64,000 nt of DNA from an uncultured Alphaproteobacteria bacterium (GTDB taxonomy: Bacteria; Pseudomonadota; Alphaproteobacteria; RF32; CAG-239), in assembly GCA_944391415.1 (NCBI GenBank), contig CALXTM010000001.1, forward strand, positions 64,548-128,547, read 5' to 3'. This document shows, piece by piece, positions 1 through 64,000 of the stretch (positions within the stretch are counted from its first letter, which is position 1; every line of letters starts with the position of its first letter). The position numbers were made by a program, and so were the translations under genes. Below the pieces are notes generated by a model, which did no database searches, was not told where the DNA came from, and saw only the letters and a list, made by a program, of their open reading frames with translations.

Positions 1-1407
1 ATCAATTCGGCGCAAACTTTCATCCCGACCCAAGACAACCGCAAGCTCGGTTGCCCCGCCGGGAGTGGTCTCTTTGCCCGAAAGCGCAATGCGCGCCGGA
101 TACAATACTTGTCCGTTCTTTAGGCCTTTTGCTTCGGCCAAAGATTTGAGTGCGGCAAACAGGGCATCATTATTCCACTCGGTTTGCTTGCTCAAGACCT
201 CTTTTATTGCCGGCAAAACAGCCTTGGCAACCTCAATATCGGTTTTCATCTTCTTGTTGACATAAAGCTCCGGCGCATAGCCCGGCAGCTCTTTGATAAA
301 GTCGGTTTGCTCACTAATCTGGCCAAAAGTCTCAACCCTTGGCTGCAAGACTAAAGCCAAAGCCTTTTTATCTACATTCTCAGGCATATCTGCCAAATAC
401 GGCTCAGCCAGATGATAAAACTCCTCGCTTGAGAGATTGCGGATATAAACACCGTTCATCCAAGTCAATTTTACGATATCAAAAATCGCCGGCGACTTGT
501 TGAGCCTTTCAACCGAGAATATCTTTTCTAAATCTTTAATCGAAAAAATTTCTTCCTCGGTACCAGGGTTCCACCCCAACAAAGCAATATAATTGATGAT
601 GGCTTCAGGTAAATAGCCCTTGGCCAACAAATCTTGGAACGAGGCATCGCCGTTGCGTTTAGATAGTTTGTGCTGGGCATCTTTCATCACCGGCGGCAAG
701 TGTACATAGACCGGACGAGGCCAGCCAAAAGTATCATACATCAGATTATACTTAGGGGTTGAGGGCAAATATTCGCTGCCCCTTACAACATGAGTTATGC
801 CCATCAAATGATCATCTATCACATTGGCAAAGTTATAGGTCGGGAAACCGTCGGTTTTTAGCAATACGCCCTCGTCCAACTCGTCATAGTCAATCTCTAT
901 CGTTCCATAAACCTTATCCTCATACTTGGACTTGCCGGTTTGGTTGATGGTTTGTCTTATAACATAGGGCTCGCCTGCGGCAACCCTGGCCTTGGCCTCG
1001 GCAAGAGGTATCTTCTTGCACGGGTCTTCAAACTTGCAAATTATCTCGTTGCCTTCCTCGTCAAACTCTTTTTCACGTTCGGCACAAAAACAATAGTGCG
1101 CGCCACCCAGTTCTACCAATTTGTGGGCATAGGGAGCATACAAATCTTTGCGCTCAGACTGTACATAAGGGCCAACCGGGCCGCCGATATCAGGCCCCTC
1201 GTCCCAGTTGATGCCAACCATTTTGAGCGTGTTATAAATAATATCGGTGGCACCCTCAACATAGCGTTTTTGGTCGGTATCTTCAATGCGCAACAAAAAA
1301 TCGCCGCCTTGAGCTTTGGCTATCAAATATTCATAAAGTGCCGTACGCAGGTTGCCTATGTGCATATAGCCTGTCGGACTTGGGGCAAAACGAGTTCTTA
1401 CTTTCAT
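1..1407 (-). CDS. gltX: glutamate--tRNA ligase (GluRS), C-terminus cut by window edge
   Basis: Missing from the ORF track because the frame runs off the window. My reverse translation from the ATG at 1407-1405 gives MKVRTRFAPSPTGYMHIGNLRTALYEYLIAKAQGGDFLLRIEDTD..., with a class-I HIGN motif and a later HKLSKRNGDAS (KMSKS-type) loop. The + strand ORFs 759..947, 940..1425 and 1338..1637 are antisense shadows. Confidence 0.9.
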   Translation of the reverse strand, partial: MKVRTRFAPSPTGYMHIGNLRTALYEYLIAKAQGGDFLLRIEDTDQKRYVEGATDIIYNTLKMVGINWDEGPDIGGPVGPYVQSERKDLYAPYAHKLVELGGAHYCFCAEREKEFDEEGNEIICKFEDPCKKIPLAEAKARVAAGEPYVIRQTINQTGKSKYEDKVYGTIEIDYDELDEGVLLKTDGFPTYNFANVIDDHLMGITHVVRGSEYLPSTPKYNLMYDTFGWPRPVYVHLPPVMKDAQHKLSKRNGDASFQDLLAKGYLPEAIINYIALLGWNPGTEEEIFSIKDLEKIFSVERLNKSPAIFDIVKLTWMNGVYIRNLSSEEFYHLAEPYLADMPENVDKKALALVLQPRVETFGQISEQTDFIKELPGYAPELYVNKKMKTDIEVAKAVLPAIKEVLSKQTEWNNDALFAALKSLAEAKGLKNGQVLYPARIALSGKETTPGGATELAVVLGRDESLRRID

Positions 1408-1429
1408 CTTTTTTGTTCCTTTTAATTGT

Positions 1430-3088
1430 CTATCTCATCAATTTAACCGCCGCTGCTCTGGCCTCGTCGGTAATAACCTCGCCGGCTAACATGCGGGCAA
1501 TTTCTTCCTTGCGCTCAGGCGCAGATAATTTTTTGACCGTGGTGGTGGTTATATCATTTTCGTTATGTTTTTCAACCTTAAAATGCGAACTGCCAAGAGC
1601 AGCCACCTGTGGAGCATGGGTTACCACCAACACCTGAACCTCTTGCCCTAACCGCGCCAATCTCTCGCCAACGGCCTGCGCCACCGCCCCGCCGATACCG
1701 GCATCAACCTCATCAAAAATCATGGTTGGGATATTGACACTTTGCGCCAAATTAACCTTTAAGGCCAGCATAAACCTTGCCAATTCACCGCCTGAGGCAA
1801 TTTTGTTTAGTGGTCCTTGCGGTGAGTTAGGGTTGGTCGCAACACTGAAATATACCTCGTCAAAACCAGTTTTTGACCAGCCGCTTTCGCCTTTTTGCTC
1901 AACAATGGTGACAAATTTGGCTTTGTCCATTTTAAGCGGCGGAAGCTCCGCCATAACTTGTTTGTCTAATTTTTGCGCCGCGGCGACCCTGGCCTGGTGC
2001 AGTCCATTGGCTGCCGCAATATATGATAATTTCTCAGTTTGTTCTTGTTGACGCAAATAATTTAGCCCATCTTCGCCCATCTCAATTGAAGCAAGCTCTT
2101 GCCTGAAATCATCCAACTTATGGCTTAAATCATCAACCGCCACACCATGCTTGCGGGCCAAATCTTTGAGCGCAAAAATGCGACTGTCTATACTTTCTTG
2201 TTCGGAGGAATTGAGCGAGATATCTGATGAGGCGCTCTCTATTGCCTCTAAAGTATCGCCTACCTCAATCAAAGCCCGATCAAGTGAAGCATAAATATCG
2301 TCATATTTGCCGGCGACATAAGAATTGGCCTTGTCAATGCCTGCCTGAGCAGAACGCAAAGCTGAAGCAACATCTTTGCCATTGGTTAACGCCGAATATG
2401 CATAGTTCAGGTTATCAATAATTTTTTCTGCGTGCATTAGCTCTTGACGGCGAGCCAAAAGAGAATCTATCTCGCCTGGTTGAGGAGATATCTGCTCTAA
2501 CTCCTTAATCCAATGGCGAAGATTGTCCTCGTCCTCTTTGGCTTTGGCAATATTTTGCTCCGCCTCGCGCCGCTTTTGAGAGGCCAAACAATATGCATCC
2601 CAGCTGGCAGATGTTTGCTTTAGTAAATTGTCATAGCCGCCAAAACCATCCAAAACTCCCATATGATTGGCCGGATTTAGCAGACCTTGATTATCAAATT
2701 GACCATGAATTTCAACCAAAAACTTGCCAATATCTTTTAAGAGTTTAGCTGTTATGGGTTGATCATTGATAAATATTTTGCCAACGCCTGAGGTCGACAA
2801 CGACCGTTTTATCATTATCTCATCACCGGCATCAAGGTCGTTTTGAGCTAACAGCGCTGAAAATTCTGCAGTCTTGGGATTGTCAAAAATTGCCGTGACC
2901 GATAACTTGTCTGCCCCTTGGCGGATCAGCGAAACCTCGGCTCTTTTGCCCAAAACAAGGCCCAAAGAATCTAACAAAATAGATTTGCCGGCGCCGGTTT
3001 CACCGGTTAATACTCCAAATCCAGGCTCAAAATCGATATCAAGCTTGTCTATTAAAACAACATTACGGATGTTGAGCGAACGCAACAT
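1430..3088 (-). CDS. recN: DNA repair protein RecN
   Basis: 552 aa. SMC-like layout: Walker A GETGAGKS at the N-terminus, a long coiled-coil middle, and C-terminal ASGGELARFMLALK signature plus MIFDEVDAGIGG Walker B. Confidence 0.9.
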   Translation of the reverse strand: MLRSLNIRNVVLIDKLDIDFEPGFGVLTGETGAGKSILLDSLGLVLGKRAEVSLIRQGADKLSVTAIFDNPKTAEFSALLAQNDLDAGDEIMIKRSLSTSGVGKIFINDQPITAKLLKDIGKFLVEIHGQFDNQGLLNPANHMGVLDGFGGYDNLLKQTSASWDAYCLASQKRREAEQNIAKAKEDEDNLRHWIKELEQISPQPGEIDSLLARRQELMHAEKIIDNLNYAYSALTNGKDVASALRSAQAGIDKANSYVAGKYDDIYASLDRALIEVGDTLEAIESASSDISLNSSEQESIDSRIFALKDLARKHGVAVDDLSHKLDDFRQELASIEMGEDGLNYLRQQEQTEKLSYIAAANGLHQARVAAAQKLDKQVMAELPPLKMDKAKFVTIVEQKGESGWSKTGFDEVYFSVATNPNSPQGPLNKIASGGELARFMLALKVNLAQSVNIPTMIFDEVDAGIGGAVAQAVGERLARLGQEVQVLVVTHAPQVAALGSSHFKVEKHNENDITTTTVKKLSAPERKEEIARMLAGEVITDEARAAAVKLMR

Positions 3089-3098
3089 GGATCAGACT

Positions 3099-3824
3099 TT
3101 AGCTCCTTAATTTGAGAGCCATTTGGCACCATTTGCTGTCAGGATAGTTATGCCCTAATACTTTGAGGGTGTCAGAGGCTTCATCATTCAGACCCAAAAT
3201 GGTATAAATTTCAACCAACCGATACAAAGCCTCTTCTATTTGCGGAGTGGTCTGATAATTATTGACCACGGCCGAAAACCGATTGAGGGCGGAAAGATAG
3301 TTTTTTTGGCTCAAATAAAAACGACCTATCTCCATCTCCTGACCGGCTAAATGATCCTCTATCAATACTAATTTCTGCTTGGCATCGACAGCATATTTGC
3401 TATTGGGAAAACGTACAATAACCTGATTAAATGCCTCTTTGGCTTTGGTCGTTATTTCTTGATCTTTTTCGGAGCCGACTATTTGATCATAGTAGCACAA
3501 GCCTTTCATGTAATAAGCATAGGCAATATCTTTGTTGCCGGGATGATAACGGATAAATCTGTCCAGACTTAGAATCGCATCGTCATATTTTTCATCCTTA
3601 TAATAGGCATAGGCCCCCATCAGTTTGGCTTTGGTGGCCCATTGCGAATAAGGATGTTCCAACTCGACCTTTTCAAAAGAAGCAGCAGCCCTAGACCATG
3701 CCGTGCGTTCAAGCTCATCATAGCCTTTATTATAAAGCTCCTCGGCTGACATGTTTGACATATCAGGCGTCGAGGTGGCGCAAGCGGCTAGTAAAAATAA
3801 AAAACCTAATGCTGTTTTTTTCAT
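3099..3824 (-). CDS. bamD: outer membrane protein assembly factor BamD (ComL/YfiO-like TPR lipoprotein)
   Basis: 241 aa. Signal peptide with lipobox LLAAC, a TPR-like repeat body, and the typical position between lpxC and recN. Confidence 0.8.
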   Translation of the reverse strand: MKKTALGFLFLLAACATSTPDMSNMSAEELYNKGYDELERTAWSRAAASFEKVELEHPYSQWATKAKLMGAYAYYKDEKYDDAILSLDRFIRYHPGNKDIAYAYYMKGLCYYDQIVGSEKDQEITTKAKEAFNQVIVRFPNSKYAVDAKQKLVLIEDHLAGQEMEIGRFYLSQKNYLSALNRFSAVVNNYQTTPQIEEALYRLVEIYTILGLNDEASDTLKVLGHNYPDSKWCQMALKLRS

Positions 3825-3835
3825 GTTTGTGATCC

Positions 3836-4690
3836 TTAAAATGATATAATTTCATATTGTGTATTATTGGCAAACAACGCTTTTAGAAGCTGATTGTTGT
3901 GATAGTGCCCGGTTTTCTCGGCAGTTAGCTTGCCAAGAATAGGAAAACCTGAGGTATACATATCGCCGATGGCATCCAAAACCTTGTGATTGACACATTC
4001 GTTTGAGACCTTGAAGCCACCTTCGTTTAATATCTTGTCGCCGTCCAGAACAACGGCATTATCCAAACTGCCGCCCTTGATTAGCCCGATTGAGCGCAAA
4101 TATTCAATTTGACATTTTTCACAAAAAGTGCGGCAAGGAGCAATCTCTTTGGTAAAAATATCTTTGTTTATCGGGGCAGAAAATTCTTGATGTCCAACAA
4201 CCGGCGATGGAAAATCAATGGTAAAGTGAATGGCAAAGATATCTGACGGTTCGAGCAAAACATAATTGCCTTTATCATCTTTGAATTCTACTTTTGTCAA
4301 AACTTTAAGGTATTTGCGAGGAGCTGATTGCTCCAAAACTCCAACCTCTTGCAATTTTTGTAAGAATAAAGCAGCAGAGCCATCCATAATCGGCATTTCG
4401 GGGGATGAGACCTCAACCAAAACATTATCAACTTCCATAATCGATAAGGCGGCCATCAGATGCTCAATAGTTGAAATAATATTGCCTGACTTATCACCCA
4501 AACAAGTGCAGTTTCTGGTATCAACAACATTGGAATACAGAGCTTTGATTGGTTTAGCACCAGCGATATCACTTCTGATAAAATTAATACCACTGTTTAT
4601 CTCTGCCGGTTTTAGCCTCAGAGTTGTTTCAACGCCTGAGTGCAAACCGACACCTTTTAAGCTTATTGCTTGGGCAATGGTCTTTTGCAT
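3836..4690 (-). CDS. lpxC: UDP-3-O-acyl-N-acetylglucosamine deacetylase
   Basis: 284 aa. Contains GVGLHSG, TIEHLMAAL and the HKVLDAIGD zinc/active-site motif characteristic of LpxC. Confidence 0.9.
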   Translation of the reverse strand: MQKTIAQAISLKGVGLHSGVETTLRLKPAEINSGINFIRSDIAGAKPIKALYSNVVDTRNCTCLGDKSGNIISTIEHLMAALSIMEVDNVLVEVSSPEMPIMDGSAALFLQKLQEVGVLEQSAPRKYLKVLTKVEFKDDKGNYVLLEPSDIFAIHFTIDFPSPVVGHQEFSAPINKDIFTKEIAPCRTFCEKCQIEYLRSIGLIKGGSLDNAVVLDGDKILNEGGFKVSNECVNHKVLDAIGDMYTSGFPILGKLTAEKTGHYHNNQLLKALFANNTQYEIISF

Positions 4691-4717
4691 AAAAATCTCC
4701 CTTTTGTATCAAAAGCA

Positions 4718-5122
4718 AATAAGACAGCCTATAAGCCGGGTTCTGTAATTTGAGCAAGCTCAAACCGACAGCCATTCATCTTGGCTTGATATTGCTATCG
4801 AAGCTCAATGCGACCCACCTCTGGAGTAAGGGGAGAACGCCTTATGTCATCCGGTTTGTATCTTAAAAAAAATACACCTTGATGCCCCTAACTTGGTCTT
4901 GCATCAGGCAGGGTTTACCTTGACCGATGATGTTGCCACCACCGCGGTGAGCTCTTACCTCGCCTTTTCAACCTTACCTGCCGTTTAGACGGGCGGTTAT
5001 TTTCTGTGGCACTTTCCCTTGGGTTGCCCCAGCCGGACGTTATCCGGTGCCTTGTTCCCCTGATGCCCGGACTTTCCTCACCATGGTCAAAGCCATGGCG
5101 CGGCTGTCCGGCCGTCTTATTT
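4718..5122 (-). ncRNA. rnpB: RNase P RNA (bacterial type A)
   Basis: The minus strand reads ...GAGGAAAGTCCGGGC... (reverse complement of 5066-5080) and ...ACAGAACCCGGCTTAT... (reverse complement of 4731-4746), the two conserved P4 strands. The terminal P1 pairing is AATAAGAC/GTCTTATT. About 405 nt in a non-coding gap. Ends are approximate. Confidence 0.9.
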
Positions 5123-5185
5123 ACTCTGATTTTAGAGCATAATCAAAACAAGTGTTGATTGCAAGAATTATTAAACCTTTGTTAC

Positions 5186-5218
5186 ACAAAAAAACCGTTG
5201 GTTTTTAACCAACGGTTC
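5186..5218 (-). terminator. rho-independent terminator after the 342-aa ORF
   Basis: Hairpin AACCGTTGGTT/AACCAACGGTT (5194-5217) followed on the minus strand by a T-run. Confidence 0.7.
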
Positions 5219-5236
5219 TAACTCATCTCTATGAGA

Positions 5237-6265
5237 TTAAATCTCGCAAATGCCAAGAGGTATTTCCTCAAACACCATGTTCTCGCATAAAGGCAAAAAC
5301 TCTTGAGCAAAATTGGCATCATTGCGACAACGCGCCAGGACATCAGAGGCCTCTTTTTGCGATACCGGAATCTCCGGCAAAAAGCGCCTTAGCTTTTTGT
5401 GGGAGCCAATGGCGGTGTCATCGCCGGCAAAAACAGCATAGTTACAGCCGTAGACATTGTTTTCATTGGTGATGTTTATCATTGCCTTGGCCAAAAACTC
5501 AAATGACCCATCAAGCGGACCAAAGATGTTTTCCTCCGTCATGGTCCATTGCTGAACTATCTTCTTTGGACGATAAACCGGGATACCGTTTATCTCTCCG
5601 TCAGGGGTATAGTTTTTGAGCAGCTTTTCGCGTTTTTGTTTGTAGCATTCGCCATGATAGGCATTTTGCACCATAACTTCACCCTCTTGCAAGATGTCCT
5701 CATGTTCATTGCCCCCGCCAAGGATCGATTTAACCTTGGTCCCGACGACATCAGAGAGCAAATATACCGGCTCGACCTTTTCTGCCTCGACATAGCCAAA
5801 CAATGCTTTGCAGACCAGACCATAAGTCTTAAAATCTACAAAATTATAAGGCACTCCGAACTCATTATAGAGCATCCTCGGCATCTGGCATGGCTTGCCT
5901 TGGGAAGAAAAAGCCTCTATCCCGCCGCCGGAATACTGACGATTGACAATATAGCCGCAACCGACCTCAAACGCCTTGGCGGCATTGATTTCCTCATCAT
6001 CTTCACGGGTCAGGATAAAATAATTTTTTCTTCCGTCGGAGAAAACCGAATTGGGAACCAACAGCGGGTTTGCAACCACTTGTCCGTCAACCACCGAAAC
6101 GGTAGCCTGAATATTGCCGGGACCAAGCCGTAAATGCAGCAAAAAATTTCCTTTGGAGGAAACTGTATTACCTTGCACCCGGCGAAAAATTTTTCCGTCA
6201 GAACTCTCAAACATTTGTCCTACAGGCAAACCTGCAAGGGGCAATCTCTCAATTGTGTAGTTCAT
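5237..6265 (-). CDS. hypothetical protein (no recognisable motif)
   Basis: 342-aa ORF with its own terminator. Codon composition resembles its neighbours. I cannot assign a family from the sequence. Confidence 0.6.
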   Translation of the reverse strand: MNYTIERLPLAGLPVGQMFESSDGKIFRRVQGNTVSSKGNFLLHLRLGPGNIQATVSVVDGQVVANPLLVPNSVFSDGRKNYFILTREDDEEINAAKAFEVGCGYIVNRQYSGGGIEAFSSQGKPCQMPRMLYNEFGVPYNFVDFKTYGLVCKALFGYVEAEKVEPVYLLSDVVGTKVKSILGGGNEHEDILQEGEVMVQNAYHGECYKQKREKLLKNYTPDGEINGIPVYRPKKIVQQWTMTEENIFGPLDGSFEFLAKAMINITNENNVYGCNYAVFAGDDTAIGSHKKLRRFLPEIPVSQKEASDVLARCRNDANFAQEFLPLCENMVFEEIPLGICEI

Positions 6266-6530
6266 TTTTTATTTAATTTGGAGCAAAAACAAAAAACACC
6301 ATACCAGCTCCTGTCGTATGCGTGTCATATAATAATATTAAATAAATTCTTACAAAATCAGCGGGCAATTTAGCACATCTTGACAGTCTTGGCAAGATAT
6401 AAACAGCAAGTAAAAAAAATAATAAAAATTTTTTATATTTTTTTGCCTTATTGCAAACCCTTATATTACTTATGGCTGCCATACTACACACAAGAACATT
6501 ACATGAACAGTTAATAAAATACTAAAATTT

Positions 6531-6570
6531 TCCATTGATTCCCATAAAATCCCATGATATACCATAAACA
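6531..6570 (+). promoter_or_regulatory. candidate MraZ operator: four direct repeats with 10-nt period
   Basis: tCCATtgatt CCCATaaaat CCCATgatat ACCATaaaca. The pentamer (reverse complement ATGGG) recurs every 10 nt immediately upstream of mraZ. Confidence 0.5.
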
Positions 6571-6597
6571 TATGGTCAAGGATTGAGGATTGTAAAA

Positions 6598-7065
6598 TTG
6601 CGTAAAACCTTTTTATTTATGGACACGGTGGTCAATAAAGTAGACGCAAAGGGCAGAGTCTCTTTGCCGGCTGACTATCGAATGATTGCCAAAGACGCAA
6701 ATTCCGAAATAGTTTGTTATCGCAGTTTGACCTCGCCTTGTATTGAAGGTTGTCTTGAGGATTTGCTCGAAAAACTGGCAGCCGAAATGGAAAACTCTTT
6801 GGACTTTTTCTCTGAGACGCAAGATGATTTGAGCAACTTGGTATTTGGTGATGCCAAGCGTTATCCTTTCGATTCGACCGGACGAATTATGCTGGCTGAA
6901 AAATTGCTTAAGCACGCCCAAATAACCGATAAAGCCGTATTTGTCGGCAAAGGTCGCAAATTTCAGATTTGGAACCCCGAAAATTGGGCCAAAGAAGAAG
7001 CGCGTATTCGCACACAAGCATTGAAATGCCGCCCATCTATCAGACAACAGGAGGGTGCAAAATAA
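6598..7065 (+). CDS. mraZ: transcriptional regulator MraZ
   Basis: NKVDAKGRVSLP and a second GRIMLAEKLL half-domain (duplicated SpoVT/AbrB-like fold). The start is uncertain: TTG 6598 has a GAGGA 7 nt upstream; the alternatives are TTG 6583 (ORF track) and ATG 6619. Confidence 0.85.
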   Translation: MRKTFLFMDTVVNKVDAKGRVSLPADYRMIAKDANSEIVCYRSLTSPCIEGCLEDLLEKLAAEMENSLDFFSETQDDLSNLVFGDAKRYPFDSTGRIMLAEKLLKHAQITDKAVFVGKGRKFQIWNPENWAKEEARIRTQALKCRPSIRQQEGAK

Positions 7066-7988
7066 TGCCTACCGATTATAAAAAGCATTTTCCGGTGATG
7101 TTAAAGGAAGTTTTGGAGGCTCTTAACCCAGAAGATAACAAGCTTTATGTCGACGCCACATTCGGCAACGGGGGATATTCGGAGGCAATTTTGCAAAAAG
7201 CGGACTGCAAAGTTATTGCCCTTGACCGTGATAACACCGTTATTCCCAGAGCAGAGGAGCTAAAAAAACAATATGGCAACCGTTTTGAATTTCGTTTGGG
7301 AGAGTTTGGCAATTTTGCTACTTTAATAAATGAGGATATTGACGGCGCGGTATTTGATATTGGTGTATCATCAATGCAACTAGACGAGGCTGAGAGAGGA
7401 TTCTCTTTTGCTAAAGAAGCCAGACTTGATATGCGGATGTCAAACTCGGGTACCACTGCTGCAGATTTGGTTAACAACCTGCCAGAAAATGAATTGGCCG
7501 ATATTTTGTTTAATTACGGCGAGGAGAAAAAATCGCGTCAAATTGCCAAAAAAATTGTGGAAGCCAGAACACAAAAGCCAATTGAAACGACAACCGAACT
7601 GGCAAATATTATTTATCAGGTTATCAAACGCTCGTTCAACCAAGCGATTGACCCTGCCACTCGAAGCTTTCAAGCTCTGCGCATTGCCGTAAACGATGAA
7701 CTTGAAGAGCTTAAAAAAGGTTTGATGCAATCGGCCTTACGCCTTAAATCAGGCGGAAGGCTGGTCGTGGTTGATTTCCACTCACTGGAAGACCGCATCG
7801 TCAAAACTTTTTTCAAGAACAACACCGACAAGGCAATGCATGTTTCCAAGTATTGCCATGCCGACAAGACTTTAACCTCCGACGCAATGTTTGGTTTTGC
7901 CTCAAAAGTGATTGTGCCGCAAGCTCAAGAATTAGAGCTTAACAGTCGCTCGCGCTCAGCCAAACTGCGTTACGCCATTAAGAAATAA
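7065..7988 (+). CDS. rsmH: 16S rRNA (cytosine1402-N4)-methyltransferase
   Basis: HFPVMLKEVLEAL, DATFGNGGYSE and FDIGVSSMQLDEAERGFSF motifs. The ATG overlaps the mraZ stop (TAATG). The upstream extension in the ORF track is out of context. Confidence 0.9.
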   Translation: MPTDYKKHFPVMLKEVLEALNPEDNKLYVDATFGNGGYSEAILQKADCKVIALDRDNTVIPRAEELKKQYGNRFEFRLGEFGNFATLINEDIDGAVFDIGVSSMQLDEAERGFSFAKEARLDMRMSNSGTTAADLVNNLPENELADILFNYGEEKKSRQIAKKIVEARTQKPIETTTELANIIYQVIKRSFNQAIDPATRSFQALRIAVNDELEELKKGLMQSALRLKSGGRLVVVDFHSLEDRIVKTFFKNNTDKAMHVSKYCHADKTLTSDAMFGFASKVIVPQAQELELNSRSRSAKLRYAIKK

Positions 7989-8012
7989 ACTTGTCCAGAA
8001 GGAGTTTATAAA

Positions 8013-8399
8013 ATGTTAAATGCCAACCGTATAACCCAAATTGCTTTGAGTTTAGTTTTAATCGTCTTTACCGTGACTGCCTCAAACTATATGAAAAACT
8101 CGGTATATCGTTTGGATGATGAGTTAAAAGAAATCAACCAAACAATTCAAACAGATATCGAAACCATTCATATCCTTAATGCCGAATGGTCAAAACTTAA
8201 TAATCCGGCACGCTTGAGAGCTTTGGTAGCTGATCATATTGCACTTAATCCGATAAAAGCTGAACAAATTATTAACTATTCTGCGTTACCATTTAATCAT
8301 GAAACAGGCGAATCGCGAAAAGAAATAGCTCGCAAAAAAATCGCCACCTATGCAAAAAACAACAGAGAGATGAAAAAACTGGCAAACGCCGGACGATAA
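8013..8399 (+). CDS. ftsL: cell division protein FtsL-like (single-TM)
   Basis: 128 aa with an N-terminal TM helix then a coiled-coil-like region, in the canonical position between rsmH and ftsI. Confidence 0.6.
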   Translation: MLNANRITQIALSLVLIVFTVTASNYMKNSVYRLDDELKEINQTIQTDIETIHILNAEWSKLNNPARLRALVADHIALNPIKAEQIINYSALPFNHETGESRKEIARKKIATYAKNNREMKKLANAGR

Positions 8400-8422
8400 C
8401 AAAAAAGTAACGCAGGACGCAA

Positions 8423-10165
8423 ATGAGCAAGAAGCTTTTGGCAAAAAACAAAAATGCAAATTTCTATCTTCCCGGGGAGGAAATAAATATAAGACGGGAA
8501 GATATGTTTGTAAATTGGGATGATGCATCAAAGGGATATGCAGGTAAAGGGCGAATTTGGGTGACCGCTTTTTGTGCCGCTTTTGCATATCTTATGGTGG
8601 CCTTTAGATTGCTTGATACCTGTATCTTACCAAATCTTAATGACGATATTGCCGAGCGTAAATACACAACCAGCGAAAAAATTCATCGGGCCGATATTGT
8701 TGACCGAAACGGCGCCATTGTTGCCACATCTTTGCCTACCAAAGACTTGGATGCCAATGCCAAAAATATTTTGAGCCCCAGAGAAACATCCTTAAAACTT
8801 GTTGAAATATTTCCCGATCTTGATTTTGAAACCGTATATCAGAAACTAAAACGGCGGCGCGGAACTTTTACCATTAAGCGCAATTTGTCGCCTCATCAAC
8901 AGTCTTTGATTATGGCTTTGGGCAACCCTGGACTTGAGTTTAGATCTAACGAAAAAAGAGTATATCCTCACAAAAATTTGTTGGCACATATTGTTGGCAT
9001 GACCGATATCGATAATAACGGAATATCCGGTCTGGAAAAGGGGCTGGATGAAAGAATTATCAACTCCGAAATTCCGGTCAAACTATCAATCGAAATCGGA
9101 ATACAAGATACCATAAGGTCTATTTTGTTAAAAAACAAAGATAAATTCCATGCCATAACCGCTACGGCTATTTTATTGGACGTTAATTCGGGAGAAATTG
9201 TTGCAATGGTTTCTTTGCCTGATTTTGATCCCAATAATGTATCTAAAAAAGATGAAAAGGCTTTGTTGAATACCGCAACAGCAAGAGTTTATGAACCGGG
9301 ATCAGTATTAAAAGTTTTTAATACCGCGATGTCACTTGAAAGCGGAAAAGTACAGTTGAGTGAAAAATTTGATGCTACCGAACCATTAAAGCTTAAATAT
9401 AACACCATATATGACTATAAAGGCGAAAATCGCTGGTTGTCGGTGGAAGAAATCTTGGTACATTCGTCCAATATAGGTTCGGCTCGTATGGCTTTGCAGG
9501 CCGGGTTTAACGAACAATACAATTTCTTGAAAAAAATTAAATTTTTGGATCGTTTGGAAACAGAATTGGTTGAAACCGCAAAACCCTTGGTGCCTTCGGT
9601 TGATAGATGGAAAATATCCGATTCAACCATTGCCACCATAGGTTATGGGTATGGAATTTCCATATCTCCGTTGCATATCGTTTCGGCCTATGCGGCAATG
9701 ATAAACGGCGGAATATATCACAACCCGACTCTACTACATAAAGACAAACCGCAAGACGGAACTCGCATTATCTCCGATAATACATCAAAACAAATGCGCA
9801 AACTGATGCGGGCCGTGGTTACAAAAGGATCAGGCAAACGTGCAAATGTCTTAGGTTATGAAGTCGGTGGCAAAACCGGAACCGCAAATAAGTTGGACAC
9901 CGACGGGACATATACCAGAAAAAGAGTTCGTACGACATTTTTGGCCGCATTTCCTATTTCAAACCCCAAATACGCCCTATTGGTGATGTTTGATGAACCA
10001 AAAGCAACTGAAGAAACGCAAGGTTATACAACATCGGGCTGGAATGCCGTACCGACAGGGTCGGAAATTATTACCGCCATTGCCCCGCAACTTAATATTC
10101 CGGCCAATTATGATTTGGAAGAAAAACGCAATAATAAAATTATTGAGGCGACATTCGGTCGATAA
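8423..10165 (+). CDS. ftsI: peptidoglycan D,D-transpeptidase FtsI (PBP3)
   Basis: 580 aa with an N-terminal TM. Class B PBP motifs SVLK (SxxK), SSN (SxN) and KTGTA (KTG). Confidence 0.9.
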   Translation: MSKKLLAKNKNANFYLPGEEINIRREDMFVNWDDASKGYAGKGRIWVTAFCAAFAYLMVAFRLLDTCILPNLNDDIAERKYTTSEKIHRADIVDRNGAIVATSLPTKDLDANAKNILSPRETSLKLVEIFPDLDFETVYQKLKRRRGTFTIKRNLSPHQQSLIMALGNPGLEFRSNEKRVYPHKNLLAHIVGMTDIDNNGISGLEKGLDERIINSEIPVKLSIEIGIQDTIRSILLKNKDKFHAITATAILLDVNSGEIVAMVSLPDFDPNNVSKKDEKALLNTATARVYEPGSVLKVFNTAMSLESGKVQLSEKFDATEPLKLKYNTIYDYKGENRWLSVEEILVHSSNIGSARMALQAGFNEQYNFLKKIKFLDRLETELVETAKPLVPSVDRWKISDSTIATIGYGYGISISPLHIVSAYAAMINGGIYHNPTLLHKDKPQDGTRIISDNTSKQMRKLMRAVVTKGSGKRANVLGYEVGGKTGTANKLDTDGTYTRKRVRTTFLAAFPISNPKYALLVMFDEPKATEETQGYTTSGWNAVPTGSEIITAIAPQLNIPANYDLEEKRNNKIIEATFGR

Positions 10166-10196
10166 GAAAAGCCCCTTTTTCAAGGGGCTTTTCTTT
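10166..10196. terminator. bidirectional rho-independent terminator between ftsI and the DUF1013 gene
   Basis: AAAAGCCCCTT-TTTC-AAGGGGCTTTT hairpin flanked by A/T runs, between convergent genes. Confidence 0.75.
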
Positions 10197-10210
10197 AATT
10201 AGGTTATAAA

Positions 10211-11119
10211 CTATTTCGACTTTTTAGTCTTACTTGATGCAACAGTCTTTTTAGCGGCTGCTTTCTTGGCCGGCGTTTTTTTAGCCACAGTCTTTTTAGC
10301 GGTTGCTTTTTTTGCAGCCGTCTTTTTAGCCGCCGGTTTCTTGGCCGTTGACTTCTTGGCTACAGTTTTTTTAGCAGCTGTTTTACGGGTTGCGGTTTTC
10401 TTGGCTGTCGCCTTTTTGGCCGATGTCTTTTTAGCTGTCATCTTTTTAGTCGGCGTCTTCTTGGCCGCAGATTTTTTAGCTGTCGTCTTTTTAGTCGGCG
10501 TCTTCTTGGCCGCAGATTTTTTGGCAGTTGTCTTTTTAGCTGATGTCTTCTTAGCTGCAGATTTTTTGGCAGCTGTCTTCTTGACTTTAGGTTTAACCGG
10601 TTTGGGTTGAGATGCTGCCAGAGCTTTTTCAATATCAACCTCTAAACATAACCCTATGGTAACCGGATTTTTGGGCTTAATAACCGACATATCTTTATGT
10701 GAGCCGTCGCGAATAGAATTGATGGTGTTCTTTGTCGTCCCGATAAGCTTACAAATAAGAGTATCTTTAATTTCGGGATAATTCTTCAATATCCAAGCAA
10801 TTGCATTGGGTTTTTCTTGACGTTGTGACGGAGACAAAACCTTTTTGGCCTTGAGATTACGAATTTTAACATTGCGTTCCATCTCGGATGCCTGCAAATT
10901 AGCTTTTTTATCTTGCTCGCAACGGTGTATCTCATCCCATGTCAGCTGACCGTTATCAATCGGAGATAACCCCCTGATGTTGCCAGAAACATCGCCATCA
11001 GCCATGGCTTGAATCTCAAGCTCGTGAATTTCACAAAAAACAGCAATCTGACGAAACGTAAGCGTCGTATTTTCAACCAGCCATACCGCTGTGGCACGAG
11101 GCATTAAAGGTGCTGTCAT
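10211..11119 (-). CDS. DUF1013 (TrcR-like) protein fused to a Lys/Ala-rich histone-H1-like tail
   Basis: The N-terminal ~160 aa ([38 protein letters not shown]...) match my recollection of alphaproteobacterial DUF1013. The C-terminal ~140 aa are AKKT/AAKK repeats. Confidence 0.75.
10214..10633 (-). repeat. in-frame tandem coding repeats (AKKxxAKK units)
   Basis: Repeated units such as gtctttttagtcggcgtcttcttggccgcagatttttt occur twice in a row (about 10438-10530), with many shorter degenerate copies. Confidence 0.8.
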
Positions 11120-11213
11120 ATTTTTATCCTTTCATCTATAAAAAACCAATATTCAAACTGACTACAGGATAATTTTTTTATTATAAATATACAAGTTTTT
11201 TTTGTGCTTTTAA

Positions 11214-12800
11214 TTAATATTTTAATTTATAAAGCTCTGCTGTCGTTGATGATTGTTTTAATTGTTTGTCACCTAAAAATTCAAGCTCGTAACTATCTGC
11301 GCCCAAAATGGTTGCGATATCCTTGGTTACAACAATCTCATTATTATAAATATGCTCAAAAATATCTGAAACATAATGACTTAAATTTATCTCGGTTTGT
11401 TCGGCGGCTTTGATGATTGCACAACAATTACGTAAAATAATGCGTTCATCATTGTTTTCTTCGCTATAAGCTCCGATATCTTTAAGATATTCAATCGCGA
11501 ACTTGGCTCCCTCGCGGGCTTTGGAAAAATCTATCGATGTAATACCGCAATCTTCAATAACATTGCTGCCATGATATTTTTCAACCAAATTAGCTATAAT
11601 TGCCCTGATGGCTCCGCTGGTATTGCTTGAAATATCGTCTTGGTTGGGTACTGAGGCATCCAAAAATTTTAAATCACTTTTGATATTCACACGGCAGGAA
11701 GTATCAGGCTCTAAAACAGCTTGGGGGGTCGATTCTTTTACCTTCGACTCTTGCGGCTTGTCTTGGGCAGATACTTCGGGATTGCGCTGCTCTTCCCATT
11801 TGGTAAAGGCTTTGTTCAATACTTTGGTATAGAGCTTTTGATCCGTGATAATTTGATGCATCAAAAATGCTCCGACACCGGTCAAATAAATCGCAATCTT
11901 ATTATCGCTATAGCTTTGTTTGGTCTCGTAGAATTCTTCCAAATCAGCTTTCTCTCCGTCAGTAATTCTAAAAGCATCATATAAAATAGAATTAGCTTCG
12001 CTTAACTTTAGCCCGCCATATCGCGCAAGCTCTAGACACCCGCCAAAAACCAACAACTTAACACCCAATCGTGAAAACTGATTCTGCAGAGCCGACCTCA
12101 CATTAAGGTTGGATAAAATCTCACTCAAAAAATAAATCAGGTATTGTTTATATTCCAAAGGGGCCTCTGGATATGTACTGGTTTTTAAGTTTGTGATATC
12201 AGAATTTATATTATAGGCTTTGACCAAACTTTGGGCACGCTCGAAAAATTTGTCATCATTTATCGCTGTTTTGTTTTCTTTTTCCTGATTAATAAAAATA
12301 TACCACGGGATATTTTTTAAAACCAACGGCACAGCCATGGCCAAGAAAACAATGAAAAATACAAAAAACAATAACGAACTGTTATGATCTTCGCCAACAA
12401 AAATTTCTAACAGCGGAAAAACCAAGCTTACAAAAATATTGGCAAAAATAAGACTAACCAATATAAGAGCTATAAATTTGACAATTGCTTTGTAAATATT
12501 GCGACGACTGTCTGCAATATCTTGGACAACCTCGTTGGAGTCTTTTTGATAGTCAATGTTGCTTAAGGTCTTTTTGCTGCCTTTTTTGCCACCTTGATTG
12601 CTTATATATTCAACCGATTCAATATAACTGTTGTCACTTACCTCAAATGTTTCTTTGATGATTTTGACACGATTGTGTGCGGCCTCCTGCTCTTTGGCCG
12701 TTTCATAGGCTTCATGACGTTGCTCGGTGGCATAACGCTCAATTAATTGCCAGCCAGACCCCGTATCAACATAAACTTCGTAATGAACAATTTTTGTCAT
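11214..12800 (-). CDS. hypothetical membrane protein
   Basis: 528 aa: a soluble N-terminal ~100 aa, two or three hydrophobic helices (IVKFIALILVSLIFANIFVSLVFPLL, LLFFVFFIVFLAMAVPLVL), then a large C-terminal domain of unknown family. Confidence 0.65.
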   Translation of the reverse strand: MTKIVHYEVYVDTGSGWQLIERYATEQRHEAYETAKEQEAAHNRVKIIKETFEVSDNSYIESVEYISNQGGKKGSKKTLSNIDYQKDSNEVVQDIADSRRNIYKAIVKFIALILVSLIFANIFVSLVFPLLEIFVGEDHNSSLLFFVFFIVFLAMAVPLVLKNIPWYIFINQEKENKTAINDDKFFERAQSLVKAYNINSDITNLKTSTYPEAPLEYKQYLIYFLSEILSNLNVRSALQNQFSRLGVKLLVFGGCLELARYGGLKLSEANSILYDAFRITDGEKADLEEFYETKQSYSDNKIAIYLTGVGAFLMHQIITDQKLYTKVLNKAFTKWEEQRNPEVSAQDKPQESKVKESTPQAVLEPDTSCRVNIKSDLKFLDASVPNQDDISSNTSGAIRAIIANLVEKYHGSNVIEDCGITSIDFSKAREGAKFAIEYLKDIGAYSEENNDERIILRNCCAIIKAAEQTEINLSHYVSDIFEHIYNNEIVVTKDIATILGADSYELEFLGDKQLKQSSTTAELYKLKY

Positions 12801-12824
12801 CTGTAAAGACCTTTAAGATATATA

Positions 12825-12960
12825 AACTTCCACTAGCTAACGCAAGTGGTATTACCTGTTCCGAACTACGTTCGCCCTGCCCAAAGGCTTCGCAAGCCTA
12901 ACGGCTGGGCAGGTATGTCTACATCTACCTGCTTACGCAGGTAGTGTTACGTTCGAATCA
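12825..12960 (-). promoter_or_regulatory. candidate structured leader / cis-regulatory RNA upstream of the 528-aa gene
   Basis: On the minus strand: an 8-bp hairpin CUACCUGC-GUAA-GCAGGUAG (12925-12944), a nested hairpin CCUGCCCA...UGGGCAGG (12876-12913, inner AGGCUU/AAGCCU), and two copies of CGAACGUA (12867-12874 and 12948-12955) that can each pair with GUUCG (12862-12866). Confidence 0.35.
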
Positions 12961-12995
12961 TAAAAAACCTGCGCTAAGTATAACAAGCGCAGGTT
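12961..12995 (-). terminator. rho-independent terminator of rpmE
   Basis: AACCTGCGC ... GCGCAGGTT hairpin followed on the minus strand by TTTTTT. Confidence 0.75.
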
Positions 12996-13026
12996 AATAA
13001 ATCGTAAGCCTTTTTAATAAAAACAA

Positions 13027-13263
13027 CTACTCGGCATCGCCAGTTTTAATGCCAAATGCTCCGTATTTGCTCTTAAACTTGGACAACTGACCACCTGTAT
13101 CAACCAAACGACGTACGCCAGTCCATACCGGGTGAGATTTCGGATCTACCTCAAGAGTGATAACATCACCAGCTTTGCCCAAAGTAGAACGAGTAGTATA
13201 TTTCTGACCATCGGTCATTATATATGTAATCTCGTGATAGTCAGGATGAATTCCTTTTTTCAT
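13027..13263 (-). CDS. rpmE: 50S ribosomal protein L31
   Basis: MKKGIHPDYHEITYIMTDG... The likely start is the internal ATG at 13263; the ORF-track N-terminal extension looks spurious. Confidence 0.9.
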   Translation of the reverse strand: MKKGIHPDYHEITYIMTDGQKYTTRSTLGKAGDVITLEVDPKSHPVWTGVRRLVDTGGQLSKFKSKYGAFGIKTGDAE

Positions 13264-13368
13264 CTTAAAAACTCCTAAAATTTGTACCTTATTTGCAATA
13301 AATTTTATGCCCTTATACATTATGCATTTAAATAAGGCAAGCATTAATTTAAATTTTTTTTAATTTTT

Positions 13369-14259
13369 TTACATTTCGGCCAGTTCTACCATATCGGCTT
13401 TGGCAGAATCGGAATTAATATTTACAACCTTAATACTAAAATTTTTGTACCCTTGCTTAATAAGATAGCTTCTAATCTCTATGGCACGATTAAGGCTGAT
13501 TCTTTTCTTCTTAAAGCTGTCGGTTCCATCATCTTGATTGTAAGAATAAATGGCTATTTTATTATTTTTGGCATCCTTAAAAGTGCTTATGATTGTATTA
13601 ATCTTGGCCATTTGCTCGGAAGAAAGCGTATCAACCTCCGGCGCAAATTTGATGGTATTGTCGATGGCAGATGGCTGTTCTTCGGTCGGCATGGTATTAT
13701 CTATCAACAAGGCCGGCTTAGTTTCTTGGACATCACTTACCTCTGGTGCGGCAGGTTGAGATACAGCCGGTAGGTCAGAATTGGAATTGGGCTTAGCAGG
13801 ACTTGTATCGGCAGCATCTGTTGCGGCCTCTTGTGGCAACGGGGCGACATCAGCCACAGGTATTGCCCCTGGAGCATCGGGAGAGGTCGGTTCAACATCA
13901 ACAACAACCACATCAGCATCATCTTCTTGCTTGGCAACAGCCTCTTTGGACTCTTGCATGACAACCGTTTCTTTTACAGCCGGAGTTTCTTTAACCGTAA
14001 CCTTGGAAGATTTTGTTACATCAGCTTTTGGGGCTGGAAGAGAGATTTCCTCACTTTTGGGCTTTTTGGGGGATGTTGCTTTGGGTAAAACCGGTTTAGG
14101 CTCTCTTTTGGGTAAAACCGGAAACAATGGCTCTGTCGGTGCCGAATATGTTGTGTTTAGTCCGTCTAAGACCGACAAATCGACCCAAACATTTTCTTCG
14201 GCTTGAACATTGAGTGCAAAGCCGAGTATCCCAGCAAAAGCTATCATTCCCAAACGCAT
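13369..14259 (-). CDS. secreted Pro/Glu-rich protein with degenerate OmpA-like C-terminal domain
   Basis: Signal peptide MRLGMIAFAGILGFALNVQA, a low-complexity P/K/E/A/V middle, and a C-terminus IAIYSYNQDDGTDSFKKKRISLNRAIEIRSYLIKQGY that fits the OmpA_C pattern (I.I.G.TD..G...N..LS..RA..V..YL). Confidence 0.5.
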   Translation of the reverse strand: MRLGMIAFAGILGFALNVQAEENVWVDLSVLDGLNTTYSAPTEPLFPVLPKREPKPVLPKATSPKKPKSEEISLPAPKADVTKSSKVTVKETPAVKETVVMQESKEAVAKQEDDADVVVVDVEPTSPDAPGAIPVADVAPLPQEAATDAADTSPAKPNSNSDLPAVSQPAAPEVSDVQETKPALLIDNTMPTEEQPSAIDNTIKFAPEVDTLSSEQMAKINTIISTFKDAKNNKIAIYSYNQDDGTDSFKKKRISLNRAIEIRSYLIKQGYKNFSIKVVNINSDSAKADMVELAEM

Positions 14260-14281
14260 ATTTATTCCCCCTTATTTGCTG

Positions 14282-15040
14282 CTATTTCACCAAATCAAAT
14301 AATTTTTTGGCCAAATCTTCATTGGCGGCTATAATGTTGCCTTGAGACAATACCAAACCCAAATCTTCGGTTCTGATGTCTTTTTGGCCTTTGGCAAGAA
14401 TACGTCCACCAGCTTCTTTGACCAAAAGCAGGCCGGCGGCTATATCAGCAGCTTTGTTGCCTTCGGATATAATGCCGTCAAACTTGCCGGATGCCAAATA
14501 GGCAAAATCAAGACTAATTGCACCGAACTTACGCAAAGCAGCAAATTTATCCGCAAAAGCGTTGCCGGAGACTACCGATTTGGCAAGGTCTTTACGCACA
14601 GACACTCTCAGCCGCTCATGATTGCGATATCCTTCCTTGAAAGCGCCATTGCCTTTTTCTGCAAAATACATATCTGATGTTGCAGGATTATAAATCACCC
14701 CGGCCACAACCTCGGAATTAATGACCTCGGCGATGCTTACGGCAAAATACGGAATGCCATGCATAAAATTAATTTCTCCGTCCAATGGCGAAACCAAAAA
14801 ATACGAAGCTGTATCCGGCGTTTTGTCGCGATAAGAAACAACCGCATATTGCGGACGAACTTTTTGCAACTCCGCGCGCAATAATCTCAAAGTGCGATCT
14901 ATCGCCGCTTGAGTAAATTCCTCATGTCCTTTAACCGAACTTTGCAATTGTTCAATCTCGCTGAAATCACGAGACAGACCGCTGCTGGCCTTTTTGGCAA
15001 TGTTCATTAAAAGATTAAGGTTGGTAGAAATGTAAGACAT
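14282..15040 (-). CDS. suhB: inositol monophosphatase family protein
   Basis: 252 aa. LVSPLDGEINFMHG (DPxDGTxNF-type motif) and the family-typical length. Confidence 0.8.
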   Translation of the reverse strand: MSYISTNLNLLMNIAKKASSGLSRDFSEIEQLQSSVKGHEEFTQAAIDRTLRLLRAELQKVRPQYAVVSYRDKTPDTASYFLVSPLDGEINFMHGIPYFAVSIAEVINSEVVAGVIYNPATSDMYFAEKGNGAFKEGYRNHERLRVSVRKDLAKSVVSGNAFADKFAALRKFGAISLDFAYLASGKFDGIISEGNKAADIAAGLLLVKEAGGRILAKGQKDIRTEDLGLVLSQGNIIAANEDLAKKLFDLVK

Positions 15041-15603
15041 TATTTGGCTCTTTCAACATATGAGGCATCTGCCGTGGCTACAACAATCTTGTCACCGACA
15101 CCAATAAACGGCGGAACCGTCGTCCTGACACCGTTATCCAAAATAGCCGGTTTATATGATGAGGAAACAGTCTGCCCTTTGATAACAGGCTCGGTCTCCG
15201 TAACCTCGCAAATTACCTGAAGAGGCAACTCAACCGAAATCGGTTTGCCGTCAATAACGCTTACCTTAACTTCCATACCGTCGGTCAAGAACGGACGAGA
15301 ATCGCCCAAAATATCAGACGGCATAGCAAATTGCTCATAGGTATCGTTTTCCATAAAAGTCAAACCAGTAGAATCTTCATACAAAAACTGACAATCTTTA
15401 GTTTCTACCATCAACTTTTCGACCATATCTTCGGTACGGAAACGTTCGTTGGTTTTGGTTCCTTCTTCAACAGATTTCATCTCAACCTGCATAAAAGCTC
15501 CGCCTTTGCCAGGTTTTACAAAATTGGTTTTAATAACCGTCCAAGGTTTTCCTTTGTATTCAATAACCCAACCGATACGTATTGATCCGGCTTGCTGTTT
15601 CAT
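15040..15603 (-). CDS. efp: elongation factor P
   Basis: 187 aa. VKPGKGGAFMQVEMK loop with the conserved modified Lys. Three-domain length. Confidence 0.9.
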   Translation of the reverse strand: MKQQAGSIRIGWVIEYKGKPWTVIKTNFVKPGKGGAFMQVEMKSVEEGTKTNERFRTEDMVEKLMVETKDCQFLYEDSTGLTFMENDTYEQFAMPSDILGDSRPFLTDGMEVKVSVIDGKPISVELPLQVICEVTETEPVIKGQTVSSSYKPAILDNGVRTTVPPFIGVGDKIVVATADASYVERAK

Positions 15604-15673
15604 CTTATTTACTCCTTCATAAATTTGTTCTTATATATTATTTTTACTAGCAAACTAATATAAACTTTGTTTT

Positions 15674-16180
15674 TTAGCAACCAAAATTTTCAAAATTTTT
15701 TGCTTCCACAATAACAAAATCAACCTCGGGAAGTTGATTAATCCGATCTTTAATGTCAGCAACCAAGGCAAGCGGAATCAAAAAAAGATCATTATACCAG
15801 GAAACAACCTCGTCCAAATCAGTTGAATTGGTTTGCTTAAACGCAATAAATTCCGGCTCAACCTCCCCTGCCAGCATTGCCTCATGACGGCGAGCAGGTA
15901 TAATCACTCCCAATGTCTTCTTTTTTAGTTCCTCTCGCAAAGGCTTAAGTTGGGCTTTGACAGGTTTGGTGACATCAATCTCTTTGATCAAGCCATCAAG
16001 ATTATACTTACGGCAGATATCTAAAGCATCGGGTCCCATGGCCAAAACCATTTTATCGGTTGCTTGCACTTGTTTTATTGTCGCAGCCGGCAACGTATCC
16101 TCAACAATATAGCAACTGATTTTATCAGAGCAAAAAATATGGTCCGTGTTTTTTTTGATATAAAGGATTATCTGTGGCAT
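15674..16180 (-). CDS. hypothetical protein, possibly a thiamine-phosphate-synthase-like (TMP-TENI fold) remnant
   Basis: 168 aa. The only hint is HEAMLAGEVEPEFIAF, which resembles the H..A......GADY.AF segment of ThiE-like proteins. Confidence 0.3.
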   Translation of the reverse strand: MPQIILYIKKNTDHIFCSDKISCYIVEDTLPAATIKQVQATDKMVLAMGPDALDICRKYNLDGLIKEIDVTKPVKAQLKPLREELKKKTLGVIIPARRHEAMLAGEVEPEFIAFKQTNSTDLDEVVSWYNDLFLIPLALVADIKDRINQLPEVDFVIVEAKNFENFGC

Positions 16181-16259
16181 AATTTGCTTTATCTCTTGTA
16201 AAAGTTGGCAGGATGTTTATTATGTCCTTACTCAAGATAATAAAAAAATATTTTTAAAT

Positions 16260-16517
16260 GTGAAAGAAAAATCAGCAATGGACGATAAAATTTTTGATTT
16301 TGCAAAAACCAAAGATGCTTTGAGCCAGCTGTCTGCTGACTTGATAGAGCTTAGTTCTGCCGTCAAGATAAAACAAACCAAACTTACTGCCAATCAACAA
16401 CAGGCCGAAAAAACAATCCAAAATCTTGAGCTGAAAATCGCCGAGTTGGATAAATCGCTGCAATCGGCAATTGCCGAAATAGACTTGATTAATAATTACA
16501 TTGAGGAGGCATTGTAG
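16260..16517 (+). CDS. coiled-coil protein, DUF4164/ZauP-like (ZapA partner)
   Basis: 85-aa all-coiled-coil ORF directly upstream of zapA, as in other alphaproteobacteria. GTG start at 16260, or ATG at 16278. Confidence 0.55.
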   Translation: MKEKSAMDDKIFDFAKTKDALSQLSADLIELSSAVKIKQTKLTANQQQAEKTIQNLELKIAELDKSLQSAIAEIDLINNYIEEAL

Positions 16518-16523
16518 AAGAAC

Positions 16524-16865
16524 ATGGCACAGGTTACCATTACTATTAATGCCCGAGAATATGCAATTGCTTGTGAAGATGGGCAGGAATTCAGAATTAT
16601 GCAGCTGGCGCGAATCCTTGATGAAAAAGCCAGACTTTTGACCGATGGCGGCAATCAAATAAGCGAAAGTATGTTGTTGGCAATGGTTGGACTATTGCTG
16701 GCTGACGAAATAAGTGAGCTTAAAAAGAATGCCGGCAAAAACGAATCCACCCCATCAGCTGATATTGCAGAGTCGGTAGCAAAAATTGACACAGAACTGG
16801 CGGAATCCGTAAAAAATTTGAGTGGCAAGTTGAAAGTTCTTGCCAATGAAATAAATTTGTTATAG
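16524..16865 (+). CDS. zapA: cell division protein ZapA
   Basis: 113 aa. MAQVTITINAREYAIACEDGQE... is the typical ZapA N-terminal beta motif, followed by a coiled coil. Confidence 0.8.
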   Translation: MAQVTITINAREYAIACEDGQEFRIMQLARILDEKARLLTDGGNQISESMLLAMVGLLLADEISELKKNAGKNESTPSADIAESVAKIDTELAESVKNLSGKLKVLANEINLL

Positions 16866-16876
16866 TATACTGGCAT

Positions 16877-17049
16877 AAGAGCTTTTAGAGACTGCGTAGT
16901 GCGTAGATTAGCAGGTCTTCCGAGCCAACATTATTGTATAGGGAGCTGTCTCTGAATAAATCGTGGTTTATTTATATGGCACCCACTTATTGACCCGCGG
17001 TTCGTTTCAAGAATGTATTATACGGCTAAACGGTTTCTAGCAATTCTTA
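16877..17049 (+). ncRNA. ssrS: candidate 6S RNA
   Basis: 263-nt non-coding gap directly after zapA, the conserved ssrS location. Long-range closing stem: UUAGAGACUG (16885-16894) pairs with CGGUUUCUAG (17031-17040), and AAGAG (16877-16881) pairs with UUCUU (17045-17049). Ends are approximate. Confidence 0.55.
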
Positions 17050-17069
17050 AGTTAAGCATGCTAAATAAA

Positions 17070-17104
17070 GGGGCTCCGTTTATTCAAACGGAGCTCCTTT
17101 TATT
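17070..17104 (+). terminator. rho-independent terminator
   Basis: GGGGCTCCGTTT-ATTC-AAACGGAGCTCC hairpin followed by TTTTATT. Confidence 0.8.
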
Positions 17105-17128
17105 AAATCTTTTTGAGGATGAAAGTTT

Positions 17129-17917
17129 TTGAAAATCGTATACCTTGGCGATATTGTCGCCAGACCCGGTCGAGAGGCTGTTAGATCAGCTCTACGGGAG
17201 CTAAAAGAATTATATAAATTTGATGTGTTGATTGCCAATATTGATAATGCGGCTCACGGTTTCGGATGCACGCCCAAAATCTGCAAACAATTGCTGGAAG
17301 CCGGAGTTACCGCCATGGTGACCGGCGATCATGTGTGGGATCAAAAAGAAATTTTGCCTTTTTTGGATGACAACAAAAGAATTGTCAGACCGCTTAATTA
17401 TGCCTCTAATCTGCCGGGTTGCGGAGCCAGAGAAATACCTGTCGACACTGGGCAAAAACTGTTGTTGATAGAGGTCGTCGGACGAGTATTTATGGAAGAT
17501 GTCGCATCCCCGTTGGATGCTGTGGAAGAAATTTTACATAAATACACGTTAGGCCAAAATATTGATGCCATCTTTATTGATATTCATGCTGAAGCGACAG
17601 CTGAAAAACAAGCTTTTGCACGCTATTTTGACGGCAAAGTGTCGGCAGTAATCGGGTCTCATACCCATGTACCTACCAATGATGCAACTATTTTACCCAA
17701 AGGTTCGGCCTATCAAACAGATGCCGGGATGTGTGGCGACTATAACGGAGTTATCGGATTTAACGAACAAGCACCCATTGCCCGCTTAAAAGATAAAAAG
17801 TCGTCTTGTCGCCTTGAGCCTTGCACCGGCAAAGCAACCATTTGCGGAACTTTTATCGAAACAGACGATAAAACCGGTTTGGCAAAATCCATCGCCTTGA
17901 TAAAATTTAATCTATAA
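17129..17917 (+). CDS. YmdB-like metallophosphoesterase (TIGR00282 family)
   Basis: TTG start with a GAGGA 9 nt upstream. MKIVYLGDIVARPGR..., NIDNAAHGFG, GDHVWD and GSHTHVPTND metallophosphoesterase motifs. Confidence 0.8.
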   Translation: MKIVYLGDIVARPGREAVRSALRELKELYKFDVLIANIDNAAHGFGCTPKICKQLLEAGVTAMVTGDHVWDQKEILPFLDDNKRIVRPLNYASNLPGCGAREIPVDTGQKLLLIEVVGRVFMEDVASPLDAVEEILHKYTLGQNIDAIFIDIHAEATAEKQAFARYFDGKVSAVIGSHTHVPTNDATILPKGSAYQTDAGMCGDYNGVIGFNEQAPIARLKDKKSSCRLEPCTGKATICGTFIETDDKTGLAKSIALIKFNL

Positions 17918-19046
17918 TGGCACTCCCAAACGGTATCTCACTGCCAATTCCTTGGGCGATGTCTTCAAAATAGACAAAGCCTGTTTCACCGTTGTCAATC
18001 ATAACCCTGGCCCATACATTGTCCGGAGTATAACCGGTTAATCTGACGGTGGTTGATTTGGCAAGTGTCTTAATTGTATCAAAATCAGAAGATGGACCAT
18101 ACATGATTTTGCTTGTCTTGATGAGATGATAGAGCTTTGAGTTGTCTGATTTATCAACCGGAATGCTGATTATCTTACCTACAACCACATCATCAACGCT
18201 TTCTCCGCCATTGCCGAATTTTACCTGCTGATAATAATCTATTTCGTCTTTGGCCGCAAAGATATTCCAAAGTTCTGATTCGCTTAAATTAGTATATTTT
18301 TTTGCCAAGGGAAACGAAAACAATATCACCAAAATCAAAGGAATAACCAGTTGTACTGCCTTGAGTAAAGCTATGTTCCATGGTTTTGGCGCAAGGGTTT
18401 TGACATTAAATGTTTGCAAAAATCGGTCTATGAGCTTTGCATCCTCGGCCGAAGCAAATCGCTTGGCCAAAAGACCGCATTTGGTTGCTTCGACATAATG
18501 ACCATCTTTGGCGTAGGCTATCATATTGTGAATAAAAACCCTAAAAGTATCGCAAGATGATATCGGATGCAAAAAATTACCGGATATTGCTTTGATATTG
18601 GCAAAAAATGCTTTGGGATGCCACCAACCAATAAGCCAGTCAACAAATGCAATCAAAAAATTGAGCCTGATAGCCTTGGTATAGTTTACAATTTGGGTGT
18701 CGCTTGATATCTTATAGCCGCTAAACCAGGCCTTGATCATTTCAAGTTTAACGGCTCTGATATTAACACCTTCTTGCTCATCAACAAAAGGTGTCATGCT
18801 ATCTGTATCGGGATAGTTTTCTTTGTAATAAACCAACGACAGCAGGTCATAGACTAGTCTGCTTTTATCATTGCTAAGAATATCATAGGCAACCGAAAGC
18901 TGCTGAAAAATATCAGTAGCATTTGGGTCTTTGTTATAATCGGGATGCCATATTTTGGCTAAATCACGATAGGCTTTTTTGATTGTATCGACATCAGCAT
19001 ATTGTTCTATATGCAATATATCATAATACCCCAAAGCATCTTTCAT
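17907..19046 (-). CDS. J-domain membrane protein with C-terminal SH3_3-like domain
   Basis: N-terminus YYDILHIEQYADVDTIKKAYRDLAKIWHPDYNKD with an intact HPD. Two hydrophobic segments. C-terminus KIMYGPSSDFDTIKTLAKSTTVRLTGYTPDNVWARVMIDNGETGFVYFEDI fits the bacterial SH3 pattern. The ATG abuts the stop of the upstream ORF. Confidence 0.7.
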   Translation of the reverse strand: MKDALGYYDILHIEQYADVDTIKKAYRDLAKIWHPDYNKDPNATDIFQQLSVAYDILSNDKSRLVYDLLSLVYYKENYPDTDSMTPFVDEQEGVNIRAVKLEMIKAWFSGYKISSDTQIVNYTKAIRLNFLIAFVDWLIGWWHPKAFFANIKAISGNFLHPISSCDTFRVFIHNMIAYAKDGHYVEATKCGLLAKRFASAEDAKLIDRFLQTFNVKTLAPKPWNIALLKAVQLVIPLILVILFSFPLAKKYTNLSESELWNIFAAKDEIDYYQQVKFGNGGESVDDVVVGKIISIPVDKSDNSKLYHLIKTSKIMYGPSSDFDTIKTLAKSTTVRLTGYTPDNVWARVMIDNGETGFVYFEDIAQGIGSEIPFGSAIID

Positions 19047-20522
19047 CTAAACATATATCCCCTGTTTTATGGTGTTTTCGGGCAGAAAGCTTATAAATGC
19101 TTCTTTTTGATTGATTTTGATACTTCCTGCATAGCCAAGATTATAAATCGATTTCTTAAACAAATTGATAATATCGGTACAAAAATCTTTTTTCATATTT
19201 TGTGAAGTTCGGATTATCAAGTCAAAATGGCGTTTGGGTTTATCTGTTAGACCGTCAAATTGAAACCCGCCAAGTTTGGAAAACTCTGTTTCAACAATAA
19301 AACGAGTAATGTCTTGCAATCCTTGAGATTGGTTTTGCGGTTCATTTTGTTCCTTTTTTAGTGCTATTTTAAGCGGCTTAAAACTGTTGCCATCAAACAA
19401 AGGCATTTCAACAACACGCCATGATGGTGTTTCTTTAAGTGCGGACGAAATAAAAGAATTAAGCTCTTCCGTAATCAACGTTTTGGCCTCGGCTCCGTGA
19501 TGATCAAGTCGCAGGGTCTTGGCTGAAAGCCACTTGGATACATCTGTTTCTTTGATGGCTTGGTATAAATCATAGATATTTTCCAATAGATGTTCGCCGG
19601 TAAACGGCAGCTTTTTGACTATCTCGGCCAATAAAGGCGGATCAACCTCATTTAATACTGCCAAGTTTTTTAGTTGCGGATATGTTGCAACCATCTCCGG
19701 TTTTAGAGCTGAATTATGATCTTGATGCAACAAGGCAATAACATTATCCAAAAAAGCAAGTTCTTGCCTAAGTGTAGACGTTTGCGAGGTAATGGTTAAA
19801 ACAACCTGTTCGGCCAAAGGTAATTTTATTTCTGAAGGGAAAAAAGTATTACCCAACGGAGTATTGATAAATGTAAGATTATTAGTGCGGCCGGCCACTT
19901 CGCCGCCGATCTGCCGGCCGATAAAAGACGCAACTATATTTTGCAGCTGCTCTTTGGCTGATATTGCCGGCTGATCAGCCCTAATATTTGCAATATTGTC
20001 AAACCATTTTTGCAAGGAATTGAGCAAATCATTATTGTCAACTGTTTGACCAATGGACGATAAAGATACATTAAGCGGAGCAATATCTTGCGAAACTTGT
20101 TTTATTACACGTTCGGGAATGTGTAACTCCTTGAGCTTGCCTATTATCATGTCTTGCAATTTTAGCGGCGGCAAATCAATTGGCGGATACGTCCGTCCCT
20201 GTGGTGTTATCAGGGCTTGCTCGGTTTCATTGGGCAACTGAGATTTTAGAGGCACAATTTGACCGTTGCTTTTGATCTTGAGGCTGATGATTTGATCTTT
20301 GCTCAATGAGGCCGACAAAAAATTATCCGGCAAATTAACCTCAAATGTTTCTCCGTTAAGATGCAACAAATTTTTACCAGGCAAAATTTCCAACTTGGCT
20401 AATGCTCCTCCTTTGATCATATCCATAAATTGTGCGGGCAAATCTGAAAGTGTCCAAACCACTCCCGTGTCAGAAGTTGTAGGAATTAAACCCACCGATA
20501 ACGGATTAATAGAATTGTTCAT
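19047..20522 (-). CDS. hypothetical flagellar-operon protein with FliK-like (Flg_hook-like) C-terminus
   Basis: 491 aa, overlapping the flhG 3' end by 17 nt. The C-terminus FIVETEFSKLGGFQFDG...FDLIIRTSQNMKKDF...NLGYAGSIKI aligns by eye with the C-terminal domain of the FliK in this window. Confidence 0.6.
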   Translation of the reverse strand: MNNSINPLSVGLIPTTSDTGVVWTLSDLPAQFMDMIKGGALAKLEILPGKNLLHLNGETFEVNLPDNFLSASLSKDQIISLKIKSNGQIVPLKSQLPNETEQALITPQGRTYPPIDLPPLKLQDMIIGKLKELHIPERVIKQVSQDIAPLNVSLSSIGQTVDNNDLLNSLQKWFDNIANIRADQPAISAKEQLQNIVASFIGRQIGGEVAGRTNNLTFINTPLGNTFFPSEIKLPLAEQVVLTITSQTSTLRQELAFLDNVIALLHQDHNSALKPEMVATYPQLKNLAVLNEVDPPLLAEIVKKLPFTGEHLLENIYDLYQAIKETDVSKWLSAKTLRLDHHGAEAKTLITEELNSFISSALKETPSWRVVEMPLFDGNSFKPLKIALKKEQNEPQNQSQGLQDITRFIVETEFSKLGGFQFDGLTDKPKRHFDLIIRTSQNMKKDFCTDIINLFKKSIYNLGYAGSIKINQKEAFISFLPENTIKQGIYV

Positions 20523-21315
20523 TATTCATAATCCTTTTGGCTATGGAAATAACATCTAATGCTGCCTCTGACTGAGGATAGCGGTTGATAATAGTCGTCT
20601 GGTTACGGATAGAATCTCTTACTCTGGTATCATGTCTTATTACACCTAGCAACGGTAATGATTTTTTCAAGAACTCGCGACAAGCTTTATCCAAAATGCC
20701 ATAAGTTCTTAAACCGCTGTTAATATCATTGACCTGGTTAATGACCAAATAAAGCGAGGTTGCAGGATAACTCATGGTCAAAGTTTTTATCAAATCATAA
20801 CTATCGGTCACCGACTGCGGATTGTCTGTACAAATAACGATGGCCGACTTGGACATGCCTGCCAAAACTTTGGTTGAATTTGATAACCCGGCCTGCATAT
20901 CAAGAATCGTACGGTGATAATTTTGAGATAAAATATTCAAATCCTCACCCAGAATTTGCAGTCGTCCGACGGAAAGTGTTGATAGCCCCGATGCGCCTGG
21001 ATTGCCAACTGCCAAAGCAAAATGTCCTTTTTCATAATCAAAAACAACCTGGTTGAGACTTTTTTCGCCAGACATAACCAAATTGAGATCATTGACCGCC
21101 CCAAGGCCTAACTGAATCTTGATATTGTTAAGGCCGCAATCACCGTCAAACAAAAGAACTTTTTGTTTAAGCAAACTAAGTGCTTGTGCCAAAGTTATGG
21201 CAAACCAGGTCTTGCCGCTGCCGCGACGCCCGGAAATAACTGCAATCATATTTTTGCCTTTGAGGGCTGACGCATCTTCAGCAAAAACAGGATAATTTGC
21301 AAGCTTTTCTGTCAT
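20506..21315 (-). CDS. flhG: MinD/ParA-family ATPase, FlhG/FleN-like
   Basis: 269 aa. P-loop GRRGSGKT and MinD-like switch regions. Lies 5 nt downstream of flhA. Confidence 0.7.
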   Translation of the reverse strand: MTEKLANYPVFAEDASALKGKNMIAVISGRRGSGKTWFAITLAQALSLLKQKVLLFDGDCGLNNIKIQLGLGAVNDLNLVMSGEKSLNQVVFDYEKGHFALAVGNPGASGLSTLSVGRLQILGEDLNILSQNYHRTILDMQAGLSNSTKVLAGMSKSAIVICTDNPQSVTDSYDLIKTLTMSYPATSLYLVINQVNDINSGLRTYGILDKACREFLKKSLPLLGVIRHDTRVRDSIRNQTTIINRYPQSEAALDVISIAKRIMNNEQFY

Positions 21316-21320
21316 TAATC

Positions 21321-23432
21321 TTATATCTGCCCTACTGTTTTTATTTTGGCTTTGGGATGAATTTCATTTTGCGACATAACCACACTAAGCGGCCTAAAAC
21401 GCTCAATAATCGAACGTACAAACGGCCTGATGCCAGGGCTCGTTAGTATTACCGGGCTTTCACCTTTGGCTGCTAAATCTTCCATCACAGTACGAACCTT
21501 GCTTATAAAAGCCTGAAGCATACTGGGAGCCATAGCCAGTTGCCTTTCATCACCCTCGCCAACAATGGACTGCGCAAAATTTTGCTCCCATTCTGCCGAT
21601 AACGGAACCAAAGAAATAACCCCAAACTCGTTGGCATAGGCGTTTGATAATTGTCTGGACAAACGACTTCTGACATGCTCGGTAATAAGCATAAGGCTGT
21701 GTGTCGAGGTAACCGCTTCGGAAATACCTTCCAAAATAGTTGGGAGATCGCGAATCGATACCCGCTCTTGTAAAAGATTTTTGAGGACGCGTTGAACCGC
21801 TGCCAGGCTGATTTTGGACGGAATAAGGTCTTTGACCAATTTTTGGTGCTCTTTGTCCAGTTCATCAAGCAATTTTTGGGTTTCGGCATAGGACAAAAGT
21901 TCGGGCATGTTTTCTTTGACCAATTCGGTAATATGGGTTGTAACAACCGTGGCCGGATCAACAACCGTATAGCCTCTGAACATGGCCTCTTCTCGATAAG
22001 AGGGGTCAACCCACATGGCTTTGAGCCCAAAGGTTGGCTCAAAAGTGTCTTCACCCGGCAAATTAATCGGCTCACCGCGCGGATCCATAACCAAAAGTTG
22101 GGTCGGCCGCAATTCGCCTTTGCCGGATTTTACTTCTTTGATATAGATATTGTATTCATTGGCCTCAAGCTGCATATTGTCTTGAATACGAATCGATGGC
22201 ATAACAAAACCAAGCTCTAATGCCAGGGCTCGGCGTAATGCTTTAATTTGATCGGTTAGCTTGCGGTTGGATTCCTCATTAATCAACGGTAATAAACCAT
22301 AGCCTATTTCCAAACGAATTAGGTCAACTTTCAAAACATTGGCTATCGGCTCATCGGCTAATTTGCTTAAAGCACTTTGCTTTTGCTCTTGTTCCATAAC
22401 TGCTTGGGCCTGGGCAAATTCTTCTTTTTGGCGTTTATCCAAATAATATGCAGTGCCACCGGTCAAACTGGCTAAGATTAAAAACGGAATTGCCGGGGTT
22501 CCAGGTATCATACCCAAGGCAACCGCCAAACCGGCACTCATACCAAGAGCCTTGGGATAGTTGGCCAACTGCTCAAACAAAACTTTGTCGGTTGATTCCG
22601 TCATGCCGGCCTTGGAAACCAAAATACCGGCTGCAACCGAAACAATCAGAGCCGGAACCTGACTGACCAAACCATCACCGACCGTAAGACGAGTATAAGT
22701 CTCACCGGCGGCAGAAAAGCTCATGTCGTTTTGAACCATGCCGATGATAATACCGGCAACAATATTGATAAACGTTATAAGCAAACCGGCTATTGCGTCG
22801 CCTCTTACAAATTTTGAGGCACCATCCATGGCTCCGTAAAAAGAACTTTCTTTTGACAAGTCTTCGCGGCGTTTCTTGGCTTCGTCTTCATTGATTAGGC
22901 CTGATGATAAATCGGCATCAATGGCCATTTGCTTGCCTGGCATTGCATCCAAAGCAAAGCGGGCGGCAACTTCGGCAATACGACCAGAACCTTTGGTAAT
23001 TACCACAAAATTTACCAAAATCAAAATTGCAAAAATGATTACGCCGATAACAAAATTATTGCCCATAATAAAACCGCCAAACGCTTTAATAACTTCTCCG
23101 GCGGCATCGGGGCCAAGATAACCTCGTGATAAAATAAGCCTGGTAGATGCCAAATTAAGCGCCAGACGATATAATGTGGTGATTAATAAGACCAGCGGAA
23201 ATGCACTGAATTCTATAGGCTTTTCAATAAAAATAGCCATCATCAAAACCACACAAGACATGGTGATAGATAGCGCCAAGGCAATATCCAACAGCCATGT
23301 CGGAAGCGGCAAAATCAAAATAACCAACATCAAAATTATGGAAACCGCAAAAAGCAAGTCGCCTCTTTTGGCCGAGCCTAAAAACATCTCTCGAAACGAT
23401 GTGCGGATATTATTTGTCGTTGCTTTTGCCAT
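21321..23432 (-). CDS. flhA: flagellar export apparatus protein FlhA
   Basis: 703 aa. An N-terminal polytopic membrane domain followed by a large cytoplasmic domain, with a typical FlhA N-terminus ...RGDLLFAVSIILMLVILILPLP. Confidence 0.95.
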   Translation of the reverse strand: MAKATTNNIRTSFREMFLGSAKRGDLLFAVSIILMLVILILPLPTWLLDIALALSITMSCVVLMMAIFIEKPIEFSAFPLVLLITTLYRLALNLASTRLILSRGYLGPDAAGEVIKAFGGFIMGNNFVIGVIIFAILILVNFVVITKGSGRIAEVAARFALDAMPGKQMAIDADLSSGLINEDEAKKRREDLSKESSFYGAMDGASKFVRGDAIAGLLITFINIVAGIIIGMVQNDMSFSAAGETYTRLTVGDGLVSQVPALIVSVAAGILVSKAGMTESTDKVLFEQLANYPKALGMSAGLAVALGMIPGTPAIPFLILASLTGGTAYYLDKRQKEEFAQAQAVMEQEQKQSALSKLADEPIANVLKVDLIRLEIGYGLLPLINEESNRKLTDQIKALRRALALELGFVMPSIRIQDNMQLEANEYNIYIKEVKSGKGELRPTQLLVMDPRGEPINLPGEDTFEPTFGLKAMWVDPSYREEAMFRGYTVVDPATVVTTHITELVKENMPELLSYAETQKLLDELDKEHQKLVKDLIPSKISLAAVQRVLKNLLQERVSIRDLPTILEGISEAVTSTHSLMLITEHVRSRLSRQLSNAYANEFGVISLVPLSAEWEQNFAQSIVGEGDERQLAMAPSMLQAFISKVRTVMEDLAAKGESPVILTSPGIRPFVRSIIERFRPLSVVMSQNEIHPKAKIKTVGQI

Positions 23433-23441
23433 TAGATTGGA

Positions 23442-24755
23442 CTACTCCTGATGCGAAGGAATTTCAAACCCTTCTTCCTGATATTGCTTAAGCTTGTTAC
23501 GCAGTGTGCGAATTGATATTCCCAATAAGGTCGCCGCCGTGGAACGATTCCAGGAGGTGCTTGCCATGGTGTCTAAAATTAATTTGCGCTCTACCTCGGC
23601 AACTGTGTGACCAACTGCGCTGTTTTCGTCTTTTTGCTCAACACTTTTATGAGCTGAGGCATCTTGCAACATAACAGATGCTTCATCTATTTCATCGCCG
23701 GTCGACAGCAAAACCGCACGATGCATGGTGTTTTCCAGCTCCCTTACATTGCCTGGCCACAAATAATTAAGAAGCATCTTTTCGGCTCCGGCCGATAAAT
23801 CTTTCATCGGTAATTCATTTAGCTCGGAATATTTTTTTATAAAATGCTTGGCCAAAACTATAATATCACCAGGGCGGTCTTTAAGCGCGGGAATATTGAG
23901 ATTGATAACATTAAGCCGATAGTATAAATCTTGGCGAAAACTTCCGTCTTGTACACATTGCTCAAGATTGCGGTTTGAGGTTGCAATAATGCGGGTGTCT
24001 ACTTTAACTGGGGTTTTGCCTCCCAAACGATCAATCTCTTTTTCCTGAATAGCACGAAGCAATTTGGCTTGAAGCCCAATATTCATCTCTGATATTTCAT
24101 CCAAAAGCAAAGTACCGCCGGAGGCCTCTTCAAATTTGCCGATACGACGAGCAACCGCGCCGGTAAAAGCTCCTTTTTCATAACCAAATAACTCCGATTC
24201 AAGCAATGCCTCCGGAATGGCAGCACAATTGACAGCAACAAATTTTTGGTTGGCGCGTTTAGAATTGTCATGAATAAAGCGTGAAAAAATTTCTTTACCA
24301 GTACCGGATGCTCCGGTAATCAAAACACTTGCCTCTGACGGAGCAATCTGCTTGGCCATTTTTAGAATTGCTTCGGTTTTTTTGTCGCCATATATCAAGG
24401 CGTGGCTTTCTCTGGTAGCCGCGGCTAAAACCGCACCGATCAGCTCGGGATCCGGAGGCAGAGGGATATACTCCTTGGCCCCGGCTTTGATCGCTTTAAC
24501 GGCTAAAGACGTATCATTGGCAACACCACAGGCAACAACCAAAACATTGATGCGAGCATCAGTAAGCGATGAAATAAATTTGTGAACATCAAGCGTCACA
24601 TCTATCATCACTAGCTCTATCGTTTTGCCAGAACGCAAAATATCAAGTGCAGTTTCGATGCTGTCTGCCAAAGAAACCTGCCCTCCCTTGGAGATGGCAA
24701 TTTTACTTGCCGCTCCTATTTGTCCGTTTAATGTTCCGACAATAAGCAATTCCAT
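23442..24755 (-). CDS. flbD: sigma-54-dependent flagellar transcriptional activator (FlbD/FleR type)
   Basis: 437 aa: receiver-like N-terminus, AAA+ core with GASGTGKE Walker A and the GAFTGA loop (EKGAFTGAV), and a C-terminal Fis-type HTH AATLLGISIRTLRNKLKQY. Confidence 0.85.
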   Translation of the reverse strand: MELLIVGTLNGQIGAASKIAISKGGQVSLADSIETALDILRSGKTIELVMIDVTLDVHKFISSLTDARINVLVVACGVANDTSLAVKAIKAGAKEYIPLPPDPELIGAVLAAATRESHALIYGDKKTEAILKMAKQIAPSEASVLITGASGTGKEIFSRFIHDNSKRANQKFVAVNCAAIPEALLESELFGYEKGAFTGAVARRIGKFEEASGGTLLLDEISEMNIGLQAKLLRAIQEKEIDRLGGKTPVKVDTRIIATSNRNLEQCVQDGSFRQDLYYRLNVINLNIPALKDRPGDIIVLAKHFIKKYSELNELPMKDLSAGAEKMLLNYLWPGNVRELENTMHRAVLLSTGDEIDEASVMLQDASAHKSVEQKDENSAVGHTVAEVERKLILDTMASTSWNRSTAATLLGISIRTLRNKLKQYQEEGFEIPSHQE

Positions 24756-24771
24756 ATTCTATAAACCCTGT

Positions 24772-25125
24772 TTATTTGTTTGGCGCTTTAATAACTTCCG
24801 TCATGGTAATGCCAAGTTTATCGTCAACAACCACAACCTCGCCTCTGGCAACCAGACTGTTGTTGACATAAATATCTATAGCTTCGCCAACTTTGCGGTC
24901 AAGCTCGATAATGGCTCCTTTGCTAAGTTTCATCAACTGGCTTACCTTCATACTTGTTTTGCCCAAAACAGCCGACACCTTGACCGGAATATTATAGACC
25001 GCCTCAAGATCAGAGGTCGATGTGGGGATGTCAAAATCCTCCATACCTACATCTTTGCGCAAAATCGGCTCGTCATCAGAACTTTGCGATGCGCTCATTT
25101 CATTTAGTTCAAAATTATTATCCAT
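24772..25125 (-). CDS. fliN: flagellar motor switch protein FliN
   Basis: 117 aa. SpoA-type C-terminus VSAVLGKTSMKVSQLMKLSKGAIIELDRKVGEAIDIYVNNSLVARGEVVVVDDKLGI. Confidence 0.9.
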   Translation of the reverse strand: MDNNFELNEMSASQSSDDEPILRKDVGMEDFDIPTSTSDLEAVYNIPVKVSAVLGKTSMKVSQLMKLSKGAIIELDRKVGEAIDIYVNNSLVARGEVVVVDDKLGITMTEVIKAPNK

Positions 25126-25876
25126 GTTCCCTCTCTTGTGTATTATTATCTAGTAACTCTTTAACTTTATTTAATGTCTCCGATACATTGCGTTCCACAC
25201 CACCGTTTTTCCATTCGATACGGCAATCACTCGGCCCCAAAGTATCATCTTTGTGAACAGCTATTTTGCCTTCAAAATCATTTTGCTCGGCCAGCTTGCC
25301 TATGCTGTCGGCAACAAGCGTAACCGTCGCCGGATTAAATGCAAAAGAAAGTGTCTCCTGTCCGGCAAAATTGGCAAAATTTTGCGCCATAAAATTTTTG
25401 ACCTCAACCTCGGCTCGTTCTTTTTCTAATGTCGGCAAAATTTTGCGCACTAATTCTATGGCAAATTGCAGGGCTGAATTTTCAACCTCGGTAGCTTTTT
25501 TATCTAATCCGGCAAAAATATCGGTCAACTGTCTACTAATATCTTCCAATAATAAGTCTCGTTTTTTATCTTCTTCCCCTATTGCCTCGGTACGACCTTG
25601 CTCATAGGCTTTTTCCTCGGCCATTTTTACCGCAGCATCAAGCTCTTCTTTTGAATAGCTTGGCTCTTGCTCAACCGGTGCTTTGATTGGCTCCTCGACC
25701 GCAACCGGTATTACTGCCTCTGGCTCAACAACTGCCTGATCTGTTGTGAGGACCTCTTCTGGTAAATTATCAGCTGAGGTATCAACATCTTGGCTAACAG
25801 TCAATGTTTCTTCAGTCGACGGGGGCTCGCTTGAAACCACGAAATTATCAAACATATATTTTTGATACTCTGCCAC
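25118..25876 (-). CDS. fliH: flagellar assembly protein FliH (FlbE-type)
   Basis: 252 aa between fliG and fliN, with an acidic N-terminus and a C-terminal ...GPSDCRIEWKNGGVER motif typical of alphaproteobacterial FliH. Confidence 0.7.
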   Translation of the reverse strand: MAEYQKYMFDNFVVSSEPPSTEETLTVSQDVDTSADNLPEEVLTTDQAVVEPEAVIPVAVEEPIKAPVEQEPSYSKEELDAAVKMAEEKAYEQGRTEAIGEEDKKRDLLLEDISRQLTDIFAGLDKKATEVENSALQFAIELVRKILPTLEKERAEVEVKNFMAQNFANFAGQETLSFAFNPATVTLVADSIGKLAEQNDFEGKIAVHKDDTLGPSDCRIEWKNGGVERNVSETLNKVKELLDNNTQEREHG

Positions 25877-25895
25877 TTGTTTTCAAACCTTTTTA

Positions 25896-26918
25896 TTAAT
25901 ATATCAGCTCGTCGCTGTCTTTACCCTCGGACACAATAATCTCGCCGCTGTTGGCCAAATCTTTGGCCGTAGAAACGATGTATTGTTGCGCCTCTTCAAC
26001 ATCTCTGACACGAACAGGCCCCATAGCATCCATATCCTCTTTGATAATTTTACCGGCACGTGTCGACATATTGTTGAAGAACAATTCTTTAACTGTCTCA
26101 GATGCTCCTTTTAATGCTATTGCCAACTTATCTTTATCTACATTACGCAGCAAAATTTGGATGCCTTGCGAATCGATACGAACCAAATCTTCAAACGTAA
26201 ACATCAAAGATTTTACGCGCTCGGCACTTTCGCGGTTGCGCTCTTCCAACGCCTCCATAAAACGAGTTTCGGTGTTGCGGTCCAATGAATTGAAAATATC
26301 GGCAATAAGCTCGTGGGCATCTCTTCTGGTGGATTTGGACAAATTGCTCATAAACTCTTTGCGCAAGGTCTTTTCAAGACTATCCAAAACCTCTTTTTGA
26401 ACAGAATCCATCCTAAGCATGCGCATGACTATTTCCATCGCAAAATTTTCAGGGAAAAGCGCTATAACCTTGGCTGCATGCTCGGCCTTGATTTTGGATA
26501 AAATAACTGCAATGGTTTGCGGATATTCGTTTTTGAGATAGTTGGCCAAAACATGTTCGTTGACATTGCCAAGTTTATCCCACATCGTGCGGCCGGCAGG
26601 GCCCCTGATCTCCTCCATAATGACTGAAACGCGGTCTTTGTCCAGCGCTTTGGCAAGCAACCTTTCCGTGCTTTCGTAAGAGCCGACCAAACTGCCCGTA
26701 CTGCTGATTTTGTCATTAAATTCGGCAATAAGTTGTTCAATGACGTTGGAGTTTATTTTGCCCAATGAGGCCATGATAACCGAAAGCTCTTTAATCTCCT
26801 CGTCATCCATCATCGAAAACAAGGTGGCTGAGCGCTCTTCATCCAAAGACAGCATCAAAATGGCAGCTTTTTGCTGACCTGATAAAAGATTGTAATCGTC
26901 GATAACATTTTGTTTCAT
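25896..26918 (-). CDS. fliG: flagellar motor switch protein FliG
   Basis: 340 aa. GQQKAAILMLSL N-terminus and MFTFEDL C-terminal torque-helix region. Confidence 0.95.
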   Translation of the reverse strand: MKQNVIDDYNLLSGQQKAAILMLSLDEERSATLFSMMDDEEIKELSVIMASLGKINSNVIEQLIAEFNDKISSTGSLVGSYESTERLLAKALDKDRVSVIMEEIRGPAGRTMWDKLGNVNEHVLANYLKNEYPQTIAVILSKIKAEHAAKVIALFPENFAMEIVMRMLRMDSVQKEVLDSLEKTLRKEFMSNLSKSTRRDAHELIADIFNSLDRNTETRFMEALEERNRESAERVKSLMFTFEDLVRIDSQGIQILLRNVDKDKLAIALKGASETVKELFFNNMSTRAGKIIKEDMDAMGPVRVRDVEEAQQYIVSTAKDLANSGEIIVSEGKDSDELIY

Positions 26919-26929
26919 CTGTCTTTTTC

Positions 26930-28552
26930 CTAACCTTCGTTGTTATACAGCCATGAACGAATAACGTTGACAGCCGCGTCGGGGTTCTTTTCAACCGTTG
27001 CATTGAGTTTTTTGAGCGATGATACTTTGATACGACCATCAACCTTATTAATATTAACCAATTCTTCGGCCGATTCATCAAAATTGTCATTAAGGAAGTT
27101 GGACAACAGCAAATTATCCTCTTCATCACCTGGAGCAATAAGCTTTTCTGCCGAATTGTTGTTGGATACTTCAAACGCATTGTTAATCAACGGACGAATT
27201 ACCAATAAAATAACCAGTATCGCAACTATTGCAACACCAAGCCCCTCGGCCATACGCATCAGCTCTGATTTACTAAATCCGAAATAAAGCTGCTCAACCT
27301 TATCGGCAATGCCAGAATCGGCTGTGGCAAATTGCAGATTTTCAACCTCGACCATATCGCCACGATTGGCATCAAAACCAACTGCCGACTTTACCAAATC
27401 GCTGATTTGCTCCATTTCCTCGGCCGTGCGCGGACGATAAACTATTTTGCCGTCGCTGCCTTTTTCATAGACACCATCGACTAAAACCGCTGCCGTTAAC
27501 CTTTTGATCGTACCGGTATTTTTAACTTTGTTGCGCACAATCTTGGAAATCTCATAATTGATGGTTTCTTCAGTCTTTGAAGAAGTATCATAAACTCCTC
27601 CGCTTGATGATGCAGTATCGCCGTTGGGTATGTTTTGCGCAACGGTAACGGGCTGTGAGTTCTGGGTAGAGGTTCCTTGCTCGGAAATAGTCGCTTGTGA
27701 TCTCACAACCTGGCTGTCGGGATCATAGATTTCTTCGTTAGTAACAACCTCGTCAAAATCCATCTCGATATTTACTTGAGCAACGGCTTTACCGGCGCCA
27801 AGGCTTTTTTCCAAAAGCGACTGAACTTTTTTGGCTATTTTGCGCTCTTGCTCAATGCGCATTGCTTCATTGGTAGAGTTTTTAATTACTTCGCTTTGCT
27901 CTTCACTATATTCGGTCAACAAATTACCATTGGAGTCAACTATCGAGACATTTTTTACCTCAAGCTTGGGAACTGCCGCGGCAACCAACTTTTGAATAGA
28001 TTGGATGTTTTGCGGGCTAAGTGAGCCTTGCTTGGTTTTGATAACAACCGAGGCGGTCGGAGTTTGCTCTTCTCGCGAGAAAAGCTCGCGCTTGGGCATA
28101 ACCAAATGTACTCTGGCAGAACGAATATTGTCAACCGACCGAATGGTCCTTGCCAATTCACCTTCTAGGGCCCTGAGCAAATTGACATTTTGCACAAATG
28201 TGGTCGAGCCCAAAGCATCGGTATGGTCAAACACTTCGTAGCCGACATTAGCTCCTTTGGAGGCAAGAGCCAAATCGGCCGTTTCTATTCTCATGCGATT
28301 TACATCTTCAACCGGCACCAAAACCTCGGTCCCTGATTTTGTTAGTTTATATTTGACATTGGCCGAATCAAGTTTGGCCACTATCTGTTTGGCATCTTCA
28401 AGATCCAAATCAGTATAAAGAACCGAATATTCGCTGCCGCTCATTTGAACCGCGACATAAATAAAAAAGCTAATCAGAAAAATGATAATGGCCGCAATCG
28501 ACGCCAACTTCGACGGCGACATATTTTTGATAGTCTGCAAAATATTATTCAT
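26930..28552 (-). CDS. fliF: flagellar M-ring protein FliF
   Basis: 540 aa with N- and C-terminal TM helices and a YscJ/FliF periplasmic ring domain. First gene of the operon. Confidence 0.95.
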   Translation of the reverse strand: MNNILQTIKNMSPSKLASIAAIIIFLISFFIYVAVQMSGSEYSVLYTDLDLEDAKQIVAKLDSANVKYKLTKSGTEVLVPVEDVNRMRIETADLALASKGANVGYEVFDHTDALGSTTFVQNVNLLRALEGELARTIRSVDNIRSARVHLVMPKRELFSREEQTPTASVVIKTKQGSLSPQNIQSIQKLVAAAVPKLEVKNVSIVDSNGNLLTEYSEEQSEVIKNSTNEAMRIEQERKIAKKVQSLLEKSLGAGKAVAQVNIEMDFDEVVTNEEIYDPDSQVVRSQATISEQGTSTQNSQPVTVAQNIPNGDTASSSGGVYDTSSKTEETINYEISKIVRNKVKNTGTIKRLTAAVLVDGVYEKGSDGKIVYRPRTAEEMEQISDLVKSAVGFDANRGDMVEVENLQFATADSGIADKVEQLYFGFSKSELMRMAEGLGVAIVAILVILLVIRPLINNAFEVSNNNSAEKLIAPGDEEDNLLLSNFLNDNFDESAEELVNINKVDGRIKVSSLKKLNATVEKNPDAAVNVIRSWLYNNEG

Positions 28553-28683
28553 AGATTCCCCAATCTATAACTATAAACAATATAAACCCGCCGGCATATA
28601 GCCTTGCGAATCTTTCCCCTTTTCTTTATCCTTAACTTAAAAAAGTTGTTTAGTTAACTATTTATTTGAGATATTAACAGTTT

Positions 28684-28713
28684 CAAAAAAATTAGGGGGC
28701 TTTCTGCCCCCTG
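28684..28713 (-). terminator. rho-independent terminator of the fliK-flgD-flgE operon
   Basis: AGGGGGC-AGAAA-GCCCCCT hairpin (minus strand) followed by TTTTTTT. Confidence 0.8.
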
Positions 28714-28746
28714 ATTAAAGTTTTAGGAATATCGTTAAATTCACCA

Positions 28747-30864
28747 CTATATCAAATTGGTAAGCTCTTGCAGCATTTCATCTGAGGTGGTGATGATTTT
28801 GCCGGCCGCAGAATAAGCTCTTTGAACAACTATCATGTTGGAAAACTCGGTTGCCAAGTCAACGGTTGAGCTTTCCAAAGAGCTTGATGCAATTTCGCCG
28901 GCACCGCCGGTGGTGGCTTTGGTAAGCAACGGGTTGCCTGATTCTGTCGTGGCAATCCAAACATTGTTATTGAGTGCTTCCATACCATTGGCGTTGGTGA
29001 ACATGGCAAGAGGAATAATAGATATCGGCTTGGTTTCGCCGTTGGAGAATACTGCCGTTACCACGCCGTCCTCGCTTACCGTCACACCGGAATAACTTCC
29101 GAAAGTGGCACCATCTTGGTTAATATAGCCGGTGGTAAAATCGCCGGAAAGATTGGTCAGACCGGTCGATACGTTCTCGCTGCCCATATTGATTGAGATT
29201 TTGACGCCGTCACCGTCGGCAATGTTGCCGGTCATATCCTGCGCGCCGTTGGCCCAAAAGATTTCCATATCCTCAACGTTAATTTCTTTGGGCGTGCCGT
29301 CAGAATTAAACATAACCGCCGGAATCTGAGCGCCGAGCTGCTCAACATCTTTATAAGTGAAAGTGCTGACAATCGGCGTGGCGTTGGTCAGGTTGTTTTC
29401 GACGCCGTCGCGGATATATTTGGCCTCACCGGTCAAGCCGCTGTCAATCGTGATATCCTCACCGGTTGAAGACGGAATAATCTGCAGCGTGGTGCCGCTG
29501 GCAACAAAACGCTCCGGTTCGGCAACGCCGGAATTGCGGATGGCGCTGGCCAGTTTGGCAATATTTTCGGCCACCGTATCGCCGGCATCATAGCCGACAT
29601 AAACCGTATCGTCGGTGCTGTCGCCGTTGGCAAAGACAAAACGAATGTCGTCAATGGTTATTTCATCGTTTTCGGCAACATTGGTCACGTCGATGTAGGC
29701 AACGTTTTTAATCATATTATCAACGGCTTCCAGAGTAAATGTGCCGCGCGGCAGGCCGGAGGCCGGATCAATATCCGCCGAGGACTGAACGCAGGCCAGT
29801 GTGCCGCTGCAGTCAAAATTGAGTTCATCGCCGGTTAGCGATTGCTCAACGACAATGCGGTTGCCGTCGACACTGAAACGTCCGGCGTCGCGGATATTGT
29901 TGGTGATGGCCTCCATAAAGACGTTCAAGACATCGTTAATCGAGTTGCAATCGGTCATATCAACGGCGATATTGCCGTCGCCGGCCTGATTGCCTTCGGT
30001 AAACTCAAAAACCGTATCGTTGATTTTGATGGTGGAGCCGACCGCCGGAATCTCGGTGAATTCCATCTGGGCAATCGAGGCATAGACCAAATCGTCTTTG
30101 GTGTACATATTAATCGCCGCGGCGCCGGACGGAATCGTCGTATCCAAAGACCAGGCATTGGCTGCCGTCTTGGTATAGTTCAGGCTGATGTTGCTGGCGT
30201 TGCCCAAGCTGTCGTAAATCAGGGTTGAAACCGAGTGAGTATCGCCGATGGACGAGCCGGACGGCAGATTGGCGCCAAACGAAATCTGGGTGGTCGGAGT
30301 GGCCGTACCGCCGATATTGGATAAGTTAATTCCCTGCAGGTTGTTGGCATCAACAATGTTGTCGTTGATATAAACCGTGCGACCGTTGGCGTCTTTATAC
30401 GCCTTCATATAAACGATGCCGTTAATCTCAACCGTGGCGGCTTCGGTATTGCCGTCCCAGGGCATTAACGACCAGGCCTGCACATAGTAACCGCCGCTGT
30501 TAACCAAATAACCTGTTTCGTCCTTGGTAAAGTCGCCGGCGCGGGTATAGGCCCAGGTTCCGGAACCGTTGTTGGCCGAGTTGACGACAAAATAGCCGCT
30601 GCCGCTTATGGCCAGCGATGTCGTTGACGAGACCGAAGACAGCAGGCCTTGCGCATCAATGCTCTGGGAGGCATGAGGTTGCACACCGCCAGAAGAATAT
30701 TTGTTTGATGAAACTTGTTTGGTAACCAGGCTCGAAAACGAAACATTGTTGTTTTTATAGCCTACGGTGTTCATGTTGGCAATGTTGTCTGCAACCGCCC
30801 CCATGGCGCTGGATTGAGCACTAAGCCCCGAAACACCAGCTTGTAATGCACCTAAAATACTCAT
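28747..30864 (-). CDS. flgE: flagellar hook protein FlgE (long form, large central insertion)
   Basis: 705 aa. N-terminus GLSAQSSAMGAVADNIANMNTVGYK and C-terminus EFSNMIVVQRAYSAAGKIITTSDEMLQEL are the conserved rod/hook termini. Confidence 0.95.
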   Translation of the reverse strand: MSILGALQAGVSGLSAQSSAMGAVADNIANMNTVGYKNNNVSFSSLVTKQVSSNKYSSGGVQPHASQSIDAQGLLSSVSSTTSLAISGSGYFVVNSANNGSGTWAYTRAGDFTKDETGYLVNSGGYYVQAWSLMPWDGNTEAATVEINGIVYMKAYKDANGRTVYINDNIVDANNLQGINLSNIGGTATPTTQISFGANLPSGSSIGDTHSVSTLIYDSLGNASNISLNYTKTAANAWSLDTTIPSGAAAINMYTKDDLVYASIAQMEFTEIPAVGSTIKINDTVFEFTEGNQAGDGNIAVDMTDCNSINDVLNVFMEAITNNIRDAGRFSVDGNRIVVEQSLTGDELNFDCSGTLACVQSSADIDPASGLPRGTFTLEAVDNMIKNVAYIDVTNVAENDEITIDDIRFVFANGDSTDDTVYVGYDAGDTVAENIAKLASAIRNSGVAEPERFVASGTTLQIIPSSTGEDITIDSGLTGEAKYIRDGVENNLTNATPIVSTFTYKDVEQLGAQIPAVMFNSDGTPKEINVEDMEIFWANGAQDMTGNIADGDGVKISINMGSENVSTGLTNLSGDFTTGYINQDGATFGSYSGVTVSEDGVVTAVFSNGETKPISIIPLAMFTNANGMEALNNNVWIATTESGNPLLTKATTGGAGEIASSSLESSTVDLATEFSNMIVVQRAYSAAGKIITTSDEMLQELTNLI

Positions 30865-30885
30865 TTTATCCTCCTAAAACTTTAA

Positions 30886-31650
30886 TTATACCAATTGAGC
30901 AGCCTGATCTTCAGTCTTGTCGGAAGTGTCTTCTTCGACACTGTCTCCGCCTTTCACGCTGTCAATCAGTTGATTCCAATAATTTTCATCGCGGGCCGTA
31001 AGTACATAGTCGAGTGTGGCCGTAACCGCATCGCCAAGACCTATGTAAATGCCGTTGCTATCACTTGCCACACCGGTAACTCTGCCAAAAACCGTGGTGG
31101 TTACCGAGGCTGCAGCCTCTCCTTGGGCAACACTGGTGTTGACAACTATTTGATAAACACCGTCGGGCATCTGTTCTCCTGCAGAATTTTTGCCGTCCCA
31201 TACAAAATCATGCGCTCCGGCCGCTTTTTCGCCAGACTGGGTATAAACGACTTTGCCATCGGCATCTTTAACCAAAATCGTGCATTCTTGCACATTTTTG
31301 CTCAAAGTATAGGTCGATTTGGCAACTCCGCCGTCTAACGGCATCATATCGCCCAAAACTTGAACCGTTTTTCCTACATAACCAGTGGCTTGAACTCCCA
31401 AATTGTAGATCGACATACTAAGCAGATTATCCAATTTTTTATTGGTTTGTATTGCTTGCTCAACATTCGAATATTGAACCAACTGATTGGTGTACTCAGC
31501 CGTATCCATAGGATCTAACGGATCTTGATACTGCAATTGTGTGGTAAGTAATGTCAAAAATGTGTTCATATCGGCCGACAACGTTTGGCTTGAGCTGGTC
31601 GTTGTCGAGCTTGTGTTGATTGAACTGATGATTGAGCTTAAGTCGGTCAT
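30886..31650 (-). CDS. flgD: flagellar hook capping/assembly protein FlgD
   Basis: 254 aa. FLTLLTTQLQYQDPLDPMD motif followed by an Ig-like C-terminal domain. Confidence 0.9.
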   Translation of the reverse strand: MTDLSSIISSINTSSTTTSSSQTLSADMNTFLTLLTTQLQYQDPLDPMDTAEYTNQLVQYSNVEQAIQTNKKLDNLLSMSIYNLGVQATGYVGKTVQVLGDMMPLDGGVAKSTYTLSKNVQECTILVKDADGKVVYTQSGEKAAGAHDFVWDGKNSAGEQMPDGVYQIVVNTSVAQGEAAASVTTTVFGRVTGVASDSNGIYIGLGDAVTATLDYVLTARDENYWNQLIDSVKGGDSVEEDTSDKTEDQAAQLV

Positions 31651-31668
31651 GATTTATTTCTCCCTTAT

Positions 31669-33222
31669 CTAAACCCTGATGTTAAGACCCAATACCGGAT
31701 CATACTCAAGGTTGTCGTTTCCGGCAACTTCTTGAGCCTCCTGCTCAAGAGCATCGCCGATAAACTGCATCAAACCGGAGTTATCTTCCTGGCCTCCTCG
31801 GGCTTGATTTTCCTTCTGGAAGCTAAAATTAAAGCTTCTGCTGTCCGTGTCATAGCCGGCATCGTTAAATGCTTTCTGCAAACCGGAGAGATCTTTTTGC
31901 AACAAATCCATGGTCTCCGGACGAGAGGAAATGATATCGGCATGTAATTTGCCATCCTTGGCAATGTGCATTCTGATTTGTATTTTGCCCAAATCTTCTG
32001 GTTTGAGCTGGATATCTATTGTATCAACCCCTTTGATGGCTGATTTGGTAATATTTACTTTTATTTGCTCGACAACCTCTTTGCCCATGCCTTTGAAGGC
32101 ATCGCGGCTGGAGCTTTCGTTAAGCCGAGAGAATGTTTCCGTCCGCAAATTGTTGGCTGTTTCAAAGACCATATCTTTGCCTGATGCGGCAATGTTTGAT
32201 GCATCAATCTTAATGTTGGCATTGTTGCCGGCGGAAACAGAATCATCTGCAGCCGACGATGCCTTGTAGACAAAAGCATTGGCAGCAACCTCTGTTGTCG
32301 GCTTGGTTTTGATTGCAAGCGGATCTTTGGCTACCTCAACTTCAGCATCCTGAAGCGAGAGGTCTGTCTGGTCGACCTCTTGCAAAAGAGAATCTATTTC
32401 AAAACGATTTTGCAAAACATCTTTGGCTACCGGAGCCTCGACCTTATCCTCGCTAACTTCAACCGCGATTTTCAATTTATCTGTTGAAGCAATTTTTTTA
32501 TCAAGATATTGTGCTTGTTCAAGCAACAACGCCTCATCACTGGTTAAAGGCATTACCTCGGCTGATGTATCTTGAGCAACCGCTGCGGCCTTGGTGTCGA
32601 TTGGGGAAATCTGCGCACTAGTTTCATCGGCCAAAGGCAAACCCTCACTCATCGATGATGCATCATCCAAAAGCACCATATTCACAAACGGCTGAGCATT
32701 TGCATCCGTTGATGCTTGAGAGACAGGTGACATTTCGGAGTTAAGCGGAGCAGACAATTCTGTATCAGCCTCTTTAGCGGCAATATTTTCCTCATCTGCG
32801 GCAACTTCATCTTGCTTGGTAGGTTGAGAAGATGATGTTTTGGGGTCTGTATCAGACGGCTTGTCTGTTTCTTTTGATTTATCGGCTTTTTTATGATTGT
32901 CAGCCTCGTCATCTTTTTGATCTTTATGCGGAGCCTGATTTTCTTTTATATCATCATCTTTTTTATTGTCTTTAGAGGAGGTTACATCCTTTTTGTCATC
33001 ACAAGATTTGTCGGATGACAACGAAACCTTGGTATCAACATAGTCATCACGTTTAAAATCAGCAGAAAGGTCTTGCCCCTTATCGCCGCTTGAGACTGGC
33101 GTGTCGGCGGGCTTTAACATGTCGGCAAAATCCTGCGTCGGCTGCTTTATGCTTAAATTATTTTCGGCTCTGGCAAGGAATAATTGCTGTAATATATTAT
33201 TTCTGTCTTGTATTTCCATCAC
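31669..33222 (-). CDS. fliK: flagellar hook-length control protein FliK
   Basis: 517 aa. Long acidic/Lys-rich disordered N-terminal region. C-terminal Flg_hook domain IDIQLKPEDLGKIQIRMHIAKDGKLHADIISSRPETMDLLQKDLSGLQKAFNDAGY. Confidence 0.8.
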   Translation of the reverse strand: MMEIQDRNNILQQLFLARAENNLSIKQPTQDFADMLKPADTPVSSGDKGQDLSADFKRDDYVDTKVSLSSDKSCDDKKDVTSSKDNKKDDDIKENQAPHKDQKDDEADNHKKADKSKETDKPSDTDPKTSSSQPTKQDEVAADEENIAAKEADTELSAPLNSEMSPVSQASTDANAQPFVNMVLLDDASSMSEGLPLADETSAQISPIDTKAAAVAQDTSAEVMPLTSDEALLLEQAQYLDKKIASTDKLKIAVEVSEDKVEAPVAKDVLQNRFEIDSLLQEVDQTDLSLQDAEVEVAKDPLAIKTKPTTEVAANAFVYKASSAADDSVSAGNNANIKIDASNIAASGKDMVFETANNLRTETFSRLNESSSRDAFKGMGKEVVEQIKVNITKSAIKGVDTIDIQLKPEDLGKIQIRMHIAKDGKLHADIISSRPETMDLLQKDLSGLQKAFNDAGYDTDSRSFNFSFQKENQARGGQEDNSGLMQFIGDALEQEAQEVAGNDNLEYDPVLGLNIRV

Positions 33223-33259
33223 TAAAACCCTTGGTAAAAATTAACTCTGAGAACATACA

Positions 33260-33275
33260 TGCAATTAGCGTGCCA
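33260..33275 (-). promoter_or_regulatory. sigma-54 (-24/-12) promoter of fliK-flgD-flgE
   Basis: The minus strand reads TGGCAC-GCTAA-TTGCA, a perfect match to the TGGCAC-N5-TTGCA consensus, about 38 nt upstream of the fliK ATG. Confidence 0.8.
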
Positions 33276-33451
33276 AAAATTTACATCAATTCAGATAAGT
33301 CATAACAGCAAAAAACTCTTTTTCCCCAAAAACAACATTTTCGAGATAAATTTTGCCATTTGCAGAGCAAAAAATGCGTTTTTTGTTGTATTTTTAAGCG
33401 AATCTGTTAGCATTAGAAAAATATTTTTTTAATTTTGAAGAGAGACGAAAA

Positions 33452-33925
33452 ATGGCAAATAATTTTGATCCCAAAATAGTCAGCAAATTGGCTGATGTAT
33501 TAAGCAAAAACAACTTGAGCGAAATTGAATATGAGGACGAAAGTTTTCGTATAAAATTGAAAGGGATGGTTGCGGCGGTGCCGATGCAACCTGTGGCTGT
33601 CGCCCCTGTGCAAAATGTTGCACCGGCTCCCAAAGAACCGGAACCTGCCGCTAAAAATGACGATTTTGCCATTGATGATTATTCCAACAACGCCGGCAGC
33701 GTGAAATCGCCGATTGTCGGAGTGGTCTATCTGTCACCTGATCCGACGAAACCTGATTATGTTAACGTCGGTGATACCGTAAAAGAGGGAGATATCGTTT
33801 GCCTGATTGAGGCAATGAAAACCTTTAACCCGGTAAAAGCGCATCGCTCGGGAACTGTGACCAAAATATTGGTAGAATCTGGCGATCCGGTTGAATATGG
33901 TGAATCTTTGATGATTATTGAATAA
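33452..33925 (+). CDS. accB: acetyl-CoA carboxylase biotin carboxyl carrier protein
   Basis: 157 aa. Pro/Ala linker and the biotinylation motif LIEAMKTFNPV. Confidence 0.9.
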   Translation: MANNFDPKIVSKLADVLSKNNLSEIEYEDESFRIKLKGMVAAVPMQPVAVAPVQNVAPAPKEPEPAAKNDDFAIDDYSNNAGSVKSPIVGVVYLSPDPTKPDYVNVGDTVKEGDIVCLIEAMKTFNPVKAHRSGTVTKILVESGDPVEYGESLMIIE

Positions 33926-33938
33926 AAGGACAGAGCGC

Positions 33939-35279
33939 ATGTTTGAAAAAGTTTTGATTGCCAACCGTGGTGAAGTTGCTTTGCGAATTCATCGGGCGTG
34001 CCGAGAAATGGGCATAAAAACCGTTGCAGTACACTCCGAAGCCGATGCCAATGCCATGCATGTGCGTTTGGCCGATGAGGCGGTTTGTATTGGCCCGGCT
34101 CGCTCAACCGATTCTTATCTTAATAAATCGGCTATTATCTCGGCTGCTCTTATCACCGGGGCAGATGCCATTCATCCGGGATATGGATTTTTGTCGGAGA
34201 ATGCTGATTTTGCCGAGATGGTTGAAGAACACGGTATAACTTTTATCGGCCCCAAACCAGAACAAATAAGAATGATGGGCGATAAATTGACCGCAAGAGA
34301 AGCCGCCGTTGCATCGGGATTGCCGGTAATACCTGGTTCTCCTGCTTTGCCAAACATTGACGAGGCCAAAAAATGGGCCAACCAAATCGGATATCCGATT
34401 ATTATTAAAGCCAAGGCCGGCGGTGGCGGAAAAGGTATGAAAGTGGCTTTTAACGAAGACGAAATCGAAACAGCATATACCATGGCACGCGCAGAGGCTA
34501 AAGCATCGTTTACCAGTGACGAAGTATATATGGAAAAATATTTGCAGCAACCTCGGCATATCGAAATTCAGATTTTGGCTGATACATATGGCAATGTGGT
34601 GCATTTGGGCGAAAGAGACTGTTCAATTCAACGCAAAAATCAAAAACTGATTGAGGAAACGCCTTCCCCCGCACTTAACCAACAACAACGCGAAGAAATC
34701 GGCGAAATTGCTCGCAAAGCTATGGAAAAAATAGGATATTCCAGCGCCGGGACATTGGAGTTTTTGTTTGAAGACGGTAAATTCTATTTCTTGGAAATGA
34801 ACACCAGACTGCAGGTTGAACACCCAATTACCGAGGCAGTAACCGGTATTGACATTGTGCGTGAACAATTGCGAATTGCCGATGGTGCCAAACTGGGATA
34901 TACTCAGAAAGATATTGTCTTTCATGGCCATGCCATTGAGTGTCGAATTAATGCCGAAGACCCGGAAACTTTTGCACCCAACCCCGGCAAAGTGACCGAG
35001 TGGCACGCACCGGGCGGACTTGGGGTAAGAGTTGATTCGGAAATCTATTCAGGCTATAAAATTCCGCCTTTTTATGACAGCATGATTGCCAAACTGATTG
35101 TGAGCGGACGAACCAGAAACGGTGCTTTGATGCGCTTGCATAGAGCCCTTGAGGAATTTGTCATCGATGGGGTAAAAACAACCATTCCGCTGCATCAAAA
35201 GATTATATCTCGCCCGGACTACATTGATGGAATTTACAATATCCATTGGCTGGAAAAGATGCTGGAAGAAAAAAATTAG
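33939..35279 (+). CDS. accC: acetyl-CoA carboxylase biotin carboxylase subunit
   Basis: MFEKVLIANRGEVALRIHRACREMGI..., an ATP-grasp domain, and the EMNTRLQVEHPITE motif. The true start is the ATG at 33939, not the track's 33918. Confidence 0.95.
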   Translation: MFEKVLIANRGEVALRIHRACREMGIKTVAVHSEADANAMHVRLADEAVCIGPARSTDSYLNKSAIISAALITGADAIHPGYGFLSENADFAEMVEEHGITFIGPKPEQIRMMGDKLTAREAAVASGLPVIPGSPALPNIDEAKKWANQIGYPIIIKAKAGGGGKGMKVAFNEDEIETAYTMARAEAKASFTSDEVYMEKYLQQPRHIEIQILADTYGNVVHLGERDCSIQRKNQKLIEETPSPALNQQQREEIGEIARKAMEKIGYSSAGTLEFLFEDGKFYFLEMNTRLQVEHPITEAVTGIDIVREQLRIADGAKLGYTQKDIVFHGHAIECRINAEDPETFAPNPGKVTEWHAPGGLGVRVDSEIYSGYKIPPFYDSMIAKLIVSGRTRNGALMRLHRALEEFVIDGVKTTIPLHQKIISRPDYIDGIYNIHWLEKMLEEKN

Positions 35280-36370
35280 TAATTATCGGTGATAAAGCCG
35301 CGGACATTACTGCCAAATGTTTGGTGGACATATTTGGTCAGAGCTGACGGTTCTTCCGTAAAAGTTTCGGCGCGGCTTTGGGCTTGCAGAATTTCCTTTA
35401 TCTTCATTTTGCTTTCGACCTCTTGGCGTTTGGCGGCGGCTTGGGTTACCCCACGCACCGAGGCAAGGTTATATAAAACATGGGCAAACTCTATGTCTTT
35501 GTTGTATTTTTCGCCAGAAAACAAAATATCGCCCAAAATCATCATGGCATCGGTGTTGCCTTGCGACGCCGCAAGGCGAAGATATTTGACAGCATTATTG
35601 TAGTTTTGCGGAAAACCACGGCCTTTCATATAGGCCTCGGCCAAAACCAGCTGGGCTTCATCAAACCCGGCATCGGCGGCTATTTTAATTAACGCTCCGG
35701 CTTTATTATAATCCAACGGACGCAATATGCCAGTGTAATAGGCATAGCCGGTCATAAAATCAGCAATGGTATTGCCGGCAGAAGCGGCTTTTTCAAAGCA
35801 ATCGAGTGCTTTGGCTTTGTCCTGGGCGGAACTGTTGCCGCTGATGAGCATAAAGCCTAAGTTGACTGCAGCCTCGGCATTGCCAAGCTCCGTTGCTTTG
35901 GCAAACAAAATGGCTGCTTTGGCTGGATTGCGCTTGACCCCGATGCCATTATAATAGAGACTACCAAGATTGTTCAGGCCGGTTGCATCATTTTGCAAGG
36001 CAGCCTTGCCATAATATTCAAACGCTTTGTCATAATCAGGTTTAAGGCCGTTTTCTCCATACAAATACGAATAACCCAAAAACAATTGGGCTTTTAGATT
36101 GCCGCTATCGGCAAGTTTAATTGCATCTTCTATGGTATTAGCTTCATCTGGCTGTTGGATAAAAGACGGAATAAATTTATCGGGCAACTTAAAATCAAGA
36201 AATGACAATATTCCGCCATCATCTTCTTCATTAGATGCTGATGAGGTTTTAGAATAGCTTGCCTCGGAAGTGCCGTCAAATAATGAGACAACGGCATCTT
36301 CCCCGCCAAAAGCACTGGATATCGGCAGCAAAAACATTGTTGCCAGCAAAAAAGACCTGATTTTTAACAT
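35276..36370 (-). CDS. secreted Sel1-repeat (TPR-like) protein
   Basis: 364 aa with a signal peptide and repeated A..YY.KAA..G...A...LG.MY motifs. Confidence 0.8.
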   Translation of the reverse strand: MLKIRSFLLATMFLLPISSAFGGEDAVVSLFDGTSEASYSKTSSASNEEDDGGILSFLDFKLPDKFIPSFIQQPDEANTIEDAIKLADSGNLKAQLFLGYSYLYGENGLKPDYDKAFEYYGKAALQNDATGLNNLGSLYYNGIGVKRNPAKAAILFAKATELGNAEAAVNLGFMLISGNSSAQDKAKALDCFEKAASAGNTIADFMTGYAYYTGILRPLDYNKAGALIKIAADAGFDEAQLVLAEAYMKGRGFPQNYNNAVKYLRLAASQGNTDAMMILGDILFSGEKYNKDIEFAHVLYNLASVRGVTQAAAKRQEVESKMKIKEILQAQSRAETFTEEPSALTKYVHQTFGSNVRGFITDNY

Positions 36371-36423
36371 CTATAAGCTCCTTGTTGATTGTTATATTAA
36401 GCAAATAAAGTTAATTTTTAAAT

Positions 36424-36454
36424 AAAAAAAGAGGAGACAAAGTATTGTCTCCCC
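36424..36454 (-). terminator. rho-independent terminator of flagellin copy 1
   Basis: GGGGAGACAA-TACT-TTGTCTCCTC hairpin followed by a T-run on the minus strand. Confidence 0.8.
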
Positions 36455-36481
36455 TTTTTAATAATCTGCTTTGGCCAGTAT

Positions 36482-37552
36482 TTATTGGAACAGGCTCAAT
36501 ACGGACTGTGCGGCCTGTGATGCCAAAGACAAAGAGTTAATAGCCAATTGCTGGCGAGTTTGCAATGCCAGGTAGTTGGCTGACTCTTCGTTCATATCGG
36601 CCAAGACAAGGTTGTCTGCACCTGTTTCCAATACATCAATCAAAGACTCGGTGAAGTTTTGACGGGTCTCGATGATTGAGTAGTTGTTACCAAGCTCGGT
36701 GGCATATGAACGCAAGTAATCGGTTGCAGCGGCTATCTCGGTGATACTTTCATCAATCGAGGCGGCATAGCTCTCTACTTCTACTTCTTCAGTTAGAGCA
36801 ACTGCTTGGGTACCGGGTTTTTCTGTTTGTTTTTGTCCAGAGGCAGTGGCTTCATACCAACCGTCTGCACCTTTAACAACCTCTTTTTTACCGCCTGCAG
36901 CCAATTCTATCTGATAAATCTGAGTTCCGGCTGCAACTTTACCACCGGTACCATCCAATGTTAACTCGGCCTTGGTTACCTTGTTTACGGTTTTCATTTC
37001 ACCAGTGGCAACAGATGTCCAAGACTCAGATCCGCTCAAGTTCATACCGGCAACAACATCTTTACCCTGAATTTCAAATTTGTTAGAACGGGTTTCGTTG
37101 AAGGTTACGGTCAATTTGCCGCCTTTCAACAAGTTGATACCTTGATATGACGAATCTGCTACCAATTTCGAAATTTCGGCTTGAATTGAATCAAACTGCT
37201 CTTTGTAGCTTGCTATTTGCTCTTCATAACTGTCGGTGTTTGGATCCAAAGCATAAGCAGATTCTGCTACCGACTTTAATTGCTCTATAAACGAGGTTAC
37301 CGCCTCAATACCTTGGTTGGCGGCCTCAATGGTTTGAATTCCCTGGCCCATACTGTCAAGCAAAGCATCCAAATCGCCTGCACGGTTGGTCAAAGAACGG
37401 GCTTGATAATAGCTCGACGCATTATCTATTGCTGAGTTTACTTTCTTACCGGTGGAAAGTCTTTCTTGCGTGATGTCCATTTGCGATTGGATCGACTTCA
37501 ACGAAGAAAGGTTTGAACGCATACTTGCGGTCAATGTAATTGTGTTTGACAT
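36482..37552 (-). CDS. flagellin (copy 1, 356 aa)
   Basis: MSNTITLTASMRSNLSSLKSIQSQMDITQERLSTGKKVNSAIDNAS... N-terminus and ADMNEESANYLALQTRQQLAINSLSLASQ C-terminus, matching the alphaproteobacterial flagellin type. The start is the internal ATG at 37552, with a GGGAGA RBS. Confidence 0.9.
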   Translation of the reverse strand: MSNTITLTASMRSNLSSLKSIQSQMDITQERLSTGKKVNSAIDNASSYYQARSLTNRAGDLDALLDSMGQGIQTIEAANQGIEAVTSFIEQLKSVAESAYALDPNTDSYEEQIASYKEQFDSIQAEISKLVADSSYQGINLLKGGKLTVTFNETRSNKFEIQGKDVVAGMNLSGSESWTSVATGEMKTVNKVTKAELTLDGTGGKVAAGTQIYQIELAAGGKKEVVKGADGWYEATASGQKQTEKPGTQAVALTEEVEVESYAASIDESITEIAAATDYLRSYATELGNNYSIIETRQNFTESLIDVLETGADNLVLADMNEESANYLALQTRQQLAINSLSLASQAAQSVLSLFQ

Positions 37553-37694
37553 GGTATTTCTCCCAAATTGACTTACTTTATAATTTCTTGTTACTACAAG
37601 AAATCGCTTAACAATTGCCCAACCAATCAATGCCTGATTAGACAATATAATGTGATTGTAATATAAAATATTTAATTATTGCTTAACAAGCAAA

Positions 37695-37724
37695 TGCGAG
37701 AGGCAGATGTTATATCTGCCTCCC
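37695..37724 (-). terminator. probable terminator of flagellin copy 2
   Basis: GAGGCAGAT-ATAAC-ATCTGCCTC hairpin. The downstream U-tract is weak. Confidence 0.5.
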
Positions 37725-37740
37725 TGATTAATCATATTTA

Positions 37741-38562
37741 TTAGAACAAGCTCAAGATCGATTGTGCCGACTGCGATGCCAAAGACAAAGAGTTAATAGC
37801 CAATTGCTGGCGAGTTTGCAATGCCAGGTAGTTGGCTGACTCTTCGTTCATATCGGCCAAGACAAGGTTGTCTGCACCTGTTTCCAACACATCAATCAAA
37901 GACTCGGTGAAGTTTTGACGGGTCTCAATGATTGAGTAGTTGTTACCAAGCTCGGTGGCATATGAACGCAGGTAATCCATGGCTTCGGCAATTTCGGTAA
38001 TTGATGCATCTACCGTGTCGGCATCGTCCCAAGTGCCGGTGGCAACAGAAATATCCATACCGGTAACAATGTCTTTACCTTGAATTTCGAATTTATTAGA
38101 ACGCGTCTCGTTGAAGGTTACGGTCAACTTCCCGCCTTTTAACAAGTTAACACCTTGGTAAGATGAATCTGCTACCAAATTTACAATCTCTTCTTTGATT
38201 GCATCAAACTGAGCAGCATAGGCAGCCAAATCGGTGTCATAGCCATCTGCATCAGGATCCAAAGCATAAGCAGATTCAGCAACTGACTTCATTTGCTCGA
38301 CAAACGAAGTTACGGCTTCAATACCTTGGTTGGCAGCCTCAATTGTCTGAATTCCTTGTCCCATGCTATCAAGAAGCGCATCCAAATCCCCAGCACGGTT
38401 GGTCAAAGAACGTGCCTGATAATAACTCGATGCATTGTCAATAGCTGAATTTACCTTCTTACCGGTTGAAAGTCTTTCTTGCGTGATGTCCATTTGCGAT
38501 TGGATCGACTTCAACGAAGCAAGGTTAGAACGCATACTTGCGGTTAATGTAATAGTAGACAT
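37741..38562 (-). CDS. flagellin (copy 2, short, 273 aa, minimal variable domain)
   Basis: Same conserved N- and C-terminal domains as the other copies. The start is the ATG at 38562 (MSTITLTASMRSNL). Confidence 0.9.
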   Translation of the reverse strand: MSTITLTASMRSNLASLKSIQSQMDITQERLSTGKKVNSAIDNASSYYQARSLTNRAGDLDALLDSMGQGIQTIEAANQGIEAVTSFVEQMKSVAESAYALDPDADGYDTDLAAYAAQFDAIKEEIVNLVADSSYQGVNLLKGGKLTVTFNETRSNKFEIQGKDIVTGMDISVATGTWDDADTVDASITEIAEAMDYLRSYATELGNNYSIIETRQNFTESLIDVLETGADNLVLADMNEESANYLALQTRQQLAINSLSLASQSAQSILSLF

Positions 38563-38828
38563 GGCTTTTCTCCCAATATAAAAGTTTATCACAATACTTG
38601 TGTGCTTCTATTAACACTACAAAATCAGTATATCATATTTTGCAATGGGCAACAATAGTGAAACATTGTTTTTTAATAAAAATTAAAATAATGCATTGAA
38701 TAACAATATTTTTTTCGTGAAACATTTTATGTCAAAAAGACTTAACGACTCGGCAAAATTATGAAATTTTGATGACGTTTTTACCCTTGTTTTGGTATTA
38801 TAATACCATAAAATAAGATTGTTACTGC

Positions 38829-38859
38829 AAAAAAAGGGGAGACAATGAATTGTCTCCCC
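38829..38859 (-). terminator. rho-independent terminator of flagellin copy 3
   Basis: GGGGAGACAA-TTCA-TTGTCTCCCC hairpin followed by TTTTTTT on the minus strand. Confidence 0.8.
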
Positions 38860-38886
38860 TTTTTAATAATCCACTTTGGCCAGTAT

Positions 38887-39921
38887 TTAGAACAGGCTCA
38901 ATACGGACTGTGCGGCCTGTGATGCCAAAGATAAAGAGTTAATAGCCAATTGCTGGCGAGTTTGCAATGCCAGGTAGTTGGCTGACTCTTCGTTCATATC
39001 GGCCAAGACAAGGTTGTCTGCACCTGTTTCCAACACATCAATCAAAGACTCGGTGAAGTTTTGACGGGTCTCAATGATTGAGTAGTTGTTACCAAGCTCG
39101 GTGGCATATGAACGCAGGTAATCGGTTGCAGCGGCTATCTCGGTGATACTTTCATCAATCGAGGCGGCATAGCTCCTGACTTCTACGGTTTTTAATGTCG
39201 GAGTACCATTAGGTCTAATTTCGGTTCCATCTGCGGTTTTGTAATATTTGCCGTTGTATTTTACCATTTCGGTAGCATCATCATCAACATAAATTGATGC
39301 ACCGGCGGCAACTGTTCCGACATCACCGTCAAGCTCCAAAGGATCAGCTAAAGTGGCTGTAGCTGTAGTGCCGGTTTCTTCCAATATCCAAGAATCAGAT
39401 CCGCTCAAGTTCATGCCGGCAACAACATCTTTACCCTGAATTTCAAATTTGTTAGAACGGGTTTCGTTGAAGGTTACGGTTAATTTGCCGCCCTTCAACA
39501 AGTTGATACCTTGATATGACGAATCTGCTACCAATTTCGAAATTTCGGCTTGAATTGAATCAAACTGCTCTTTGTAGCTTGCTATTTGCTCTTCATAACT
39601 GTCGGTGTTTGGATCCAAAGCATAAGCAGATTCTGCTACCGACTTTAATTGCTCTATAAACGAGGTTACCGCCTCAATACCTTGGTTGGCGGCCTCAATG
39701 GTTTGAATTCCCTGGCCCATACTGTCAAGCAAAGCATCCAAATCGCCTGCACGGTTGGTCAAAGAACGGGCTTGATAATAGCTCGACGCATTATCTATTG
39801 CTGAGTTTACTTTCTTACCGGTGGAAAGTCTTTCTTGCGTGATGTCCATCTGCGATTGGATCGACTTCAACGAGGCAAGGTTTGAACGCATACTTGCGGT
39901 CAATGTAATTGTGTTTGACAT
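38887..39921 (-). CDS. flagellin (copy 3, 344 aa)
   Basis: The N-terminal ~170 aa and C-terminal ~95 aa are almost identical to copy 1. The central segment is different. Confidence 0.9.
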   Translation of the reverse strand: MSNTITLTASMRSNLASLKSIQSQMDITQERLSTGKKVNSAIDNASSYYQARSLTNRAGDLDALLDSMGQGIQTIEAANQGIEAVTSFIEQLKSVAESAYALDPNTDSYEEQIASYKEQFDSIQAEISKLVADSSYQGINLLKGGKLTVTFNETRSNKFEIQGKDVVAGMNLSGSDSWILEETGTTATATLADPLELDGDVGTVAAGASIYVDDDATEMVKYNGKYYKTADGTEIRPNGTPTLKTVEVRSYAASIDESITEIAAATDYLRSYATELGNNYSIIETRQNFTESLIDVLETGADNLVLADMNEESANYLALQTRQQLAINSLSLASQAAQSVLSLF

Positions 39922-40018
39922 AGCATTTCTCCATATATTAATGTCTTCAAATACTTTTGAACATTACGATTATCATATATAAAAGTTAATTTTTCGTAAC
40001 CAGAAAAATATTTTTATC

Positions 40019-40047
40019 AAAAAAAAAGACGGCCCTCTTGGCCGTCT
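40019..40047 (-). terminator. rho-independent terminator of flagellin copy 4
   Basis: GACGGCC-AAGAG-GGCCGTC hairpin followed by T9 on the minus strand. Confidence 0.8.
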
Positions 40048-40072
40048 TTTTTGGGAGAAATGCTCCAATATC

Positions 40073-41299
40073 CTATTGGAACAAGCTCAAGATTGACTGT
40101 GCCGACTGCGATGCCAATGACAAAGAGTTAATAGCCAATTGCTGGCGAGTCTGCAATGCCAGGTAGTTGGCTGATTCTTCGTTCATATCGGCCAAGACAA
40201 GGTTGTCTGAGCCGGTCTCTAATACGTCAATCAATGCATCGGTAAAGTTTTGACGGGTCTCAATGATTGAGTAGTTGTTACCAAGCTCGGTGGCATAAGA
40301 ACGCAAGTAATCCGTAGCATTGGCAATTTCGGTAATGGTATTGTCAATTGATGTTGCATAGCTGCCGCCGGTTTGTTGAACCGTAGCACCGGCCGGAGTG
40401 CCAGCACCTTTTGCAACCAAAGCTTTGGTTGTTGTATTATACCAATTATTATCATCACCTTTGGCTATGGTTGCGCCATCAAGAGTATAAAGCTCGGTTC
40501 CTTCTGCAATGGTAACGGTCGGAGCAGATATCTGGGCAGTAGTATCGTCGCCAGAGTCTGTAAGACTTGCAGTATCACCGGTATATTCATCCCCAAGTGT
40601 GTTCTGGCCGGTTACATTGTACCATTTGCCGTTGCTAGCTTGAGCAACGCGGATTGTACCCTCGTCATCGGTCATCAAATCAGCGCCGTTGGCTATCGTG
40701 CCGGCCTCAGAAACCGTAATGGCTTCGGCTGCAGTGACATTGGTTATGACATCACCCTCATAGACCCAGTCGGCCGCACTGCCTATATTCATTTGTTCAA
40801 TAATATTTTCGCCCTGAATGGTAAATTTATTGGAACGTGTCTCGTTGAAGGTTACGGTTAATTTGCCGCCCTTTAACAAGTTGATACCTTGATAAGAGGC
40901 ATCGGCAACCAACTTGGTAATTTCATTTTGAATAGATTCAAATTGTTCCTGATAGCTGGCAATTTGTTCTGCATAGCTTGGTGTCGTCGGGTCAAGCGCA
41001 TAAGCCGATTCTGCTACCGACTTTAACTGCTCAACGAATGAGGTAACAGCCTCTATGCCTTCGTTAGCAGCCTCAATCGTTTGAATTCCCTGTCCCATGC
41101 TGTCAAGCAAAGCATCCAAATCGCCTGCACGGTTGGTCAAAGCGCGTGCCTGGTAATAGCTTGACGCATTGTCAATTGCAGAGTTTACCTTTTTACCGGT
41201 TGAAAGCCTTTCTTGGGTGGCGTCCATTTGGCTTTGAATGGACTTTAGTGATGCAAGATTGGAACGCATACTTGCCGTTAATGTAATAGTTTGAGCCAT
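40073..41299 (-). CDS. flagellin (copy 4, 408 aa, largest variable domain)
   Basis: MAQTITLTASMRSNLASLKSIQSQMDATQERLSTGKKVNS... with the conserved C-terminus. More diverged than copies 1-3. Confidence 0.9.
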   Translation of the reverse strand: MAQTITLTASMRSNLASLKSIQSQMDATQERLSTGKKVNSAIDNASSYYQARALTNRAGDLDALLDSMGQGIQTIEAANEGIEAVTSFVEQLKSVAESAYALDPTTPSYAEQIASYQEQFESIQNEITKLVADASYQGINLLKGGKLTVTFNETRSNKFTIQGENIIEQMNIGSAADWVYEGDVITNVTAAEAITVSEAGTIANGADLMTDDEGTIRVAQASNGKWYNVTGQNTLGDEYTGDTASLTDSGDDTTAQISAPTVTIAEGTELYTLDGATIAKGDDNNWYNTTTKALVAKGAGTPAGATVQQTGGSYATSIDNTITEIANATDYLRSYATELGNNYSIIETRQNFTDALIDVLETGSDNLVLADMNEESANYLALQTRQQLAINSLSLASQSAQSILSLFQ

Positions 41300-41366
41300 T
41301 TTCTATCTCCTTATTTGCTGCTGAGGGCAAATCATTACTTTAAAAAACTGTTGTTGTGTCAAATAA

Positions 41367-41768
41367 TTATGGCTGTGTCCCTTTTAAGGTTGAGCCGAAT
41401 AATTTATCCTCTTGTTCGATCAACTTGGCAGCACTCTTAATCGCCGCATAATAGTCGCTTACTATTATTGCTTCTGCAATCGGAGCAACATACGGGCGAA
41501 GGCTGGGAGCGGCTTCCTGCAAATCCCTGACATATTCCAAAAACAACTGCTGCAGTTGTTTACTGCCTTTTGACAAATACATCTGTTGAACAATAAAATA
41601 AACCCGCTTGGCAGGCGTGGTCGCATCTTTCTCTTTCAAAATAAACTTTTCGCGCAAAATCGGCACATTGCCATCAATATAAAAGCGAATACGATCATTG
41701 TCATTGGTGATCAATGCATCGCCGATGATAATGCTTTCTCGCGGTTTAAGTTCTATCTTCAGAGGCAT
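41367..41768 (-). CDS. flbT: flagellin synthesis post-transcriptional regulator FlbT
   Basis: 133 aa. MPLKIELKPRESIIIGDALITNDNDR...ILREKFILKEKDATTPAKRVYFIVQQMYL follows the FlbT family pattern (M.LK..LKPGE...ING). Confidence 0.75.
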   Translation of the reverse strand: MPLKIELKPRESIIIGDALITNDNDRIRFYIDGNVPILREKFILKEKDATTPAKRVYFIVQQMYLSKGSKQLQQLFLEYVRDLQEAAPSLRPYVAPIAEAIIVSDYYAAIKSAAKLIEQEDKLFGSTLKGTQP

Positions 41769-41912
41769 AAAATTCTCCTTCCACCTGCTATTTCGTGTTT
41801 AAGAATATTTATTTATTAACGAAAAGTAAATATTTAATTGCATATTGTGCACAACTATACTATAAGGCTTGCTAGTGTGACGAATCGTTTTATTGCTTTG
41901 AGAAGAGACATT

Positions 41913-43721
41913 ATGGCCGAACCTCCGATTTATACTTTGAAAAACATCAGTTTGTCTTTTGGAAACAATCATTTGTTTACCGGGGTTGATTTGTTTGTCA
42001 ACCGCGGCGATAAAATATGTTTGGTCGGCCGCAACGGATCAGGAAAATCAACCCTGCTTAAAGTCATTTGCGGTATAATCGAGCCAGACGGCGGAGAAAT
42101 ATTTATGCAGCCCGGCACCAAAATAGCCTATATGCCGCAAGAACCAGATTTGTCAAATTTTGCCACTTTGAAAGATGTGATACTGGCCGGAGCCCCAGAA
42201 ACCGAAAAAGATAATGATTATTTGGCCGATATTTGGCTTGACAAATTTAACCTTAACGGTGATACAAACCCCAAAAAAGCATCGGGCGGAGAATGCCGTA
42301 AAGCCGCCTTGGCCAGAGCCCTTATCGGCGAGCCGGATATTTTGTTGTTGGATGAACCAACCAACCATCTTGATATTGCAACGATTGAAAAACTTGAAAA
42401 CATTATTAAAGATTTTCGCGGGGCGGTTATTTTGATATCTCATGACAGGATGTTCCTTGACCATACCTCAAAAACAACTTTTTGGCTTGACCGCGGCAAA
42501 ATGCACATAAACAACAAAGGCTTTACTGATTTTGAAAACTGGCAAGAACAAATCATTAACCAAGAAATTATCGACCAGAACAACTTGGATAAAAAAATTG
42601 CCGAGGAGACCGAATGGTTGCACAAAGGTGTAACCGCCAGACGCAGACGCAACATGGGACGGTTGCGGCGGCTGATTGAATTACGGCGGCAGCGACGCGA
42701 ACAAATAAAACAAATCGGCAACATTAATCTTGAAATTGATGAGGGAGATTTTCGCTCTAGGCTGGTGATTGAAGCCAAACATGTTTGCAAAACTTTTGGT
42801 GGGCGCGAAATAATAAAAGATTTTTCGACCAGAATTATCCGCGGCAACAAAATAGGTATTGTCGGGCCGAACGGTGCCGGCAAAACCACGTTGGTAAAAC
42901 TTTTGACCAAGCGTTTGGAGCCTGACAGCGGATTTGTCAGAATAGGAAAAAATCTGGAAGAGGCCTATTTTGATCAAAATCGTATTACCCTTGATCCAAA
43001 GAAAACCCTGTGGCAAACCCTTTGCGACAAAGGCGACCATATTATGGTTCAAGGACACTGGCGTCATGTGGTGGCATACTTGAAAGACTTTTTGTTTAAA
43101 CCTGACCAGGCTCAGTGTCCGGTGGCAGCTTTGTCCGGCGGCGAAAAAAATCGTTTGATGCTGGCAAAAGCTTTGGCTCAACCATCAAACTTTTTGGTAT
43201 TGGACGAGCCTACAAATGACCTTGACATGGATACGCTTGATTTGTTGCAAGAAGTACTGAGCGAATATGCCGGAACAATAATCATCGTCAGCCATGACCG
43301 TGACTTTTTGGACAGGGTTGTCGGCTCAATAATCTATCTTAAAGGCGACGGAAGCGCTTTTGAACATGTGGGGACATACAGCGAACTTTGGCAAAAACTT
43401 AAAGAGCAAAATATGTCAACCCGCAACAACAATAATGATAAAAAACAGCCAGCCAAAGAAACTTTTATCAAAGACAAAAACTCACACAAACTAAGCTATA
43501 ACCAAAAACGCTTGCTTGAAATATTGCCAACAGAAATAAGTCAGCTTGATCAAGACATTGCCAAACTTGTCAACGAATTGTCAAATCCTGATTTATATCA
43601 AAATAATCCGCAAAGATTTGACGAAGCATCGGCCGAGCTGGATGAAAAGCAGAAACTCAAAGCCGAAAAAGAAGAAAAATGGCTGGAAATATCTATTTTG
43701 GCAGATGAGTGTGTGAATTAA
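41913..43721 (+). CDS. uup: ABC-F family ATPase (Uup-like)
   Basis: Two ABC cassettes ([24 protein letters not shown] and [24 protein letters not shown]), no TM domain, and a C-terminal coiled coil. The likely start is the ATG at 41913. Confidence 0.85.
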
Positions 43722-44686
43722 TCATTTTCCGGAAACAGATTAAGTCCTTTGGCCATACGCGTCATTTGTGTCTCGATTGACGTGCCGAGGTTGAGTTTGC
43801 CGCTTTTGATAATTCCTCGTACCTGATCGCCCTTGGATGTATCTGGATTGGCAAACAGGAACGAAACTTGAGGTTTCTTTATGCCTTTGCCCACCAAAAC
43901 CTGATGCAAAACGCCCAACATTCCGCGCGAAAACAAATCATACGCCAAATCCTCGCTCATATCACCGGCAGAGGCATATTTGATAACCGAGTTTATGGCA
44001 TCGGTAACATTGTTGGCGTGGATGGTTGAAAAAACCAAGTGTCCAGAGGTTGCAGCACGCAAAACCTCGCTGGCGGCATCAGGCGTACGAATCTCGCCAA
44101 CCATGATATAGCGCGGCTTTGAACGCAAAGCCGACTTCAAACTTTCGCCCCAGTTGCCGTTAATCGGCAGGGTTTGTTTGCAAAGGCCAAGTCCGCCGGT
44201 TTCTACCATATAAATACCATCTAACGGTTGTTCGGTCGGGTCTTCGATGGTGTAGGCAAAACCGCCTTCCTTGGTCAAAAATTCTTTAAGCAGGCTTGAA
44301 ATGGTGGTCGTTTTGCCTGATCCGGTCGGGCCGGAGCACAAAATCAGCCCGGATGAACGACGCAAAGTCATTAAAAAATTGACTAACTCGGTCGGATAGC
44401 CCAAAATCCTTATTGACGGCGTGCTAGACGGCATTTTGCGGATGCAGTAGTACACACCAGAGATTGCCTCGCCTCGTTCAACACGATAAAAAACACCATG
44501 ATAACAAAGCGAATAACTTGAGTTGACGCCATCCCAAGAATTTTCCACTAAGGCAAAAAACTGATCAAAGTCTTCGGCCTCAAACAGCATCAGCGCATTG
44601 AGCGTGCGTTTATCTGGTATATAGGCTTTGCGGTCTGATGCAGAAATATAAATATCGGAAAATTTGGTATCGGCAATTGTTGGCAT
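43718..44686 (-). CDS. PilT/VirB11-class secretion ATPase (orphan)
   Basis: 322 aa. Walker [11 protein letters not shown], Asp box TIEDPTE, Walker [10 protein letters not shown] and His box [11 protein letters not shown] are all intact. The N-terminal domain is PilT-like (SDIYIS...). Confidence 0.8.
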
Positions 44687-44689
44687 TTT

Positions 44690-45229
44690 TTACTCCTTGT
44701 CAGAATCTGATTGGCTCATGACGGCGCGGCCTGCCAAAATCTCGGTTATTTGGTAGAGATTGGCTCTTATAAGCTCCATCTCATCATTATCATAACGGCA
44801 CAAGCTCAGACGCTGACGTTGTTCTTTTACGATCGGACGCAAATTGTTTTGGCGCTTGGATAATGCTATGTTGCTCTCAAGACTTTCTTGCAGGCTGACA
44901 CAATCGACCAGACCGCGAATACGTTGTTCGTCATAGAAGAAGCGTTCGACACTCCAGTGTTGGGCTTTTAGCCAGTTGCTGATGGCGGTCGGATACTGCT
45001 GTTTTGAAGAAAGCGAAATTTGAACAAGATATTTTTGCAGCGGACCATTAACAATTCTGGTCCATAAATTCAAAAACTCGTTTAACTCGGCGACATCGAT
45101 TTTTTGCCCTGATATGGGAGGAGATGCATAAGGACGGCTTATGCCCAAATCGCTCAATGGCTGAAAAATAAACCACCCCAAAAACACAAAACTAACAATC
45201 AAAATCAATATTTTGGTTTTGCGCGTCAT
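44690..45229 (-). CDS. hypothetical N-terminally anchored membrane protein
   Basis: 179 aa with one N-terminal TM (ILILIVSFVFLGWFIF). Lies 3 nt upstream of the ATPase gene and 5 nt downstream of the HAD-like gene. Confidence 0.6.
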   Translation of the reverse strand: MTRKTKILILIVSFVFLGWFIFQPLSDLGISRPYASPPISGQKIDVAELNEFLNLWTRIVNGPLQKYLVQISLSSKQQYPTAISNWLKAQHWSVERFFYDEQRIRGLVDCVSLQESLESNIALSKRQNNLRPIVKEQRQRLSLCRYDNDEMELIRANLYQITEILAGRAVMSQSDSDKE

Positions 45230-45234
45230 CTAAC

Positions 45235-46095
45235 CTACCACCTCAAAGCCGAAATAACACACGAAGGCGAAACATCATAGCTGTTGGACAGCTCTCTGGT
45301 CTTGGCCACATCTGGAATATAACCCTCGCCCAAGTAATTAACATGACGTCCCTTGGACAACAAAACAGAATCATAGCCCAAAAGTGAGGCCATCTTTATG
45401 TCGGTTGGGACATTATCGCCGACAATCACAATCTTTCCTGGCTCACCAAGCCCTTCTAAAGCATAGCGCAACATGGCAGTATCTGGTTTGCCCAAAGTTA
45501 TAATGCGGCCGCCCAAAATGGCATAGGCCTCGGCAATTGCCCCGGGGGCAAGACACAGTTTGCCACCAATAAAGCACGAAGTATCATTGCCGGCACAAAC
45601 AAACGGCAGACCCAAATTAACCGCCTGCTCCAAACTGGGACGGTACATATCGACCAAATCATCAGGCGATGCGACCTCACTCATATAAATGAAATGAGCT
45701 TGTTCAATTGATGATACCTCGGTAAACGGAAGTCCGCAAAAAACCCCTTTGGAGGCACGCGACCCAAGATGATAATAGCGATTGCCCAAAGCCGCGTATT
45801 CGTTTTGGGCAGCTTTTAGTTTATAGTGCAAAATCTCGCCGGCCGAAACGACATTACTCAGTGAACCGACATCTACCCCGTTTTTGAGCATAATTTCAAC
45901 CAACTCAGCAACTCGCAGGTGAGAGTTGCTTATAATAATCAGCTTTTTGCCCAAAGTTGAAAGGCGCTTAAGACAGGAAGCCGCCTCCGGCAAAATAACA
46001 CGGCCATCATATAACACACCGTTGAAACCGAAGACAAAAGTATCATAGTCATCGGCAATTTTGGAAAGATTGACTATCGGCTTAATCATTTTCAT
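45235..46095 (-). CDS. HAD-superfamily IIA-like protein (TIGR01459-like), motif I apparently degenerate
   Basis: YDTFVFGFNGVLYDG (family consensus as I recall it: YD....DVWGV.HNG), IIISNS, GKPD and VGDNVPTDI motifs. The likely start is the ATG at 46095, with GAAGG 9 nt upstream. Confidence 0.7.
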   Translation of the reverse strand: MKMIKPIVNLSKIADDYDTFVFGFNGVLYDGRVILPEAASCLKRLSTLGKKLIIISNSHLRVAELVEIMLKNGVDVGSLSNVVSAGEILHYKLKAAQNEYAALGNRYYHLGSRASKGVFCGLPFTEVSSIEQAHFIYMSEVASPDDLVDMYRPSLEQAVNLGLPFVCAGNDTSCFIGGKLCLAPGAIAEAYAILGGRIITLGKPDTAMLRYALEGLGEPGKIVIVGDNVPTDIKMASLLGYDSVLLSKGRHVNYLGEGYIPDVAKTRELSNSYDVSPSCVISALRW

Positions 46096-46171
46096 AGTAC
46101 ACAACCTTCGCTTGTAACTTGTTTATTTTCGGATTATAGATACATTAAGCTTAAAAACAAGTTAAAAAACA

Positions 46172-46918
46172 TTATTTTTTGAACTCTGAAAGGCTTAAAA
46201 TAACCTGATTGGCAATTGTCAGGCCAAAAATTGCCGTAATGGTTGGAAGAGAGCCCAAAGTATGACGAGTCCGACCAGATGAGGTAGTTGTGCCGACATC
46301 ATCAGACAAGGCGGTGTCGGGAAGATTAATTTGCTCATCGGACCAAACACAGCAAACCTTGCTGATATCGACACCTCTTTTGCGCAGACGTTTGCGAACA
46401 AACTTGGCTAAAGCGCAGTTTTTGCTGTTGCATAATGGACCAAGCTTGATTTTGGACGGATCGGTCTTGAGCGCTGCTCCCATCGAAGAAATAAACGGTA
46501 TTTTGGCGTTGACCAGAGCTTGAATCAAATCGCATTTGGGGTTTAAGGCATCAATGGCATCAATCACAAAATCCGGCTGATATGCAAACAAAGAACTTAT
46601 AGTGTCAGCATTGACAAAAACGTCTTTGATTTCAACCTCGGCCTTAGGGTTAATTTCTAAAACACGCTGTTTGGCAACCGCGGTTTTCTTTTGACCCAAG
46701 GTGGATGACACCGCCAAAATTTGGCGATTGACATTACTTTCCTCAAAAACGTCAAAATCAACCAAAACAAAATGACCGATCCCTGCTCTTGACAAGGCCT
46801 CCAAAACATATCCTCCCACCGCGCCAAGGCCGATGATCATCACTTTGGCACGCATAAGTTTTTTGAGGCCGGATGCGCCAAGCAACATCGCTGTTCTGGC
46901 AAACCTTTGATTATCCAT
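46172..46918 (-). CDS. tcdA: tRNA threonylcarbamoyladenosine dehydratase (ThiF/HesA family)
   Basis: MDNQRFARTAMLLGASGLKKLMRAKVMIIGLGAVGG... E1-like Rossmann fold. The start is the internal ATG at 46918. Confidence 0.75.
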   Translation of the reverse strand: MDNQRFARTAMLLGASGLKKLMRAKVMIIGLGAVGGYVLEALSRAGIGHFVLVDFDVFEESNVNRQILAVSSTLGQKKTAVAKQRVLEINPKAEVEIKDVFVNADTISSLFAYQPDFVIDAIDALNPKCDLIQALVNAKIPFISSMGAALKTDPSKIKLGPLCNSKNCALAKFVRKRLRKRGVDISKVCCVWSDEQINLPDTALSDDVGTTTSSGRTRHTLGSLPTITAIFGLTIANQVILSLSEFKK

Positions 46919-47633
46919 GACAAAAATCCTCCAAATTATGCTTAACCTGGGCCACAAATGCGGCATAATCAAGCCCTTTTAACTCAGCAATGGTTTGGGC
47001 CAACGACGGAATATCCGAATAGTCGGACAAAAACGGACCGTCGCTTTCAAGCAAGATGCGATCTGTGGGAAGCATTGTAATAATTTCGCGGCTATTTTTA
47101 CGTTTTAGCAAGGCTTTTGAAATCGAGATATAGCCCCCTTTTTTGAGGACTAGACGCAAAAATTCATTGCTGCCTGAAAATGAATGTAACATAAATTGGG
47201 GCGGCATTTGCGGCAATAATCTTGCCATGACGTCTTCGACCTTAAGAGCATGAATGTTAAGCGGGCGATGAAATGCCTTGGCAATACTAATCTGGATGTT
47301 GAAAAAATGCTCCTGGCTATTAAAATCGCCGCCTTTTAATTTGTCAAGCCCGCATTCTCCAACCCAGGCAGATGGAAAACGCCGCAAGCAGGCCTCAAGT
47401 TTGGCCGCAAAATCGATGCCCGAAAGGTCGAGATACCACGGGTGAAGCCCAAAAGCCGGAACAACCAAATCTGGTGCCAGGCAGGCAAAATCGGCCACGG
47501 CTTGCCAATCTTGCGGCGAAGTAGATGCGCAAACGACCTTGACAAAACCCAAAGAACGCAACGAGGCAATAATTTGCTGGGCATCTTTTGTCTTATAGTC
47601 TTGCAAATGTAAATGAGAGTCGGTAAATTGCAT
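46911..47633 (-). CDS. TatD family hydrolase
   Basis: 240 aa. FTDSHLHLQ metal-binding N-terminus and ESDGPF near the C-terminus. Confidence 0.8.
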   Translation of the reverse strand: MQFTDSHLHLQDYKTKDAQQIIASLRSLGFVKVVCASTSPQDWQAVADFACLAPDLVVPAFGLHPWYLDLSGIDFAAKLEACLRRFPSAWVGECGLDKLKGGDFNSQEHFFNIQISIAKAFHRPLNIHALKVEDVMARLLPQMPPQFMLHSFSGSNEFLRLVLKKGGYISISKALLKRKNSREIITMLPTDRILLESDGPFLSDYSDIPSLAQTIAELKGLDYAAFVAQVKHNLEDFCHG

Positions 47634-47688
47634 ATCCTAAGTCATGGTGATTTGGTTTAAACTTTGGTGAAAAAGATTGTAGGCAATT

Positions 47689-48783
47689 ATGAATATTTTT
47701 ACAAGACCGATTTTGGAAATAAACCTCAAAAATTTATTGAATAATTATGCGGTGCTCGCAAAGTTGGCACATCCTGCCGTACCTGCTGCGGTGGTGAAAG
47801 ATGATGCTTATGGGCTGGGAGCTGAGATTGTGGCAAAGCTGCTGTATGACAAAGCAAACTGCCGCACTTTTTTTGTGGCGCATGCCGTTGAGGGCGCAAA
47901 AATTGCTCCAATGGTGCCTCTGGCTGATATTTATGTTTTGCAAGGTGTTGGCTCCGATTCAATAGATATTTTTGCCCAAATTCCGCATCTGTTACCGGTT
48001 ATAAGCTCGCCGGAGGGGTTGGATTTTTGGCTAAAAAATCGGCCGGATGATGACAGAAAACCGGCAATTCAAATCGAGACCGGGCTTAACCGTCTGGGTT
48101 TTAGAGAAGAAGAGTTAAAAAATTTGAGCCACGATAATCTAAAGATGTTTGGGTTGGTGATGTCACATCTGGCTTGCGGCGATGAAAAAGACCATTTTAT
48201 GAATGCTCATCAGCTGGCTAATTTTGAAAGGCTCAAACACAGCTATTTTCCTAACACCAAAGCAAGCTTGTCGGCCTCGGACGGGGTGTTTTTGGGGACA
48301 AATTTCAGACAAGACATGGTGCGCTTGGGGGCGGCAATGTATGGTATTAACACCGCGCCTTATCGCCCCAATCAGATGCAAAATGTTGTCAGCGTGAAAG
48401 CCCCTCTCTTGCAGGTGGCAAATTTGCCCAAAGGTGATTTTGTTGGCTACTCGGCAACATATCGCGCCAGTTCGAATCGCAAAATTGCGATTGTTTCAAT
48501 CGGATATGGCGACGGTTGGCCGCGCTCTCTGTCAAATGTCGGCAAAGTATTTTTCAAAACAAACGGGCAGATTAGTGAGGCCAGAATTATCGGCAGAGTA
48601 TCGATGGACAATATCATCTGCGATGTCACCGAGGTTTGTGATATAAAAGTCGGCGACACGGCTTATTTGGCTGATGATTTTTATACTCTTGACGAGGTAG
48701 CAATCGATGCGGGAACAATTGCTTATGAAATTATGTCAAGACTGGGCAAAAACCCAAGATTTGACCGCAAATACATAAAATAG
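47689..48783 (+). CDS. alr: alanine racemase
   Basis: 364 aa. PLP-lysine motif AVVKDDAYGLGAE and C-terminal RVSMDNI and YEI motifs. Confidence 0.9.
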   Translation: MNIFTRPILEINLKNLLNNYAVLAKLAHPAVPAAVVKDDAYGLGAEIVAKLLYDKANCRTFFVAHAVEGAKIAPMVPLADIYVLQGVGSDSIDIFAQIPHLLPVISSPEGLDFWLKNRPDDDRKPAIQIETGLNRLGFREEELKNLSHDNLKMFGLVMSHLACGDEKDHFMNAHQLANFERLKHSYFPNTKASLSASDGVFLGTNFRQDMVRLGAAMYGINTAPYRPNQMQNVVSVKAPLLQVANLPKGDFVGYSATYRASSNRKIAIVSIGYGDGWPRSLSNVGKVFFKTNGQISEARIIGRVSMDNIICDVTEVCDIKVGDTAYLADDFYTLDEVAIDAGTIAYEIMSRLGKNPRFDRKYIK

Positions 48784-48804
48784 CGCAGCCGATGAAATAT
48801 ATTA

Positions 48805-48833
48805 TTGTTTTTTTAACATCTAAATGTTATAAT
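48805..48833 (+). promoter_or_regulatory. sigma-70-type promoter (TTGTTT-N17-TATAAT) of Cys-rich gene copy A
   Basis: The hexamers and spacing were read directly from the sequence. The same element is duplicated at 49657..49685. Confidence 0.55.
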
Positions 48834-48880
48834 GATAGCAGTTGATTGATATTATTACAATAACAGCAAGGATCAAGGCG

Positions 48881-49532
48881 ATGAAAAAATTGTTTTTGGG
48901 TTTGTTTGTGGGAACCATGGTAATTGGTGCGACAAATGTTTTTGCTCTAACATGCGGTAAGTTGCCCGACTGTGATGATTTGGGGTACACTTTGACCGAG
49001 GATTTGTGCGAGGGACATACCATGGTGCGCTGTCCTTTTGACACCAGCAAGGTGTTTTGCGGTGTAAGCTGCCCATCTTTGGGGTATCCATATACCGGTG
49101 TGGTCCGTTGTTTTTCCGGTCAGACCAAAAAGATTTGCCCGATTGATGCCAGTTATTTCAAATGCGAAGGCACACCTACCCTACGTCCAGGCCAAAACCT
49201 GTAGCGATTATGGTTACTATACACTGCTAACTGAGGCTAAAGCACACTGCACAAACGGATATACGACAACAAACATAAACCCTAGTGGTATTTCGAAGCA
49301 GACTATATGTTATAAATGTAAGTAAAAAGCAACCGTTACTGCCAAGTCTTGCTCTGATCTTGGCTATCTTTCACTAACGCAAGCGCGTGCTTGCTCGGGT
49401 GGATCTAGTATGGTAGTCGTTAATAATGGCGTGACGAATATTGTTTGTTACAGATGTAAAAGCAGCACCATCGGGACCGGTTCAATAATCGGCGAGACAG
49501 CCGGCAATCGAGATGATGGGCTTAATCCGTAA
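48881..49532 (+). pseudogene. Cys-rich repeat secreted protein, copy A, disrupted (one frameshift plus one in-frame TAA)
   Basis: The frame from ATG 48881 (MKKLFLGLFVGTMVIGATNVFA...) stops at 49202-49204. The +1 frame continues with KTCSDYGYY...ICYKCK, stops at TAA 49323-49325, and the same frame continues KSCSDLGYL...VCYRCKSS... to TAA 49530-49532. The reconstructed ~217 aa parallel the 221-aa paralog. Confidence 0.65.
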
Positions 49533-49554
49533 GATTATCTAAAAAAAACAAAAG

Positions 49555-49584
49555 ACCGACCTTGCCTCAAAGGCCGGTTTTTTG
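49555..49584 (+). terminator. rho-independent terminator
   Basis: ACCGACCTT-GCCTCA-AAGGCCGGT hairpin (one mismatch) followed by TTTTTT. Confidence 0.7.
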
Positions 49585-49656
49585 TTGGCAACCAACGCCA
49601 AACAAGCAGCCGCCAAATCATGGCAAATTAGATATCATCAATATTAAAATATGTTA

Positions 49657-49685
49657 TTGTTTTTTTAATATCTAAATGTTATAAT
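49657..49685 (+). promoter_or_regulatory. sigma-70-type promoter (TTGTTT-N17-TATAAT) of Cys-rich gene copy B
   Basis: Duplicate of the element at 48805..48833, within an ~85-nt conserved upstream block. Confidence 0.55.
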
Positions 49686-49722
49686 ATTTATAGTGGTTGA
49701 TATTATTACAAGGAACAAAGCA

Positions 49723-50388
49723 ATGAAAAAGTTGATTTTGGGTACAGTCTTGGGGTTGTTGATAGTAGGTTTTGGATCTACTAATGCCGATGCGATTGTT
49801 GTAACGCCATGCTCGAAGAATGTGCCGCCAAGCTGCGATGATCTTGGTTATACGATGACAGAAGATCTATGTGGCGACTTGAATATGTTGCCCTGCCCTT
49901 GGGATTCCACCAAGGTGTTTTGTAATTTAACGTGCGAAGATTTGGGATATGAATTGGATGCTACGGGAAACCTGTTTTGCTTTTCACCGGCAGTCAAAAC
50001 TACTTGTCCCATGGATAGCTCTTATGTTAAGTGTGTTTCATCAGGACATGTACAGAATACTTGCCTAACGTTAGGTTATAATTTAACAACTGGAGGTTGC
50101 CAGTCACCGCTGGTTAAGAAGACATGTCCAATAAATAGCACTTATTTCAAATGTGTTAACGAATCATCAAGCGGCGGCGGCAGCGGTGGTTCGACCTGTG
50201 CTGACCTTGGTTATCTAACAAAAAAAGATGCTTGCTCTTGTCAATATGGCTATAAATATGCCGGAGATGATGTTGTTGCCTCTGACGGGCCATGTTATCG
50301 CTGCGGAACACAAAGCGAATGTGTAGTCGGCGGCGGAGTGGTTTGTCTGCGTTGTTATAATAACAACCTGCCGTCTCTTGCCCAATAG
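49723..50388 (+). CDS. Cys-rich repeat secreted protein, copy B (intact, 221 aa)
   Basis: Signal peptide MKKLILGTVLGLLIVGFGSTNADA, then three C..LGY...C......CP.D.S..KC modules, a GGGSGGS linker, and a TCADLGY...CYRCG module. Confidence 0.75.
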   Translation: MKKLILGTVLGLLIVGFGSTNADAIVVTPCSKNVPPSCDDLGYTMTEDLCGDLNMLPCPWDSTKVFCNLTCEDLGYELDATGNLFCFSPAVKTTCPMDSSYVKCVSSGHVQNTCLTLGYNLTTGGCQSPLVKKTCPINSTYFKCVNESSSGGGSGGSTCADLGYLTKKDACSCQYGYKYAGDDVVASDGPCYRCGTQSECVVGGGVVCLRCYNNNLPSLAQ

Positions 50389-50418
50389 TTGTGGATTGTG
50401 TAGCACGGATTGAAGCTA

Positions 50419-50455
50419 GAAGCCCCGTTTGTAAAAAACGGGGCTTCCGATTTAT
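50419..50455 (+). terminator. rho-independent terminator
   Basis: GAAGCCCCGTT-TGTAAAA-AACGGGGCTTC hairpin followed by a T-rich tail. Confidence 0.75.
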
Positions 50456-50662
50456 CTGTTTCCGACGATTTAGAAAAACAAGCCGCTAAAGTTTATTTGG
50501 AGTGTGATTATGGCTTGTTGTTGGTAAATGTCTGTGACGACAGATAAAACTCTTGATTTAATCACATTCCGATTCTAATTTTGTCAAAATTTTGGCTTAT
50601 TTTAATAAATATGTCAACATATAATTTAGGCCTTTATGATAATATTGTGTTAAAACAGATAG

Positions 50663-51175
50663 TTAGCCTTCGAGCTGAGCATGATGAGCAAATGTCGAGA
50701 CAATATCATTATGGTAGGCCTCGAGCTCTTCTTCGTGCTCGACCTCGTCTTGTAAAATCTTTAGCGCCAAAGAATAGGTTATCAGATCTGTGCCGGAGGT
50801 CAGCTCGCAAATCTTTTGGTAGCGCGCAATGGCACAGCGTTCGGCCGTCAAATTTTGCTCAAGCAAATTGACAATATAGGGCCTAGACGGTGCAGCATAT
50901 TTGCACAAGGCTACATCAGCCCAATCTTGAGGAGACAAAACCGGTGTGCCGCCCAAGGTTATAATCCGATTCGCCAAAAGTTCGGCATGCTCTAGTTCTT
51001 CTTTGGCGTGTTCCATAAACTCTGCCGAGATATCAGGCCGCAGCGGCCCGGTTGCGACTTTGGCCCCCAGCCAATATTGGTAATAGGCCAGCCATTCTTC
51101 GGCAAAAGCCGTGTTTAATATTTTGAGAAGTTCGGTTTGGTCTGTTTGCGAAATCTTTTGTGCCATTTGTCCCAT
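50663..51175 (-). CDS. ferritin-like di-iron protein (bacterioferritin/DPS-like family)
   Basis: EEWLAYYQY, HAKEELEHAELLANRI and LQDEVEHEEEL helix motifs. The start is the ATG at 51175, with a perfect AAGGAGA RBS 7 nt upstream. Confidence 0.7.
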   Translation of the reverse strand: MGQMAQKISQTDQTELLKILNTAFAEEWLAYYQYWLGAKVATGPLRPDISAEFMEHAKEELEHAELLANRIITLGGTPVLSPQDWADVALCKYAAPSRPYIVNLLEQNLTAERCAIARYQKICELTSGTDLITYSLALKILQDEVEHEEELEAYHNDIVSTFAHHAQLEG

Positions 51176-51318
51176 GGTGTTTTCTCCTTTGTATAAATTA
51201 GATTGTTGCAAAAAGCTACATAATCATGTTTTGTCACAAAACAAGATTAAAGTTGCTTTTATGGTATTTTGCTTTATGCTTAAAGCAAGGCCTTAAAAAT
51301 TATTGCAGGAGAAAAACG

Positions 51319-51954
51319 ATGGTTAAAATTGCACCAAGTCTTTTGGCAGCCGACTTTGCCAACCTTAAAGATGAAATAATGCGGCTGAACGAGGCCAAAG
51401 CCGATGCTATCCACCTTGATATAATGGACGGCAATTTCGTGCCGAACCTGACCTTTGGGCCATGTGTGGTCAAAGCCATAAGACCTTATACCAAGCTGCC
51501 GTTTGATGCGCATTTGATGGTGAAAAACCCTGATGAAATGCTGGAATGGTTTGCCTTGGCCGGGGCAGATATAATCACCGTGCATGCCGAGGTGTGCAAA
51601 CACTTGGATAAAACCATTGATGCAATTCATGCTTTGGGACTTAAGGCCGGGGTGGCGCTTAATCCATCGACTACGGAAAACACATTGGAATATGTTTTGG
51701 ACAAACTTGATCTTATTCTCGTTATGACCGTAAACCCGGGATTTGGCGGTCAGAATTTTATGGAAAATCAAATTGCTAAAATTGCTAAAATCCGCAAATT
51801 AATCGGCCATCGCAATATAATATTAAGTGTCGACGGCGGAATCAACCCGATGAGCGCATCTGAGGTAAAGGCTGCCGGAGCTGATATGTTGGTGGCCGGA
51901 ACCGCCGTGTTTGAGGGGGGGAATTATGCGGCAAATATCAAAGCTTTAAGATAA
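51319..51954 (+). CDS. rpe: ribulose-phosphate 3-epimerase
   Basis: IAPSLLAADFANL, HLDIMDGNFVPN and MTVNPGFGGQ motifs. The start is the ATG at 51319. Confidence 0.9.
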   Translation: MVKIAPSLLAADFANLKDEIMRLNEAKADAIHLDIMDGNFVPNLTFGPCVVKAIRPYTKLPFDAHLMVKNPDEMLEWFALAGADIITVHAEVCKHLDKTIDAIHALGLKAGVALNPSTTENTLEYVLDKLDLILVMTVNPGFGGQNFMENQIAKIAKIRKLIGHRNIILSVDGGINPMSASEVKAAGADMLVAGTAVFEGGNYAANIKALR

Positions 51955-52010
51955 TTTTAACCTTGCTTGATTTAGGCTTAGACCATATGTCGAATATGGG
52001 AGATATTGCC

Positions 52011-52721
52011 ATGAAACATGTGATTATGGTGGTCGAAGACGAGGAAGCTTTGGCCCTGATGCTGAAATATAACCTTGAAAAAGAGGGATATGATGTTGTG
52101 GTTGAGACAAGAGGCAACAAGGTTTTGGGCAGTGTGGAAAAAAATCAGCCCTCGGTAATATTGTTGGACTGGATGTTGCCGGAGATGTCGGGAGTGGAAA
52201 TATGCAAACTTATTCGCTCGAAACCAGATATCAAAAATATTCCCATCATTATGCTTACCGCCAAAGGTGAGGAAGAAGACAAAATCAAAGGGTTGTCGGC
52301 CGGGGCTGATGACTATGTTACCAAGCCTTTTTCCGTGCCGGAGCTGTTGGCCAGAGTAAAAACCCAATTAAGACGAGCACCAGAACCCAATACCCAAAAA
52401 GAACTGGTGTTTGAAGACATCAGAATGGATTTGGTGGAGAAAAAAGTGTTTCGCGGCGATGTTTATATTCACCTGGGACCAACCGAATTTCGCTTGCTGA
52501 AAATGCTGATGGAAACACCGGGAAAAGTGTTTTCTCGCGAGTTTTTATTAAAAAATGTTTGGGGTAACAATATCTATGTCGAATCAAGAACCGTTGACGT
52601 ACATATAAGAAGACTGCGACGCGCCTTGAATGATTATGGCCCGGATTATATACGCACCGTCAGAGCAACCGGCTATGCTATTGACATCAACCCGATAGGC
52701 GATGACGAAAATAATCCTTAA
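52011..52721 (+). CDS. phoB: OmpR/PhoB-family response regulator (PhoB-like)
   Basis: Receiver domain VVEDEEAL...ILLDWMLPEMSG...LTAKG and winged helix RTVDVHIRRLRRAL. The LDWMLP signature suggests PhoB. No cognate kinase or pst genes are in the window. Confidence 0.6.
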   Translation: MKHVIMVVEDEEALALMLKYNLEKEGYDVVVETRGNKVLGSVEKNQPSVILLDWMLPEMSGVEICKLIRSKPDIKNIPIIMLTAKGEEEDKIKGLSAGADDYVTKPFSVPELLARVKTQLRRAPEPNTQKELVFEDIRMDLVEKKVFRGDVYIHLGPTEFRLLKMLMETPGKVFSREFLLKNVWGNNIYVESRTVDVHIRRLRRALNDYGPDYIRTVRATGYAIDINPIGDDENNP

Positions 52722-52763
52722 AACCCTTGCTTTTATTTTTATCATCGGGCATATTGGCCATAA

Positions 52764-53906
<1,143 letters not shown>

Positions 53907-53908
53907 CC

Positions 53909-54823
53909 ATGGATGAAACCACCACCAAAAAAAACAATTTGCGAGTTTGCGTGTCGGGCGGACATTCTTCGGGCGACAACCCTATTTATGAACAAGAAAC
54001 ATATGAAATGGGGCGTTTAATCGCCAAAATGGGCTTTTGCTTGGACTATGGTTTTTCTAACTCAGGCGTGATGGGCGCCGTGGCTAAAGGCGTGCTTGAT
54101 GAATGGAGCGAAAGAAAAGATGAGTTCTATTCCGACGTAAGCCCGATAATCGGGGTTACAACCCAGGAATACTATGACTTGTATGAAAAAGACGCTCTGC
54201 TTGAAAAAGTTACTAACGTAGTCCTGACAGACACCATTGAAAACCGCAAAAAGAAATTGTTTGATGCCGATATTATCGTGTTTGCTCCGGGCGGGGTCGG
54301 AACATTGGATGAGCTGGCTTATGACTGTGTGGCAATGCAAGACGGATTTATTAAAACCAAGCCTTTTATAATATATAACATCAATGGCTTTTTTTACCAT
54401 ATTTTGGAATATCTGAAGGAAATGGTGAAGTCGGGATTTGCCCAACCGATACCTTTTATCGTGGTGGATAATAACCAAGAACTGGAAATTGCTTTTCGTT
54501 TGTTTAAGCTGCGCTATAATGACTGCGAAAGCTTTAAGGAGGCTTATTATCATGCCAGACGTTTGGCATATGAACTGCCGTATTTTATCAAGAAAAAAGT
54601 CGGTAAAATTTGGGTAGAGGATTTGATTGCCGAAATGTCCGAGATTGAAATGAACGGAACCATGGAGCAAAAACGCGCCTTGCATGATGAAATCGAAAAG
54701 GCTTATTTGGAAAAAGAAATCGAACGTATGTATGACCGCTTGGCCAAAGCCGGCCGCGATACCGCCGTGGTCAGTGACAAACTTACCAAATTGAAAAATT
54801 CGCGGATGAACAAGCAGTCTTAA
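53909..54823 (+). CDS. LOG/TIGR00730-family Rossmann protein with C-terminal extension
   Basis: PGGVGTLDEL signature and a GGHSSG-type N-terminus. About 100 extra C-terminal residues are predicted helical. Confidence 0.65.
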   Translation: MDETTTKKNNLRVCVSGGHSSGDNPIYEQETYEMGRLIAKMGFCLDYGFSNSGVMGAVAKGVLDEWSERKDEFYSDVSPIIGVTTQEYYDLYEKDALLEKVTNVVLTDTIENRKKKLFDADIIVFAPGGVGTLDELAYDCVAMQDGFIKTKPFIIYNINGFFYHILEYLKEMVKSGFAQPIPFIVVDNNQELEIAFRLFKLRYNDCESFKEAYYHARRLAYELPYFIKKKVGKIWVEDLIAEMSEIEMNGTMEQKRALHDEIEKAYLEKEIERMYDRLAKAGRDTAVVSDKLTKLKNSRMNKQS

Positions 54824-54874
54824 ACAAATTTTAAGCCCTCTTACAATATAATCGCCTCAAAACAAGAGGGATAC

Positions 54875-56104
54875 ATGTTAAATATCATTTGGGCCGGTTT
54901 TTTTGTATTGGCATTTATCTGCGCAATCGGGCAATCGTTGTGCGGCAATTTTGAGGTTTGGCCCCAAATGGTGCAAAGTCTGTTTGCCAGCGCCGATAAT
55001 GGATTTAAAATTGCCATCAATCTTACCGGGGTATTATGTTTTTGGCTTGGCTGCATGAAAATCGCCGAAAAATCAGGTTTGATTGATTTGTTGGCCAAAG
55101 CAATCTACCCTTTGTTTTATCGAATTATGCCCGATGTGCCCCAAAACTCGCCTGCTTTTGGCTCGATGGTGATGAATATCGCTGCCAACATCTTGGGACT
55201 TGATAATGCTGCAACCCCTATGGGGCTTAAAGCAATGGAACAGCTTCAAGATGTAAACAAAAACAAGCAAAAAGCTTCTGATGCGATGGTTTTGTTTATG
55301 GTGATAAATGCATCATCGGTAACGCTGTTTCCTATTACAATTTTGATGTATCGTTATCAAATGGGATCTGCCGATCCGGCGGCTGTGTTCATCCCAATTT
55401 TGCTGGCAACGTCGATTTCAACCATGGTTGGATTTTTGGCAACTTTGGCTTGGCAAAAAATTAATGTATTTAACAAAGTGGTGATGACTTATCTTTTGGC
55501 CGGTATAGGATTTGTGGCTGCAATTGCCTGGGGGTTTGCTGCTATGGATGAGCAAACACGGACGCAAATTTCTTATTTGATAAGCAATATTATATTAATT
55601 TCCTTGGCGACGGGGTTCATTGTCTCGGGTATGCTCAGAAAACTGAATGTTTATGAGCTGTTTATAGACGGGGCCAAAGACGGCTTCAAAATAGCCGTAC
55701 AGATTATTCCTTATTTGGTGGCAATGCTGGTTGCGATTGGTCTTTTCAGAGCATCAGGCGGATTGGACTATATTTGCTCGGGATTTGCTTGGATATTTGA
55801 AAAAATGGGACTTAATACCGATTTTGTAGCAGCCCTGCCAACCGCACTAATGAAGCCTTTGTCCGGAAGCGGAGCCAGAGCCATGATGCTTGATACTTTT
55901 GCCACCTACGGAGTTGACAGCTTTGCCGGATTTGCAGCCTCTGTCGTCCAAGGCTCAACCGAAACAACATTCTATGTTTTGGCTGTTTATTTCGGGGCTG
56001 TAAAAATCAGCAAAACAGGAGCCGCTTTGCCTCTGGCGTTGCTTGCCGATTTGGCAGGTATTGTCTCGGCTATCGGGTTGGCTTATTGGTTTTACCAGGG
56101 TTAG
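54875..56104 (+). CDS. nucleoside-recognition (Gate) domain membrane protein, fused SpmA/SpmB-like
   Basis: 409-aa polytopic membrane protein. The N-terminus [12 protein letters not shown]...[23 protein letters not shown] is typical of SpmA-like proteins. Confidence 0.6.
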
Positions 56105-56109
56105 AAACA

Positions 56110-56550
56110 ATGAAGGTGTTGATACAAAGAGTTTTACAAGCAGATGTCGTGGTGGATAACCAAAAAATAGCCGCCATCAATGAAGGTCTTTTGGTTTTTG
56201 TAGGCATCGAAAAAGACGATACGCAAGAACAGGCCGAATATTTGGCCAAAAAAACAGCCAATTTGCGTATATTTGAAGATAATAACGGCAAAATGAATCT
56301 GTCTGTTACGGATATTGGCGGTGCAATCTTGGCTGTTTCGCAATTTACCTTGGCCGGAGATACTTCCAGAGGAAACCGCCCGGGATTTGAAACTGCCGCC
56401 AAACCAGATAAAGCAAAACCTTTGTATGAATATTTTTGCCATTGTTTGCAGGCCTTGGGACTTGAGGTTAGGTGCGGCATTTTCCAAGCCGATATGAAAG
56501 TCGGTCTGATTAACAACGGGCCGGCAACATTTATGCTTGAAAGGAGATAA
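56110..56550 (+). CDS. dtd: D-aminoacyl-tRNA deacylase
   Basis: [37 protein letters not shown]...SQFTLAGD...GNRPGF. Confidence 0.9.
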
Positions 56551-56554
56551 TAAA

Positions 56555-57313
56555 ATGACCCCTGCCGAAATAAAACAACAGGCACGCACTATCATTAACG
56601 ATCTGCTCGAATATCCGTTTGCTCAAGCAATCGATATTTTGCCGGCCGAGCAAAAACTCAAAATCTTACAGCAACAAGATCCGCTTGCCATCGAACCGCT
56701 GATTGGGTTGATGTTTGTTAATATAATGCTTGGAAAACGGCAAATTGCTGTGGAACTTGGCGAAAGAATATGGAATATCGGCGGCGATATATCGGCTTTT
56801 TTTGAGTTGATTTTGGCTGATTGCTTGCTTAACCTTGGCCAAATTGACAGAGCCGGAATATTGTTGCAGTCACGATTTGAGGCTATCCGCGAAAACTTAA
56901 AACATTTTTATATGGTTATGGTAAAATATGCGCTGATATCAGGCAATTTGGCTTTGGTTAAAAAAATCGGCGATTATCCAGAGGCTTATGAGCAAGAAAC
57001 CGAGCTGTTCGAATTTGCCGCCAATCATGCATTTGATATTTCCGTAAACGATTATCGCGCAGTTATAAAAATTATGCTTGATAACCTTAAAGATCAGCTC
57101 TGCGCATGGGAATATACTACTCATGAAGACGACGAACTGGAACTAATATTCTACTCGGCTGCCGACACCGCGCAAAATGAAAAAATACAAGAGCAAATAT
57201 TGGCCAAAATAAATGGATATTTTGCCAGCATGCAAAGACCTTTTCTTGAGGATTTATACTTAAAAATACTAAATATCAAACTTCATCCGGCCTGGGTAAG
57301 ACAAGAAGATTAG
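56555..57313 (+). CDS. hypothetical protein (helical repeat)
   Basis: ATG at 56555 with an AAGGAGA RBS inside the dtd 3' end. No recognisable motif. Confidence 0.55.
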   Translation: MTPAEIKQQARTIINDLLEYPFAQAIDILPAEQKLKILQQQDPLAIEPLIGLMFVNIMLGKRQIAVELGERIWNIGGDISAFFELILADCLLNLGQIDRAGILLQSRFEAIRENLKHFYMVMVKYALISGNLALVKKIGDYPEAYEQETELFEFAANHAFDISVNDYRAVIKIMLDNLKDQLCAWEYTTHEDDELELIFYSAADTAQNEKIQEQILAKINGYFASMQRPFLEDLYLKILNIKLHPAWVRQED

Positions 57314-58257
57314 TTGGGCGTTATAATTGAACGCGCCGCCAAAGATTTTGATTTTAGCTTAATCTTGGGTAAGAGTTTATCTATACTGGAAGACAGTAAC
57401 TTCCGTGTAAGGTCAGAGGCAACTTTTTGCGCATCGTCATCGGAATTAAACAATATAAAGCGATTTTGATGATCGGTGATGGTCTCGGAAGATGCCGTAT
57501 CAGTAAGCTCAACCGCGACAACTATCTGTAACCTGCTGGTCGCAGAGTTAATATTGTCAACCCGCGCTTTTAGAACCTTGGGTCTGAGAATATAGTCTGG
57601 ATTATCTGGTTTGGCAATAACCTTAATGCCAGGTTTGACCGTGATGGCTCGCTCCAAATAGGAAAAAAATCCGCCGGTCGAAGTACCGTTATAAAATTCG
57701 GTTTTATCAACAAACACTTTTACATCATTTTGCGATGCACTATCGGACACCGTTGCTTGTGCCGCATCATCATAGGCAATCGCCTTGTTAATGACAATGT
57801 TTGGTTTGGGCGGAATGGTGATGCTTGAATTTTCATCAAAATTCTCTGGTTCGATTTGCAAACCAGACTCCTCATTCGGTAGGGCAAATACATCGGCAAC
57901 GGCAGATGTCGGGAGATATGCACTGATCTCAACACAAACATCATCTGCTGACCGATTGGACGAATTAATCTTCATATCTTCAAGATAATTATCAACCAGG
58001 CGATAAACTTTTAAGTTAAACTCGTGGGTGGTAAGCGTATCTTTGTAGGGGCTAAGTTCGGGAATATTTTCAACCGCCTTAAAAGAAGCTTTGTCAACGG
58101 CTCTTATCCTGGCAGAGGCCCTGCTCTCGCTGTTTATCATACGCTCGCAAGCGGTGGCAAAGACCGAAATCTCACCTGGATTGTCTTCAACCTGGGCCGC
58201 AGCCGAAAACGGCAACACCATCAAGCCCACACACAATATTTTGCCGAGACGAAACAT
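57310..58257 (-). CDS. hypothetical secreted protein
   Basis: Signal peptide MFRLGKILCVGLMVLPFSAAAQ. The ATG abuts the stop of the upstream lipoprotein gene (TAGATG). Confidence 0.6.
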   Translation of the reverse strand: MFRLGKILCVGLMVLPFSAAAQVEDNPGEISVFATACERMINSESRASARIRAVDKASFKAVENIPELSPYKDTLTTHEFNLKVYRLVDNYLEDMKINSSNRSADDVCVEISAYLPTSAVADVFALPNEESGLQIEPENFDENSSITIPPKPNIVINKAIAYDDAAQATVSDSASQNDVKVFVDKTEFYNGTSTGGFFSYLERAITVKPGIKVIAKPDNPDYILRPKVLKARVDNINSATSRLQIVVAVELTDTASSETITDHQNRFILFNSDDDAQKVASDLTRKLLSSSIDKLLPKIKLKSKSLAARSIITPN

Positions 58258-58821
58258 CTACCACCAACTCTTATCATCATTTTGTATTTGTCTTAGAGAA
58301 TCAGACCATGAGCCAAGTTTTTGGCCCTGATTGTCATATAGCTCCATACGATAAACAATGACCGGAAATTCCGGTGTATTGATATTGGTAATGGAGCTTT
58401 GCAAAATATATTTGGCTTGAGCTTGGTCGGTGACAAGATTAAACATTGCAGAACCGTGGATTATGTCTTTGGCAGCTTTTTCTGCGGCATAGCTGCCCTC
58501 CGGCAAATAGCGGTCAACCTGCACCATATCGGCAATATATAACGGAGCTGATTTATCGGTTGCAAATAAAGCCGGAGCATCCAAAAGCATTTTGTTGACT
58601 GCTCGTGTGGCAACTATACTATAGTCAGATGGCATGATATTGTATTGAGCCATAGCATATCTGTCGCCACGCTTGGCAAGATAATAGCCACCTGAATTGT
58701 CCGCAGTTGCCGCATCAGATGGAACACTTTCGTCAAACTCAAACCAATTCATTATCGTGCTGTCTGATGCCATGTTGCACCCGGACAATAAAAACAACAA
58801 AAATAACAGATGTTTTTTCAT
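58258..58821 (-). CDS. lipoprotein, LpoB/YcfM-like fold (tentative)
   Basis: Lipobox LLSGC. The C-terminal pattern A.NKML...LYIADMVQV...FNLVTDQ...YILQSS...ELYD..G...WS parallels E. coli LpoB by eye. Confidence 0.45.
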   Translation of the reverse strand: MKKHLLFLLFLLSGCNMASDSTIMNWFEFDESVPSDAATADNSGGYYLAKRGDRYAMAQYNIMPSDYSIVATRAVNKMLLDAPALFATDKSAPLYIADMVQVDRYLPEGSYAAEKAAKDIIHGSAMFNLVTDQAQAKYILQSSITNINTPEFPVIVYRMELYDNQGQKLGSWSDSLRQIQNDDKSWW

Positions 58822-58969
58822 AAAATTGTTCTCCAGCCTAAATATCTGTTTTTACTATACCGACATCGCCTAAAAATGAAAATTATATTTTGCACTTATT
58901 CACTATTTGCTTTTTTATTTGATTTGTTGTAGCCTCAAGGCATTAAAAATATCTTTTGAGGGCGTTTAT

Positions 58970-59407
58970 ATGACAATTGCTTTTACAGTTATTTTGCTTG
59001 GCTTGGCAGCATTAATATACCCGTTGCGCAAGAATCGTTTTTATCTGCTTAATTCTGCTCTGATTATTGGTGCCGCCTATTTTATCGAGACACATTATTT
59101 CAGAGTGCAAAATGTTTTGTCATATAAGACTCTGCTTTTGTTTGCCGTGTTCCAGATTGTAACCATCAACCTCACAACTTTTGTTGCCTATGGTGTGGAC
59201 AAACGAGCCGCCATAAAAAAACAATGGCGCGTAGCCGAGAATGACTTACATATGTTGGAGTTTTTGGGCGGATGGATCGGAGCTTGGTTGGCTCAAAAAA
59301 TATTTCATCATAAAACAGCTAAAAAAAGTTTTCAAAATATGTATCGGCTGATGATCGTACTGGAATTTGCCGCAATCTGGTTGATTATCAAGTTAATAAA
59401 ATCATGA
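58970..59407 (+). CDS. DUF1294 membrane protein
   Basis: VAYGVDKRAAIKKQWRVAENDLHMLEFLGGWIGAWLAQKIFHHKTAK is the hallmark DUF1294 segment. The start is the ATG at 58970. Confidence 0.7.
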   Translation: MTIAFTVILLGLAALIYPLRKNRFYLLNSALIIGAAYFIETHYFRVQNVLSYKTLLLFAVFQIVTINLTTFVAYGVDKRAAIKKQWRVAENDLHMLEFLGGWIGAWLAQKIFHHKTAKKSFQNMYRLMIVLEFAAIWLIIKLIKS

Positions 59408-59944
59408 CCTGTGCCGTTTGAGGAGAATATACATGGCACCTTGTCCGCCGTCGGCCGGAGCGGCGGGGGTCATACCTAAAATAAACGGCCTGACATCAAT
59501 ATGGTTAAGCCAACCAGGAAGCGCATCTTTAATAATTCCTTTGGGCTCATACCAGTTGTCATCTGCTTGTCTTTGCCCCTTGCCGGTAATAATCAGAACG
59601 CAACGCAAACCTTTGGCATAGCTGTTGATAATAAATTCTTGAACAGCAACAAATGCCGTCTTTTCGGTATAGCCATGCAAATCAAGTCGTGCTTCAATTT
59701 TGAAACTTCCTTTGGCAAACTTTTCGGCAGTGTTTCGATCAATGTTTGACAGGTCGCCAACAGCCAAATACTTAAATGAATTGGCATTATAGACACCCTC
59801 AAGGCTAACTGACGACGGAATATCTTCTATAATAAGCGGAGAAGACGGCCTTTCCTCTGGTTGAACAATGGCCGTAACGTCTTCTATCTCGTGGAGCCAT
59901 GTGTCAAGATCGGGCGGTGTTTTACCTTTAGGCAACTTTTTCAT
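59402..59944 (-). CDS. Smr domain protein
   Basis: RLDLHGYTEKTAFVAVQEFIINSYAKGLRCVLIITGKG Smr/MutS2-C motif. Confidence 0.8.
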   Translation of the reverse strand: MKKLPKGKTPPDLDTWLHEIEDVTAIVQPEERPSSPLIIEDIPSSVSLEGVYNANSFKYLAVGDLSNIDRNTAEKFAKGSFKIEARLDLHGYTEKTAFVAVQEFIINSYAKGLRCVLIITGKGQRQADDNWYEPKGIIKDALPGWLNHIDVRPFILGMTPAAPADGGQGAMYILLKRHRS

Positions 59945-60422
59945 GGCTTTTTTCCGATGTTGTTGCCGATTTATCCGTCATCAAATCGGCGAAATTTAGA
60001 ATAATAAATTCTTGCCAATTGCCATCCGGGGAAACACAGCTGCGCTTTTTGTCGTCGGCATTGAGCAAAACAACGCCGCCATGCGACCATAATTCTTCAC
60101 AATGCTCATAGCTTGAAACCAAAAACTCTTTGGTGCGGTCAAAGAGGCGTTGCTCCAACTTTTTTTTGACCAAATTGGATGAGAGCATAATGCCTGCTAT
60201 CATAAATGCCAAACCCCATAAAATGCCAATGGCCCAAATAAATATCAGCCCTAACAATACAGGGATCAATGCTGGTAACAAAACCTCCCACGGATTATAA
60301 ACCGGCGAACCTGGAACGTTTATTCTGGAATTTATCAAACACAAATGCAGCCTGTTATCCGCAACAGCCCGTTGCAAAGCCTTAAAAACCAGTTTGTCGG
60401 CTTTATTAATTTTTTTGACCAT
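59928..60422 (-). CDS. hypothetical membrane protein
   Basis: 164 aa with two adjacent TM helices (LLPALIPVLLGLIFIWAIGILWGLAFMIAGIML). Confidence 0.5.
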   Translation of the reverse strand: MVKKINKADKLVFKALQRAVADNRLHLCLINSRINVPGSPVYNPWEVLLPALIPVLLGLIFIWAIGILWGLAFMIAGIMLSSNLVKKKLEQRLFDRTKEFLVSSYEHCEELWSHGGVVLLNADDKKRSCVSPDGNWQEFIILNFADLMTDKSATTSEKSHEKVA

Positions 60423-60425
60423 TGT

Positions 60426-61568
60426 TTAATCTCCTATGTGTTTGGGCAACAAGACAAAATAGCTGCCTTGAGAGTTCATGCTGCCGGCAAGCGCCAGAAT
60501 ATCATCTCCGCCTGAGCCCCAAAAATAGTCTCCGCGAATTGCGCCTTTGATGGCGCTACCGATATCTTGAGCCACAACCAGACGATTTAGCGGTTGGCCG
60601 CCAGGCTGCGTTGTTTCGAGCCACAAAACAGCCCCCAACGGCACAAAAGAAGTATCCACCGCAAGCGATCGGCCGGCCGTCAGCGGAACACCCATGGCTC
60701 CAATCGGCCCCTCTGGAGAACCCAACTTATGAAATATATAACGATCGTTTTCGTTCATGTTGGCCAACGCCTCCTCAGGATTGGATTTGAGCCATTTTTT
60801 TATATTAATCATTGAGGCCTGGCCCGAAGATATCAGCCCTTTGGCCAGCAAAATAGAACCAATCCCCTTAAATTGACGCCCGTTGCTGCCGGCAAAAGCA
60901 ACCCGCAGCCTCGCCCCATCAGGCAGTTTGGCCACTGCAGAGCCTTGAATCTGCATAACAAATATATCAACCGCACTGTCTGACCATAAAATAACCGGGG
61001 CATTGATTCCTTGGCGGTGTATTTCTGAACGAGTATAATATGGCACCAGGCGATTGCCTTCCTTGCGGCCAATAATTTTTTTGGCCGGCAATGATACATC
61101 AAAATCTCGAAGATTTACCTCTATCAAATCATATGGAAGGCCATATATCGGATATTGGTAGACATTGTCTTTGACATGTGAGGCATTTATTTCGGCCTCA
61201 TAATAGGAGGTAAATTTGCCTTGGCTTGTTCCTTTGTAGACAACCTGATAAGGGATAAAATTAGCAACCAAAAATGATTTAAAATCTGCCGCAGCCAGTG
61301 TTTGCGCCTTGGCACAGGCAGCAAGATAATCCTGACGGTTGATTTTAATCTGTGAATTTCCCAAAAACTCACCATTTCCTTTGGATATAACATCGCAACT
61401 GCGCAAAAAAGCGCCCATTGCCTGAGCAAGATTGTCATCTTCAAAGCCTTTAAGCTCAGAAAATGAAACCTGGCGTAACTGTAAATCAGCAACCTGCTCT
61501 TTTGGTTTTTCCTCAGAACAACCAATCAGAACAAACAACAAGGTTATGGCAAAAAGTCTTTTGAGCAT
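60426..61568 (-). CDS. mltA: murein transglycosylase A
   Basis: 380 aa with lipoprotein signal LIGC, an MltA domain, and a C-terminal 3D domain (VAQDIGSAIKGAIRGDYFWGSG). Confidence 0.85.
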   Translation of the reverse strand: MLKRLFAITLLFVLIGCSEEKPKEQVADLQLRQVSFSELKGFEDDNLAQAMGAFLRSCDVISKGNGEFLGNSQIKINRQDYLAACAKAQTLAAADFKSFLVANFIPYQVVYKGTSQGKFTSYYEAEINASHVKDNVYQYPIYGLPYDLIEVNLRDFDVSLPAKKIIGRKEGNRLVPYYTRSEIHRQGINAPVILWSDSAVDIFVMQIQGSAVAKLPDGARLRVAFAGSNGRQFKGIGSILLAKGLISSGQASMINIKKWLKSNPEEALANMNENDRYIFHKLGSPEGPIGAMGVPLTAGRSLAVDTSFVPLGAVLWLETTQPGGQPLNRLVVAQDIGSAIKGAIRGDYFWGSGGDDILALAGSMNSQGSYFVLLPKHIGD

Positions 61569-62233
61569 TATTTTTTAGTCGATACCAATATCCAGTTTGG
61601 GGTTTTTGCCTCAAGTCCGCGTTCAAAAGTCCAAATATCGGTGATGGTTTGGATGTAATTTTCGTCACCTTGGACAACATTGCCTTCTTTATCGCGCAAA
61701 ACATTAACCTGCTCGGTTATAAATTCGACACTAATAACCGCATTTTGGTCGTTTTTGATCTCGGCTTTGATGATTTCGGCTTTGTCAAAACAGATAAAAT
61801 CCGTTTCAGCAGTTATGCCGTCAGTATTACGCTGTTTGATAATCTCTTGCAGTTTTTTATAAATCGGGGTGCTGACAAGCATTTTCAATGTCTCATCATC
61901 TGATTTGTTAAAAGCGTCGGTAATCACTCTAAAGGCTTTCTTGGCACCGTTGAGAAAAGAATCTTTGTCAAACCCTTGGATTTTGCCAAGTACAATATCG
62001 GTTTCCGACAAAGGCTTGTCATCAACAGGGGTTAATATTTCGGCAGTTTTGGCAGCCTCTTTAAGCCCTTTTTCGGTCTCGCTTTTAAGCAGTTTATAAA
62101 GCTTCTCCGCGCCCTCGCGACTAAGCTTGATTTTCTTGGGCTCTTCCTCGGGAGTGGTGCCCAAAACCTTCCACAAGCGCTGGAAAATAAGCGCAACAAT
62201 AATCAATAATACTATAATATCCAAGCTTATCAT
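61568..62233 (-). CDS. Tim44-like domain protein
   Basis: N-terminal TM and a C-terminal Tim44-like domain, in the conserved alphaproteobacterial secB / Tim44-like / mltA / smr neighbourhood. Confidence 0.8.
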   Translation of the reverse strand: MISLDIIVLLIIVALIFQRLWKVLGTTPEEEPKKIKLSREGAEKLYKLLKSETEKGLKEAAKTAEILTPVDDKPLSETDIVLGKIQGFDKDSFLNGAKKAFRVITDAFNKSDDETLKMLVSTPIYKKLQEIIKQRNTDGITAETDFICFDKAEIIKAEIKNDQNAVISVEFITEQVNVLRDKEGNVVQGDENYIQTITDIWTFERGLEAKTPNWILVSTKK

Positions 62234-62376
62234 GATAAATGCACCTCTTGTAATTGTCGTATATGAATATAACTTTATCGCAAACTTTTATCAACTGTTT
62301 ATTATCATTTGACCTATACAAATTTTAAATGTATGAATGTATATAATAAATATAATTGTTATTTAGGAGAAAAAAT

Positions 62377-62826
62377 ATGGATAATCAACATCAGCAGCCG
62401 GCAATTTTGATACAAAATCAATATATAAAAGATTTGTCTATGGAAATTCCTCATGCTCCGCTGATTTTAAAAAAAATGCAACACAACGGTCCAAAAGTTA
62501 ACGTTGAGGTCAATATTGAAGCCCAAAAGCTGGAGGAAGACAAGACTTTTAATGTCTTGCTCAATGTCAGGGTTAACGGTGATATCGAGGAAGAAAAAGC
62601 CTTTATCTTAGAGTTGTCGTACGGCGCGGTTGTGTCGTTGAATATTCCGGCGGAGCATGAAGAACCCGTCTTGATGATTGAAGTGCCTCATATGATGTTT
62701 CCGTTTGTCAGACAAATCGTGGCCTCGACCATGATCAATGCCGGAATACCGCCTTTGATGCTTAACCCAATTGACTTTGTTGCAATGTATAATGCCAAAA
62801 AAGCCAAAGAAAATCAAAAACAATAA
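62377..62826 (+). CDS. secB: protein-export chaperone SecB
   Basis: PAILIQNQYIKDLSMEIPHAP (E. coli: FQIQRIYTKDISFEAPNAP). The start is the ATG at 62377. Confidence 0.9.
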   Translation: MDNQHQQPAILIQNQYIKDLSMEIPHAPLILKKMQHNGPKVNVEVNIEAQKLEEDKTFNVLLNVRVNGDIEEEKAFILELSYGAVVSLNIPAEHEEPVLMIEVPHMMFPFVRQIVASTMINAGIPPLMLNPIDFVAMYNAKKAKENQKQ

Positions 62827-62830
62827 GATC

Positions 62831-62875
62831 AAAAAAATCCCCTTTCCGCTGAAGAAAGGGGACTTTTGTTTTATT
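62831..62875. terminator. bidirectional rho-independent terminator
   Basis: TCCCCTTTC-CGCTGAA-GAAAGGGGA hairpin flanked by A7 and a T-rich run, between convergent genes. Confidence 0.75.
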
Positions 62876-62877
62876 TA

Positions 62878-64000
62878 TTATCTTGATTTGTTGTTCATAA
62901 AAGCACGCATTTGAGCTGCTTGGTTTTGATTATATTGTTGTCTTAGCTGTTGCTCTGTATACAGCGGTTTTTGTAGATTTTCGCTTGTTGCATGGGTTAC
63001 CTCTTCGGCTTGGGGCTCGGCTGAAGGAGTTGCGGCATCTTCAACCGGAGCTTGTGGGTTATTATTCATATATTTGCTTATTTTATCTTCAACTTTATCT
63101 GAGAGCCTAGCGGCATCTTGTTCAAACTCTTCTCCGCCAACTTTTGTCAGGTGATCATTGCTATTTTCTGCCTCAGGCGTAGAGGTCAACTCGGTTCTTT
63201 GATCAACGCCGCTTTGTGACCAATCATTGCTCATTTTTTCTGCCAATCCTTGAGCAGATTCTTGATCCAAGATGTATTCGCGTTTGCCAACAAAGAAGCT
63301 GGCATCGCCGGTTGCTTGGTTAAGTTCGACCCTCGGGGCATTACGGCCTTCGCCATAGCTGAAAGAAACGGTGTCGCCGTCTTGGCTAATCTCAGGAGTG
63401 CCAAGCTTTTCAAATCCTTCAATATGCAAGGCAACCGGACGCAAGGTCTCAACTCCATCGGTTTGAGTGAATACATTGATATCGGCTAATTGTGTTCCGT
63501 CAGGCTCCCACAAATGTGCGTATCCTTTGTTGTCAACACGCAGGTATAGAGCATTGTCCGAAGTCTGGTTGGTGACGGCATAATCAGCATTGGCATAAGT
63601 AGCTGTGGCTTTTGCTCCTTCAAAAGGCGATTTGAAGTTGATGCCAACGGTTTCACGAGCCAAACCTGCACCTTCGGCCTCAAGCGTGATTGTCGGGGCT
63701 GCTTTGCCCTCGGGCAAAGGCTCGGCTCTGACAACCGGTTCTTCGATTATCGGCTCTGCTTCTTTGCGTACACAACCACAATCAGCCAGAGTATGCTTTT
63801 CGTAGGTAGAAATGATTGTTGCGCTACCTTCTTGGCAGTCAACCGTGGCACTAAGCCCAGTGGTAATATTGGCGTTGCGCAAAGGCAGTTCTTGCATGGT
63901 ACCGTCAGGCATTTGAACCTCTACGGTTTGTTGCGGGCCAACATATTGACCAAACATAGATACATTTTTTATACATAAATTGCCATTGACATCAGGGATG
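62878..64000 (-). CDS. hypothetical acidic protein, N-terminus possibly beyond the window
   Basis: The track ORF starts at 63957, but the frame stays open to position 64000 (...IPDVNGNLCIKNVS-MFGQY...). Low-complexity, E/A/Q-rich C-terminal half. Confidence 0.5.
   Translation of the reverse strand, partial: IPDVNGNLCIKNVSMFGQYVGPQQTVEVQMPDGTMQELPLRNANITTGLSATVDCQEGSATIISTYEKHTLADCGCVRKEAEPIIEEPVVRAEPLPEGKAAPTITLEAEGAGLARETVGINFKSPFEGAKATATYANADYAVTNQTSDNALYLRVDNKGYAHLWEPDGTQLADINVFTQTDGVETLRPVALHIEGFEKLGTPEISQDGDTVSFSYGEGRNAPRVELNQATGDASFFVGKREYILDQESAQGLAEKMSNDWSQSGVDQRTELTSTPEAENSNDHLTKVGGEEFEQDAARLSDKVEDKISKYMNNNPQAPVEDAATPSAEPQAEEVTHATSENLQKPLYTEQQLRQQYNQNQAAQMRAFMNNKSR

Follow-up and report, generated by a model that had tools for sequence, protein, structure and literature searches.

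Flagellar operon of an uncultured gut alphaproteobacterium ending in flhG without flhF, a gene for a protein with a probable T3S4-type domain and a membrane J-protein gene

What does FlhG do in a flagellar operon from which its partner flhF is missing, and what is the role of two unassigned genes which follow it? These questions are raised by a locus of an uncultured animal-gut alphaproteobacterium, of which 64 kb were analysed (the window). A sequence-only reading had described flhA as followed by a gene for a MinD-type ATPase and by two translationally coupled genes, the first coding for a 491-residue FliK-like protein (here X), the second for a 379-residue membrane protein with a J domain (here J).

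The operon and its 3' end

The genes fliF, fliG, fliH, fliN, flbD, flhA, flhG, X and J form a single, tightly packed operon on the minus strand in which every intergenic gap measures at most 19 nt or is replaced by an overlap. The first gene is fliF, coding for the MS ring (26930..28552, minus strand as all genes below; YscJ_FliF 1e-60, YscJ_FliF_C 3e-46). It is followed by fliG (25896..26918; FliG_N, FliG_M and FliG_C domains), fliH (25118..25876; FliH 1.3e-5) and fliN (24772..25125; 117 residues), which overlaps the 3' end of fliH by 8 nt; a FliMN_C gene is found at this position in relatives, too. Then come flbD, a sigma-54 activator of the Caulobacter type (23442..24755; NF050807 FlbD 1.8e-202), and the export gate gene flhA (21321..23432; FHIPEP 7e-260, TIGR01398 7.5e-269). 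The upstream boundary is marked by a terminator-like hairpin with a T-run directly 3' of flgE (28694..28712, minus strand); its 7 bp stem has 6 GC pairs and is followed by AATTTTTTTG. Between this hairpin and position 17907 no comparably strong terminator-like hairpin was detected on the minus strand, the others having at most 3 GC pairs. Because gaps are short or absent and the strong terminator-like site is solely upstream of fliF, we treat fliF to J as one operon. It is a class-II-type flagellar operon, and flhG-X-J constitutes its 3' end.

The coordinates given earlier were correct, with flhA, flhG and both downstream reading frames on the minus strand, and so were the junctions: 5 nt separate the flhA stop from the ATG of flhG, flhG and X overlap by 17 nt, and the TAG of X directly adjoins the ATG of J. 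The sequence-only reading had named gene-order conservation in relatives as a check. This was carried out with loci which all belong to uncultured animal-gut Alphaproteobacteria. The order flhG-X-J was kept in every related locus examined, i.e. in 31 distinct loci and in two more, L048 and L049, whose J proteins diverge furthest among the family members checked. The distance from X to J was -20 to +1 nt in all of them and was maintained across 43-100% identity, in flhF-containing and flhF-less clades alike. Junctions and gene order support the view that flhG, X and J are translationally coupled and form a conserved end of the flhA operon.

FlhG and the loss of flhF

The window flhG (20506..21315; 269 residues) is a true FlhG orthologue, and the lineage has lost flhF from its ancestral slot. 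The protein matches MinD/CbiA families and is 53-57% identical to FlhG at the same position in flhF-containing relatives. Like the MinD-type flagellar number regulators FlhG/FleN/YlxH it matches families of the MinD/ParA fold and is encoded after flhA(-flhF); unlike these it has no FlhF partner gene, has lost the signature lysine and has relaxed switch motifs. That flhF is absent between flhA and flhG was seen before and is confirmed. In the 64-kb window tblastn with the FlhF proteins of two relatives gave no match (best E 0.38). In contrast, 12 gut-clade relatives and one more distant outgroup have flhF in the expected slot between flhA and flhG. The presence of flhF was judged from 64 kb of the window genome and about 20 kb per relative.

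The P-loop, which had been called unusual, reads ISGRRGSGKTW; the deviant Walker A motif, SGRRGSGKT, comprises residues 28-36 (codons 21208..21234, minus strand). R30 stands in place of the signature lysine and R31 in place of the glycine after it; the P-loop residues K35 and T36 are retained. This abnormality tracks the loss of flhF in every locus examined. All 12 flhF-containing gut-clade relatives and the outgroup possess the canonical Walker A sequence SGKGGVGKTW (SGKGGVGKT in 13/13 distinct flhF-containing loci), whereas the signature lysine has been lost in 19/19 flhF-less loci, window included, where R, N, H, F, C, Y, T or A is found instead. Switch I and switch II are invariant in the 13 flhF-containing loci and drift in the flhF-less ones. 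Covariation between flhF and the FlhG motifs was therefore complete, 13/13 canonical and 19/19 degenerate. The lysine at issue is the catalytic one operating in trans; neither it nor the switch motifs are conserved in any flhF-less genome examined. R30 might partly substitute for it in the window protein. P-loop lysine and threonine and the C-terminal third of FlhG stay conserved in the flhF-less genomes examined, and dN/dS values of 0.03-0.07 indicate purifying selection, with dN/dS being 2-3 times higher in the flhF-less clade. In the FlhA tree the flhF-less state is located on possibly two branches. The reported lack of an N-terminal DQAxxLR-type peptide is correct, yet it is uninformative because FlhF-containing relatives and Azospirillum lack the peptide as well.

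The two proteins encoded downstream of flhG

X (19047..20522, minus strand) is soluble. It had no Pfam match, and Kyte-Doolittle hydropathy indicated no TM segment. Its conserved C-terminal domain (residues 340-491; 19050..19505, minus strand) defines the family; invariant residues include W368, P374, R407, F408, Q421-F-D-G424, D434, L435 and R438. A profile search with this domain returned 3010 representative proteins (about 3000 representative clusters) at E≤1e-3. X is thus a member of a very large, unnamed alphaproteobacterial family, unannotated so far, with lengths varying widely from 480 to 870 residues. The gene is located directly 3' of flhG in every context examined, following flhF-flhG in cultured Azospirillum, too, where the homologue of A. 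lipoferum 4B (WP_014188891.1) is annotated as "hypothetical protein". X was retained unchanged where flhF was lost (dN/dS 0.10-0.23).

The AF2 model of full-length X had a mean pLDDT of 71.6. The first ~20 residues are predicted to be disordered, and for residues 22-250 folded domains, beta-rich and helical, are predicted (pLDDT about 60-85). Matches of the full-length model to the N-terminal domain of Hsp90 were weak and meaningless. In a separate model of the C-terminal domain a core of ~70 residues (about 403-475; 19098..19316, minus strand) with strand-strand-strand-helix-strand topology had a pLDDT of 84-95. When this domain model was compared with 350,542 PDB chains by Foldseek, the top two were 5cuk, the switch domain of PscP (prob 1.00, TM 0.49), and 2rrl, the C-terminal domain of FliK (prob 0.91), with individually weak E-values of 0.04 and 0.15. 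Alignment of the domain with Flg_hook (PF02120) by hhalign reached a modest score of 20.3 (P=0.013), in the very register which the sequence-only reading had proposed. None of 200 column shuffles reached this score (maximum 17.5), and unrelated profiles scored 12-13. HMMER, on the other hand, matched Pfam Flg_hook in 0/29 family members at E≤5, and an X-domain HMM gave -0.5 bits against the window FliK. The earlier claim of a resemblance to the Flg_hook domain is thus upheld by predicted structure and profile alignment and not by HMMER. Taken together, the predicted structure and the alignment indicate that the domain of X probably is a remote T3S4 (substrate-specificity-switch) domain of the FliK/YscP type.

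This does not make X, which had been described as a second FliK-like protein, a recent second FliK: it gives no Flg_hook match and belongs to a separate family that in every context examined follows flhG, also in genomes with flhF. It coexists with a normal fliK (31669..33222, minus strand; Flg_hook 4.8e-16) upstream of flgD and flgE. X shares with FliK, YscP and PscP the domain alignment described above and its place in a flagellar operon near flhA; distant family members also have long proline-rich low-complexity regions ahead of the domain. It differs by a larger domain, to which three strands and one helix are added, by invariant FQFDG and DLxxR motifs not shared with them and by its linkage to flhF/flhG and not to flgD/flgE. 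As the N-terminal half of the window protein is predicted to be folded and not a disordered ruler, FliK-like behaviour cannot be assumed. HpaC of Xanthomonas is a T3S4 protein of the cytoplasm which is no ruler and acts on HrcU. It may be a precedent for a T3S4-domain protein acting from the cytoplasm on a gate component of the FlhB/YscU family without measuring length; it belongs to an injectisome, however, and is much shorter than X.

J (17907..19046, minus strand) is a single-pass membrane protein according to hydropathy and family alignment. Its J domain comprises residues 7-67 (18846..19028, minus strand; Pfam DnaJ 4.8e-20), and the HPD motif, noted as intact before, is invariant in 30/30 family members (H34, P35, D36). 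Two TM segments had been assigned. In fact just one peak exceeds a Kyte-Doolittle value of 1.4 in 30/30 members (2.67 in the window protein, 19-residue window; residues about 225-248; 18303..18374, minus strand), and the NWLxGWW stretch does not exceed 1.08. K+R is 3.17 before the helix and 1.20 after it. By hydropathy and the positive-inside rule, J probably is inserted with the N-terminus in the cytoplasm and the C-terminus in the periplasm. This would leave the J domain and a ~150-residue helical domain in the cytoplasm and, with a single TM helix, the SH3b-type domain most likely in the periplasm. The latter (17910..18200, minus strand) has an SH3_3 core at residues 317-358 (3.7e-4), which with 21 bits is below the Pfam cut-off of 27 in the window protein itself; the assignment made before is sustained by the family, of which 21 of 30 members match SH3_3 (6.2e-6 at best). 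Residues 285-375 are dense in invariant columns, and within the family no part is better conserved than the C-terminal domain. The earlier description, of a membrane protein carrying both a J domain and a bacterial SH3 domain, is supported. J is restricted to the gut clade, where it is always 3' of X (dN/dS 0.06-0.12).

Like membrane-anchored type III J-proteins of the DjlA type, J lacks a Gly/Phe region, zinc finger and DnaJ C-terminal domains, and TIGR02349 matches only its N-terminal part (69 bits versus a cut-off of 377). In DjlA the J domain is C-terminal, a periplasmic SH3 domain is lacking and there is no link to flagellar genes; J differs in all three respects, its SH3 location being predicted. 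The DjlA model NF006948 gave E=0.0086, far below its cut-off. A closer parallel in architecture is SflA of Vibrio alginolyticus, a single-pass membrane J-protein with an N-terminal periplasmic TPR/Sel1-like domain and a C-terminal J domain, which suppresses flagellation when FlhF and FlhG are absent (PMC7226244). The combination of a cytoplasmic J domain, one TM helix and a periplasmic protein-interaction domain, as predicted for J, would make it an architectural analogue in the inner membrane, and SflA has a functional connection to the FlhF/FlhG system and comes into play just when FlhF is absent (PMC7226244). In J the domain order is reversed, the periplasmic domain is of the SH3b type and the gene is the last of the flhA operon; beyond the J domain there is no homology. 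The view that an Hsp70 co-chaperone inside a flagellar operon is foreign to textbook flagellar systems must be qualified: SflA is a precedent for a J-domain flagellar regulator, yet sflA is Vibrio-specific and located outside flagellar clusters (PMC7226244).

Alternative readings and a possible control module

X could be a genuine second ruler or switch, i.e. a functional paralogue of FliK which, as a substrate of flagellar type III export, gauges a second structure or brings about a second switch. The T3S4-like domain, the spread in length, the disordered first residues and, in the Azospirillum homologue, an N-terminal part of ~400 residues which is of low complexity, Pro/Ala/Thr-rich and like the ruler of FliK/YscP would fit. 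We consider this unlikely in view of the folded N-terminal half, the unmatched Flg_hook HMM, the normal fliK at hand and a gene that travels with flhF/flhG and not with hook or rod genes. Somewhat less doubtful, though still a minority view, is that the T3S4 likeness is coincidental and X is a scaffold, polar landmark or adaptor of FlhF/FlhG, functionally comparable to HubP or FipA; its C-terminal alpha/beta domain would then have FlhG, FlhF or the C-ring as binding partner instead of the export gate. In favour of this view, X in all loci directly adjoins flhG and overlaps its reading frame, HMMER finds no FliK similarity, Foldseek E-values are above 0.01 and the full-length model is uninformative. 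It leaves unexplained that both top structures are type III secretion switch domains, that hhalign independently picked the same register and beat 200/200 shuffles, and that X is unchanged in genomes without flhF.

For J a general role in envelope or proteostasis, of the DjlA kind and unrelated to flagella, would require that it hitch-hikes at the operon end. Outside the J domain it is similar to no flagellar protein, SH3b domains commonly bind peptidoglycan, and the downstream synteny of ymdB, zapA and efp is conserved, too. Yet in the flhF-containing clade the downstream neighbours vary and X-J is fixed, the X-J spacing is held in both clades, and in the loci examined the J family was confined to this context; we rate this reading as improbable. 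We give equally little credit to an FlhG of unaltered function, with flhF moved elsewhere in the genome and an arginine that keeps the ATPase working. Arginine does preserve the positive charge, and parts of each genome were inspected, as specified above. But across the flhF-less clade the eight different residues at the signature position mark it as unconstrained, the switch motifs drift as they do in none of the 13 flhF-containing loci, and dN/dS of FlhG is elevated.

The gene identities in the flhG-X-J region are solid. Combined with a flhG-X-J control module they are, as a whole, the best explanation, which we favour at somewhat better than even chances. FlhG, X and J together would be a post-transcriptional control module for initiation and completion of the basal body. 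By analogy to FliK-type domains, the T3S4-like domain of X may dock on the export gate, either on the C-terminal domain of FlhB or on FlhA, and X would couple the FlhF/FlhG placement system to the gate. FlhG may still bind a partner, the C-ring or FlbD, a role which, with no FlhF GTPase left to control, would not depend on the ATP-sandwich dimer. The periplasmic SH3 domain could anchor J near the basal body, where J, as proposed for SflA in Vibrio, might recruit DnaK to restructure or clear assemblies which are nascent or misplaced. An FlhG without FlhF, joined by X and a membrane-anchored Hsp70 co-chaperone, suggests an as yet undescribed control of flagellum assembly in these bacteria.

Layout and conservation of the flhA operon

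Nine minus-strand genes follow each other in close succession: fliF (26930-28552), fliG (25896-26918), fliH (25118-25876), fliN (24772-25125), flbD (23442-24755), flhA (21321-23432), the MinD-type gene flhG (20506-21315), a 491-aa ORF, termed X here (19047-20522), and a 379-aa ORF encoding a J-domain membrane protein, termed J (17907-19046). The largest gap within this run is 19 nt. The stop of flhA is separated by 5 nt from the ATG of flhG, flhG and X overlap by 17 nt and the TAG of X abuts the ATG of J, exactly as the sequence-only reading of this region had it. The strongest minus-strand terminator-like hairpin is located at 28694-28712, just after flgE; other hairpins within the fliF-J stretch are far weaker (≤3 GC pairs). 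Because of the tight spacing and because a strong hairpin is absent between fliF and J, the nine genes look like a single operon of which flhG-X-J is the tail. Upstream of fliF, a scan for sigma-54 and CtrA promoters returned just two weak GG-N10-GC matches. Since the stop of X and the start of J are coupled, the two proteins may be made in matched amounts and possibly form a complex.

Related loci were collected with one genome per GTDB species. This yielded 30 loci, all in MAGs from human, ruminant and other animal guts. The gut-clade set comprises 31 distinct loci, 19 without flhF between flhA and flhG (flhF-less, including the window) and 12 with it (flhF-containing). The order flbD-flhA-[flhF]-flhG-X-J was found by tblastn mapping in every one of the 31. 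The distance from the X stop to the J start was between -20 and +1 nt throughout and exactly 0 in 18 loci. The flhG/X overlap was 17 nt in 12 of the 19 flhF-less loci and 8 nt in nine of the 12 flhF-containing ones. Close relatives of X form about 60 clusters, all from uncultured Alphaproteobacteria, none named and none with a Pfam domain. J relatives fill more than 160 clusters, and the two most divergent J-family members checked (about 43% identity) were likewise preceded by flhF-flhG-X. One FliK relative bears the name 'Azospirillum sp. CAG:260'. The dN/dS ratios were 0.03-0.07 for FlhG (flhF-less pairs), 0.10-0.23 for X and 0.06-0.12 for J; judged by these values, purifying selection acts on all three genes.

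Several neighbours were recorded in passing. The convergent 3' ends of J and the plus-strand ymdB overlap by 11 nt (17907-17917), an arrangement common to most flhF-less relatives (e.g. in the related locus L001, with the end of J at 10613 and ymdB at 10603-11376). An 85-aa coiled-coil ORF without a Pfam match (16260-16517, plus strand) lies 6 nt upstream of zapA (16524-16865, plus strand) and has the same position in L001 and a further related locus, L048; in this it is like the ZauP-type partner whose gene precedes zapA in Caulobacter. Four flagellin genes are arranged in tandem on the minus strand (36482-41299; 387, 283, 344 and 408 aa); Flagellin_N and Flagellin_C domains are present in all four. 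A T2SSE-family ATPase (VirB11/CpaF-like, 2.7e-31; 43718-44686, minus strand), followed by small ORFs, may belong to a pilus or type IV secretion system encoded downstream of the flagellar genes.

FlhG in loci with and without flhF

The MinD-type protein matched CbiA (2.4e-12), AAA_31 and ParA in Pfam, which places it in the MinD/ParA family of P-loop NTPases. In NCBIfam it matched TIGR01969 (7.6e-22) and TIGR01968 (1.1e-16), both under the equivalog cut-offs. Its slot downstream of flhA(-flhF) was the same in 31 loci. Window FlhG is 53-57% identical to FlhG of flhF-containing relatives, and identities within the flhF-less clade are 51-80%. An SRP54-type flhF product of 313-342 aa is encoded between flhA and flhG in 13 distinct loci, i.e. 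the 12 gut-clade loci and the more distant L005, which is without J. In 19 loci including the window flhG directly follows flhA. The earlier remark that flhF is missing from its place is borne out, and tblastn with the FlhF proteins of the relatives found no FlhF-like sequence in the 64-kb window (best E 0.38). This absence was judged from the visible part of each genome, and a copy may be located elsewhere.

In MinD/ParA ATPases a signature lysine enters the active site of the partner in the ATP-sandwich dimer. The Walker A motif of FlhG reads SGKGGVGKTW in 13/13 flhF-containing loci. All 19 flhF-less loci have R, N, H, F, C, Y, T or A in place of the signature lysine and R, H or Q in place of the glycine that follows. 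Window FlhG has G-R30-R31-G-S-G-K35-T36 and departs from KGGxxGK[ST] at the signature lysine. The unusual P-loop seen in the sequence-only reading is therefore real and is shared by the entire flhF-less group. The switch regions show the same division. Switch I is FDGDLGLAN in all 13 flhF-containing loci and DCGLNN, DSGLSN or more divergent in the 19 others; switch II is LDMGAGVE in the 13 and variable in the 19. Both groups retained the GKT of the P-loop, most DxD motifs and a conserved C-terminus of about 60 residues (GIIRxDTRVRDSIRNQ...YPxSEAA). FlhG proteins typically dimerise with ATP and attach to the membrane by an amphipathic helix at the C-terminus.

Is flhF-less FlhG a decaying pseudogene? 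The dN/dS values and the intact ORFs led us to reject this. In one relative, L022 (9226-10146), the FlhG frame continues beyond the usual stop to 315 aa, which may be a frameshift or a MAG assembly error. The simplest reading of the motif comparison is that FlhG could do without its ATP-dimer switch after the FlhF GTPase had been lost, and that the conserved C-terminal part carries a further function which was kept. This may have happened twice. A simple neighbour-joining tree of FlhA groups the flhF-containing clade with the main flhF-less clade as its sister, and the flhF-less loci L018 and L019 branch separately. Their FlhG proteins have SGHHGSGKTW and lack the second Asp of DxD (FDGS). Because L018 and L019 branch apart, two independent losses of flhF, each with decay of the ATPase motifs, may be considered, for which a neighbour-joining tree is a weak basis.

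DQAxxLR is the N-terminal FlhF-activating peptide of Firmicute and gammaproteobacterial FlhG. Its absence from window FlhG, noted earlier, is correct but uninformative: the FlhG proteins of all flhF-containing relatives, of Azospirillum and of the alphaproteobacterial loci L037 and L038 are without it as well, and thus the peptide is not diagnostic in this class. A different N-terminal motif, MENxEELKxAP...RKG, is common to the 12 gut-clade flhF-containing loci (L003, L024-L030, L032-L035) and occurs in none of the flhF-less FlhG proteins; possibly it is the local counterpart of the FlhF-activating peptide.

X, a companion of flhF/flhG with a putative switch domain

By hydropathy X has no TM segment. 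No match to Pfam or NCBIfam was obtained for X, its profile matched no PDB sequence, and a Pfam search with 29 family members and 10 distant ones gave scattered noise only (YscW at 0.0035-0.09, SAM_3 and similar). Conservation peaks over the last ~150 residues, with invariant W368, P374, R407-F408, S415, G418, Q421-F-D-G424, D434-L435, R438, F455 and G466. From 1.84 billion representative proteins, a profile of this C-terminal domain retrieved 3010 at E≤1e-3, of which 2469 had E≤1e-10. Among the matches listed most were 480-870 aa long, the shorter ones being apparently truncated, and the domain was C-terminal in all. None of ten distant members examined had a Pfam domain or a name. The X gene was directly preceded by flhA-flhF-flhG in all further contexts checked. 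These were the MAG contig L005, L037, the soil metagenome contig L038, a contig from JGI and, in Azospirillum lipoferum 4B, the AZO_p2 chromid, whose homologue WP_014188891.1 (L039, 7609-9456) is annotated 'hypothetical protein'. Because of this adjacency to flhF-flhG, X is not peculiar to the window; judged by genomic context it is an undescribed protein that widely accompanies flhF/flhG in Alphaproteobacteria. In Azospirillum the place of J is taken by a gene for a 117-aa hypothetical protein (L039, 9453-9806) that follows the X homologue and overlaps it by 4 nt.

The sequence-only reading regarded X as a second FliK-like protein on the grounds that its C-terminus resembles the Flg_hook domain. 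Profile searches gave this no support: Flg_hook (PF02120) was matched by 0/29 X-family members at E≤5, whereas FliK of the window, as a positive control, matched at 4.8e-16; conversely, the X-domain HMM scored window FliK at -0.5 bits in a search of all window ORFs. With shallow alignments hhalign was not significant either (E=0.44, P=0.16), yet its register was exactly the one proposed earlier. A 194-sequence X alignment was then compared with an alignment of FliK C-termini from the gut FliKs and eight alphaproteobacterial replicons. The hhalign score was 20.3 (P=0.013), against a maximum of 17.5 (mean 11.2, sd 2.2) for 200 column-shuffled FliK alignments; the FliK alignment in reverse and three unrelated alignments gave 12-13. 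In an AlphaFold2 model the X domain has a pLDDT of 84-95 over a strand-strand-strand-helix-strand core. Among 350,542 PDB chains Foldseek ranked 5cuk, the switch domain of PscP, first (prob 1.00, TM 0.49, rmsd 3.4 Å over 72 columns, E 0.04) and 2rrl, the C-terminal domain of FliK, second (prob 0.91, E 0.15). Each E-value is weak alone; that both top ranks are type III switch domains for the product of an flhA-adjacent gene is unlikely to arise by chance. The full-length X model gave weak matches to Hsp90 N-domains with an rmsd of ~17 Å, which we judged meaningless. From the deep alignment and the predicted fold, X probably carries a remote substrate-specificity-switch domain of the FliK/YscP/PscP type (T3S4).

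The resemblance does not make X a FliK orthologue or recent paralogue. A normal fliK is already present upstream of flgD-flgE (31669-33222), X travels with flhG, its domain is larger and has motifs of its own, and the N-terminal half of window X is predicted to be folded (residues 22-250; residues 1-19 disordered). Proteins of the FliK/YscP type have a ruler at the N-terminus that is long and disordered and bears an export signal; they are exported through the type III apparatus and bind the C-terminal domain of FlhB/YscU, and FliK controls hook length. fliK adjoins the hook genes flgD/flgE, whereas X came after flhG in all contexts examined. In the Azospirillum homologue, however, the conserved C-terminal domain comes after ~400 aa of low complexity rich in Pro, Ala and Thr, a ruler-like architecture as in FliK. 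On account of this architecture a secreted role is possible for the X family.

J and a tentative three-protein module

The J domain announced by the sequence-only reading is present (Pfam DnaJ, 4.8e-20, residues 7-67), and its HPD motif (H34, P35, D36) is invariant in 30/30 members. In Pfam J matched only DnaJ and SH3_3; a Gly/Phe region, a zinc finger and DnaJ C-terminal domains were absent, and against TIGR02349 it scored 69 bits (cut-off 377). Lacking these three elements, J is by domain content a type III J-domain protein, a candidate member of the Hsp40 co-chaperones, which stimulate the ATPase of DnaK. Of the two TM segments claimed earlier hydropathy upheld one: a single hydrophobic segment of TM strength at residues ~225-248 in 30/30 aligned members. 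The stretch NWLxGWWHPKAF, which reaches 1.08 at most on the same scale, was probably counted as the second. The flanking charges (K+R 3.17 before the helix versus 1.20 after it; D+E 0.37 versus 1.90) favour an orientation with the N-terminus in and the C-terminus out. The same orientation would be needed for a J domain that interacts with DnaK. Conservation within the family is highest over the C-terminal ~100 residues, which matched SH3_3 in 21/30 members (best 6.2e-6), in agreement with the SH3_3-like domain predicted earlier; by this topology it is most likely periplasmic. A search of PDB sequences with the part outside the J domain produced noise only (a Sel1 protein, E=1.8).

A literature search for earlier descriptions of a protein encoded after flhG, or of a J-protein gene within a flagellar cluster, found only the work on SflA of Vibrio alginolyticus. 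[quoted passage not shown] It is the closest described protein, as both are single-pass membrane proteins with a J domain. Yet the two proteins have their domains in opposite order and differ in the periplasmic one (TPR/Sel1-like in SflA, of SH3_3 type in J), and sflA is located outside flagellar clusters whereas J ends the flhA operon. In comparison, then, J is an analogue of SflA and not a member of its family. Separately, a 364-aa Sel1-repeat protein (Pfam Sel1, 4.4e-39) is encoded in the window between accB/accC and the flagellin array (35276-36370, minus strand); by analogy with the periplasmic domain of SflA it could be another flagellum-associated interaction protein.

The gene identities and the evolutionary pattern of flhG-X-J are, taken jointly, very probably as described here; the mechanism that follows is tentative. 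X would dock on the export gate via its T3S4-like domain and connect gate activity with the FlhF/FlhG placement system. FlhG of flhF-less loci would keep a binding role with the C-ring or FlbD without ATP-driven dimerisation. The SH3 domain would hold J at the envelope, and J would bring DnaK to nascent basal bodies or to X/FlhG so that assemblies are remodelled or cleared. X might then be an unrecognised core part of the FlhF/FlhG-type flagella of thousands of alphaproteobacterial lineages, Azospirillum among them. As a T3S4-domain protein, cytoplasmic or secreted, it would couple the FlhB/FlhA gate to the placement and number machinery. The gut clade would have added a dedicated membrane J-protein and DnaK, and the three-protein module would run without FlhF, with FlhG as a non-catalytic adaptor. 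We consider this scheme possible rather than probable.

How FlhF and FlhG set flagellar number and position and signal to the export apparatus is still an open question (PMC7226244). If the T3S4-like domain is real, the link that is missing between flagellar placement and the export gate has a concrete candidate in X, a member of a family of ~3000 representative clusters annotated only 'hypothetical' which includes the genetically tractable Azospirillum. The operon-encoded membrane J-protein extends the single SflA precedent, and the analogy suggests that targeted recruitment of Hsp70 to basal bodies may be a recurrent solution. The flhF-less gut clade constitutes a natural experiment, according to which the signature lysine and the switch motifs of FlhG would be needed only for the FlhF cycle, and the C-terminal third would be the part needed with or without FlhF.

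Follow-up and report, generated by a model that had tools for sequence, protein, structure and literature searches.

A pair of adjacent + strand genes in the window (the whole 64-kb stretch of DNA analysed here), with alr on its upstream side and a convergent ferritin gene on the other, belongs to a large undescribed family of apparently exported, cysteine-modular proteins from uncultured gut Alphaproteobacteria. The locus is best described as two old tandem paralogs, each its own transcription unit, whose products would be exported by Sec and act in binding, at the cell surface or outside the cell; in this reading they are braced by disulfides, their N-terminal handle stays constant and their C-terminal end diversifies. 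We give this explanation, taken as a whole, an even chance of being right. The two genes, starting at ATG 48881 and ATG 49723, both open with a signal-peptide-like MKKL(F/I)LG, and each encodes a signal peptide followed by cysteine modules of 30-40 aa; promoter and leader are almost the same in the two, and each gene has a separate terminator. A six-frame translation of the window, searched with an HMM of the module, matched gene 1 and gene 2 only. An earlier note on this DNA had described a tandem duplicate pair with separate promoters and terminators between alr and a ferritin-like gene, and its coordinates, content and flanks agree with ours.

The upstream regions of the genes are strikingly alike. 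Just two copies of a 32-nt box, TTATTGTTTTTTTAAYATCTAAATGTTATAAT, exist in the 64 kb (0 expected from 100 shuffles), one at 48802..48833 ahead of gene 1 and one at 49654..49685 ahead of gene 2, both on the + strand. Each box carries a -35 element, TTGTTT (48805-48810 and 49657-49662), and a -10 element, TGtTATAAT (48825-48833 and 49677-49685), in the correct TTGTTT-N17-TATAAT geometry, with the TG making the -10 extended. We infer promoter function for both boxes from this consensus; a consensus scan made no call at either because the -35 element matches at only 3 of 6 positions. The 17-nt spacer of the gene 1 promoter contains a 6-bp palindrome (TAACAT-CTAA-ATGTTA), and an exact match to the window promoter box was absent from JGI metagenome contigs. 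Across 39 nt the gene 1 and gene 2 promoter copies are 95% identical, and for the leader box, TG(A/G)TTGATATTATTACAA, the figure is 94%; the coding parts reach only 66-74%. The promoter sequence and conserved leader of the earlier note are real features of the locus. They are also stable: among five strains, just three of the 100 aligned columns up to the gene 1 ATG vary, and the gene 2 promoter box does not vary at all.

The gene 1 leader box, TGATTGATATTATTACAA (48843..48860, + strand), is the counterpart of TGGTTGATATTATTACAA in gene 2 (49694..49711, + strand). AAGG Shine-Dalgarno-like sites lie between the box and ATG 48881 in gene 1, and an AAGGAA Shine-Dalgarno site lies downstream of the box in gene 2. 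A regulatory RNA structure in the leaders was considered and rejected, as the predicted folds were not significant (z = -0.32 for the gene 1 leader and +0.5 for that of gene 2) and an Rfam scan gave no match at the locus. Each copy ends, as had been claimed, in its own terminator-like hairpin. That of gene 1, ACCGACCTTGCCTCAAAGGCCGGT (hairpin 49555-49578, with its T run 49555..49586, + strand), may work bidirectionally because an A run lies 5' of the hairpin; that of gene 2, GAAGCCCCGTTT-GTAAA-AAACGGGGCTTC (50419..50447, + strand), has a 12 bp stem and a weak T tail.

Gene 2 (49723..50388, + strand) is intact and encodes a protein of 221 aa with 21 Cys, found in the same or near-identical form in public assemblies. 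On the same strand, its signal peptide (49723-49794, ...NADA|IVV) is followed by an N module with five cysteines, C30, C38, C50, C58 and C67 (49810-49923; HMM 54.2 bits), module 2 (C71-C104, 49933-50034; 12.0 bits), module 3 (C114-C144, 50062-50154; 14.3 bits), a Gly/Ser linker (50164-50193) and a C-terminal 8-Cys B domain, C-x11-C-x-C...CYRCGTQSEC-x7-CLRC (50197-50355). The three modules of the form C-x2-LGY...CP-x-D...KC that the earlier note saw in the intact copy are present at C38-C67, C71-C104 and C114-C144, with small deviations (module 1 ends in KVFC rather than KC, and N replaces D in module 3), and the second module type that it placed after the repeats is the TCADLGY...CYRC domain beyond the Gly/Ser linker. 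The cleavage sites of both signal peptides were placed by eye using the -3/-1 rule. On inspection, a lipobox ([LVI][ASTVI][GAS]C) is absent from gene 2 (...STNADA|IVVTPC) and from gene 1 (...TNVFA|LTC), the first Cys lying 3-6 residues past the AxA-type site, likewise in relatives (AYA|LDC, AQA|QTC). As first proposed, both products appear to be cysteine-braced and exported. A recognised adhesin domain was found in neither window protein.

Gene 1, in contrast to the intact gene 2, is a null or truncated allele in the window strain, and it is clearly decaying. Its span of 48881-49532 contains two lesions, a frameshift and a TAA. The frame-1 remnant (48881..49204, + strand) encodes 107 aa plus a stop, TAG at 49202-49204, and comprises the signal peptide (48881-48946, ...NVFA|LTC), an N module, C25-C60 (48953-49060; HMM 60.1 bits), and module 2, C64-C95 (49070-49165; 12.5 bits), after which the frameshifted linker follows. 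The out-of-frame continuation in the +1 frame (49200..49532, + strand, with the original stop at 49530-49532) holds two units of the type TC/SC-SD-(Y/L)GY...CY(K/R)C. These B-like units, TCSDYGY...CYKCK (49200-49322, + strand) and SCSDLGY...CYRC (49350-49457, + strand), are separated by the premature in-frame TAA (49323-49325, + strand). The two modules attributed earlier to the non-intact copy are indeed there in frame 1; what had been overlooked is that this is a degraded allele with two lesions, of which an intact 213-aa version exists elsewhere. That version, the ortholog P0018 from another strain, reads through both lesion points, and gene 1 products in other strains are 107, 152 or 213 aa long. 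The frameshift is common to strain L002 and absent in L015, L016 and L017, and the TAA is common to L015 and L016 and absent in L002 and L017. All four combinations of frameshift and stop are thus represented among the strains, pointing to recombination. The linker that contains the frameshift, ...ACACCTACCCTACGTCCAGGCC..., is non-repetitive, with neither a homopolymer nor a short tandem repeat at the site, and 3 of 6 neighbouring bases are changed in the stop allele. Programmed frameshifting in gene 1 was rejected, since the sequence lacks a slippery site, one allele is intact, and a stop is found instead in other strains.

The first module, C-x5-6-C-x2-LGY-x6-C-x7-CPFD-x5-C with five conserved Cys, defines the family. 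A profile search returned at least 713 representative protein clusters at E<=1e-3 (82 at E<=1e-10) in which the module directly follows the signal peptide; most matches cover these two parts only. This breadth had escaped the earlier note. Across 148 relatives, conservation reaches at least 90% at nine positions (C1, P, C2, G, C3, C4, P, D and C5). All seven genome matches were MAGs labelled Alphaproteobacteria, one with four loci, and the ORFs at matched loci bear the module. Tandem copies of family members are common. In MAG SIG59, four unlinked paralogs have a common cassette of promoter, signal peptide and N module, about 450 nt long and 81-94% identical. The N module is also fused to other domains, namely Lcl_C (DUF1566) in 16 of the 148 relatives, phage tail collar in 14 and BspA LRR in one; the relative P0176 matches tail-fibre PHROGs with E down to 7.7e-9, and one Lcl_C relative weakly reaches the NCBIfam Lcl adhesin model. 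No gene for a secretion system, an anchor or another partner was found to be conserved beside family members.

An AF2 model of the N module is confident (pLDDT 89.6) and consists of two short helices and a beta-hairpin; the full-length gene 2 model is poor (pLDDT 57.5). The earlier note could not name the family, and our searches lead to the same position. Pfam-A, NCBIfam and PHROGs, run against gene 2 and all pieces of gene 1, gave a best E of 0.04, far short of the cut-offs, and the N module is covered by no Pfam or NCBIfam model in any of the 148 relatives. Searches of PDB sequences, by phmmer and in three profile runs, returned nothing below E = 0.26; the whole proteins, the N module and the C-terminal domain were all covered by the family and PDB searches. 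Foldseek gave a best E of 7.4 (PDB) and 2.5 (BFVD) for the N-module model and of 1.0, not significant, for the full-length model. A match to an already characterised domain family, which the earlier note had named as one finding that would count against it, was searched for and none was confident. 'Hypothetical protein' is the only name given to family members in any source, and literature searches returned nothing on the cysteine-module family.

The age and origin of the pair can be judged from its composition and divergence. The two proteins are about 37% identical, indicating that the duplication is old and, in turn, that the promoter identity reflects constraint or gene conversion rather than recent copying. 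The earlier view of an inserted accessory locus that later duplicated is thus right as to tandem duplication, albeit an old one, and is not supported as to insertion. The G+C content is 0.43-0.46 in the pair against 0.42-0.48 in the flanks, no tRNA was found within the 64-kb window, searches of phages, plasmids and IMG/VR gave no match, and the same gene arrangement occurs in every related strain recovered. We therefore rejected horizontal insertion or a mobile island, and saw no sign of a recent insertion or of a phage or plasmid origin.

Comparison of five strains, including L002, L015, L016 and L017, and of 17 gene 2 alleles located the variation. Mean pairwise difference is 0.001-0.012 (about 1% or less) in the flanking genes, 0.016-0.028 in the promoters and 0.03-0.04 in the N modules, rising to 0.12-0.16 in the C-terminal half of each gene. 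The flanking alr and tatD have dN of about 0.002-0.009 and dN/dS of 0.05-0.28, and the ferritin gene is identical among strains. For gene 2, dN is 0.04-0.12 and dN/dS 0.5-1.8 in all strain pairs but one, L002/L017, whose gene 2 alleles are near-identical. These ratios are not significantly >1, and relaxed constraint with recombination, rather than positive selection, could explain them. Variation in the C-terminal halves of the two genes is mosaic, with every Cys kept. The gene 2 ORF is intact in 17 of 17 alleles, all 21 Cys and the whole module 1 core are invariant and the indels are in frame; the only change in repeat length concerns the (GGC)n-like Gly/Ser linker, again in frame. The idea that the variable gene 2 C-termini came from gene 1 by gene conversion was rejected, as the sequences look unrelated by eye beyond the cysteine motif. 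Hypervariability among strains and a broken copy fit a role at the cell surface or in host contact. The earlier suggestion of adhesins, toxins or host-interaction factors accordingly keeps its surface and host part, to which the adhesin-type fusions of relatives also point, and loses the toxin part, for which we found no specific support.

We propose that the same extended -10 promoter and leader drive each gene separately and that the product would be exported by Sec, cleaved by signal peptidase I and folded in the periplasm into a string of disulfide-stabilised modules of 30-40 aa. The first module would be the constant handle of the family, probably serving to keep or display the protein at the cell surface; alternatively, it may join chains via its odd fifth cysteine. 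The variable C-terminal part may act as the working end, contacting a ligand on the host, a phage or another microbe, and in gene 2 would consist of the extra modules and the 8-Cys domain with its two CxxC knuckles. Selection and recombination would vary this part among strains, with the cysteine scaffold and regulatory DNA held constant. In a bolder and rather unlikely extension, the five-Cys N module would be a new surface-display or sorting domain of gut Alphaproteobacteria, its conserved odd Cys tethering proteins covalently or multimerising them at the cell surface; with the common promoter, leader and signal peptide it would make a 5' cassette ready for recombination, onto which binding heads are swapped (cysteine-module arrays, lectin-like Lcl_C and tail-fibre-like domains); this would amount to a cassette system making strain-specific surface repertoires.

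Part of the pattern could arise if the genes were decaying, largely functionless duplicates, their diversity reflecting relaxed constraint and the promoter being a leftover of duplication or gene conversion. We accept this for gene 1 in the window strain, and the frameshift and stop, the differing gene 1 lengths in other strains and a dN/dS of 0.4-1.8, compatible with weak constraint, all agree with it. As an account of the locus it is unlikely, as gene 2 keeps its reading frame, cysteines and module 1 core, diversity is confined mostly to one domain instead of being spread, regulatory DNA is far more conserved than coding DNA, and the family holds hundreds of intact members. The gene 1 null alleles, on/off-like in the population, together with the 5' cassette common to paralogs, might also recall the phase-variable surface antigens of classical contingency loci, which switch by inverting DNA or by slippage at repeats. 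In SIG59 the upstream cassette even has two 30-nt palindromic elements, inverted relative to each other and spaced 111-121 nt apart. However, all copies of SIG59-type loci are in one orientation, and a second example compared in both orientations gave no inverted segment, so an inverton there was rejected. Nor were inverted repeats found bracketing either window promoter, whose orientation is the same in 5 of 5 strains; the gene 1 frameshift lies outside repeats, and the only repeat-length change is in frame. With no sign of phase-variation machinery at the locus, we regard this account as very improbable indeed.

The cysteines themselves could instead bind zinc, iron or copper, making these periplasmic or secreted metal proteins akin to zinc ribbons or metallothioneins, with the adjacent ferritin gene reflecting metal homeostasis. 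The B domain does have two CxxC knuckles (CYRCG-x11-CLRC), the strongest match to that domain in PDB profile searches is the Fpg/MutM zinc finger (E = 0.45, not significant), and there are weak, sub-threshold and non-significant Pfam zinc-ribbon matches. The repeated modules, however, lack CxxC and His motifs, and the ferritin gene is convergent, has its own terminator and is identical among strains next to a hypervariable pair. Family members elsewhere are not beside metal genes, and lectin-like and tail-fibre-like domains are found behind the same N module. Overall, we consider metal binding doubtful. We are equally sceptical of a secreted antimicrobial or toxin, with defensin- or knottin-like modules or of the polymorphic type, aimed at competitors or host cells. 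Small disulfide-rich modules and a constant N-terminus with a variable C-terminus would suit it, as would low-probability Foldseek matches to beta-defensins and TNFR-type cysteine-rich domains (E >= 1), but the latter are not significant and come from the unreliable full-length model. A CDI-like system should show an immunity-like gene, and none follows either copy; 3' of gene 2 there is a terminator and then the convergent ferritin gene, and 3' of gene 1 a terminator and the gene 2 promoter. Pfam and NCBIfam give no toxin domain, and loss-of-function alleles of gene 1 segregate without linked immunity loss.

Metagenome bins are almost the only source of knowledge on gut Alphaproteobacteria of this kind and, as far as we are aware, nothing is known of their contact with the host, phages or neighbours. 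The locus points to hundreds of putatively exported proteins that combine one undescribed, confidently folding module with very different outer ends, some adhesin-like, and that evolve fast among strains of one species with regulatory DNA staying fixed. Were the module a surface-display handle, it would provide a sequence tag with which to catalogue the surface proteins of these uncultured bacteria, a marker for typing strains and, for structural work, a small disulfide fold that is new. Otherwise it would still be a well-delimited new domain of unknown function, worth a database entry.

Variable surface multigene families with a conserved 5' cassette include Vlp/Vsa of Mycoplasma and Erp/Mlp of Borrelia, with its 'upstream homology box'; their members are lipoproteins, and switching is often by slippage at repeats or by inversion. 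Here, as there, paralogs keep promoter, leader, signal peptide and early mature protein as the remainder diverges, strain variation is strong and tandem copies are common. The present family differs in a leader of the signal-peptidase-I type without a lipobox, the lack of a slippage tract or inverton, and its cysteine-module scaffold. EGF-like domains, TNFR cysteine-rich domains and beta-defensins resemble it as tandem four-Cys units of 30-40 residues in exported proteins, and such eukaryotic modules supply the top, non-significant Foldseek matches of the full-length model; the window proteins are set apart by their cysteine spacing and LGY and CP-x-D motifs. Phage tail-collar (PF07484) and tail-fibre proteins are linked to the family through the 14 of 148 relatives that fuse the N module to tail collar. 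The window proteins, however, have no such domain, and the cysteine-module family carries signal peptides, has housekeeping genes as neighbours and gave no match in searches of phage genomes and IMG/VR contigs. Legionella Lcl has a signal sequence, an N-terminal surface-binding region and a DUF1566 C-terminal binding head (PMC11162425). Both window proteins differ from it in having neither Lcl_C (DUF1566, PF07603) nor collagen-like repeats, but the proposed layout, a signal sequence followed by a surface-holding N-region and a C-terminal head, is alike, and 16 of the 148 N-module relatives end in Lcl_C itself.

The interval between alr (47689-48783, + strand), the upstream neighbour, and a convergent ferritin gene downstream (50663-51175/51211, - strand) holds two + strand genes; the Pfam assignments of the neighbours were read from a 96%-identical contig in which these neighbours are identical. 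Gene 2 (ATG 49723, stop 50386-50388, + strand) encodes 221 aa, beginning with the signal peptide MKKLILGTVLGLLIVGFGSTNADA, followed by IVV. The N module, the first five-Cys module after the signal peptide (C30, C38, C50, C58 and C67), is followed by two four-Cys modules (C71-C104 and C114-C144), a Gly/Ser linker and a C-terminal cysteine domain (B domain) with eight Cys in the pattern TCADLGY-x7-C-x-C-QYGY...CYRCGTQSEC-x7-CLRC. The linker DNA (50164-50193) is a short GGC/AGC-rich run, and linker length differs in frame among alleles (SSSGGGSGGS, SSSGGGGGS, SSSGGGGS and SSSGGGSGSSGN). In P0192, a public allele of 49723-50388, the stop codon has become Gln, which adds 51 residues through the terminator region (272 aa).

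Read from ATG 48881, gene 1 encodes a signal peptide, the N module and module 2 before a TAG at 49202-49204 (107 codons). Two further B-like units (TCSDYGY...CYKCK and SCSDLGY...CYRC) lie in the +1 frame, where an in-frame TAA (49323-49325) splits them and reading stops at 49530-49532. As a pair, the window proteins are ∼37% identical, the comparison being that of gene 2 with P0018, a 213-aa intact ortholog of gene 1 recovered by an exhaustive profile search. Elsewhere in the window lie a bacterial class A RNase P RNA (4716-5119, - strand, 281.6 bits) and a 6S RNA (16886-17040, + strand, 53.7 bits); the whole 64 kb contains no tRNA gene.

The window contains exactly two copies of a 32-nt box, TTATTGTTTTTTTAAYATCTAAATGTTATAAT, which none of 100 shuffles produced. 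Over 39 nt these copies share 95% identity, and the genes also share an 18-nt leader box at 94%; identity between corresponding coding segments is only 66-74%. The box has the layout TTGTTT-N17-TATAAT with TG one base ahead of the -10, that is, an extended -10; a generic promoter scan passed over it because the -35 agrees at only 3 of 6 positions. A weak -35 can be compensated by an extended -10. Terminator-like hairpins follow gene 1 (49555-49578, with a T run) and gene 2 (50419-50447). No significant RNA fold was detected in the leader of either gene, and Rfam gave no match at the locus. A 6-bp palindrome, TAACAT-CTAA-ATGTTA (48815-48830), lies within the gene 1 promoter spacer, and its gene 2 counterpart (49667-49682) has a single mismatch (TAATAT...ATGTTA). 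Such a palindrome may act as an operator that overlaps the promoter. Taken together, the gene contents, the twin control boxes and the hairpin after each gene bear out in every detail the earlier note's description of a tandem pair of signal-peptide, cysteine-module proteins with duplicated promoter and leader and separate terminators. Its suggestion of an inserted accessory island is unsupported: G+C equals that of the flanks, the locus lacks mobility marks, and every related strain recovered carries the pair.

P0018 lies at the same site on contig L017, adjoining an intact gene 2. Alignment of five strains (the window, L002, L015, L016 and L017), which form one species-level lineage, showed that the gene 1 frameshift is common to the window and L002, and the TAA to the window, L015 and L016, the latter two encoding 152 aa. 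Both lesions occur in the window, and L017 is free of them. All four combinations are thus present among the five strains, which indicates that recombination has reshuffled the lesions and that they are segregating in the population. Programmed frameshifting and repeat slippage were both ruled out, as the linker holding the frameshift is non-repetitive and three bases neighbouring the stop differ in the stop allele. Gene 1 in the window strain is a broken allele.

Word-indexed searches recovered only 7 to 33 relatives, never annotated beyond 'hypothetical protein'. When the family profile was run with HMMER against 1.84 billion cluster representatives, 713 proteins scored E ≤ 1e-3, of which 82 reached E ≤ 1e-10 and 13 reached E ≤ 1e-30; the majority matched only profile positions 1-60, the signal peptide and first module. 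In 148 relatives, columns C, P, C, G, C, C, P, D and C are at least 90% conserved, and the consensus is C-x3-P-x-C-x2-LGYT-x5-C-x7-CPFD-x5-C. The regions C-terminal to the module vary: some relatives carry more modules and a B domain, as in the window, 16 of the 148 carry Lcl_C (DUF1566), 14 a phage tail collar and one a BspA-type LRR, and in most this part has no domain assignment. No NCBIfam model covers the N module, and PHROGs matched only the tail-collar parts of relatives. With the N-module HMM, the first module of either window gene scored 54-60 bits and the internal modules 12-14 bits, and internal copies in other proteins reached up to 40 bits; the internal repeats are therefore diverged versions of one unit.

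The seven genome matches are all metagenome bins, from roe deer rectum and other samples, that are labelled Alphaproteobacteria; one bin, SIG59, has four family loci whose ORFs contain the N module. Among the syntenic genes are those for FlbT and FlaF, flagellar regulators of Alphaproteobacteria. The surroundings of the loci examined are housekeeping genes, with no recurring partner gene, and searches of phage genomes, plasmids and IMG/VR returned no family match. Tandem arrangements are frequent, as in L009 (three), L012 (two) and L014 (two). Each member of the L009 trio (4465-7317, spaced 62-73 nt apart) consists of a signal peptide, the N module and one or two regions with a WFLPS motif, which we take to be that of DUF1566-type proteins; the trio looks like a small adhesin-type array, and protein P0140 is nearly identical to its middle ORF across the 75-aa N-terminus. 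In L012 (4714-5976), a 420-aa protein directly upstream of P0158 has a module near its C-terminal end (residues ∼393-423, 38 bits), so the module is not strictly N-terminal. The SIG59-type paralog P0005/L006 lies immediately upstream of flgF, flgG and a flgA, flgH, flgI cluster (L006:6936-8486, L001:8929-10479); the other SIG59-type paralogs are away from flagellar genes.

Four unlinked SIG59 paralogs (L005:5657-6107, L006:5728-6198, L007:5654-6104 and L010:5662-6109), and the ortholog of one in a related assembly (L001:7729-8180), have in common ∼450 nt at 81-94% identity. This cassette comprises ∼270 nt of upstream DNA, the signal peptide and the N module, and the 3' parts of the genes encode different proteins. 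Judged from these copies, a shared 5' cassette appears to be a habit of the family. Within its upstream part lie two palindromic elements of 30 nt, inverted relative to each other and separated by 111-121 nt (TATAGCATTTAAAC-CACC/GGTG-GTTTAAATGC), the proximal one ∼45 nt ahead of the ATG; they might serve as paired operators, or as a terminator and a 5'UTR hairpin. On an unrelated metagenome contig (L018:28-187) the same element pair, 108 nt apart and with its centres swapped relative to SIG59, precedes an N-module and tail-collar-like gene (214-990). The DNA between the elements showed no significant similarity to that of SIG59 in either orientation, and neither the SIG59-type copies nor this second example gave evidence of inversion of the segment. 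Elements of this type are absent at the window promoters.

The full-length AF2 model was poor (pLDDT 57.5), and Foldseek with it gave nothing significant (best E = 1.0). The N module alone, modelled with 49 diverse sequences, was confident (pLDDT 89.6), with the 40-aa unit forming short helices (10-13 and 19-22) and a beta-hairpin (27-29/37-39). Foldseek matched it to nothing, the best E being 7.4 for PDB and 2.5 for BFVD; because the method is weak on 40-residue domains and these two libraries were the ones covered, we do not claim a new fold. The number of conserved Cys is odd and some relatives, such as P0154, have five in total, suggesting that one thiol is left over for an intermolecular bond or another role. 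No curated library searched includes the N module, no fold relative of it was detected, and it marks out at least 713 clusters. Surface-type families that are exported, cysteine-rich and fast-evolving, with a conserved 5' end, are already familiar; the domain is what the libraries lack.

Comparison of the five strains gave dS of ∼0.02-0.06, dN of 0.002-0.009 and dN/dS of 0.05-0.28 for alr and tatD; ferritin was identical (dS and dN 0, ratio not defined). For gene 2, dS was 0.02-0.25, dN 0.04-0.12 and dN/dS 0.5-1.8, omitting the near-identical pair L002/L017 (dN 0.002, dN/dS 0.29), and for the gene 1 N part the values were 0.03-0.17, 0.05-0.10 and 0.4-1.7, omitting L015/L016 (dN 0.004, dN/dS 0.14). 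Ratios above 1 are not significant at these small counts. Mean pairwise nucleotide difference was 0.001-0.012 in flanking genes, 0.016-0.028 in both promoter and leader regions, 0.03-0.04 in N modules, 0.124 in gene 1 from module 2 onward and 0.164 in the gene 2 linker and B domain. Among 17 gene 2 protein alleles the variation is mosaic, with alternating blocks such as LTKKDACSCQYGYKYAGDDVVASDGP and INYSAACKCSYGYKDAG--VTGSDGA. The C-terminal tail and the segment that directly follows the signal peptide each come in three versions. The 21 Cys and the module 1 core are all invariant, and indels are in frame. Amino-acid change is 10- to 20-fold that of the neighbours, and the excess is concentrated in the C-terminal domains, with the cysteine scaffold fixed and the regulatory DNA above conserved.

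In the best-supported model, each gene would be transcribed from its own extended -10 promoter, and the product exported by Sec, cleaved by signal peptidase I and folded oxidatively into a string of small disulfide modules. The constant N module would be the family handle, retaining the protein at the surface, presenting it or joining chains, and the variable C-terminal end would contact a ligand and be diversified between strains. For gene 1 of the window strain we accept plain decay, an explanation that does not fit gene 2. Metal binding is a rival: the CxxCG...CxxC of the B domain resembles a zinc-ribbon knuckle pair, and the best profile match, the Fpg/MutM zinc finger, reached only E = 0.45. 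Toxin or antimicrobial activity and phase variation are the other rivals to export of a handle with a variable end.

The model resembles the Legionella collagen-like adhesin Lcl, by analogy only. In Lcl, an N-terminal region fixes the exported protein on the Legionella surface, and the ligands of the DUF1566 head are glycosaminoglycans (PMC11162425). The proposed split of the window proteins into a handle that holds to the surface and a ligand-contacting end would parallel this; the window proteins themselves lie outside the Lcl family.
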